Virus record (IMG/VR): IMGVR_UViG_3300025174_000536
Span: 1-23,143 of that record
DNA length: 23,143 nt
DNA from: a virus
Reading direction: 5' to 3' (one strand)
Positions within the stretch are counted from its first letter, which is position 1. Each line of letters starts with the position of its first letter. This document shows, piece after piece, positions 1 to 23,143 of the stretch. Below the pieces are notes generated by a model. That model did not search any database and had not been told where the DNA came from. It saw only the letters and a program-made list of their open reading frames with translations. Position numbers and translations under genes: made by a program.

Positions 1-318
1 CATCCGAAGCAGTGTCTCATCCCGCATCTGGAAGGCTACCTTGTAGCGTTTCATCACTACGGAACGGGCCGCTTTCAATCCTTCGGGGCTCCAGATGGAG
101 GCCATGAACTCGATGTCGAAGTGCTGGCACCAGTCATTGAGTTCCGGCGCCCAGTCGTCGATGTAGCGCATTGCGCCCCACCGATCATTTCCGACTTTGG
201 GATGTCCCAGTTGGAACTTGGCGATATCAGCTCCCGCTAAGGATGCCTGCCGGATGAGTTCGAAAGCTAAGGATTTCGAACCCATGTGACAGGAGCCAAT
301 CTCAGCCACGAACAACAT
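1..318 (-). CDS. neuB: NeuB-family nonulosonic acid (N-acetylneuraminate-type) synthase, 5' part (runs off the window)
   Basis: Not in the ORF track; translated by hand from ATG at 318: MLFVAEIGSCHMGSKSLAFELIRQASLAGADIAKFQLGHP...WCQHFDIEFMASIWSPEGLKAARSVVMKRYKVAFQM. Matches the NeuB N-terminal pattern (AEIGxxHxG...A..AGAD..KFQ...GI/IEF.S...KxAS-like). Overlaps the neuA-like stop by 17 nt. Confidence 0.85.
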   Translation of the reverse strand, partial: MLFVAEIGSCHMGSKSLAFELIRQASLAGADIAKFQLGHPKVGNDRWGAMRYIDDWAPELNDWCQHFDIEFMASIWSPEGLKAARSVVMKRYKVAFQMRDETLLRM

Positions 319-1009
319 CGCGTTGCCTCAACAAGAGATCCACGAGCATCAAGTCTAAGCTGCTATCTACGTTCACGCCCTTTTCGGGAGGCATGAACCA
401 CGGACGTATCTCCTCGCTTCTTCCAATCAACACCCCCTCCAGAAGAGCGTTTCTGCGGACTACATATAGACTTCCGTTCCGTATGTAAACCTTTGGCCGG
501 AGGTCCTGTCTCTGCCCTCCTTCTGGTTCGGGCCAGACATCCACGAGATGGTCGGCAACGACCATTTTGATCCTCGCAGGATGGTGATCGTCCAGTTGGG
601 AAACCCCGCACACAACGTCGGCTCCTGTATGAACGAGTTTATCAATGGCCCCGTCAATGTCATCCACGGTCTTGAGGGGATTGGTTGCTCGGAGGTCGGC
701 GATGATGTCGTACTCACTGTGTTCTTCCTCCTCTGCCCAGCGCAGTGCGTGAAGCAGTCCATCTATCGTCGGAGATTTATCTCCTGCGAGATAATAAGGT
801 CGCTTGAGAGGTTCGGCGCCGTATTCCTTAGCTACCTGAAGTATCTCTTCGCTGTCGCTCGAAACCAGATAGCGGCTGATATAGCTGGACTTGAGTGCTT
901 CCTCGATAGTCCATGCAATGAGAGGTTTCCCCGCAACCATCGCGATGTTCTTGTGAGGGATGCCTTTTGAACCGCCTCTGGCCAAAGTTACACCCAGCGT
1001 CTTGGTCAA
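302..1009 (-). CDS. neuA: Acylneuraminate cytidylyltransferase (CMP-nonulosonic acid synthetase, NeuA family)
   Basis: ARGGSKGIPHKNI motif, GKPLIAWTIE, VSSDSEEI, TNPL, NGSLY, DSSLD. Start set at TTG 1009 (TTGA overlap with the upstream stop, GAGGAAG SD); the ORF-track start at 1090 lies inside the methyltransferase gene. Confidence 0.92.
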   Translation of the reverse strand: MTKTLGVTLARGGSKGIPHKNIAMVAGKPLIAWTIEEALKSSYISRYLVSSDSEEILQVAKEYGAEPLKRPYYLAGDKSPTIDGLLHALRWAEEEEHSEYDIIADLRATNPLKTVDDIDGAIDKLVHTGADVVCGVSQLDDHHPARIKMVVADHLVDVWPEPEGGQRQDLRPKVYIRNGSLYVVRRNALLEGVLIGRSEEIRPWFMPPEKGVNVDSSLDLMLVDLLLRQRDVVRG

Positions 1010-1587
1010 TTCTTCCTCGCAATCGCCACTAGGGGAGTTAGAGTACTTGTGTCGTCTTGGGGAACTTTCAGGGACCAGTCGTACAGCCACACTTGTTGGA
1101 AGACTTCTAAAAGTGCTTTGCGGAACTCACTTGCTTTCCACTCTCTCTCATGCAGTTCCTTCCAGCGTCTCAGATCAGCGTTGGCGTTCCTCGCTGTGAT
1201 GATGAGGTCTCCTCCGAGGTCAAGGTGGTCCCACACATTCTGGAGGGCGCGTCTCCAGTCATGGATGTGTTCGAGAGTTTCCACCATGACTGCGGCGGTG
1301 TACTTTCTATCAGAGTTGAACTTCGTGATATCCCCGGTCATCCAAGTCACGTTGGATAGTGGGAACATCGTCTTAGCGAAGGTCACTGCTCCTGGGTCAA
1401 CGTCTATGGCATGAACGAAACTGACGTTATGGGCATACAGGAGGACTCCTGCTCCGGTCCCGAATCCCACTTCTAGGACGTTCGGCTTTCCGCTCAATTT
1501 CTCTGCGATAGAGAGATAGAGGTCAAACTGCGGCGTCAAGAGGTACCGTAAGCGTCGCCACATAACCTCGTGGGCGGATTCGTTCAC
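1006..1587 (-). CDS. Class I SAM-dependent methyltransferase
   Basis: VLEVGFGTG motif I, AIDVD, GDIT, ETLEHI, LDLGGDLII; GTG start overlapping the upstream stop. Confidence 0.9.
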   Translation of the reverse strand: MNESAHEVMWRRLRYLLTPQFDLYLSIAEKLSGKPNVLEVGFGTGAGVLLYAHNVSFVHAIDVDPGAVTFAKTMFPLSNVTWMTGDITKFNSDRKYTAAVMVETLEHIHDWRRALQNVWDHLDLGGDLIITARNANADLRRWKELHEREWKASEFRKALLEVFQQVWLYDWSLKVPQDDTSTLTPLVAIARKN

Positions 1588-2198
1588 TTAACCTCTCCCA
1601 ACTCCCTCGCTGCGTTCTCTTGGAAGGACATATCCCCGAGCGTAGAAGAGTCAATTCTTGTCCATCCTGGTCTTGGTTCATAGGAGTGCATTCCTCCCCA
1701 AGGGGATAGCCACCACTCGAACTGAGCGGTATGAAGATTCCTCACACGGTCCATCTTGGCCCCGTCGAACCTGGCGCCTAACAACTCTGCCTGATGGAAA
1801 TCGGACTTTCTGAGGTCGCTCCCAATGAAGAGAGTATTCTTGGCGGTGATCCTTCTAAAAAGACACGCCTGGGCGACCGTTCTCAGAAAGATGGTTGCTT
1901 TCATGTAGGCCCCGGTGAAATCAGATCCGGTCATCTCGCAATCGGTGAAGTCAGCTTTATGGAGATCCGCACGGGAGAAGTCGCATCGAATGAACGTGCA
2001 GCCTCGGAAGTTCCCATTGGATAGGTTAGCTCCGCGGAGGTTGCTATTGGTAAAGTTTGCTCCTCGCAGATCGTGTCCTGAGAGGTCGGCTCCCTCCAAA
2101 TTCACTCCAACCAAGGAGCACTTGTAAGCTATCGAGGCGTTCAAGCCGTGGTCCAGATCCTTGAGAACCTTTAGCTTTCTAGGATGTACGAGACTCAT
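1584..2198 (-). CDS. Pentapeptide repeat protein 1 with ~45-aa C-terminal non-repeat domain
   Basis: Tandem A(D/N)LXX-type pentamers (NLEGA DLSGH DLRGA NFTNS NLRGA NLSNG...) over ~125 residues. Confidence 0.93.
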   Translation of the reverse strand: MSLVHPRKLKVLKDLDHGLNASIAYKCSLVGVNLEGADLSGHDLRGANFTNSNLRGANLSNGNFRGCTFIRCDFSRADLHKADFTDCEMTGSDFTGAYMKATIFLRTVAQACLFRRITAKNTLFIGSDLRKSDFHQAELLGARFDGAKMDRVRNLHTAQFEWWLSPWGGMHSYEPRPGWTRIDSSTLGDMSFQENAARELGEVK

Positions 2199-2335
2199 AG
2201 CGTCCAGTCCTCGTCATCGCTTACGAGTTGATGTACCCCATTCCCGGAAGCGATCAGGTACCAGATGGCATACCCGAGCATCCAGACAGGCCCTCCTAAG
2301 ACAAGCCCTAGAACAAAGGCCAGGAAGAGATTCAC
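2195..2335 (-). CDS. Small membrane protein (46 aa)
   Basis: Hand-translated: VNLFLAFVLGLVLGGPVWMLGYAIWYLIASGNGVHQLVSDDEDWTL; GTGA overlap upstream and ATGA overlap downstream; hydrophobic N-terminus, acidic tail. Confidence 0.7.
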   Translation of the reverse strand: MNLFLAFVLGLVLGGPVWMLGYAIWYLIASGNGVHQLVSDDEDWTL

Positions 2336-2427
2336 GGTCTCGTGTACCTAACCATGATGAGGTCAGCTACTACCACTAGCAGACCCAGCACCGCTATTGT
2401 CGCTAAAAGCCTCAGTATCTCGCTCAT
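2332..2427 (-). CDS. Small membrane peptide (31 aa)
   Basis: Hand-translated: MSEILRLLATIAVLGLLVVVADLIMVRYTRP; GAGGAAG SD directly upstream; single TM-like segment; overlaps the 148-aa gene by 65 nt. Confidence 0.6.
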   Translation of the reverse strand: MSEILRLLATIAVLGLLVVVADLIMVRYTRP

Positions 2428-2809
2428 CTTCCTCAAAAGGAGACTGTCCATCCATGATATCCACTGCTTGCTGGGCGTCCTTCTTCCCTCGCTCCTGGCG
2501 AGCTTCTTTCACTTCCTCGGGAGTGTAATCGGTTAGTTTTCCGTCCTCTTGAACGACATTCCCCTCGAGTGCCCTCTTGATGTCCATGTCGTTCCCGAAA
2601 GTTGGGACCTTGAACACCTTGACCTCTCCGGTTTGGGTGAGGTGTCCGTACTGGCCCGTCGCTTTCCAGGCGTCGTGCCAGCCCCACATCTCCTTCAATG
2701 CACCACGGACTTCCGTCAGTTCCCGTTGCTTGTCCTGTATCTGCTTCTTGAGTTGCATCTTCCTGAAATTGAGTTCATCAATACGGTTTTCAATACTGTC
2801 AAGATTCAT
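2363..2809 (-). CDS. Coiled-coil hypothetical protein, paralogue of the glycosyltransferase C-terminal domain
   Basis: N-terminal heptad pattern; GAGGAA SD; ATGA overlap with upstream gene; by-eye similarity to residues 255-373 of the 3362..4483 protein. Confidence 0.8.
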   Translation of the reverse strand: MNLDSIENRIDELNFRKMQLKKQIQDKQRELTEVRGALKEMWGWHDAWKATGQYGHLTQTGEVKVFKVPTFGNDMDIKRALEGNVVQEDGKLTDYTPEEVKEARQERGKKDAQQAVDIMDGQSPFEEDERDTEAFSDNSGAGSASGSS

Positions 2810-3393
2810 TTCCTCAGTGGGATCCTTCCTGCGTTCTCTGGAAACGAATACCCTCCCATGACGCTTCGCTCAAGACGGTAATAGCCCTCTCGGGGTTCGT
2901 AAATCACTCTTCCTCCTCCGATGGGGACGTACCACCAGAAGACCGCGTGATCGGCGTTTGAGATACCCTCCAAGTTAGCTCCGTTGAATCTCGAACCGAT
3001 GAAGTCGCACTGGAAGACATTGGCGCTTCTCAGGTCGGCGTCGAAGAATAGGGCGTTCTTCACTGTTGCTCGTCGCATGGTGACGTTCCACAATCGCGCT
3101 CGGGTGAAATCCGTCGCTCGGAGATAGGACATGCTCATATCCGCACCGGTGAAGTCTGCGTCTGTGCAGTCCGCTCTCAAAAGACAGGCCCTCGACAGAT
3201 CGGTCCGGATGAATTTCGCCCCTCTCAGAGAGGCCTCTGTCAAATCTGCGCCTCTGAGATTGGCGTTGCTCAAGTTGGCGCCGTCCAGACATTTCCCCCT
3301 CAGGTCTACTCTCTCCAGGTCTGCTCCAACCAGTGCGCAATTGAATATCAGCTCCCTGTAGTTACTTGGCCTTGTTAAAGATGTCGATATCAT
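2806..3393 (-). CDS. Pentapeptide repeat protein 2 with C-terminal domain shared with protein 1
   Basis: Tandem pentamers (DLERV DLRGK CLDGA NLSNA NLRGA DLTEA SLRGA...). Start codon less certain (weak SD). Confidence 0.92.
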   Translation of the reverse strand: MISTSLTRPSNYRELIFNCALVGADLERVDLRGKCLDGANLSNANLRGADLTEASLRGAKFIRTDLSRACLLRADCTDADFTGADMSMSYLRATDFTRARLWNVTMRRATVKNALFFDADLRSANVFQCDFIGSRFNGANLEGISNADHAVFWWYVPIGGGRVIYEPREGYYRLERSVMGGYSFPENAGRIPLRK

Positions 3394-4483
3394 CGACGAA
3401 CCCAGCAGCTTCTTTCCTCAGAATGCCCGACCTTGCTTCTCTGGCATCTGCCTCCGTCACATCAGCAAGGTTCATTCGATGCTCAATCATCTGCACCTTC
3501 TCTTCCTCTGTGGCGATGGGAAATTGCTCCTCCTGTCCTCCGGATTGAGGGGATTGCATCTGTTCCAGAAGCCACTTCTCATCGGCGATGACTGCGCTAA
3601 CTGCGATCAACTGCCGGTTGAGGAAGTCGGCGTTCTGCTCGGCCTGATTCTTCTGAGTCTTCAAATCAGCCTGTCTCTCCTCGAGCATCTTAATTCTCAA
3701 TTCAAGAGCTTTTGCGTCCACATCATTTCCTTTCCTGGCGAATTCGAAGAGGTGCCCTGCAAGTGCTCCCAATCTATCACCGGTGGATTTGTGGGTCTTG
3801 AGTCTCTCTGCGATGTCATGATTGAGCCATACCACAAGCGCGTGCCGGCTCTCGATAGAAGCATCGAGCCACAGTCTGTATCCAAGGATTCTAGCGAGAG
3901 TGAAGAAACGGAAATCACTCCCGAGAGAGCGACCATCACCAGTCGCTTCTGGGAGAGGACCAATCCCGAAAGGATTGTCGCCGGGTGGGAGCCGTTTGAG
4001 GACGGCTTCCACCACCCGGCGTTGTATGAGGACGCAGCCCATCCCGGAGATGGCGATCTCGTGCAGCCCACTTCGCGGAACCTCCAGCATCGGGGGGAAC
4101 GGCCATTTGCCGTCTCCAACAACCGAACAAACGCTGTGTATGTTCCTGGCGTTGCGGGCGTAGTAATGCCCGGTCACCATGTCTACGTCATGCGAACGCA
4201 GACGCTCCAGGATATCTGGGGGATGGAGCATGTCGAGGTCAAAGAGGGCAACTGCGTCGAGTTTCCCTTCCAGGAACTCTTCGCACGCCAAGGACCGCGC
4301 GACATCTCCTCTACCAGAGGCGCGTTCCTGTTTGTAATCGCCTGGCCGTATCTGGATCTCGTAGAACGTCCGTAACGACTTGACGTACTGCGTTTCTCCA
4401 GAGATGCCCGCGATATAGATCTTTGTGGCCTTCGGCCTAATGCGAGGCGCTGCCGAGGGTGGCTCGGGTGAAGCGGTGGCCAT
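3362..4483 (-). CDS. GT-A fold (GT2-like) glycosyltransferase with C-terminal coiled-coil domain
   Basis: VARSLACEEFL, DxD motif in LFDLDM, DMVTGHYYAR, GMGCVLIQRRV, GSDFRFF..AR.LGY.LWLD...H, a pattern typical of GT2-like enzymes; last ~120 aa charged and helical. Confidence 0.82.
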   Translation of the reverse strand: MATASPEPPSAAPRIRPKATKIYIAGISGETQYVKSLRTFYEIQIRPGDYKQERASGRGDVARSLACEEFLEGKLDAVALFDLDMLHPPDILERLRSHDVDMVTGHYYARNARNIHSVCSVVGDGKWPFPPMLEVPRSGLHEIAISGMGCVLIQRRVVEAVLKRLPPGDNPFGIGPLPEATGDGRSLGSDFRFFTLARILGYRLWLDASIESRHALVVWLNHDIAERLKTHKSTGDRLGALAGHLFEFARKGNDVDAKALELRIKMLEERQADLKTQKNQAEQNADFLNRQLIAVSAVIADEKWLLEQMQSPQSGGQEEQFPIATEEEKVQMIEHRMNLADVTEADAREARSGILRKEAAGFVDDIDIFNKAK

Positions 4484-4880
4484 ACCGCGCCGTCCCAGCT
4501 GCTGTCGAGATACAGAGAGCGAACCGGTATACGTCGGCGGTGGCTAACGCCAACCAGATGTCACCCTTGGTCAGGCCGGCGCTCGCCGGTGCAGTCGAAA
4601 GGATCGGAAGGCGTAGCCGCGCAAATGCGGTCTGACCGACGGTTCCCTTGCCGAGGATCACCCCAGATGCTCCTATCGCTCCGGGATAGGTCAAACTTCC
4701 GAGCGAACTGAAATAGGAAAGCTCTGCGTTCGCACTGTCCCGGAAGACGATGTAATCCCCGCTCATGCTGGCCGGCCCGTCGATGGTCAGGATATCCGTT
4801 GCGGCAGTCACGCCCTCCATGTTCGAATGCCCATAGAGCGGCACTGCCAAGCCTTTGTAGGTATCTGTTCCTGCTGGCAT
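4437..4880 (-). CDS. Putative virion (capsid decoration/fibre-like) protein
   Basis: Directly downstream of the major capsid gene; Ala/Gly/Thr/Ser-rich, beta-type composition; AAGGAG SD. Function is positional inference. Confidence 0.55.
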   Translation of the reverse strand: MPAGTDTYKGLAVPLYGHSNMEGVTAATDILTIDGPASMSGDYIVFRDSANAELSYFSSLGSLTYPGAIGASGVILGKGTVGQTAFARLRLPILSTAPASAGLTKGDIWLALATADVYRFALCISTAAGTARYGHRFTRATLGSASH

Positions 4881-4881
4881 G

Positions 4882-5001
4882 GTAAGGTACTCCTTACTAG
4901 GGCTTCGCCCACTAGGGCTTTAGATTAGGACGGCGGTCGCCCATTTCGATGCAGTAAGTAGCGATGTGATCCAGGTGGCTTTCGCCAGCCTACCGCGTCC
5001 T
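4882..5001 (-). promoter_or_regulatory. Structured intergenic RNA between major capsid gene and next gene
   Basis: Sense strand: AGGACGCGGT(5001-4992)/ACCGCCGTCCT(4937-4927) long-range stem; AGGCTGGC-GAAA-GCCACCT hairpin; 10-bp direct repeat ACTAGGGCTT (4896-4905, 4911-4920); GTAAGG-AGTA-CCTTAC hairpin covering the SD. Confidence 0.55.
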
Positions 5002-5008
5002 TTGTTTC

Positions 5009-6259
5009 TTAGGTCCATGCTTCCTGTGCGACGCTCACTTCCTCCCGCAGCAAGCGGTTCTCGGCGATCCGTCCATATCCGCCCCAGAATTTGAACCCGA
5101 GGGTCCAGAACTGGTCCAGGATGCCGTCACGCTTCGGGCCGACGATCTCCCCAAACTCACCCACCTCGGGTGCGTACAGTTTCAGCAGAGAGCCGGGGCC
5201 ACCGAACACGACCAGATGGACGCTATCTGCGTTCCGTACCGAGTTGGTCGCAGGGTGTGCGAACCGCAAGCCACCGTTCGGGCCTTGCCCGACGATGGTA
5301 GCTGTTGAACCAGTAAAACCGGTGATGCGCACGCGCTCGTTCTGAGGGTAGTGCGTATTGGCGGTTTCCTCGGTTCCGATGTTGAGCCACTGTCCCGCGG
5401 CTTCGGTCTGGTCCATGTGGGTATTCGCGGCTACTCTAAGTGAGGTCGCTAGCGGGTTCACCGCGGTGTTCAATGTAGTCGCCGTGATATCCACTGCGTC
5501 CAGCCCCGCGCCGTAGAGGATCTTCGCCCAACTGGAGACCAGGAGGCGGAACGGTCCCAATTCGCCGAGTTCCCAGTTGAGGTGGATACCAGCCTGCTGG
5601 TACTGTCCCACAGCTTGAACAGAACCATCCTGTCGGAGGTCAGCGAAGGCGAATGGGTCGATCATGGCAGACCATCGCCGTGCCTGTTGTCCACCGTCAG
5701 ACATCCCCTCAAACATCGGAGCCTTCAAGTCCCCCAACTGGTTGGCTGCGTTGGCGAACTTGGTCTCGGTGAGACGGTGAGAGGTGGTTCCCGCATCCAG
5801 GGATGCGCGCGCGGCGGTGCGGTTCACCAAAGTTCCTTGGGTAGCCGCGTCTCGCGCAAGCACATCGATGGTCTCGGCCGCGCCTTCTGCGACCGTCTTG
5901 ACCAGCTTCTCCATGTAGTCGTTCAGGAAGTTACGGATCTGGATCTGCTGGGAGGTCTGGATCGCCTCACCACGGCTGGTGGGCGTGATGGTCGCCACAG
6001 CATCCCGAAGTGCTTGCGGGGTGATGTCGGCGGTTTCAGAGATGGCGCTTGTACCAATTGCCATTTTGGAGATGAAGTTGGCCTGGACCGCTGACCCCCG
6101 GATGAGTTCGGCCATATCGCGGCCCATCGGGATCGCCAGCTGGTCGTAGTAGCGGGAGAAGTAGACCTCTTCCGCGTACTGGTCCAGGTATTGAGTGCGG
6201 GTGGAGTTGGAGAGTGCGACTGCACCAGCTCCACCCGCAGCACTGGTCTGGATAGGCAT
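5009..6259 (-). CDS. Major capsid protein (HK97 fold, N4-gp56-like)
   Basis: Follows the scaffold-like gene; motifs such as SAISETADIT, AMIDPFAFADL, GELGPFRLL and C-terminal DGILDQFWTLGFKFWGGYGRIAENRLLREE resemble N4-gp56-family capsid proteins. Confidence 0.85.
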   Translation of the reverse strand: MPIQTSAAGGAGAVALSNSTRTQYLDQYAEEVYFSRYYDQLAIPMGRDMAELIRGSAVQANFISKMAIGTSAISETADITPQALRDAVATITPTSRGEAIQTSQQIQIRNFLNDYMEKLVKTVAEGAAETIDVLARDAATQGTLVNRTAARASLDAGTTSHRLTETKFANAANQLGDLKAPMFEGMSDGGQQARRWSAMIDPFAFADLRQDGSVQAVGQYQQAGIHLNWELGELGPFRLLVSSWAKILYGAGLDAVDITATTLNTAVNPLATSLRVAANTHMDQTEAAGQWLNIGTEETANTHYPQNERVRITGFTGSTATIVGQGPNGGLRFAHPATNSVRNADSVHLVVFGGPGSLLKLYAPEVGEFGEIVGPKRDGILDQFWTLGFKFWGGYGRIAENRLLREEVSVAQEAWT

Positions 6260-6271
6260 TGGGGTTCTCCC

Positions 6272-6490
6272 TTATCTAACGATCAGGGTCTCCCGCAGCA
6301 TGGATGCGCGATGGCTATCGTACAGGTCGTGCTTTCGCAGGACACGCTCCGCGGCAATCATTTCCAACTTCGCCAGAGCCATGTCTATGTCACCGGGCTT
6401 GAAAGTGTGCGCAGACCACTCCCTCACAACCGAGTTCACTTCCTCGTCCGTGAGGTCATAGTTCGAGAGCGACACCTCAGCCCGTTTCAT
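6272..6490 (-). CDS. Small hypothetical protein (72 aa; possibly 81 aa from ATA at 6517)
   Basis: Fills the gap between scaffold and capsid genes in the operon direction; charged helical sequence. Confidence 0.7.
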   Translation of the reverse strand: MKRAEVSLSNYDLTDEEVNSVVREWSAHTFKPGDIDMALAKLEMIAAERVLRKHDLYDSHRASMLRETLIVR

Positions 6491-6513
6491 CAGCCAGTCG
6501 TTCAGGCGGGGGT

Positions 6514-7281
6514 CTATGCTCCCTCCTCGGGAGAGAACAATCTCCCAGGGAGAATCTCCCCACCAGTAATTCCAGCCATCTCACGCATCTTGCCGCGAAG
6601 TTCCCTTCGCTTTTTGAACGCCTCTTGGGTGTTCTGCCCTTGCAGTTTTCCAAGCTCGGCCGCCAAATCGTCGTAGCTTCTCGCGGTCGTGACCGCGGTT
6701 CCGGCTTCCGACACGGCTGCGGCCGCAGTCGCTGCGCCGGTTTGCTTGGTGATCTTTGTCGCTCGTTTCGTGGCAAAAAGATCCACGATGTCTGGCCAAT
6801 CGTCCGCAGTCACTTTCCCTGCGTACTGAGTGACCAAAGCGACGTAATCCGGATCATCAAATGCAATCCCAGCGCCTTGGAGATGGACTGCTGATTTCGC
6901 CTGTGCCGCCGCCCAGGCCGGGTCCTCGGGCGCTGTGCCAATAGCCCCAGAGGAGATCGCTGCAAGCTCCTGCCTCAGTTCGGAGATTTCCAGGTCGCCT
7001 TTGATCTTCCCCACGTCTCCGCCAGCGGCTTTGACCCAGGCGTAGATTTCATCGACCTTGGCGAGTCTCACGTCCTTAGCAGACTTGAAGCGGGCATCAA
7101 TCTTGTCGTCGATCTTGTCCAAGACGGACGCCTTCGACTCCAGGGATGCCAACCGTGCCTCAAGCGCGGCCACATCTGGCGTCGTCGAACCAGCGCCAGT
7201 CGAACTTGGAGTTTTCTCAGGAACGGGCGGTCCCTGAGTTGCCTCCGCCTCCAACCGGCCTTCGTTCTCGGTATCAGCCAT
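6514..7281 (-). CDS. Probable capsid scaffolding protein
   Basis: Upstream of the capsid gene; acidic/Pro-rich N-terminus, Ala-rich helical/coiled-coil body, basic C-terminal helix (AFKKRRELRGKMREM). Confidence 0.7.
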   Translation of the reverse strand: MADTENEGRLEAEATQGPPVPEKTPSSTGAGSTTPDVAALEARLASLESKASVLDKIDDKIDARFKSAKDVRLAKVDEIYAWVKAAGGDVGKIKGDLEISELRQELAAISSGAIGTAPEDPAWAAAQAKSAVHLQGAGIAFDDPDYVALVTQYAGKVTADDWPDIVDLFATKRATKITKQTGAATAAAAVSEAGTAVTTARSYDDLAAELGKLQGQNTQEAFKKRRELRGKMREMAGITGGEILPGRLFSPEEGA

Positions 7282-7293
7282 CTTACATCCTCT

Positions 7294-7322
7294 AAGATAT
7301 CATGAATGTTTGGTACACGCAA
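7294..7322 (-). promoter_or_regulatory. Sigma70-like promoter upstream of scaffold/capsid genes
   Basis: Minus strand TTGCGT-N17-TATCTT with TGn immediately before the -10 hexamer, inside the 47-bp intergenic gap. Confidence 0.55.
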
Positions 7323-7328
7323 CAATAC

Positions 7329-10300
7329 TCATTGCACGGCGTCCACCAAAGCCCGCCAATCTGGGAAACCCAGCCTTTCGGCCAGCGTTTCTAAGCGGTC
7401 AATCGCTGCGGGGGGCATCTGCTCTCCGCTTTGATAGTCGAGGAGAAGGTTCCAGAGCGAACCTCCCAAGGTTGATTGCCATTCTTGGGGGCTTCGCTGC
7501 TGTCTCTGGACAAATGGTGTGGGTTCACCGCCTCGAACAGCATCCAACCACAAACGGTACATCTGATCACCCATGATCTTACGGAGGTCTTCCAAAGCTT
7601 CTGGGGCTGGTTTTGCCTGTGGTCCAGCCCCAGGGGTGGCGTATTTGGCAATCTGCTCCGCGATCCAGACCTCTCGTTTGGCAGTTGGATCGGTGATTTC
7701 CATTTCCTCAACAGGTTCCATGCCTTCGCGGAAGATGGCAGGGGCAGCATCAGGAAGTAACAGAGCAGCTTTGGAAACTCGAATTTCGATGGCTGGTTCT
7801 TCTTGGCTCTTGAAAGCGCCGTATTGCTCCAACTGAGGATGGTCCTTCCAGTATTGTTTCGCTGCTTTGCTGTCGATATCCCTCAGTTGGTAATACACCT
7901 CGAAGTGATCCCAGAGGTCGTCCCCAAATAGTCTTGCGGCGGCCTCGTACATCTCACCTTTGTAGTATCCCCTGATCCTCTCGGCGCTGGTGTAGTACGC
8001 ACCCAAGAGAGGGGTCATTTGGACGATCTGCTGCTGCCAGTCTAGCGCCTCGTCAATCTGAGGGTGTTGCTTCAAGATAGCGTCCCCAATTTCAGGGCGG
8101 TCTGGATCTCTCGCACCGAAGTAGTAGTCAACCAGTTCCCAGATGTCTTCACCGAACTGCTTTTCCACCTGAGTCCGCATCTGGCCATAGAGAGATTGAG
8201 CCGCATTCCACTCTGCGGAGGTTGCACTATCAGGAACGTCCAGTAAAGCCCCTAAATCAAGGACGGCTCCCATGAACTTCAATCTCTCCGCCTCGGACAT
8301 CTTGGTGAAGTCGCCCTTGGATTCTCGGAAGGCTGAAATGGTCTCAGAAGTGATTCCCACTCTCTCGGCCATCTCGGAGGTCATCCCCGGAGGAATTCTA
8401 TCGAGGATGTTCCAGGCGAAGGCTTCATCTCTATCCAGACCGGACTTCTTCGCCATCAGTAGAGCATCCATGAAAGGATAGGCCGCTTCGAGATCAGACC
8501 ATGCCTTTCGATACTCGTCAGGGCTGTAATCGGGCTTCTTCAGCATTAGACCGAACATCTCGTTGTAGAAACGATCTATCTGTACATCTTCTTCGGTGCG
8601 CATTTTGAAACCTGTCCCCAGAAAGAAGGGGGCCGCTACAGCGAACAGATTGGGGGCTCGGATGTTGATAGCTCTTGCTCGGGCCTCATCCCAGATCGGC
8701 CCCTCTTGGTTGTAAGCCGCATCCACAATCTGCGCCGCGGGATAGTTCTCCTCATCAATCATCGCCCCGATCTGACGGGCTACTCTTGGTCTTTCCCACG
8801 GGTCCATCCCACCCCCGAAGTAGTTGACGAATGGATCTAGCTCAATCCCCAATCCTTGAGGGTCCATGAGGGCGGTAACGTCTCGGAAGATTCTGGTAGG
8901 GGAATAGAGTCTTCCAGCCCATCTCGCGGCGGCGTCTTCTTGTCCCTCGCTGTGGTACTTCAGTGCCAGAAGAAGTTGATATGGCAACCATGTGGAAGGA
9001 CCGAACTTCTGGATATCCTCCAGAGTTCTTCCCCACCAATCCAATCGTCTTCGGGGATCGGTGAAGTCCACTCCCGTTAGCCCATTGAGGGGATTCAAGG
9101 AGGCTTCCAGGTTGAACCAGATCGGAGCCTTAGTATCCAATCCTAAGAGATCGCTCACATTGAGGCTGTACTTCCACCAATCCGGTAAACCAGCATGTTC
9201 GACCTCAAGAGTGTGCCGGTAGCGGGCATAGTTTGCTACGAGGCTCGGATGCGCTAAAGCACGTTTCATCCAGCGTAGATAAGTCCTTGAATGCCAGAAC
9301 TGATAAGGATAGATGTAGGAGGCTACGAGATCGAGTCCTATCCGCTTCCCGTAGTCATGCAGGATGGCATCTCTTGTGGCTTGAGCGATTGCGATAGCTT
9401 TTGCTCTCACCTCATCCATCCGACCGCCGACTTGTTTCACCCAGCCCGCGAGTTGTCTCTCAACGTCCGGTCCCAAAGGAGGAACGCGACCTCCCCAGTT
9501 GTCCGAAAGTCCTTGTTTGAGGTTCTCGATAGCCCTTTCCGCCGCGGGTTGGCTTTCGTGGAAGAAGCGGTTTACAGACGGAAAGCCATCGTCGGCGCTT
9601 GAAACCAGGGGGACTTCTTGAGGACGACTAAGGACCTCATCGAACATCCGTGCCGTGAATTCTTCCGCTTCCATTCCCGCTTCGGCTGCGGCTGCTTTGG
9701 CAGCTTGATCCAGATCGGCGTCTCCGAGAATTCGGATAACGCCTTCTGGGTCGGCAGTTCGCAGTCTTTCCACAAACCCAGCAGCTTTTGTCGGTTCCGC
9801 CCCTTCCCCGAAGAGGGTCTGATACTGTCTCAGGAAACTGGACTGGAGCGTAGTTTGGGCAGAGACAGTTGCCACTCCGTCTACTAATTCCGCCTGATCC
9901 ATCATCCGCGCTCTAGTAAGTTGAGTTTCAGCAACCTGTCTTAATGGGGTGTTGGCGTCGATGCCCGCCATTCCCGCAAGTAGCTGACCTGAGTTGTCAT
10001 GCTGGGAAACGACGTACTCCCGCAATTGGATGTATCTCTGATTCTGGACCTCTCTATAGTTGTCCCAGAGGGCGTTCCTAAATGCGTCGGCGCTCAGATT
10101 TTCGGGGATGTCTCCTAACTGTCGTTCCCGCCACATCTTGCGCAGGAGGGGGTGGTCGGTTGGAAGATTTCTGGAGGCCTCGCTCATCCCCCAGGTCCCA
10201 GATGGAGGTTTCTTCCTCCCAAGGAAAACATCGGCCTGTCTGAAAGCATCGTCCGTTGCTCCGCGGACGTTTGCCCTTACAGGTTCGGTAATCCGCTTCA

Positions 10301-13064
10301 TGGCTTCTTCGGCCGCTTTGAGTCCGTCCTCTACAGTCCTTCCGTGTGTCTGAGCTTCTCGGATAAACGCTGCATTGATCTGAACGCGGGCCATCTCTCC
10401 GATTTCGTGACCGTACTCCTCAAACTGTCGTATCGTCTCTCTGGATTCGTGAACACGGCGCATGAAGATGTCTGCTTGTTCGTCGCTGAGGTTTTGACTT
10501 ATGGCATGGGCGGCTTCTTGGCCCGTCCTAGCAAACTCGTCGGTAGGAAGGACCATTGGGGGCTCGTTCGCCGCGCCCAACCCGACGTTGCTTCGCTCTC
10601 TCACCAGATCATCTAGCGCAGCGACGGCCTTTTCCTGAGACTCGGCCTCTCGGACTCTTTTTAGGGCTTCGTCGTATAGTCTGAGATCGCGAAGTTCTTG
10701 GACCTGCTCATCGGTTAGAAAGGATAGGTTGTCTACAACAGAGGCCCCGCCTCGCTCTCGCAGTTGGTTGACTGCGGCCTTAGCATTGCCCCAGTTGTCT
10801 CTTGAGACCGCTTGAAGAAAAGCCCGTTGTTCATCCGAGAGACCCACAACATTCTCCAAACCAGATAAAGCCCTGGAAGGTGTAAGAGCGTTTGCCATCG
10901 TGTCTCTTACGGATTTCTCTACGACGTGCGCAGCGACACCAGCCTCTTCTTGAGCGGCTTTCACGGTCCCGAATTTGCCGCTGAATCTTCGGAGGAGTCC
11001 TTCGGTCCCGATCTTGCCTCCTGGTACAGAGCCAGCGGCACCCAAACCCCGGATAGCAGCCTCGGAGACTGCTCCCAGCATAGTGTTGATATTGTCTAGA
11101 GCTTTGACAGGGGATACACCAAACAGGGCATTTGCGGCCACCTTGGGGCCGACATCTACTAGAGCAGGCATGAAATTCCCATAGCGGTTGTGCATCACGT
11201 AAATGGGATTTTCCAGGAAAAGAACTCTTTGGAGGTTCGCCGCGGGTTGGTAGACCCACTTTTGCATCGCTTCGTGGACGGGCTGGAGGGCCGTCTGAAG
11301 TTGAGATAGTTCCTGTCCAGCGATAGGGTTCTTTGCCAGGAAGGCGGCTCTCTCGGCTTCGTCCTCAATAGCCAGGTACTCATTCCGTAGCGCAGCGTGT
11401 TCTTTGACAGTTGGGAAGACTTCCTTGAGGGCATTGTCCAAATCCCTTCCCAGAAGGTCGGCCAACTTAGCGGGATCGCCTTCGGCTTGCTCGATGATCC
11501 GTCCGATACGTCCAGGGTTGAAGTTTCCCGCATCGTCAATAGAAAGAGTCCTGAGGAAGACGCCACTTTCCAATCCCGATTGTGAGAGAGCGACCTCGGG
11601 ACTGAGGCCGATTCGATTGAGAATCCCCAACCCCTCTTGCACCCTGGCTAGATCGGGATCGTTCAGGTAAGCAATTGCCTTAACGGCATCGAATAGTGAA
11701 TCGGGATCGTTTCCCGAACGTGCAATGAGGACCTGTAGGAAGTTGTTGGTTGTCTCGGAGCGAGTAGCTAACTTGCTGGGTGCGTCCAAATCCAATAAAC
11801 CGCGTTTAGCCGCCTCTTCTAGAATTCCGGTTCTTGCGGCTTGGGAACTCCTCTGAACTGCATCCAATAGAGTCAGATTTGCTTGAGAGATCGCGTTGTC
11901 TCCCACCGCGGCGCCGACGTTATCCAATGCTTTTGCAACGTCGGGGACCATCGTGGAAACTCTTCGAGTAGCCTCGGTTACTCTTGCGACCTTCGCCGCC
12001 CCGCTGGTCACCAAATCCAAAAGGTTCAGAGGGTCGTAGATAGCTTGTCCCAAAGCTTCGGCACCTGGGTTTTCCAGTTCCATCGCCAGGAGTCTAGGAT
12101 CCTCTCCAGCCTCTATCCTTCGGACAAACTCTTCTCTCAGTGCAGGATCTCTCCATGCAGAGTAGGCAATCCTCGCGGACTCTTGGTTAGCTCTTCGAAG
12201 TTCTGCGTACTCCTCGAACGTAGCTTGTCCTCGGAGAATGGCAAGACCTGTCTCTAACTGAACTGGAATAACAGCGAGCGGACCAAGTTTGCGGAACCAC
12301 TCATGCCATTCGGGGACAGGTTTTCCCTGTCTGGCATAGGAACGTCGGATAAGCTCGTCTGAGGCTAAGAGGGTAGGACCCACCGCCTCTCGTTCAACGG
12401 CGAGTGCAGGTTGCATAGCAGCTTGTAGGACGGTCTGAACGACGGCGCCTGAAAATCTAGCTAGTTGTCCGAAAACGGGAATCTGTTCACCAGCTTCCCA
12501 GGAGGTTTTAGCCAAACCCACTGCCGCTCCAAGAAGTGATTGGCCAAATTGGCCGAGAAGAGGACCTGCTTGGGATGTCTGGGTTTCTAAGTCCTGATGG
12601 CCAAGCGAAAAGAGCGCCGCTAGATTCTGTCTAACAGGTTCGAGTGCATCGAGGGCTTGCTGTGGGAGTTGCAGAGGCTCAGGACGATCCTTCTCGAAGA
12701 AGTTGTATCTCAATTGGCGCATGAAGCCCTGAAGACCGGGACCAAAATCCGGGGTTCCTAAAGACGTCCACCCCTTAGCTTCTTTTGGGAGAGGTTGTCC
12801 CCAGGGCCCATTCTTTTGGGTTGAGTATGTAGCGGCCCATTCCGCGGGGAGCCCCCGTTCATTAAGTACCGGCTGGGCTGGTGGAGGAGCACGAAGCTCA
12901 GCCATTGTCTCATTGACGGTATTGGCCCATTCGGTCGGTTCTTCAGCACCGAACAGAGACCGGTAGATGACCGTGCGAATAGGAGGTACAGCAGCGCCAA
13001 CAACCTTCGCCTTCTTGATTGCTTGTTCGAGAGTAGGACGTTCAGTAGATCGCTCTTCAGCCAA
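7329..13064 (-). CDS. Very large (1911 aa) probable internal virion / DNA ejection protein
   Basis: Single 5.7-kb ORF in the head operon; TTG start with GGAG SD; mostly alpha-helical composition, no Gly-X-Y or tape-measure repeats, no catalytic motif recognised by eye. Confidence 0.6.
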   Translation of the reverse strand: MAEERSTERPTLEQAIKKAKVVGAAVPPIRTVIYRSLFGAEEPTEWANTVNETMAELRAPPPAQPVLNERGLPAEWAATYSTQKNGPWGQPLPKEAKGWTSLGTPDFGPGLQGFMRQLRYNFFEKDRPEPLQLPQQALDALEPVRQNLAALFSLGHQDLETQTSQAGPLLGQFGQSLLGAAVGLAKTSWEAGEQIPVFGQLARFSGAVVQTVLQAAMQPALAVEREAVGPTLLASDELIRRSYARQGKPVPEWHEWFRKLGPLAVIPVQLETGLAILRGQATFEEYAELRRANQESARIAYSAWRDPALREEFVRRIEAGEDPRLLAMELENPGAEALGQAIYDPLNLLDLVTSGAAKVARVTEATRRVSTMVPDVAKALDNVGAAVGDNAISQANLTLLDAVQRSSQAARTGILEEAAKRGLLDLDAPSKLATRSETTNNFLQVLIARSGNDPDSLFDAVKAIAYLNDPDLARVQEGLGILNRIGLSPEVALSQSGLESGVFLRTLSIDDAGNFNPGRIGRIIEQAEGDPAKLADLLGRDLDNALKEVFPTVKEHAALRNEYLAIEDEAERAAFLAKNPIAGQELSQLQTALQPVHEAMQKWVYQPAANLQRVLFLENPIYVMHNRYGNFMPALVDVGPKVAANALFGVSPVKALDNINTMLGAVSEAAIRGLGAAGSVPGGKIGTEGLLRRFSGKFGTVKAAQEEAGVAAHVVEKSVRDTMANALTPSRALSGLENVVGLSDEQRAFLQAVSRDNWGNAKAAVNQLRERGGASVVDNLSFLTDEQVQELRDLRLYDEALKRVREAESQEKAVAALDDLVRERSNVGLGAANEPPMVLPTDEFARTGQEAAHAISQNLSDEQADIFMRRVHESRETIRQFEEYGHEIGEMARVQINAAFIREAQTHGRTVEDGLKAAEEAMKRITEPVRANVRGATDDAFRQADVFLGRKKPPSGTWGMSEASRNLPTDHPLLRKMWRERQLGDIPENLSADAFRNALWDNYREVQNQRYIQLREYVVSQHDNSGQLLAGMAGIDANTPLRQVAETQLTRARMMDQAELVDGVATVSAQTTLQSSFLRQYQTLFGEGAEPTKAAGFVERLRTADPEGVIRILGDADLDQAAKAAAAEAGMEAEEFTARMFDEVLSRPQEVPLVSSADDGFPSVNRFFHESQPAAERAIENLKQGLSDNWGGRVPPLGPDVERQLAGWVKQVGGRMDEVRAKAIAIAQATRDAILHDYGKRIGLDLVASYIYPYQFWHSRTYLRWMKRALAHPSLVANYARYRHTLEVEHAGLPDWWKYSLNVSDLLGLDTKAPIWFNLEASLNPLNGLTGVDFTDPRRRLDWWGRTLEDIQKFGPSTWLPYQLLLALKYHSEGQEDAAARWAGRLYSPTRIFRDVTALMDPQGLGIELDPFVNYFGGGMDPWERPRVARQIGAMIDEENYPAAQIVDAAYNQEGPIWDEARARAINIRAPNLFAVAAPFFLGTGFKMRTEEDVQIDRFYNEMFGLMLKKPDYSPDEYRKAWSDLEAAYPFMDALLMAKKSGLDRDEAFAWNILDRIPPGMTSEMAERVGITSETISAFRESKGDFTKMSEAERLKFMGAVLDLGALLDVPDSATSAEWNAAQSLYGQMRTQVEKQFGEDIWELVDYYFGARDPDRPEIGDAILKQHPQIDEALDWQQQIVQMTPLLGAYYTSAERIRGYYKGEMYEAAARLFGDDLWDHFEVYYQLRDIDSKAAKQYWKDHPQLEQYGAFKSQEEPAIEIRVSKAALLLPDAAPAIFREGMEPVEEMEITDPTAKREVWIAEQIAKYATPGAGPQAKPAPEALEDLRKIMGDQMYRLWLDAVRGGEPTPFVQRQQRSPQEWQSTLGGSLWNLLLDYQSGEQMPPAAIDRLETLAERLGFPDWRALVDAVQ

Positions 13065-13958
13065 TTAGATTCTCCAATTGACAAGCCCAAAGCCACCGGA
13101 AAACCTGCTTCCGCCGGATTGATTGGACCCAAAGCCGCCAAGTCTTATAGTTCCTCCACCGCCTCCACCTAGAGCTCCACCACCTCTACCTAGACCTCCA
13201 CCTGTTCCATTCCCAGCTGTCATAATGCCCTCAGGCTTGTACCACAGTCCAGTCCCGAGATTGATGTATCCCATACGCGTCAAGAGATCGGCTCCTGAAC
13301 CTGCCCCCGCTCTGGATGCGATGACATCAAAGACTCTCTCATTTGCAGTACGAGGGAGTTGCCCAAGATCGTAGAGACCGTGCTCGGTGAAAAATACGTT
13401 CGTAGCGAGTGCAGTATCGGGGGCATTGCGGGAAATTGTCGCAGATTGGAAGCGAGCTTGCTCGAGGGCGCGCTCGGGGTCCACTGAACGTATCCTATCG
13501 AGATATTGCAATGCTTGCGCAGTCGCTGGTGGAATAGGTCCGCCGCCCGCGGGTCCAGTCTGGACGACTGGCTGCGCCACTGTAGGAATAGCAGGCGTGG
13601 GACTGGGCGTGACTTGTCCCGGAATTGTTCCAATCGTTCCCACGGCTGAAGGGGTGGGTGTAGGACCGAAAACACCTACCTGACCAACGGCTGATGGGGT
13701 AGGTGTTACTCCATACACACCAGCGGTCTGACCCAACTGATACGGGGTGGGCGTCGGTGTAGGAAGGGGTGGGGTTGGGGTTAGTGTTGGCGTAGGAACA
13801 GGAGCTGGTGTAGGACCAAAGATACCCACCTGGCCGACCGCGGAAGGAACGGCTGGTGCAACAGGTTTGCCCTTAATCGTTTTCTTGAGTTTCTTAGCGA
13901 CTTTGGGTTTCTTCTGCGCTGAGATTGAGTCGCCCCCGCCGTTGTACAGTATTGGCAT
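13065..13958 (-). CDS. Low-complexity Pro/Thr- and Gly-rich putative virion protein
   Basis: Lys-rich N-terminus, PT repeats, repeated PSAVGQVG(I/V)FGPTP, Gly-rich C-terminus ending GLVNWRI; GAGGA SD. Confidence 0.75.
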   Translation of the reverse strand: MPILYNGGGDSISAQKKPKVAKKLKKTIKGKPVAPAVPSAVGQVGIFGPTPAPVPTPTLTPTPPLPTPTPTPYQLGQTAGVYGVTPTPSAVGQVGVFGPTPTPSAVGTIGTIPGQVTPSPTPAIPTVAQPVVQTGPAGGGPIPPATAQALQYLDRIRSVDPERALEQARFQSATISRNAPDTALATNVFFTEHGLYDLGQLPRTANERVFDVIASRAGAGSGADLLTRMGYINLGTGLWYKPEGIMTAGNGTGGGLGRGGGALGGGGGGTIRLGGFGSNQSGGSRFSGGFGLVNWRI

Positions 13959-14079
13959 CTCGTGTTCCTCTTGAACCGCGTCTCTGTTTCTTGAAATCCT
14001 CGATCAACCGTTCGTTCTCGATTTGAATTTCTAGTATGGCGATATCCAGATCGCGTTCGGTCAGGAAGTGATCAGACAC
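13894..14079 (-). CDS. Small hypothetical protein (61 aa)
   Basis: GTG at 14079 with GGAGG SD; VSDHFLTERDLDIAILEIQIENERLIEDFKKQRRG...; overlaps portal stop (8 nt) and the next gene (65 nt). Confidence 0.5.
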   Translation of the reverse strand: MSDHFLTERDLDIAILEIQIENERLIEDFKKQRRGSRGTRDANTVQRRGRLNLSAEETQSR

Positions 14080-15913
14080 CGACAACCTCCTGTCCTCTTC
14101 GAGTCCTTCCGGTTGCACCCTCAAAGGTAGCCGCCTGCGGGAAGAACTCGGCGGGCGGTCTGCCCCCCGCGGCGGGGTTGACCCCCTGGCCTTCGATGCC
14201 CAACCCAGGTCGCATTGGCTCTTCCTCTGGCGCTTGCTCTGCTTGAGGTTGTGCCATCATCTGCTGGTGAAGCATCTTGGCTGCCGCAAGGACATCCTCC
14301 TTATATTGGCCGGAAAGTTCGCGCTGGAGTCTTTCCACCCTCGCCTGGAAATCAGCCATGTCCAGACGGGATAGTTTATATTCCCTATAGGAGCCTTCAG
14401 GATCAGTATCACCCAGATATCGTAAGAGGCGGATTGGAGAGTAAGGGAGTTTATCGACCATCTGGACCGCTGTGATGGCCCGCTGTTGTCTATCGGAAGG
14501 CACGTCAGCCTTGAGTTCGGTACTTAGATAGATAGCATCCGGGTCGATATCCTCCGAGTCGATGGAATAGTACTCGCCCTTGGGGCCGTACCCTTCAATT
14601 TCTCCACCGGTGTAGTGAGTGACCAGGAGCATGGCCTCGAAGAGACGGTTGAATCCTCCCTGTGCTACCTCTTTGATCTCTCCCAGTGAAGCGATAGCTT
14701 GGGAGACCTGGAGATTGTAGGAGGCGAAGGCTTGCTCTCCGGAAATGGGCTGTGCAGTCACCAAGACATCGGCGACTGTGGCTCTCTGGATAGCCGATTC
14801 CAGACGGTCGAAGGCTGAGATGATTTTAGGGTCGAGGTTCCTCTGTTGAAGCTGTTGATACTCTTGTAGCGCAGTGAGGTTGAGCCTTCCGCCGGGTTGG
14901 GTATAGTCAATTGCCACGTCCTCGGCGCCTGGTCCTTTGAGTACCTGCTCAGGGGCATTGGCAGTTGCAAGGGCCTTGGACATGGCAATGGTGCCCATGA
15001 TATTCGCGGAGGCCCATGACTCCGCTTGTAGGATGGGGAAGAGAAGTGGTTTCCTCTGGAACTCGGGTGCAGTGTCTACTGTGGTTCCGCCGGCAGAGCA
15101 GAACCACGGCAGGAACGGAACCTGCTTACCATTCTGGTCTTTCAGCCAAGGCTGGAGTGGAAGAATGACTTCCCCATTCGTGTCTTCCAACCGAGTGGAG
15201 TGGGAGGCCCAGACGATCTTCCCGTCGTAGTCCACGTACTCGAATTCGAGGAAACTCTCCTTCACTCCGTTCTTCTCATCTTTGACAAAGGATGCCTCAT
15301 CTCCCCAGAAATCAAGAAGCTCGCGACCAGTCCGGATGTTCACCGAAAGGACGGCCTCAGTCATGTAGTCTGAATATCTGGGATAGACGGTCTTCGGGTC
15401 GGCCAGTTTAGTGGCCCAGTCTCCAAAGCGAAGGGCGGCGTCTTTCCTGGCCTGGGAAGATTTGGACAGCTTCATCTGGGTGGGGACATGGATCAGTTGA
15501 CCAATGACTTCCCCGTACACAGCACAGGACCAGACGACATCAGCGGCAAGAGGCTTGCGACGTTTCTCGGCTCTTTCCAGTTGCCACTTGAGTGCGGTTT
15601 CCCACTCATTGGCGAGAGTCCGTGCTACGAGACTTTCATCCTTCGTCCCTGGGGGAAGCGCCTTATACACTGTGATGGGATGGATATCGAGGGCGTCCTT
15701 CAGATTAGAGAGCGCCCGAGTAGCGCCTCTGAGTGCATCGTAGGGCGCGGTGGAGATGATGGGTCTGATCCACTGATACCTTTGAAGAGGATCAGGGAGG
15801 GAATACTGGAGGCGGGACATTCGTTCATAGTCCCGCTGGACCTTCTTCAAGCCTTTCTGATTCTCAATGAGTTCAAGGGCTAGACGTTGGTACTTCTTGG
15901 GTGCTTTAGCCAT
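14072..15913 (-). CDS. Portal (head-tail connector) protein
   Basis: Immediately downstream of the large terminase; 613 aa; portal-like layout with Gln/Pro/Gly-rich C-terminal tail. Called mainly from position and size. Confidence 0.8.
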   Translation of the reverse strand: MAKAPKKYQRLALELIENQKGLKKVQRDYERMSRLQYSLPDPLQRYQWIRPIISTAPYDALRGATRALSNLKDALDIHPITVYKALPPGTKDESLVARTLANEWETALKWQLERAEKRRKPLAADVVWSCAVYGEVIGQLIHVPTQMKLSKSSQARKDAALRFGDWATKLADPKTVYPRYSDYMTEAVLSVNIRTGRELLDFWGDEASFVKDEKNGVKESFLEFEYVDYDGKIVWASHSTRLEDTNGEVILPLQPWLKDQNGKQVPFLPWFCSAGGTTVDTAPEFQRKPLLFPILQAESWASANIMGTIAMSKALATANAPEQVLKGPGAEDVAIDYTQPGGRLNLTALQEYQQLQQRNLDPKIISAFDRLESAIQRATVADVLVTAQPISGEQAFASYNLQVSQAIASLGEIKEVAQGGFNRLFEAMLLVTHYTGGEIEGYGPKGEYYSIDSEDIDPDAIYLSTELKADVPSDRQQRAITAVQMVDKLPYSPIRLLRYLGDTDPEGSYREYKLSRLDMADFQARVERLQRELSGQYKEDVLAAAKMLHQQMMAQPQAEQAPEEEPMRPGLGIEGQGVNPAAGGRPPAEFFPQAATFEGATGRTRRGQEVVGV

Positions 15914-17299
15914 TCATCGCCTTCCGAAGTGACTCCAGGGTGATGGTTCCTTCTTCCTGGAAGCGAACCATGCTGGAAGAGCAGCCATCTCCGCCGGCGG
16001 AGCCAGGTTTCCTAGTTGGGTCGCTCCTAATATCATATAGTAAGTTGCGTCAAGCGTATCATCATGCCTCCCGAGAGGCCATGATACCCACTCGTCCTCA
16101 AACGCTTGGAGGAACTCGGTCTTCTTGTCGGAGACCCAGACTCGGGAGAATTCGAAGAGAGGCTGCATCTGCTTCTCGAAACGATTTCCTTTCGACTTGC
16201 CTCCCGTCGTAGCGGGGAAAATCGGCAGTCTAGAATTTCTCAATAGAAGATGGTAGAACTCCTCACCCTTTCCAACGGCTTCCACGATTACAAGAACGGT
16301 GGTGGGATACATCCCAGCCCACGATCTTACTAAATGCTCTGCCTCACCCTGGGACACCTGCCCCCTATAGCCGTCTACAAGAACAACTCCGCCTCCGGGA
16401 AGTAATCTCCCAATGCTGATGGCGAAGTAGTCCTTTTCTTTCTTGATCATTTTGTCGGCGGTGGAGGCATAGTCCACTCCCATTACGACGGGCCAGGAGG
16501 GACTGATGTCCTCATAGGGATATTCATGTAACCACTCTTTCTTCAGGTTCAATCCCTTCGCTGCTTCCAAGTCTAATAGATACGCTCTAGCAAATAGTAA
16601 CTCACCCGAGAGCTTCCTCAGTTTATCAATCTCTTCAGGAGGGTATTTGTCGAGCCATAGAGGAACTCCATCTAAGAGAATGGGAGTCCTCACTACATGG
16701 AACATCTCGGTTGATTTGACGTAGGCTATCGTGTCCTTCACTGTCCAGGGCGTGCCAATTACGACGGTGATCGTGGTGGGAGTTCGGCGCGGAAAGATGG
16801 TCCCCTGCAATAAATCTTGAGTCTTACGCTGCTCTCTGTCAGAAGAGGTTGTATTCTCGTCGTCGATGTCGTCAATCAATAAGACTCCATCAGGATGTTT
16901 CCCTAGAATGCCGCGAGCAGTTCTTCCATATCCCACGAAGGAAGGACCGCTTCTGTCTGCAACCGTCCTGGTCCAGTCCCCATAAGGGACATCGGCCCGT
17001 TTAACGAAATACCCCATTGCGCCCCAGCCTGTTTCTGGATCTGGGACTACATACGGAAAACACGCTTTCCAGATGTCGTTGTGTTGGATGATCTGAGCAA
17101 TGCGAGCCGCATTCGCAGCCGCACTTTCATCGGACACCTGAATGAGCATGTTCCCTCGTTCAGGCTTCAGCCCAATCTGGTAGGCCATGAAGGTGACGAA
17201 TGTAGTGGTTTTGGTGGAACCTGCAAACGCTTCTACGAGGAGACTTCCGTGGGCCTTCTCATATAGTGCATCAATCCAGCCCCTGGCATGAGCAGGCAT
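15914..17299 (-). CDS. terL: Terminase large subunit
   Basis: Walker A-like EAFAGSTKTTT, Walker B LLIDDIDD, motif III VIGTPW, nuclease acidic motifs VMGVDYAS, IVEAVG, HDDTLDA. Frame stays open upstream to 17413, so the true start may lie upstream of 17299. Confidence 0.93.
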   Translation of the reverse strand: MPAHARGWIDALYEKAHGSLLVEAFAGSTKTTTFVTFMAYQIGLKPERGNMLIQVSDESAAANAARIAQIIQHNDIWKACFPYVVPDPETGWGAMGYFVKRADVPYGDWTRTVADRSGPSFVGYGRTARGILGKHPDGVLLIDDIDDENTTSSDREQRKTQDLLQGTIFPRRTPTTITVVIGTPWTVKDTIAYVKSTEMFHVVRTPILLDGVPLWLDKYPPEEIDKLRKLSGELLFARAYLLDLEAAKGLNLKKEWLHEYPYEDISPSWPVVMGVDYASTADKMIKKEKDYFAISIGRLLPGGGVVLVDGYRGQVSQGEAEHLVRSWAGMYPTTVLVIVEAVGKGEEFYHLLLRNSRLPIFPATTGGKSKGNRFEKQMQPLFEFSRVWVSDKKTEFLQAFEDEWVSWPLGRHDDTLDATYYMILGATQLGNLAPPAEMAALPAWFASRKKEPSPWSHFGRR

Positions 17300-17367
17300 T
17301 CTCTGGTTCTGGATGAGCGTGTAGAAAGCCTCGAACCCCTTGGGGGTGTCGGCGTGGATTTCTTGAA

Positions 17368-17502
17368 TTACCCTGGAGAGGTCAACTCGGGCCAGGGAGG
17401 GATCCCACGAGTTCTACAAGGGACTTCACTAATGAGGAATGAGCCTTCTCCGTCAGTGAAGCCAGTCATCCATTCCGAGGGAAAGGGAGGGGCGTTTCCC
17501 AT
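17368..17502 (-). pseudogene. Short ORF carrying a LAGLIDADG-like motif (possible homing endonuclease remnant)
   Basis: Hand-translated MGNAPPFPSEWMTGFTDGEGSFLISEVPCRTRGIPPWPELTSPG*; W.TGFTDGEGSF.I matches the LAGLIDADG helix but the ORF stops 24 codons after the motif's DGEG. Confidence 0.5.
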
Positions 17503-17600
17503 GTTGGAGATAGTCTAGCATGGATTTTGGTAAAACGCACACGGAGGAGGGAACCCATGTCCTCGCCGTCGGAGTAGAGGGGAACGTGGTGGGGGCTCAC
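17466..17600 (-). CDS. Possible 44-aa hypothetical peptide
   Basis: VSPHHVPLYSDGEDMGSLLRVRFTKIHARLSPTWETPLPFPRNG; GTGA overlap with the upstream stop and ATGA overlap with the MTGFTDGEG ORF. Confidence 0.35.
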   Translation of the reverse strand: MSPHHVPLYSDGEDMGSLLRVRFTKIHARLSPTWETPLPFPRNG

Positions 17601-18217
17601 GCCTCCGCTTCGGTGTCTGTCTCTCGTACCACGCCTTCCACCACCTCACCCAGCAGACCTAGCTCTACCAACCTGCCAGCTGCCAACCCATCTAGGTGGA
17701 CGTTGACCTGGAGAGCTTGCACTGTCCCTGCCTTATCAGCTTGAAGGAAGTCTGTCGCTCTTCCCACGAACTCCGCTGCTCTCACACTATGGGACATCTC
17801 CGGTGACATCGCTGCTTCTGCCTGCTTCTCGACTACGAACCCCCAGGCTTCAGCTGGAAGTTTGGGTGACAAGGGAGAGAGTGATGCAGCAGCACGCATG
17901 AGACCAGCCTCTGCCTCTGCTTGTGCCAGTCGTTTGCGTTCGGCCTGCTTCTCCTCTTTCAGAATGTTCAGGCCCTGGGCCACCGTAGAGCGGGTTATCT
18001 CATGCGCTTGACCATTACCATTACCATTAGCCTTATGACCTGCTTTACTGCCCCTTGATAGAGCGGCCCTTATGGCTTCAGTAGCTTTAGGGTGGCGCTC
18101 TGCTAAGCCCCGATAGGCTTTACCCTTGCTATTCCCCTTTGCCCAACGCCTGTACTCTATGCCATCTGAGGCCCATATCTCATAGTCGCCTTCGGTTCTT
18201 AGGTGTTGATCTGGCAT
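17597..18217 (-). CDS. Candidate terminase small subunit
   Basis: First gene of the packaging operon, upstream of terL; basic N-terminus, central helical region, C-terminal QALQVNVHL beta-strand-like segment. Positional inference. Confidence 0.6.
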   Translation of the reverse strand: MPDQHLRTEGDYEIWASDGIEYRRWAKGNSKGKAYRGLAERHPKATEAIRAALSRGSKAGHKANGNGNGQAHEITRSTVAQGLNILKEEKQAERKRLAQAEAEAGLMRAAASLSPLSPKLPAEAWGFVVEKQAEAAMSPEMSHSVRAAEFVGRATDFLQADKAGTVQALQVNVHLDGLAAGRLVELGLLGEVVEGVVRETDTEAEA

Positions 18218-18223
18218 GCTCTT

Positions 18224-18232
18224 ATGGTAGCA
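18224..18232 (-). promoter_or_regulatory. Extended -10 promoter for a probable leaderless late transcript
   Basis: TG-C-TACCAT followed by exactly 6 nt and then the ATG at 18217; no SD and no consensus -35. Confidence 0.55.
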
Positions 18233-18305
18233 CAGGAATGGGTGCGCCGCACCGTTCTACCATTCCGCCAAAATACGAACGCCAGATTAGAGAACGCCCA
18301 AAAGC

Positions 18306-18334
18306 TTGACTTATAGTGTGCGATAGTGTACAGT
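18306..18334 (+). promoter_or_regulatory. Sigma70-like early promoter
   Basis: TTGACT-N17-TACAGT, followed by GAGGAG SD and ATG at 18356. Confidence 0.75.
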
Positions 18335-18355
18335 ATTCACAGAGAGGAGAACACC

Positions 18356-18577
18356 ATGAACCGTCTTCCCTGGAATGAAAAGGTCCCAATGCTCAGTATC
18401 AATCCGCAGGCCGCCAATCCTAGTGACATTGCTCGCCTAGCCTCAGAACTTATGGAGGCCCGTCACACTCTTGACCGCATCGCAGGGCACGCGAGCGCAG
18501 GAGCAATGTCCTCATTCCTGGGTGCGCATACGAAATGCGAGATTGTGCGAGACTTGGCACGAAAGGCCCTTGCCTAG
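18356..18577 (+). CDS. Hypothetical early protein (73 aa)
   Basis: GAGGAG SD before ATG 18356 (the ORF-track start at 18326 overlaps the promoter). Confidence 0.75.
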
Positions 18578-18586
18578 CTCGGCCCT

Positions 18587-18620
18587 CCCGCCTGCTTCCA
18601 AATTCATTGGAGGCAGGAAG
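18587..18620 (+). repeat. Intergenic hairpin motif, copy 1
   Basis: CCTGCTTCCAA-ATTCA-TTGGAGGCAGG 11-bp stem; shares CCCGCCTGC...ATTCAT...GCAGGAAG with 19086-19118. Confidence 0.7.
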
Positions 18621-18653
18621 GATACGCCGATCCACCAATAGGAGAGTGACGCA

Positions 18654-19076
18654 ATGAACGCCAAGCAGTCCTCCGAACAGGAAGCCCGTCAGTGTCTATC
18701 CAAGATGGTCAAACCAGGAGATACCGTATACACGATTCTTCGACACGTCAGCAGATCGGGAATGACTCGGGTTATCGACTTGGTTCTAATGCCAGAACGA
18801 GGTACAGAGGAGACTGGCCCCATCAGCATTTCAGGCTGGGCCTCCCAGCTCCTAGACATGCCCCTTGACCGTAACCGCTGGGGCGTCAAGATCGGCGGCT
18901 GTGGCATGGACATGGGATTTGCCTTGGTCTATGACCTGTCCTATCGCCTGTTCAAGGATGGGTTTGAGTGCATCGGCGAGGATTGCCCTGCCAATGACCA
19001 CAACAACGGTGACAGAGACTACACGCCTCACAAGCACAGCGACCCCGGCTATGCCCTAAGCCAGCGCTGGCTCTAA
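18654..19076 (+). CDS. Conserved-looking phage hypothetical protein with Cys/His-rich C-terminus
   Basis: Motifs VYTILRHVSRSGMTR, GCGMDMGFALVYDLS, C-x4-C-x3-DH...H.H.D.GYAL; GGAG SD. Confidence 0.8.
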   Translation: MNAKQSSEQEARQCLSKMVKPGDTVYTILRHVSRSGMTRVIDLVLMPERGTEETGPISISGWASQLLDMPLDRNRWGVKIGGCGMDMGFALVYDLSYRLFKDGFECIGEDCPANDHNNGDRDYTPHKHSDPGYALSQRWL

Positions 19077-19085
19077 CTCAGTAGG

Positions 19086-19118
19086 CCCGCCTGCGCCTCA
19101 TTCATGGGACGCAGGAAG
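19086..19118 (+). repeat. Intergenic hairpin motif, copy 2
   Basis: CCTGCG...ATTCAT...CGCAGG; same flanks as copy 1. Confidence 0.7.
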
Positions 19119-19163
19119 CCTAGACCGAGGACAACCCAATGTCTCAGCACCAAGGAGACTGAC

Positions 19164-19409
19164 ATGAAACCCTTTGATGAGTTACACCGCATCCAAGTCG
19201 AGCTTGATGAATTGCGCTACAGAGTCAATCTGCTTGAGGGAGACCTGATTTATGTAGCACGGCGGTCTCCGCCCTCGTATCCTGACACCGACCTCACCAT
19301 CAAGCAGACAGTCGCCCAAATCCTAGACTACCTCAATTTGAAACCCATCTTCCATCATGCCTATTGGCAACTACTCTCTGACAAGGAGAAGCCCAATGAA
19401 ACCCCTTGA
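19164..19409 (+). CDS. Hypothetical protein (81 aa)
   Basis: AAGGAG SD before ATG 19164 (MKPFDELHRIQ...). Confidence 0.75.
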   Translation: MKPFDELHRIQVELDELRYRVNLLEGDLIYVARRSPPSYPDTDLTIKQTVAQILDYLNLKPIFHHAYWQLLSDKEKPNETP

Positions 19410-19608
19410 TGAACGCATGCGCGAAACCGCAAAAGCCCAACTACGCCCCCCTGCCCTCTGGAATGACATCCGACGCTGGGCCGATCAAGTCACCTCGCTC
19501 CTGATTGCCAACGAGGAACTGACTAAGCAGAACCAGGAACTGTGCGACCAACTGAACGGGCAGTATTGGGTTCAAGCTAAGGAGGAGCTTCGTGAGCTCC
19601 CCTTCTAG
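19396..19608 (+). CDS. Hypothetical coiled-coil protein (70 aa)
   Basis: AAGGAG SD before ATG 19396 (MKPLDERMRE...). Confidence 0.75.
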   Translation: MKPLDERMRETAKAQLRPPALWNDIRRWADQVTSLLIANEELTKQNQELCDQLNGQYWVQAKEELRELPF

Positions 19609-19669
19609 GCAGATCCTCATTATCTGGGCTGCCATCATCATCTTTGGGCTAATTGACGCTTCTGGCTAA
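19592..19669 (+). CDS. Possible 25-aa hydrophobic peptide
   Basis: GTG after GGAGGAG; VSSPSRQILIIWAAIIIFGLIDASG. Confidence 0.35.
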   Translation: MSSPSRQILIIWAAIIIFGLIDASG

Positions 19670-19711
19670 TCCAACCTTGAACCAAGCTACGTCCTGCGAA
19701 GGAGAAAGAAT

Positions 19712-19960
19712 ATGAGCCGCGTAAGTGACGTTCTAGAACCTCTCCACATGTCTTTGCAAGAACGCATGGCAGTCCTATCGTTCGTTAGCAAGTCATTAGA
19801 ACTCTTAGAACGGAACGATCTACCACCATCGAACTACATAGATCTTGAACAATGGCGGGCATTGGGAAAACTGGCGCGAGATGTGCTTATGCGTTTAGAC
19901 GAGGCGTGGCCCACCTTGCTACCGATGCCTCACGACGGCATACGCTGGTCCGAACGATGA
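19712..19960 (+). CDS. Hypothetical protein (82 aa)
   Basis: AAGGAG SD; co-directional early gene run. Confidence 0.7.
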   Translation: MSRVSDVLEPLHMSLQERMAVLSFVSKSLELLERNDLPPSNYIDLEQWRALGKLARDVLMRLDEAWPTLLPMPHDGIRWSER

Positions 19961-19972
19961 AAGGCGAATGAC

Positions 19973-20224
19973 ATGACCCCAGACGTCCCGCACCAGTGGA
20001 TTCTTGACAAGCTGACTGCCCTCTGCCTCTTGGGTGAAATGGACAAAGAGGAAGTGGAGAGAATCCATGTCCTGTTTCTCCAACGCTTCCCGGATGAAGT
20101 GGCAGCGATGAAGCAGAAGCTAGCCATCTACGAGCGCTACACCAAGCCTATCCAGCAGATTTCAAAGCTGATGGACCTCGAACAGCAAGGGGATAACTAC
20201 ATCACGGAGTCAGCTCGTGAGTAG
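19973..20224 (+). CDS. Hypothetical protein (83 aa)
   Basis: Co-directional, overlaps next gene by 8 nt. Confidence 0.7.
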   Translation: MTPDVPHQWILDKLTALCLLGEMDKEEVERIHVLFLQRFPDEVAAMKQKLAIYERYTKPIQQISKLMDLEQQGDNYITESARE

Positions 20225-20432
20225 CTTCACCGCCAAGTTCCCCGGCCGCTGCGGTATCTGCCATATGCGTATCCGCAAAGGAGATGCAGTCCTTTGGATA
20301 TCGCCTACCACTGTTGAAGTGTTCGTCCCCTATGACCACGAGAAGCAGCGAGGGGGATGGACGCAGCAAGTTCCTACCAAACTGGCGCACGCATCTTGTC
20401 AGCGCATCATGGAAGGGAAACTAGATGACTAG
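20217..20432 (+). CDS. Small putative zinc-binding protein
   Basis: AKFPGRCGICH...IRKGD...HASC pattern (CxxC plus HxxC); GTG start with GGAG SD. Confidence 0.7.
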   Translation: MSSFTAKFPGRCGICHMRIRKGDAVLWISPTTVEVFVPYDHEKQRGGWTQQVPTKLAHASCQRIMEGKLDD

Positions 20433-20562
20433 GCTAGATGTCCTACTCATAGCTATTGGGTTCATCTGGCTGTGGTTTAGCGGCAAGTACATCGGCTGGA
20501 TGATCTCCTATTTTGTTGGGGGTCCACTCGGCTCGATAGAAAAGGAATGGACAGATGAATGA
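20425..20562 (+). CDS. Small membrane protein (45 aa)
   Basis: Hand-translated MTRLDVLLIAIGFIWLWFSGKYIGWMISYFVGGPLGSIEKEWTDE; overlaps both neighbours by 8 nt. Confidence 0.65.
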   Translation: MTRLDVLLIAIGFIWLWFSGKYIGWMISYFVGGPLGSIEKEWTDE

Positions 20563-20830
20563 TCCGTGGGAAGGAATCCGCCACACGCTATCGGTAATGC
20601 CGGCACAGTGGCTAATCCCAGATCCAATCATGCGGTTTCTGATGGCTGATGGCAAGAAGCTATTGGCCGACGCCGATGCGCTGCGGGAATTCCAGAAAGA
20701 AGCGCACTGGCTATTCGGCCATGAGCCACCCGATGATCTTGGAGCCTATACCCACGCATCAAGAAAGACTTGGATTGCTAGACGTGACGCCATGTTCGCT
20801 GCTCTCCCACCTTATCTGAAAGGCGAATGA
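20555..20830 (+). CDS. Hypothetical protein (91 aa)
   Basis: Co-directional, coupled to neighbours. Confidence 0.65.
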   Translation: MNDPWEGIRHTLSVMPAQWLIPDPIMRFLMADGKKLLADADALREFQKEAHWLFGHEPPDDLGAYTHASRKTWIARRDAMFAALPPYLKGE

Positions 20831-20831
20831 C

Positions 20832-21020
20832 ATGAACGACCGAGTGAATATCATTCTGACGCCCGACGAATATGGCGATGGGACCAAAACGCATAGCGTC
20901 ACAGTACACCTCGATGGCATTCCAATAAGTGATGCCGATGGCCCAACGCTTGAGTATGCATTACTCCAACTCGTCGAAAACCTCGCCATACAAATATCTC
21001 TCTTGGAGAAGAAACCATGA
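20832..21020 (+). CDS. Hypothetical protein (62 aa)
   Basis: Co-directional, ATGA overlap with next gene. Confidence 0.65.
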   Translation: MNDRVNIILTPDEYGDGTKTHSVTVHLDGIPISDADGPTLEYALLQLVENLAIQISLLEKKP

Positions 21021-22099
21021 ACGAGGAATCTACCGACATCGTAGCTGTCCCCAACCCGCACGCGCTGATGCCCGTTATGGACATCCGACTAGCCAAGGAA
21101 CGCTATCAAGCCTTGGTGGAGTTCGTCAAAGGCATCATGGTGGAGGATAAGGACTTTGGCCCACCGTTTGATAGCTCTGATAAGAACGTCCTCCTGAAGC
21201 CTGGGGCCGAGAAACTCCTATCGTTCTTCGGCCTCACCCCGGTGCTTGTGGATGAGCGGGTTCTGGAGGATGACAGCGACCCTCTTCACCCCTATTACTT
21301 CTATCGCCGCAAGTGCCAACTCTACCGCGGGGATAGGCTAGTAGGCGAAGGCTCAGGCTCCTGCAATTCCAGGGAATCCAAATACCGATGGCGAGAGGCC
21401 AAGCGGAAGTGCCCAAACTGCGGCATGGAAACCATCCGAAGCAGCAAGGCCGAGTTCGGAGGCGGGTGGTATTGCTGGGCCAAGATAGGAGGATGTGGCG
21501 CGAAGTTTGCCCATGAGACTCCAGCTATTCTCAATCAGACCGTGGGGCTGGTGGAGAACCCCGACATCGCAGATATAGCCAACACGGTCCTCAAGATGGC
21601 AGACAAGCGAGCCATCATCGCCGCTACCCTAATCGCCTGTAACGCCTCAGAGTTCTTCACTCAGGACATCGAGGCAGATCAGGTCGTCGAAGGGACAGTG
21701 AAAGAGACCAACCCAAAAGCCCAGACCATACCTCAACGCTCGACGACTGGTACAGCGAGCATTTTGTCCCAGACGGATACGACTCTTACAACGCAATCTG
21801 GCGCTAGGCAGAAGAACCAATGGCCCGATGCCCAGGACATCATCAAAACCTTGGTGCGAGACGGGTTCATCGACGCCGCTGAACATGCAGTGGGCATCCT
21901 GAACCATTCTGTCTTCATGAACATCCCGCAAGGGAACCTGGAGCTGTACGACATCGCCGTCTATCTTTGCGGCTATCAGACATGGCCACAGACCTGGACC
22001 ACAGAGGATAAGGCAACCGCCACCAACAATCAGTACCTAGCCGGTGCCCCGAAAGAGTGGGAAGACGCCGCCAAGCATATCCTGGGGATGAAACTATGA
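21017..22099 (+). CDS. Probable phage single-strand annealing/recombination protein with inserted zinc ribbon
   Basis: LLKPGAEKLLSFFGL, GEGSGSCNSRESKY, NTVLKMADKRAIIAATL, ASEFFTQDIE resemble phage SSAP-type proteins; CPNCG...C-x5-C insert; low-complexity linker then C-terminal domain. Exact subfamily not assignable by eye. Confidence 0.65.
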   Translation: MNEESTDIVAVPNPHALMPVMDIRLAKERYQALVEFVKGIMVEDKDFGPPFDSSDKNVLLKPGAEKLLSFFGLTPVLVDERVLEDDSDPLHPYYFYRRKCQLYRGDRLVGEGSGSCNSRESKYRWREAKRKCPNCGMETIRSSKAEFGGGWYCWAKIGGCGAKFAHETPAILNQTVGLVENPDIADIANTVLKMADKRAIIAATLIACNASEFFTQDIEADQVVEGTVKETNPKAQTIPQRSTTGTASILSQTDTTLTTQSGARQKNQWPDAQDIIKTLVRDGFIDAAEHAVGILNHSVFMNIPQGNLELYDIAVYLCGYQTWPQTWTTEDKATATNNQYLAGAPKEWEDAAKHILGMKL

Positions 22100-22302
22100 G
22101 ACTCAAACGCAAACACAGCGTCAATTCATGCCCGTGTTGCCGTCGCAAGCCCATCCATGCCCACGCCATAGCTTGGCCGTTACTTGACCTAGATGGCGAG
22201 TATGGCTGGGACCTGAAGCTTGAATGTCCCAAACATGGCTGGCAAGACAAGGGTAGTGGATGGTACACAGAGGAACTTGTCGAGGCTGGACTGAAACCTT
22301 GA
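22096..22302 (+). CDS. Small Cys-rich hypothetical protein (68 aa)
   Basis: ATGA overlap; CPCC...CPKH possible zinc ligands. Confidence 0.65.
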   Translation: MRLKRKHSVNSCPCCRRKPIHAHAIAWPLLDLDGEYGWDLKLECPKHGWQDKGSGWYTEELVEAGLKP

Positions 22303-22496
22303 CCACCAATGGCCGCAAACGCCGCCTCGGAATGTCTGCGGAAGGACGGAGGATTCTACAGATGCGGAATGAGGAGATATTTCGTCAATGGAACGAACTG
22401 GGGAAATCCTATGGCACGTTGGCCGCAGAGTTCAACCTAACTCGCTCCGCCATTCAGAAAATAGTGGAGCAGCAACGGAAAGGGAAGGCTCAGTAG
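22299..22496 (+). CDS. Small HTH protein, Mor-activator-like C-terminal domain
   Basis: TTGA overlap; RNEEIFRQWNELGKSYGTLAAEFNLTRSAIQKIV matches the Mor/CdaR-type R(N/D)..I......s...LA..y.Ls...I..Iv pattern. Confidence 0.7.
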   Translation: MTTNGRKRRLGMSAEGRRILQMRNEEIFRQWNELGKSYGTLAAEFNLTRSAIQKIVEQQRKGKAQ

Positions 22497-22602
22497 GCTC
22501 GCCCATGCGTGTCAATCGCCATCTGCTGACGCTGGGCAGGCTTCTGGCCCCGGTGCAACCTCCAGGTTGTTCCCCTCTCAACCGGGGCCCAGGAATAATT
22601 GA

Positions 22603-23076
22603 ATGATCATTATCACGGACTCGGACCGCACTAGATTCTGGAGCAAAGTCAATTTGGGTTCCTACAAGGAGTGTTGGGATTGGAACGCAAGCCTTCAAAC
22701 GGCTGGCTATGGCCAAATATCCATCGATGGCACGCAGAGATCAGCGCACAGGATCTCTTATCTGATCACCTATGGAACGATACCAAAAGGCTTGTGCGTC
22801 TTGCATCGTTGCGATAACAAAAAGTGCGTCAATCCGCAACATCTTTTTCTCGGAACACACAAAGACAATGCCATAGATGCTGCTCGCAAGGGAAGGCTCA
22901 GCAACCGCGGTGAGACTCATCCGTCCGCTCGTCTCACTTCGGCTGATGTCTTAGCCATCCGGTCGCTTTGGCGCTTTGGGAAAGTCACCCAAAAACAAAT
23001 AGCCGATCAATTCCTAGTCACAGAAGATCATATTGGCGACATCGTCCGTCGGCGATATTGGTCCCATTTGTCATGA
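22603..23076 (+). CDS. HNH homing endonuclease with C-terminal HTH
   Basis: RFWSKV...CWDW...GYGQI...AHRISY...VLHRCDNKKCVNPQHLFLGTHKDN; C-terminal GETHPSARLT...QKQIADQFLV. Confidence 0.92.
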   Translation: MIIITDSDRTRFWSKVNLGSYKECWDWNASLQTAGYGQISIDGTQRSAHRISYLITYGTIPKGLCVLHRCDNKKCVNPQHLFLGTHKDNAIDAARKGRLSNRGETHPSARLTSADVLAIRSLWRFGKVTQKQIADQFLVTEDHIGDIVRRRYWSHLS

Positions 23077-23143
23077 CCCTCTGGCATATCATCCGCTTCA
23101 CCACCATACGCCACCTGTGGCTGACTGAAATCTGGAGCCATCA
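23073..23143 (+). CDS. Partial ORF running off the window
   Basis: ATGA overlap with HNH stop; MTLWHIIRFTTIRHLWLTEIWSH... Confidence 0.4.
   Translation, partial: MTLWHIIRFTTIRHLWLTEIWSH

Follow-up and report, generated by a model that had tools for sequence, protein, structure and literature searches.

What role do sugar genes play when they stand immediately behind the capsid gene of a bacteriophage? The window analyzed here (23,143 nucleotides, an entire 23-kb viral contig) comes from an uncultured groundwater phage of podovirus-like type and comprises its head-assembly operon. On its minus strand, genes for terminase (TerL match to phrog_38, E 5e-55), portal, a 1911-aa protein, scaffold and major capsid protein (MCP) are followed by a small protein, u147, and the sugar genes (Table 1). 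The window was syntenic with podovirus MW202608, which has no such island, and its MCP shared 48.5% identity with the MCP annotated in that phage. The phage is probably lytic, and no tyrosine integrase was found in two near-complete relatives. The first-pass annotation had described a capsid operon continuing into sugar genes without a visible terminator. Results agreed with this: the island genes abut or overlap, and no convincing terminator was found between capsid and sugar genes, terminator-like sites being at the level of shuffled sequences (8 vs 5.9 ± 2.9). GC content was 0.53 in the island, 0.51-0.56 in the contig and 0.59-0.61 in the MCP region. All four enzyme types listed after the capsid gene (GT-A glycosyltransferase, SAM methyltransferase, NeuA-type and NeuB-type) were recovered, but four other ORFs had been overlooked, namely two pentapeptide-repeat proteins (PRPs), a 148-aa coiled-coil protein and a 46-aa hydrophobic ORF.

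Table 1 Features of the capsid-proximal island, in order of transcription
Feature	Coordinates	Strand	Basis
Major capsid protein (MCP), 416 aa; anchor upstream of island	5009..6259	-	phrog_1357 major head protein, E 2.5e-11
u147, small conserved protein without known family, consistently between MCP and GT	4437..4880	-	Position; homologues in relatives
GT-A glycosyltransferase (GT), 373 aa; invariant island core	3362..4483	-	Fold, DxD, profile
PRP1, pentapeptide-repeat protein, 195 aa	2806..3393	-	PF00805 91.6 bits
u148, coiled-coil protein, 148 aa	2363..2809	-	Weak resemblance to GT C-terminal domain
Hydrophobic ORF, 46 aa; one predicted membrane helix, acidic SDDE-W tail	2195..2335	-	Translation
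PRP2, pentapeptide-repeat protein, 204 aa	1584..2198	-	PF00805 101 bits; PF13599 99.8 bits
Class I SAM-dependent methyltransferase, 193 aa	1006..1587	-	PF13489, PF13649, PF08241 above cut-offs
NeuA-type CMP-nonulosonate synthetase (cytidylyltransferase), 235 aa	302..1009	-	PF02348 66.5 bits
NeuB-family synthase N-terminus, first 106 codons, ends at contig end	1..318	-	PF03102 30.9 bits

Although the GT had no Pfam match, its assignment to the GT-A glycosyltransferases was borne out by the fold and an invariant DxD (D82/D84). In the AF2 model (pLDDT 81), a GT-A domain (about residues 20-235) was fused to a C-terminal coiled-coil (about 235-373). Foldseek ranked protein A197 of Sulfolobus turreted icosahedral virus (STIV; PDB 2c0n) first (E 1.5e-9), followed by COLGALT1, Mimivirus R699, LH3 and ppGalNAcT, with a PBCV-1 protein also among the neighbours, and the GT sequence profile matched A197 across the DxD. 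The closest structural neighbours were A197 and protein O-glycosyltransferases. Distant GT relatives occurred as fusions with FkbM or class I methyltransferases. Other GT-A enzymes act on lipids, polysaccharides or DNA.

The GT start overlaps u147 by 47 nt, and a strong SD (AAGGAG) precedes the u147 ATG. No match to u147 was found in Pfam, PHROG, NCBIfam or PDB, and it showed no recognisable fold or family. Its homologues in relatives were conserved at the ends and variable in the middle, and a Thr/Ser-x-Pro motif was almost invariant (TTAPTT type; the window has STAPAS). Its position matched the site of the MW202608 'head decoration protein'; homology between the two was considered and rejected. 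Judged by gene position only, u147 is a candidate decoration protein, and it is also a candidate glycan acceptor.

The overlooked ORFs recurred in related phages. A PRP directly followed the GT in 9-10 of the 16 loci with downstream DNA, and PRP1 carried a non-repeat C-terminal tail that was conserved in the alignment. u148 shared an EAR...VD motif with the GT C-terminus (BLASTP E 0.05), and in four loci (L037, L038, L040 and L046) a short GT (243-248 aa) was followed by a separate u148-like ORF. The stop of the 46-aa ORF overlaps the PRP2 start (ATGA); L031 had a similar small hydrophobic peptide at the same position, and a PRP2 homologue with 65% identity. The PRPs and the 46-aa membrane peptide have no role in the virion-glycosylation model set out below.

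The methyltransferase assignment was confirmed by the Pfam matches; it matched NodS (3ofj, E 2.5e-6) and is NodS-like at best. It occurred in islands with and without NeuA/NeuB. Because it accompanies the GT even where NeuA/NeuB are absent, the methylated nonulosonate proposed earlier is not indicated.

NeuA begins at a TTG that overlaps the methyltransferase stop and has a GAGGA SD, as read from the sequence. Its residues 7-231 aligned with the V. cholerae CMP-Neu5Ac synthetase 6ifd (E 2.5e-28), and the catalytic ARGGSKG-P-KN loop was kept; this full-length alignment to solved CMP-Neu5Ac synthetases and the PF02348 match uphold membership of the NeuA family. Its score against PseF TIGR03584 was 115 bits, under the 205.7 cut-off, and NeuA and NeuB both scored far under equivalog cut-offs. 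The NeuB-family claim stood in part. A full-length protein of 217 aa (P0074), 99% identical to the window NeuB, retained the AE-G-H, KFQ, SxH and EKH motifs of the TIM barrel, including both His positions that are metal ligands in canonical NeuB, but it aligned with the TIM barrels of NeuB/PseI/SpsE only and had no SAF domain, which is part of the canonical NeuB active site. The family of this short form numbers at least 175 proteins, each 200-265 aa long. The precursor enzymes NeuC, PseB/C/H/G and LegB/C/H/G were not encoded.

The window's 23 kb contained no CMP-sugar transferase, in line with the earlier caveat that this enzyme may lie outside; public contigs extend 0.8-1.6 kb past position 1. 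Candidate transferases of a mini-Maf/GT42-like type were found in relatives' islands (three in L031, two in L026). The mini-Maf profile matched Cst-II (E 4e-4) in an alignment that included GNGPSL and the His188 position, and the AF2 model (pLDDT 94) had Maf 5mu5 as its top fold match; the score against Pfam PF01973 was 25.9, under the gathering threshold of 34.6. In L040, NeuA, NeuB and a dehydrogenase were present and no mini-Maf was detected.

Linkage to capsid genes was strongest for the GT. In every related locus whose upstream DNA spanned at least 700 bp (16/16), the MCP preceded the GT, and MCP or u147 did so in 21 of 23 loci; short-GT loci were scored as u147-less by BLAST, though L040 has a mini form of 77 aa. 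The invariant core of the island is u147 plus the STIV-A197-like, DxD-bearing GT-A, directly after the capsid gene. The expected linkage of neuA/neuB to capsid genes was seen in some relatives, but the conserved partner is the GT-A, with NeuA/NeuB as optional cargo. The complete relative G002 had GT and methyltransferase only; in other relatives NeuA and the short NeuB were present too, along with a 2-hydroxyacid dehydrogenase and as many as three mini-Maf/GT42-like candidates, and cargo ranged from GT and methyltransferase only, through GT, PRP and two large unknown proteins, to GT, PRP, FkbM, NeuA and NeuB. Phage structural genes flanked the island on both sides in L031, L040 and G002, where the genes after it were homologous to MW202608 neck/tail genes. 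Independent Logan contigs from four runs spanned MCP to NeuB at even depth, and assemblies broke within the island in three lineages. No island enzyme had a membrane helix, and no flippase, polymerase or ligase was found among the annotated genes. What separates the capsid gene from the neck/tail genes is a glycosylation island that varies in content and whose machinery is soluble (cytoplasmic).

From sequence and structural models, virion glycosylation appears to be the best reading of the island, and we hold it with moderate confidence. Late in infection, the GT-A would attach an O-glycan to a particle protein, taking the sugar from an NDP-sugar of the host, with u147 at its conserved Thr/Ser-Pro motif as the best candidate acceptor and the capsid protein otherwise, and the methyltransferase would methylate the resulting glycan. 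From PEP and a sugar supplied by the host, short NeuB may form by condensation a 3-deoxy-2-ulosonic (nonulosonic-type) acid, which NeuA would activate with CMP and a mini-Maf/GT42-like transferase, its gene perhaps left of the window, would attach. The capsid would thereby acquire a coat of sugar that varies between strains; a nonulosonate coat on the virion is plausible.

A fairly unlikely alternative is a real glycosylation system aimed, late in infection, at the host instead, either at a surface structure or at a protein (flagellin, pilin, S-layer, LPS or capsule precursor), from which the phage might gain progeny not stuck to debris or the exclusion of competing phages. Flagellin is the normal substrate of Maf enzymes and lipooligosaccharide that of the sialylating GT42 enzymes, and the mini-Maf proteins of relatives match these enzyme families by fold and profile; the conserved 46-aa membrane peptide also speaks for a host target, and NeuA/NeuB without precursor enzymes are compatible with a boosted host pathway. 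However, the enzymes lack membrane helices, Und-P, flippase or ligase machinery is absent, and the GT is linked to MCP/u147 and not to lysogeny genes; the missing integrase in the two near-complete relatives points the same way. For known seroconversion genes, expression takes place from a prophage.

It is also rather improbable that the site is a moron hot-spot behind the capsid gene with functionally unrelated cargo, in which GT and methyltransferase modify a particle protein, the PRPs are DNA-mimic anti-defence or gyrase-directed factors, and NeuA and short NeuB are decayed or are auxiliary metabolic genes without a virion link. The different cargo in every relative, the assembly breaks, the Qnr/MfpA-like PRPs and the truncation of NeuB relative to canonical enzymes would fit, but the recognisable cargo is all sugar-related (GT, three methyltransferase kinds, NeuA, NeuB, mini-Maf, dehydrogenase), gene overlaps look translationally coupled, and in most loci the gene after the GT encodes a PRP. 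Decay of NeuB is argued against by its retained catalytic motifs and the size of its family.

Glycosylation of phage DNA as a base hypermodification evading restriction is very unlikely. We know of no CMP-nonulosonate adducts of DNA, relatives of mini-Maf/GT42 act on proteins and glycans, the GT sits in the head operon beside the MCP, and no hydroxymethylase, TET, DpdA or kinase-type base-modification gene was found in the window or annotated relatives, although DNA can be a substrate of phage GT-A enzymes (bioRxiv 10.1101/2023.12.21.572611) and one distant GT relative had a sub-threshold match to PF20691 (TET-associated glycosyltransferase, 19.7 bits). The concern raised earlier, that the sugar genes are LPS/capsule DNA of the host at the edge of a prophage or that the assembly is chimeric, draws on a window that ends within NeuB with its own left flank unseen; it is excluded because phage neck/tail homologues follow the island in relatives and the four-run contigs bridge it at uniform depth, and the island GC fits the contig.

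Virion glycosylation, our preferred reading, has partial counterparts. Nonulosonic acid pathways (NeuB/NeuA, PseI/PseF, LegI/LegF) share the end-to-end NeuA alignment and the NeuB TIM-barrel motifs, but the window-type NeuB is shorter than the canonical one (about 330-350 aa), NeuC, PseBCHG and LegBCHG genes are absent, and relatives' NeuA/NeuB are accompanied by a 2-hydroxyacid dehydrogenase. The mini-Maf proteins share the GNGPSL nucleotide-sugar motif with Maf (Magnetospirillum) and GT42 (C. jejuni Cst-II/Cst-I), and their His aligns to Cst-II His188, the catalytic base; at 174-226 aa, against about 630 aa in Maf, they are a catalytic core only. STIV, whose capsid protein is glycosylated, offers in A197 a small viral GT-A that is the best structural match (TM 0.64 on target) and the best profile match across the DxD and a G-x-G...IKR segment. 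It differs in belonging to an archaeal virus, in its 17% identity and in lacking the coiled-coil C-terminal domain, and we know of no adjoining u147-like gene.

Phage-borne virion glycosylation is known for a few mycobacteriophages, and not with sialic-acid-type sugar genes. A published description of phage islands with nonulosonate and mini-Maf genes was not found. In Che8, Corndog and Myrna, as far as the available accounts describe them (Freeman et al. 2023, Cell Host Microbe; PMC4351075), GT(s) and an O-methyltransferase likewise lie within the structural operon, both genes being in the Corndog head operon (PMC4351075), and soluble, cytoplasmic enzymes place glycans on capsid and tail-tube subunits (Freeman 2023, as reported in PMC12619734 and PMC11256854). 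These are actinobacteriophage siphoviruses with GTs between portal and protease or elsewhere and without NeuA/NeuB, Maf-like or pentapeptide-repeat genes, whereas glycosylation by the window phage is a prediction; no sequence relationship between its GT and theirs was detected (no tblastn match, 50,697 phage records). Giant viruses (PBCV-1, Mimivirus R699/collagen-type GTs; PMC9614988) have eukaryotic hosts, other sugars and large gene sets, but they too encode cytoplasmic glycosylation of proteins associated with the capsid, independent of host ER or membranes, and both supply structural neighbours of the GT.

The window is an entire IMG/VR contig (23,143 bp; CheckV completeness 44%), and positions 17299-1 form one minus-strand operon in which the phage structural genes are followed by an island of sugar-related genes. 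The first-pass annotation had described an unterminated gene chain behind the capsid gene. Gene calls together with Pfam, PHROG and NCBIfam searches showed that this chain is real, although four of its ten genes had been omitted. Adjacent island genes overlap by 4-47 nt except at two spacers, one of 128 nt between the major capsid protein (MCP) gene and u147, a small protein gene, and a short one ahead of a 46-aa ORF. Terminator-like sites were no commoner than in shuffled sequence, in line with the earlier reading. The MCP-u147 spacer folded slightly better than shuffles (z -2.1) and carried no T-tract, and no structure was found in the spacer between the coiled-coil protein gene u148 and the pentapeptide-repeat protein gene PRP2, which contains the 46-aa ORF. 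GC content is even along the operon, at 0.53 for the island and 0.51-0.56 elsewhere; only the capsid region is higher, at 0.59-0.61. No tRNA genes were detected in the window.

Features of the minus-strand operon and the divergent plus-strand block
Feature	Position	Strand	Match or remark
Large terminase	within 17299-1	-	phrog_38, E 5e-55
Portal homologue, 613 aa	within 17299-1	-	
297-aa protein	within 17299-1	-	
1911-aa ORF	7329-13064	-	between portal-proximal and scaffold genes; no Pfam or PHROG match
Scaffold-like protein	within 17299-1	-	between 1911-aa protein and MCP
Major capsid protein (MCP)	within 17299-1	-	phrog_1357
u147	4880-4437	-	
373-aa protein (GT)	4483-3362	-	
PRP1, pentapeptide-repeat protein	3393-2806	-	PF00805, 91.6 bits
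u148, 148-aa coiled-coil protein	2809-2363	-	
46-aa hydrophobic ORF	2335-2195	-	stop overlaps PRP2 start
PRP2, pentapeptide-repeat protein	2198-1584	-	PF00805, 101.3 bits
Class I SAM methyltransferase (MT)	1587-1006	-	
NeuA-type cytidylyltransferase	1009-302	-	TTG start overlapping MT stop
NeuB-family gene, first 106 codons	318-1	-	ends at contig edge
Block of small genes, divergent from operon	17520-23143	+	
PHROG family of unknown function	18654-19076	+	
PHROG family of unknown function	21017-22099	+	
HNH endonuclease	22603-23076	+	PF13392

Sequencing runs of groundwater, soil and sediment from 2015-2016 contained near-identical DNA in 19 cases, with no RNA run listed among them, and contigs from four of these runs span MCP to NeuB at even depth, with pieces across every junction. 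In all four, the same nine substitutions fall within 35 nt at window positions 5005-5039, where the MCP gene stops and the MCP-u147 spacer begins, between identical flanks, forming a small patch of recombination or variation.

Searches of phage records with window positions 1-8000 (blastn) or with the GT (tblastn) gave no match, and MCP and NeuA, each scanned alone against viral contigs, likewise found nothing. Scans with a GT alignment yielded 28 metagenome loci and 10 viral loci, of which three (L003-L005) are closely related to this phage. MCP was present in every one of the 16 loci that extend 700 bp or more upstream of the GT, and among the 23 that extend 300 bp or more, 21 showed MCP or u147. 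Among deposited phages the nearest is MW202608, a circular podovirus of 41.8 kb from Manatee Spring, whose MCP is 48.5% identical and which has the order terminase-portal-giant protein-scaffold-MCP in common with the window. In MW202608, MCP is followed by a decoration gene, a 164-aa ORF and neck/tail genes, without sugar genes. Every relative, and MW202608 too, has the giant protein (the 1911-aa ORF in the window) in the same place and at a similar size (1828-2156 aa); it may reside inside the virion or be ejected from it.

The cargo behind the GT differs between relatives. The related genome G002 (45.9 kb, 99% complete) carries only the GT and a methyltransferase; a 146-nt overlap between its ends, with one mismatch, shows that the genome is closed. 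G001 carries the GT, a pentapeptide-repeat protein (PRP) and two large unknown proteins, and G003 carries the GT, a PRP, an FkbM methyltransferase, NeuA, NeuB and, after a contig break, a methyltransferase and a GH10 protein. In the contig locus L040, a short GT (this type has 243-248 aa) is followed by a coiled-coil protein, a PRP, an MT, NeuA, two unknowns, a short NeuB and a 2-hydroxyacid dehydrogenase. The closest relative, L031 (MCP 70% identical), has the longest list: GT, PRP, u148, a membrane peptide, PRP, mini-Maf (a short Maf/GT42-like candidate CMP-sugar transferase), MT, mini-Maf, MT, NeuA, FkbM, short NeuB, mini-Maf and a 2-hydroxyacid dehydrogenase. On the suggested check for linkage of neuA/neuB to capsid genes, the GT is the conserved partner of MCP, and NeuA/NeuB are optional cargo, G002 being without NeuB. 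Behind the island in L031, L040 and G002 lie homologues of two MW202608 neck/tail genes, of 299 aa and 882 aa, indicating that the island was inserted into the structural module at a fixed site and is not host DNA. The alternative that the sugar genes belong to a host LPS or capsule locus at a prophage boundary, or to a chimeric assembly, can be dismissed, as phage genes bound the island in relatives and contigs bridge every junction.

Several further features of these islands were observed. Three independent assemblies break within the island (the window and G003 in NeuB, G002 in the methyltransferase), which suggests that strain microdiversity is concentrated there. The D-2-hydroxyacid (phosphoglycerate-type) dehydrogenase is the last island gene in L031 (16294-17211) and L040 (11653-12417) and adjoins a short NeuB or mini-Maf; its role might be to provide a glyceroyl or lactyl substituent, or it might be part of a ulosonic-acid route not yet recognised. 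A GH10 (xylanase-type) glycoside hydrolase after the island in G003 (11793-12737 of L020) and a pectate-lyase-like 556-aa protein in L040 (13787-15457) are probable tail depolymerases and hint at polysaccharide-coated hosts.

The 373-aa protein had been read as a GT2-like GT-A glycosyltransferase. The GT2 assignment was not borne out: no Pfam, NCBIfam or functional PHROG match was obtained that would place the protein in a curated family (GT2 and similar), and GT2/Anp1 was reached only by its distant relatives, weakly. The GT-A call is backed by structure instead. An AlphaFold (AF2) model built on 19 homologues (pLDDT 81) contains a GT-A domain followed by long helices, and the model and its Foldseek matches show a single Rossmann-like GT-A fold. 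Comparison with the PDB gave 182 matches at E<=0.001, and GT-A enzymes predominate among the matches listed. The best was the viral GT-A enzyme STIV A197 (E 1.5e-9), followed by collagen galactosyltransferase, Mimivirus R699, LH3, polypeptide GalNAc-transferases and POMGNT1, with GlfT2, KfiA and SpsA also found; matches in BFVD were phage GT-A proteins. The family profile also picks up A197 by sequence, across the DxD, where D82 and D84 (DLDM) are invariant in the 19 homologues and align to 'lDeD' of A197. These predictions support a GT-A fold glycosyltransferase. A full HMM search with the GT retrieved 62 clusters with E<=1e-30 and, at the looser limit of E<=1e-3, 5688; fusions to FkbM or class I methyltransferases and to GT1/GT4 domains occur in some of the distant relatives. 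An identical GT is carried by a 28.5-kb contig.

The MCP-u147-GT triad is invariant, u147 and the GT overlap, and the GT resembles viral and protein-directed GT-A enzymes, which together argue for a particle protein as acceptor. u147 itself had no match in Pfam, PHROGs, NCBIfam or PDB, either as a single sequence or as a profile, and its Atlas model is of low confidence (pLDDT 0.56), with a weak likeness to trimeric fibre-type proteins that was given no weight. Its identity as a homologue of the MW202608 decoration protein was rejected, no homology being found. The protein consists of a hypervariable middle flanked by conserved ends, and a Thr/Ser-x-Pro motif in it is nearly invariant (most homologues have TTAPTT, the window STAPAS). 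It is confined to island-bearing phages; by BLAST the loci with a short GT seemed to be without u147, and L040, the one that was translated, encodes a 77-aa mini-u147 with both conserved ends. Because of this specificity, the variable middle and the motif, u147 would be the best candidate for the glycan acceptor.

NeuA and NeuB, both named in the first-pass annotation, scored above their Pfam cut-offs. NeuA scored 66.5 bits against PF02348 (gathering cut-off 22.6) and aligned over its full length (residues 7-231) to the solved CMP-Neu5Ac synthetase 6ifd (E 2.5e-28) with the ARGGSKG-P-KN loop intact. It stayed below the cut-off of the PseF equivalog TIGR03584 (115 bits versus 205.7), a score that specifies no particular sugar. 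The NeuB fragment scored 30.9 bits against PF03102 (cut-off 22.1) and is 99% identical to P0074, a 217-aa protein of another assembly; a full NeuB is carried by a 21.7-kb contig, and public contigs run 0.8-1.6 kb past window position 1. Residues 3-211 of P0074 align to 6ncs, matching the TIM barrel of NeuB, PseI and SpsE, and the motifs AE-G-H, KFQ, SxH and EKH are kept; among their residues are both His that bind metal in canonical NeuB (N. meningitidis). The SAF (antifreeze-like) domain is absent from the short NeuB, alignments stopping near residue 260-265 of 349-aa enzymes. The lengths are alike in P0074 (217 aa), L031 (219 aa) and L040 (222 aa), and the kin comprise at least 175 proteins of about 200-265 aa. 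By these alignments, short NeuB appears as a distinct short class rather than a broken gene. The full-length NeuB homologue of L031 scored 85 and 77 bits, missing the equivalog cut-offs of NeuB_NnaB (399.65) and PseI (340.25).

The caution that the CMP-sugar transferase may lie outside the window was apt: the mini-Maf family profile found members only in L031 (three genes) and L026 (two genes), and none in the six frames of the window. The L031 proteins scored 25.9 bits against PF01973 (MptE/Maf), below the gathering cut-off of 34.6, and most of their homologues carry PF01973. The mini-Maf profile matches the sialyltransferases Cst-II and Cst-I (E about 4e-4), with GNGPSL and the Cst-II His188 position aligned. 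The AF2 model (pLDDT 94) has Magnetospirillum Maf 5mu5 as its top fold match (E 1e-4), followed by MptE kinase and Cst-II.

Both PRPs contain tandem A(D/N)LXX repeats above the Pfam cut-off and missed all Qnr/MfpA/HetL equivalog cut-offs. They end in a conserved non-repeat tail, W-x3-P-x-GG-x3-Y-x-P-x-PG ... SF-x-ENAAR, common to the homologues in relatives, which may be a docking element. Coiled-coil/PRP pairs occur in two ways, as a GT-coiled-coil fusion with PRP1 and as free u148 with PRP2. A weak match between u148 and the GT C-terminus (E 0.05) offers a lead that u148 may correspond to the GT C-terminal domain, supported by the pattern of split and fused genes in relatives. Complex prediction for GT and PRP1 returned a score of 0.21, which speaks neither for nor against a complex. 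The small ORF conserved between u148 and PRP2 (window, 46 aa; L031, 60 aa, 10427-10609) comprises one hydrophobic helix and an acidic SDDE-W tail, and is the sole membrane-type product of the island.

No flippase, polymerase or ligase was found in the island, and its proteins of at least 100 aa are free of membrane helices (max KD19 below 1.6), which points to cytoplasmic chemistry on a soluble acceptor. By gene order, the GT and methyltransferase genes lie within the virion structural operon, as in the mycobacteriophage type. The GT-A enzyme would glycosylate a particle protein, for which u147 is the candidate, and the methyltransferase would methylate the GT product. An optional NeuB/NeuA branch would yield a nonulosonic-type acid from a precursor sugar of the host; mini-Mafs accompany NeuB/NeuA in L031, consistent with a nonulosonic-type cap. 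A methyltransferase acting on the nonulosonate, as first envisaged, was rejected: the gene goes with the GT where NeuA/NeuB are absent, and the GT product is therefore its more likely substrate. The features of a seroconverting prophage module of the Gtr/Oac type were not found: there is no membrane-embedded transferase or flippase in the island, and no PF00589 tyrosine integrase in the window or in two near-complete relatives. Taken together, we consider it possible, with rather low confidence, that the capsid of this groundwater and sediment podovirus-like lineage is coated through a Thr-rich decoration protein, u147, glycosylated by a capsid-linked A197-like GT, with methylation of the glycan and, in some strains, a nonulosonic-type acid as its cap, made by minimal NeuB and NeuA and attached by mini-Mafs. 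The coiled-coil/PRP pairs would then be a new glycosylation accessory, and the island would be hypervariable like an O-antigen locus, implying selection on the phage surface.

Phage particles are usually regarded as bare protein. To our knowledge, virion glycosylation has been demonstrated only for a few mycobacteriophages, where it altered antibody recognition. In this lineage a capsid-linked GT is an invariant feature and the variable cargo includes sialic-acid-type sugar genes, which would mean that phages vary the chemistry of their own surface much in the way bacteria vary their O-antigens. This could bear on adsorption to particles and biofilms, on losses in aquifers through grazing or enzymatic decay, and on how therapeutic phages are recognised by the immune system. 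The minimal NeuB (217 aa) and Maf (about 175-226 aa) may serve as enzymology models and glyco-engineering parts, and u147 with the GT makes a simple two-gene system that is directly testable in E. coli. Among the papers searched, none connected phage particles or capsids to nonulosonic acids or to enzymes of the Maf type. Three features are new in this lineage, namely an A197-like GT that is tied to u147, partners of the pentapeptide-repeat type and a clear architecture of core plus variable cargo. Glycans occur on mycobacteriophage capsid and tail-tube proteins (Freeman 2023, as cited in PMC12619734 and PMC11256854), and cluster O mycobacteriophages carry GT and O-methyltransferase genes inside the head operon (PMC4351075).

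Follow-up and report, generated by a model that had tools for sequence, protein, structure and literature searches.

In some glycosyltransferases (GTs) of the GT-A type, such as TarS and TarP, a C-terminal domain serves oligomerisation or substrate binding, and mycobacteriophage-encoded glycosyltransferases were reportedly found by Freeman et al. in 2023, a study mentioned in PMC11256854, to modify capsid and tail-tube proteins. In flagellin glycosylation, the acceptor specificity of Maf and FlmG enzymes is given by a GlfM or TPR domain, in an arrangement described as 'tripartite/bipartite interconversion': FlmG joins a flagellin-binding domain to a GT, Maf-1 carries a TPR domain, and Maf-2 is accompanied by GlfM, a free helical specificity factor (PMC7591256; bioRxiv 10.1101/2023.12.03.569772). 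Among viral enzymes, A197 of STIV is thought to glycosylate the STIV major capsid protein (PMC10551542).

Here we analysed a stretch of 23,143 nucleotides (hereafter the window) of the uncultivated phage record IMGVR_UViG_3300025174_000536, in which a GT cassette lies directly after the capsid genes with all its genes on the minus strand, as are all window features given below. The window contains one GT and two distantly related pairs of genes, each encoding a helical coil and a pentapeptide-repeat protein (PRP). This GT–coil–PRP cassette recurs in about 20 related phage contigs; the phages are podovirus-like and uncultivated (groundwater, sediment, spring), and the cassette sits between their head and tail genes. 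The genes for the major capsid protein (5009-6259; PHROG major head protein, E 2.5e-11) and for a conserved 147-aa protein, p147 (4437-4880; recognised by synteny across loci), precede the GT in every locus reaching that far, a fixed position that speaks for the mechanism proposed below. On the other side, morons with host-directed functions typically occupy such a place within structural genes too. At its other end, the cassette of the window is followed, within one and the same gene string, by genes for a SAM methyltransferase (1006-1587; Pfam Methyltransf_23/25/11), a CMP-sugar-type cytidylyltransferase (302-1090; Pfam CTP_transf_3, E 3.8e-18) and a NeuB-like synthase cut by the contig end (1-318; Pfam NeuB, E 2.4e-7). 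Such methyltransferase/cytidylyltransferase/NeuB genes also follow the cassette in L005, L014, L022, L023, L024 and L031; In L003, by contrast, the 4 kb of sequence available after a GT-coil-PRP set contain no sugar genes. A related podovirus from Manatee Spring has the same head genes and no tblastn match to the window GT.

The GT (373 aa; 3362..4483) comprises a catalytic domain at about residues 20-230 and an alpha-type coil domain at residues 252-373. Its AF2 model (pLDDT 84) adopts a GT-A (Rossmann-like) fold: Foldseek returned at least 167 PDB matches at E up to 0.001, the top ones all GT-A enzymes, with STIV A197 the best (E 5.7e-9), followed by ColGalT1, LH3, Mimivirus R699 and RmlT. 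The DxD motif (D82, D84) and H214 are invariant among 29 GT homologues, and D82/D84 align with the DED of A197 in a sequence-profile comparison. This GT-A fold with an invariant DxD, whose nearest structures are A197 and protein-modifying GT-A enzymes, is a further observation on the side of the proposed mechanism. A Pfam search of the window GT gave no match at E up to 0.01, and GT2 matches among the homologues were weak (12 of 29; best E 2.7e-4). Since it has no Glycos_transf_2 match above the gathering score, we file the window GT by its predicted fold only, as an unclassified GT-A family. GT-A enzymes of the DxD type normally use UDP- or GDP-sugars, not CMP-nonulosonates, so the GT may be tied only indirectly to the genes for NeuB and the cytidylyltransferase.

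The tail of the modelled enzyme consists of a long helix (257-310), a linker and two further helices (326-337 and 344-372), and this alpha coil scores 137 bits against a tail HMM. A free-standing, beta-type coil protein of 148 aa is encoded at 2363..2809, and the first-pass annotation had aligned it by eye with GT residues 255-373. Pairwise comparison alone was marginal (best BLASTP E 0.05; Smith-Waterman z 2.2-2.6, with 44-65 of 2000 shuffles matching the score), as would be expected if the similarity were compositional noise of coiled coils and a second module did not exist. The profiles argue strongly against such noise. A tail HMM built from 28 other GT homologues, with the window's own GT left out, gave the 148-aa protein 37.9 bits (E 1e-13, one target), whereas none of 2000 shuffles scored above 10.7 bits. 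In addition, hhalign placed residues 1-124 onto GT 255-371 with 95% probability (E 3.9e-8), in the same register as the alignment made by eye. The two sequences further have in common motifs that are not of the coiled-coil kind, an invariant Pro and an EAR...A..V.D helix, and a single coil profile used in an exhaustive search retrieved free and GT-fused forms alike. We thus rejected compositional noise, which we consider extremely improbable, and at the sequence level the profiles are decisive for homology between the 148-aa protein and the GT tail.

Both coils carry an N-terminal (G)M/V-D....R(I/L)..LE motif, an invariant Pro and a C-terminal ..R......A...V.D helix; coil residues R9, P69 and R104 do not vary across 17 sequences. 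The domain spans about 120 residues, is acidic (net charge -5 to -10 in most) and has no match among Pfam families and solved structures. The nearest relatives of the 148-aa protein are the L014 coil, P0043 and type-B free coils, all of which have in common with it a G(D/Q)(W/Y)G insertion and a DG(Q/R/M)SP end. Among 127 cluster representatives of the coil, 82 are free, 26 GT-fused and 1 PRP-fused, so that the free-standing form is the commoner one. In the coil-PRP fusion (P0123/P0160), the coil occupies residues 20-141 (42 bits) and the PRP residues 159-346 (244 bits). This fusion comes from two contigs of one population only, with sequences 1 residue apart, and its origin in a single population counts against the mechanism.

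Where the coil is part of the GT, the gene retains an internal start signal, ATG or GTG with an SD-like motif, exactly at the coil boundary. The boundary codon was ATG or GTG in 10/10 fused GT genes, Val codons at this position were GTG in 6/6 (background 27%), and an SD-like motif stood upstream in 9/10 (background 16%). In the window, a GTG at 3719-3721 (Val255) is preceded by AAAGGA, making 3365..3721 a candidate internally initiated free coil.

The start of PRP1 (alpha-type, 195 aa; 2806..3393) overlaps the 3' end of the GT gene by 32 nt, and the start of the 148-aa coil in turn overlaps the PRP1 stop (ATGA). PRP2 (beta-type, 204 aa) is encoded at 1584..2198. Both are PF00805 members by Pfam search (91.6 bits, E 2e-26 for PRP1; 101.3 bits, E 1.8e-29 for PRP2; cut-off 20.2) and are indeed paralogues, as had been suggested on first inspection, with 44% identity over 176 residues (E 8e-53), the non-repeat C-terminal region included. 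The AF2 model of PRP1 has a beta-helix at residues 20-145 with pLDDT above 90, and Foldseek matched it to Np275/276 (E 8e-9), HetL (rmsd 1.0 A over 144 columns), MfpA, AlbG and Qnr-type PRPs, which identifies the modelled fold as a right-handed quadrilateral beta-helix. The C-terminal region is specific to the family (W..P.GG..Y.P..G....S..G.S..EN): an independent, PRP-seeded scan recovered it, among the best 80 PRP loci in viral contigs, in L031 only and not in the 79 other phage loci. The alpha PRPs of L013 and L014 are without this region, which is therefore not essential for every pair. By charge, as distinct from surface, the window PRPs are basic (net charge +3.6 and +3.1; pI 8.9 and 8.6) and are without the strongly electronegative character of DNA mimics; pI values in the family range from 4.8 to 9.0 and are mostly near neutral. 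The acidic coils and the basic window PRPs are complementary in charge, which speaks for the mechanism proposed below.

Two tiny membrane ORFs had been noted ahead of PRP2, and a counterpart was found for only one of them. The 46-aa membrane-like ORF (2195..2335), whose stop overlaps the PRP2 start (ATGA), has a counterpart at the same place in L014, a 60-aa membrane-like ORF (7009-7191) that shares ..LG..IW.Y...SDDE..W with it (13/3000 shuffles match the score); no small ORF was found at this place in L031. The 39-aa ORF (2332..2451) is probably not a gene, because 89 nt of it lie within the coil ORF, across the conserved DGQSPF end, and no locus compared has a counterpart.

We further examined how coils and PRPs are linked in other phages. 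A PRP of this subfamily lies directly downstream of 19/19 coil units with readable downstream DNA, including both units of the window. The coil and PRP trees have matching clades: {WIN, L014} in beta, {WIN, L003, L007, L009} and {L013, L014} in alpha, and a type-B clade. In the PRP tree, PRP1 falls together with those of L003, L007 and L009, and PRP2 is sister to the L014 PRP2 (support 100/99) in a beta group that also holds the L031 PRPb, the P0123 fusion and the type-B PRPs. Taken together with the natural fusion, the linkage and the matching clades bear out the proposal of the first-pass annotation that coil and PRP behave as a unit. Neither of the two outcomes that this annotation had named as refuting, an alignment at the level of shuffled controls and homologues unlinked elsewhere, was observed. 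PRP is absent in 2/2 GTs that retain only the first tail helix (L004, L006), which fits a coil-PRP unit; it also means that the GT can work without a PRP. Such members of the wider GT family without a PRP count against the mechanism.

The phylogenies also modify the idea of a hidden tandem duplication. The two pairs are homologous and diverged, as that idea held, and each window copy, in both the coil and the PRP tree, is more closely related to counterparts from other phages than to the second copy beside it. Sequence relationships thus place the pairs in two old lineages, alpha (coil usually GT-fused) and beta (coil free-standing), which also occur singly and are not private to this genome. 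Alpha and beta pairs stand in the same order in three divergent phages (window, L014 and L031, the last arranged as GT-coil, PRP, coil, PRP), and other phages have one pair only. No DNA similarity was found between the two modules of the window (best blastn E 0.04 over 18 nt), so the duplication must be old. A recent tandem duplication is ruled out, since the paralogues are not closest relatives and no DNA identity remains.

Starting from the established homology, linkage, matching coil and PRP clades, fusion states, and GT-A and beta-helix folds, we propose that the region is an accessory glycosylation cassette in which the coil ties the PRP to the GT as a targeting subunit for virion glycosylation. 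This is our leading proposal, held with slightly less than even confidence. The cassette comprises three modules, a GT-A glycosyltransferase, an acidic helical coil of about 120 residues, and a PRP beta-helix with its family-specific C-terminal region. The coil is the hinge of the system, being GT-fused, free or PRP-fused; it may physically link the GT with its partner PRP, which may in turn serve as the targeting or acceptor-recognition subunit. The single GT would glycosylate virion proteins, fed partly by the methyltransferase, CMP-sugar synthetase and NeuB encoded downstream, and two PRPs would provide two target specificities. The cassette thus probably directs the attachment of sugars to virion proteins. 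Since beta-only phages have a GT that lacks a fused coil, contact of the coil with the catalytic part of the enzyme is putative.

The first-pass annotation also raised a structural fibre as an alternative, which the present analysis neither supported nor excluded. In its fuller form, coil and PRP would be virion parts, for example a coiled-coil stalk and a beta-helical head knob, that serve as acceptors of the GT, and the pairs would be alternative decorations. The position between capsid and decoration-like genes on one side and tail genes on the other, and the combination of a long helix (54 residues) with a rigid beta-helix, shapes used in phage fibres, both fit such a role, for which the small membrane-like ORF is not required. 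However, a structural stalk would not usually be fused to an enzyme, as the coil is in most alpha cassettes; the cassette is dispensable, the related Manatee Spring genome having no match to the GT; comparison with PHROG structural families gave no similarity; and the PRPs are small (about 195 aa) with no predicted anchoring domain in the model; we regard virion parts as unlikely. It is more doubtful still that the PRPs are host-directed effectors, DNA mimics of the MfpA or Qnr kind acting against gyrase or DNA-targeting defences, with the coil as partner or regulator and the GT nearby through shared timing. MfpA, Qnr and AlbG, the bacterial PRPs that are best characterised, mimic DNA and were among the structures matched by Foldseek, and generic PRPs are frequent in viral contigs (more than 530 matches), nearly all without this GT. 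Yet DNA mimics are strongly acidic, unlike the PRPs described here, and this subfamily was found only alongside the coil and GT, in a late, structural gene string, with the coil GT-fused in at least 26 cluster representatives.

Another explanation would make the coil a mere oligomerisation domain of the GT, as in TarS, TarP and RmlT, with the PRP an independent neighbour maintained through gene order only and the free coil a decaying or regulatory remnant of duplication. Helical oligomerisation domains are known at the C terminus of GT-A enzymes, one of which, RmlT, was matched by fold, and pairwise comparison shows the free coil to be only weakly similar to the GT tail. Against this, the free form is more frequent than the fused one and remains conserved across large distances, its R, P and R positions being invariant; the coil also occurs PRP-fused, coil and PRP trees have matching clades, and the double arrangement is retained in three divergent phages. 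We therefore give this explanation little credence, marginally less than the host-directed one.

Returning to the glycosylation cassette, its most specific form would be a three-part phage machine for protein glycosylation, with PRP for acceptor recognition, a helical adaptor made both fused and, from a conserved internal start, free, and one GT serving two virion (or host) targets. We put this full version forward as a possibility clearly less probable than the general proposal. If true, a PRP would for the first time have a role assigned to it in glycosylation, and acceptor specificity would be programmed in a new manner, through a helical adaptor domain previously undescribed.

Compared with known systems, the window GT is closest to STIV A197 (PDB 2c0n), also a virus-encoded GT-A enzyme, which was the best match both by profile (E 0.005, DxD aligned) and by fold (TM 0.63 on target). 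A197 is a minimal viral GT-A from an archaeal virus, without extra domain or partner proteins, and identity is about 18%; unlike A197, the window GT has a 120-residue helical domain and accompanying PRPs. The mycobacteriophage systems resemble the proposal in function, in that phage GTs are thought or shown to decorate their own virion proteins; coil or PRP partners are not described for them, and hosts and phage lineages differ. PF00805 proteins such as HetL, Np275/276, Rfr, MfpA, Qnr and AlbG have in common with the window PRPs the repeat part, with a beta-helix superposing on HetL at 1.0 A, whereas the PRPs of this family, unlike the DNA mimics, are basic to neutral, possess their own C-terminal region and are strictly linked to coil and GT. 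In RmlT, TarS and TarP, too, a helical C-terminal extension comes after the GT-A catalytic domain. There it is invariably part of the enzyme and serves polymer binding or oligomer formation, whereas the coil is more often a separate gene, can be PRP-fused and retains its own start signal. The flagellin systems offer a precedent in organisation, with a cytoplasmic protein glycosyltransferase encoded beside NeuB and CMP-sugar genes and a repeat or helical specificity module that is fused in some lineages and a separate, cis-encoded protein in others. This likeness is functional and architectural only: GT and coil have no Pfam or PDB sequence match to Maf, FlmG or GlfM, and kinship in sequence or fold would not be expected either. 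Maf and FlmG lie outside this GT-A family, GlfM forms a bundle of four helices, and TPR repeats take the place of the pentapeptide beta-helix. Unlike the flagellin systems, the cassette is borne by phages and its acceptor is putative.

The window is a 23-kb IMG/VR virus record, about 44% complete, and its genes form one minus-strand string running from a terminase through to a NeuB-like fragment. The terminase (15914-17299) is followed by ORFs of 613, 297 and 1911 aa, the last of which (7329-13064) has no Pfam match and lies upstream of a 255-aa ORF and the major capsid protein gene (5009-6259). Next come the genes for a conserved 147-aa protein (p147, 4437-4880), the 373-aa "glycosyltransferase" (GT, 3362-4483), the first pentapeptide-repeat protein (PRP1, 2806-3393), the 148-aa protein, a free coil (2363-2809), two small ORFs and the second pentapeptide-repeat protein (PRP2, 1584-2198), and then those for a SAM methyltransferase, a CMP-sugar-type cytidylyltransferase and, at the contig end, the NeuB-like fragment. 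Neighbouring genes overlap by 4 nt at three junctions (PRP1/coil, small ORF/PRP2, PRP2/methyltransferase) and by 32 nt at GT/PRP1, so the cassette looks like a single translationally coupled operon. Among 50,697 deposited phage genomes, only the capsid protein found a match, being 48.5% identical to that of Manatee Spring podoviruses; the window's first 8 kb and the GT gave no match there in nucleotide and protein searches, and the phage collection containing one of these podoviruses (MW202608.1, locus L030) gave no tblastn match to the GT. MW202608.1 carries an ORF of comparably huge size in the same place as the 1911-aa ORF. Homology of p147 to the MW202608 protein annotated as a "head decoration protein" was considered and rejected, the similarity being undetectable.

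The first-pass annotation had aligned the 148-aa protein by eye with the C-terminal tail of the GT. Pairwise, this match was marginal (BLASTP E 0.05; Smith-Waterman z 2.2-2.6, with ~2-3% of shuffles equally good), and BLASTP and shuffled Smith-Waterman alone were insufficient to settle coil homology. We gathered 30 GT homologues and aligned 29 of them (alignment A1), the tail being present in all but a few. Against a tail HMM built without the window GT, the 148-aa protein scored 37.9 bits, far above the best of 2000 shuffles (10.7 bits), and hhalign placed its residues 1-124 on GT residues 255-371 with 95% probability (E 3.9e-8), so the by-eye alignment was correct. The two PRP genes had also been called paralogues, and they are, with 44% identity over 176 residues (E 8e-53) in a match that takes in the non-repeat C-terminal region. 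As a whole, the original observation was thus confirmed.

The same annotation had read the arrangement as a hidden tandem duplication, which we restate as two ancient, co-resident paralogous pairs, alpha and beta. There is no DNA-level similarity or repeat between the two modules; with the 148-aa protein as query, a word-index search returned only the protein itself and a viral-contig scan gave no match. Matching clades appeared in the PRP and coil trees, namely {window, L014} for beta, {L013, L014} and {window, L003, L007, L009} for alpha, and a type-B clade, where L-numbers denote related loci on other contigs. The window free coil grouped with the type-B free coils (support 94/96, with a long-branch caveat), and these coils have in common a G(D/Q)(W/Y)G insertion and a DG.SP end. 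Support for the deep alpha/beta split of the PRP tree is weak (55/89). Each double-module phage carries one alpha and one beta pair, and the copies form clades across phages, which argues for ancient paralogy followed, as judged from these trees, by differential loss or module exchange, and against a private duplication.

To compare the cassette among phages, we scanned viral and metagenome contigs from GT seeds and annotated the 27 resulting loci with an HMM per part. In the scanned loci the cassette always comes after the genes for the capsid protein and the 147-aa protein, and five architectures were seen. In A (L003, L005, L007, L009, L010, L013), a GT with fused coil is followed by an alpha-type PRP. 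In B (L021-L024, L028), a tail-less GT of ~243 aa is followed by a free coil of 220-240 aa and a beta-type PRP, after which sugar genes come where the contig is long enough; two further contigs of this type (L019, L025) stop at the coil. C (L011, L012) has the GT, a free 117-aa alpha coil and a PRP; D (L014) has both pairs in the order of the window; and E (L004, L006) has a GT keeping only the first helix and is without a PRP. A GT-independent, PRP-seeded scan found the family-specific PRP C-terminal domain in one of the best 80 PRP loci, L031, a third double-module phage with the order GT-coil, PRP, free coil, PRP, cytidylyltransferase and NeuB genes. A PRP of the window's subfamily follows the coil in all 19 units with readable downstream DNA, and none was seen apart from coil and GT among the GT-seeded loci and the best 80 PRP loci. 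The proposal that coil and PRP are a functional pair, conserved in other phages, is therefore strongly supported by this linkage, the matching clades and a coil-PRP fusion.

The sugar-modification gene set differs from cassette to cassette, and no sugar genes follow the GT-coil-PRP trio of L003 within the 4 kb of sequence available downstream. By eye, a second, FkbM-like methyltransferase (VDVGA.IG) follows the PRP in L005 (7675-8403), L009 (1427-2314) and L023 (7089-7676). The two tiny membrane ORFs noted before PRP2 fared differently. The 46-aa ORF (2195-2335) has a counterpart in L014 (7009-7191) by position and, weakly, by sequence; in both phages it is membrane-like, with a hydrophobic stretch and then SDDE..W, and lies between beta coil and beta PRP, a place where L031 has no small ORF. 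The 39-aa ORF overlaps the conserved coil end and is probably spurious.

When the coil domain was compared with Pfam, the ESM Atlas and PDB sequences, only generic coiled-coil noise came back. Among 1.84 billion representatives searched exhaustively by profile, 127 matched at E <= 1e-3, comprising 82 free-standing coils, 26 GT-fused coils, about 16 other or spurious long coiled coils and one PRP-fused coil. This last protein (P0123, 364 aa) has its coil at 20-141 and, at 159-346, a beta-type PRP that includes the C-terminal domain; its cluster has two members, one residue apart, on two contigs, and the viral-contig scan found no contig encoding it. Every adjacent fusion state of the three modules was thus seen: GT-coil, coil alone and coil-PRP. 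Three further ORFs touch on the coil family. P0131 (280 aa, ENA metagenome) pairs the C-terminal half of a beta-type coil with an additional fusion partner, an N-terminal domain of 190 residues, and ends DQSPFGEE like the window's coil. P0043 (138 aa) is closely related to the free coil of the window, with which it has the end ...QQAVDIMDGQSP... in common; its record places it on an ENA contig of 1.39 Mb, perhaps as a prophage within a bacterial genome, which would name a host. L007 may encode one more coil: at 2079-2345, an ORF starting MSDPEITADALIRRINRLEEEL follows its single module and is truncated by the end of the contig.

How GT and coil are expressed was addressed at their junction. 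In type-B loci L019, L021, L022, L023, L024 and L028, the last 61-88 nt of the GT gene are shared with the coil gene, which is read in the -1 frame; the overlap shows conservation in both frames (e.g. L022 5651-5738). A programmed frameshift joining GT and coil in these beta-only phages was set aside as unnecessary, because the coil ORF has a Shine-Dalgarno-like start signal of its own: AGGAGG lies 5 nt before the ATG in five of six loci and a weaker AAGGA precedes it in L023. For the fused genes, we inspected the position that aligns with Met1 in the free coils. All ten carried ATG or GTG there (in the window the codon of GT residue Val255, at 3719-3721 on the minus strand, with equivalents in L003, L005, L007, L009, L010, L013, L014 and L015); the Val codons were GTG in 6/6, versus 27% among other Val codons, and an SD-like motif lay upstream in 9/10 versus a 16% background, although the ten sequences share kinship and nominal probabilities overstate their independence. 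The purine motif persists even where the amino acids encoded upstream differ. This conserved start codon and SD-like motif exactly at the free-coil start site suggest that the fused gene may yield a free coil as well.

The GT had no match in Pfam. Its AF2 model (pLDDT 84) shows a GT-A fold, beyond which come a helix of 54 residues, a disordered linker and two further helices. STIV A197 was the best fold match, followed by protein-modifying GT-A enzymes, and also the best sequence-profile match, with DxD motifs aligned; D82, D84 and H214 are invariant among the 29 aligned homologues. In GTDB species genomes, neither the GT nor the C-terminal domain of the beta-type PRPs had a relative. PRP1 and PRP2 are bona fide pentapeptide-repeat beta-helices. 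Their C-terminal regions (2806-2976 and 1584-1757, minus strand) follow the pattern N..A.F.W...P.GG..Y.P..G....S..G.S..EN, with 10 invariant positions in 12 sequences (alignment A4); L013 and L014 have alpha PRPs that lack this region. AF2 confidence falls within it (pLDDT from 74 to 40), and it may fold only on a partner.

The best reading, which we hold tentatively and at a little short of even chances, is that the coil is an adaptor between PRP and GT. The coil would bind its PRP and link it to the GT, the PRP would provide targeting, and the cassette would glycosylate virion proteins. The coils are acidic and the window's PRPs basic, which suits coil-PRP binding and argues against DNA mimicry. 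Virion glycosylation is suggested by the neighbouring head genes, by the link to A197 and by the accompanying genes for NeuB, cytidylyltransferase and methyltransferase, with the caveat on the NeuB/cytidylyltransferase link that CMP-sugars are not normal donors for DxD-type GT-A enzymes. The L003 trio with no sugar genes nearby and the missing C-terminal region in the alpha PRPs of two loci (L013, L014) are further caveats on the mechanism. STIV A197 has itself been linked to virion glycosylation (PMC10551542).

No Pfam family is reached by the GT family, the coil domain or the C-terminal region of the PRPs; the present alignments would allow all three to be defined as new families. Pentapeptide-repeat proteins abound in bacteria and phages; one viral collection gave more than 530 PRP matches. 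To our knowledge, almost no function has been assigned to those other than gyrase-protecting DNA mimics. Gene order, matching coil and PRP clades and three fusion states tie one PRP subfamily to a GT via a modular helical adaptor, giving a concrete, testable hypothesis for the function of one PRP class. How cytoplasmic protein glycosyltransferases gain acceptor specificity is now being worked out in flagellin systems, and the cassette is relevant to that question too; if the adaptor reading is true, it would add a case from uncultivated phages of groundwater and sediment, in which the glycosylated proteins are probably those of the virion. Flagellin glycosylation is the closest working analogy: in FlmG, specificity comes from a fused binding domain (PMC7591256), and in Maf-1 from a fused TPR domain, while Maf-2 relies on a free, cis-encoded helical factor, GlfM (bioRxiv 10.1101/2023.12.03.569772).
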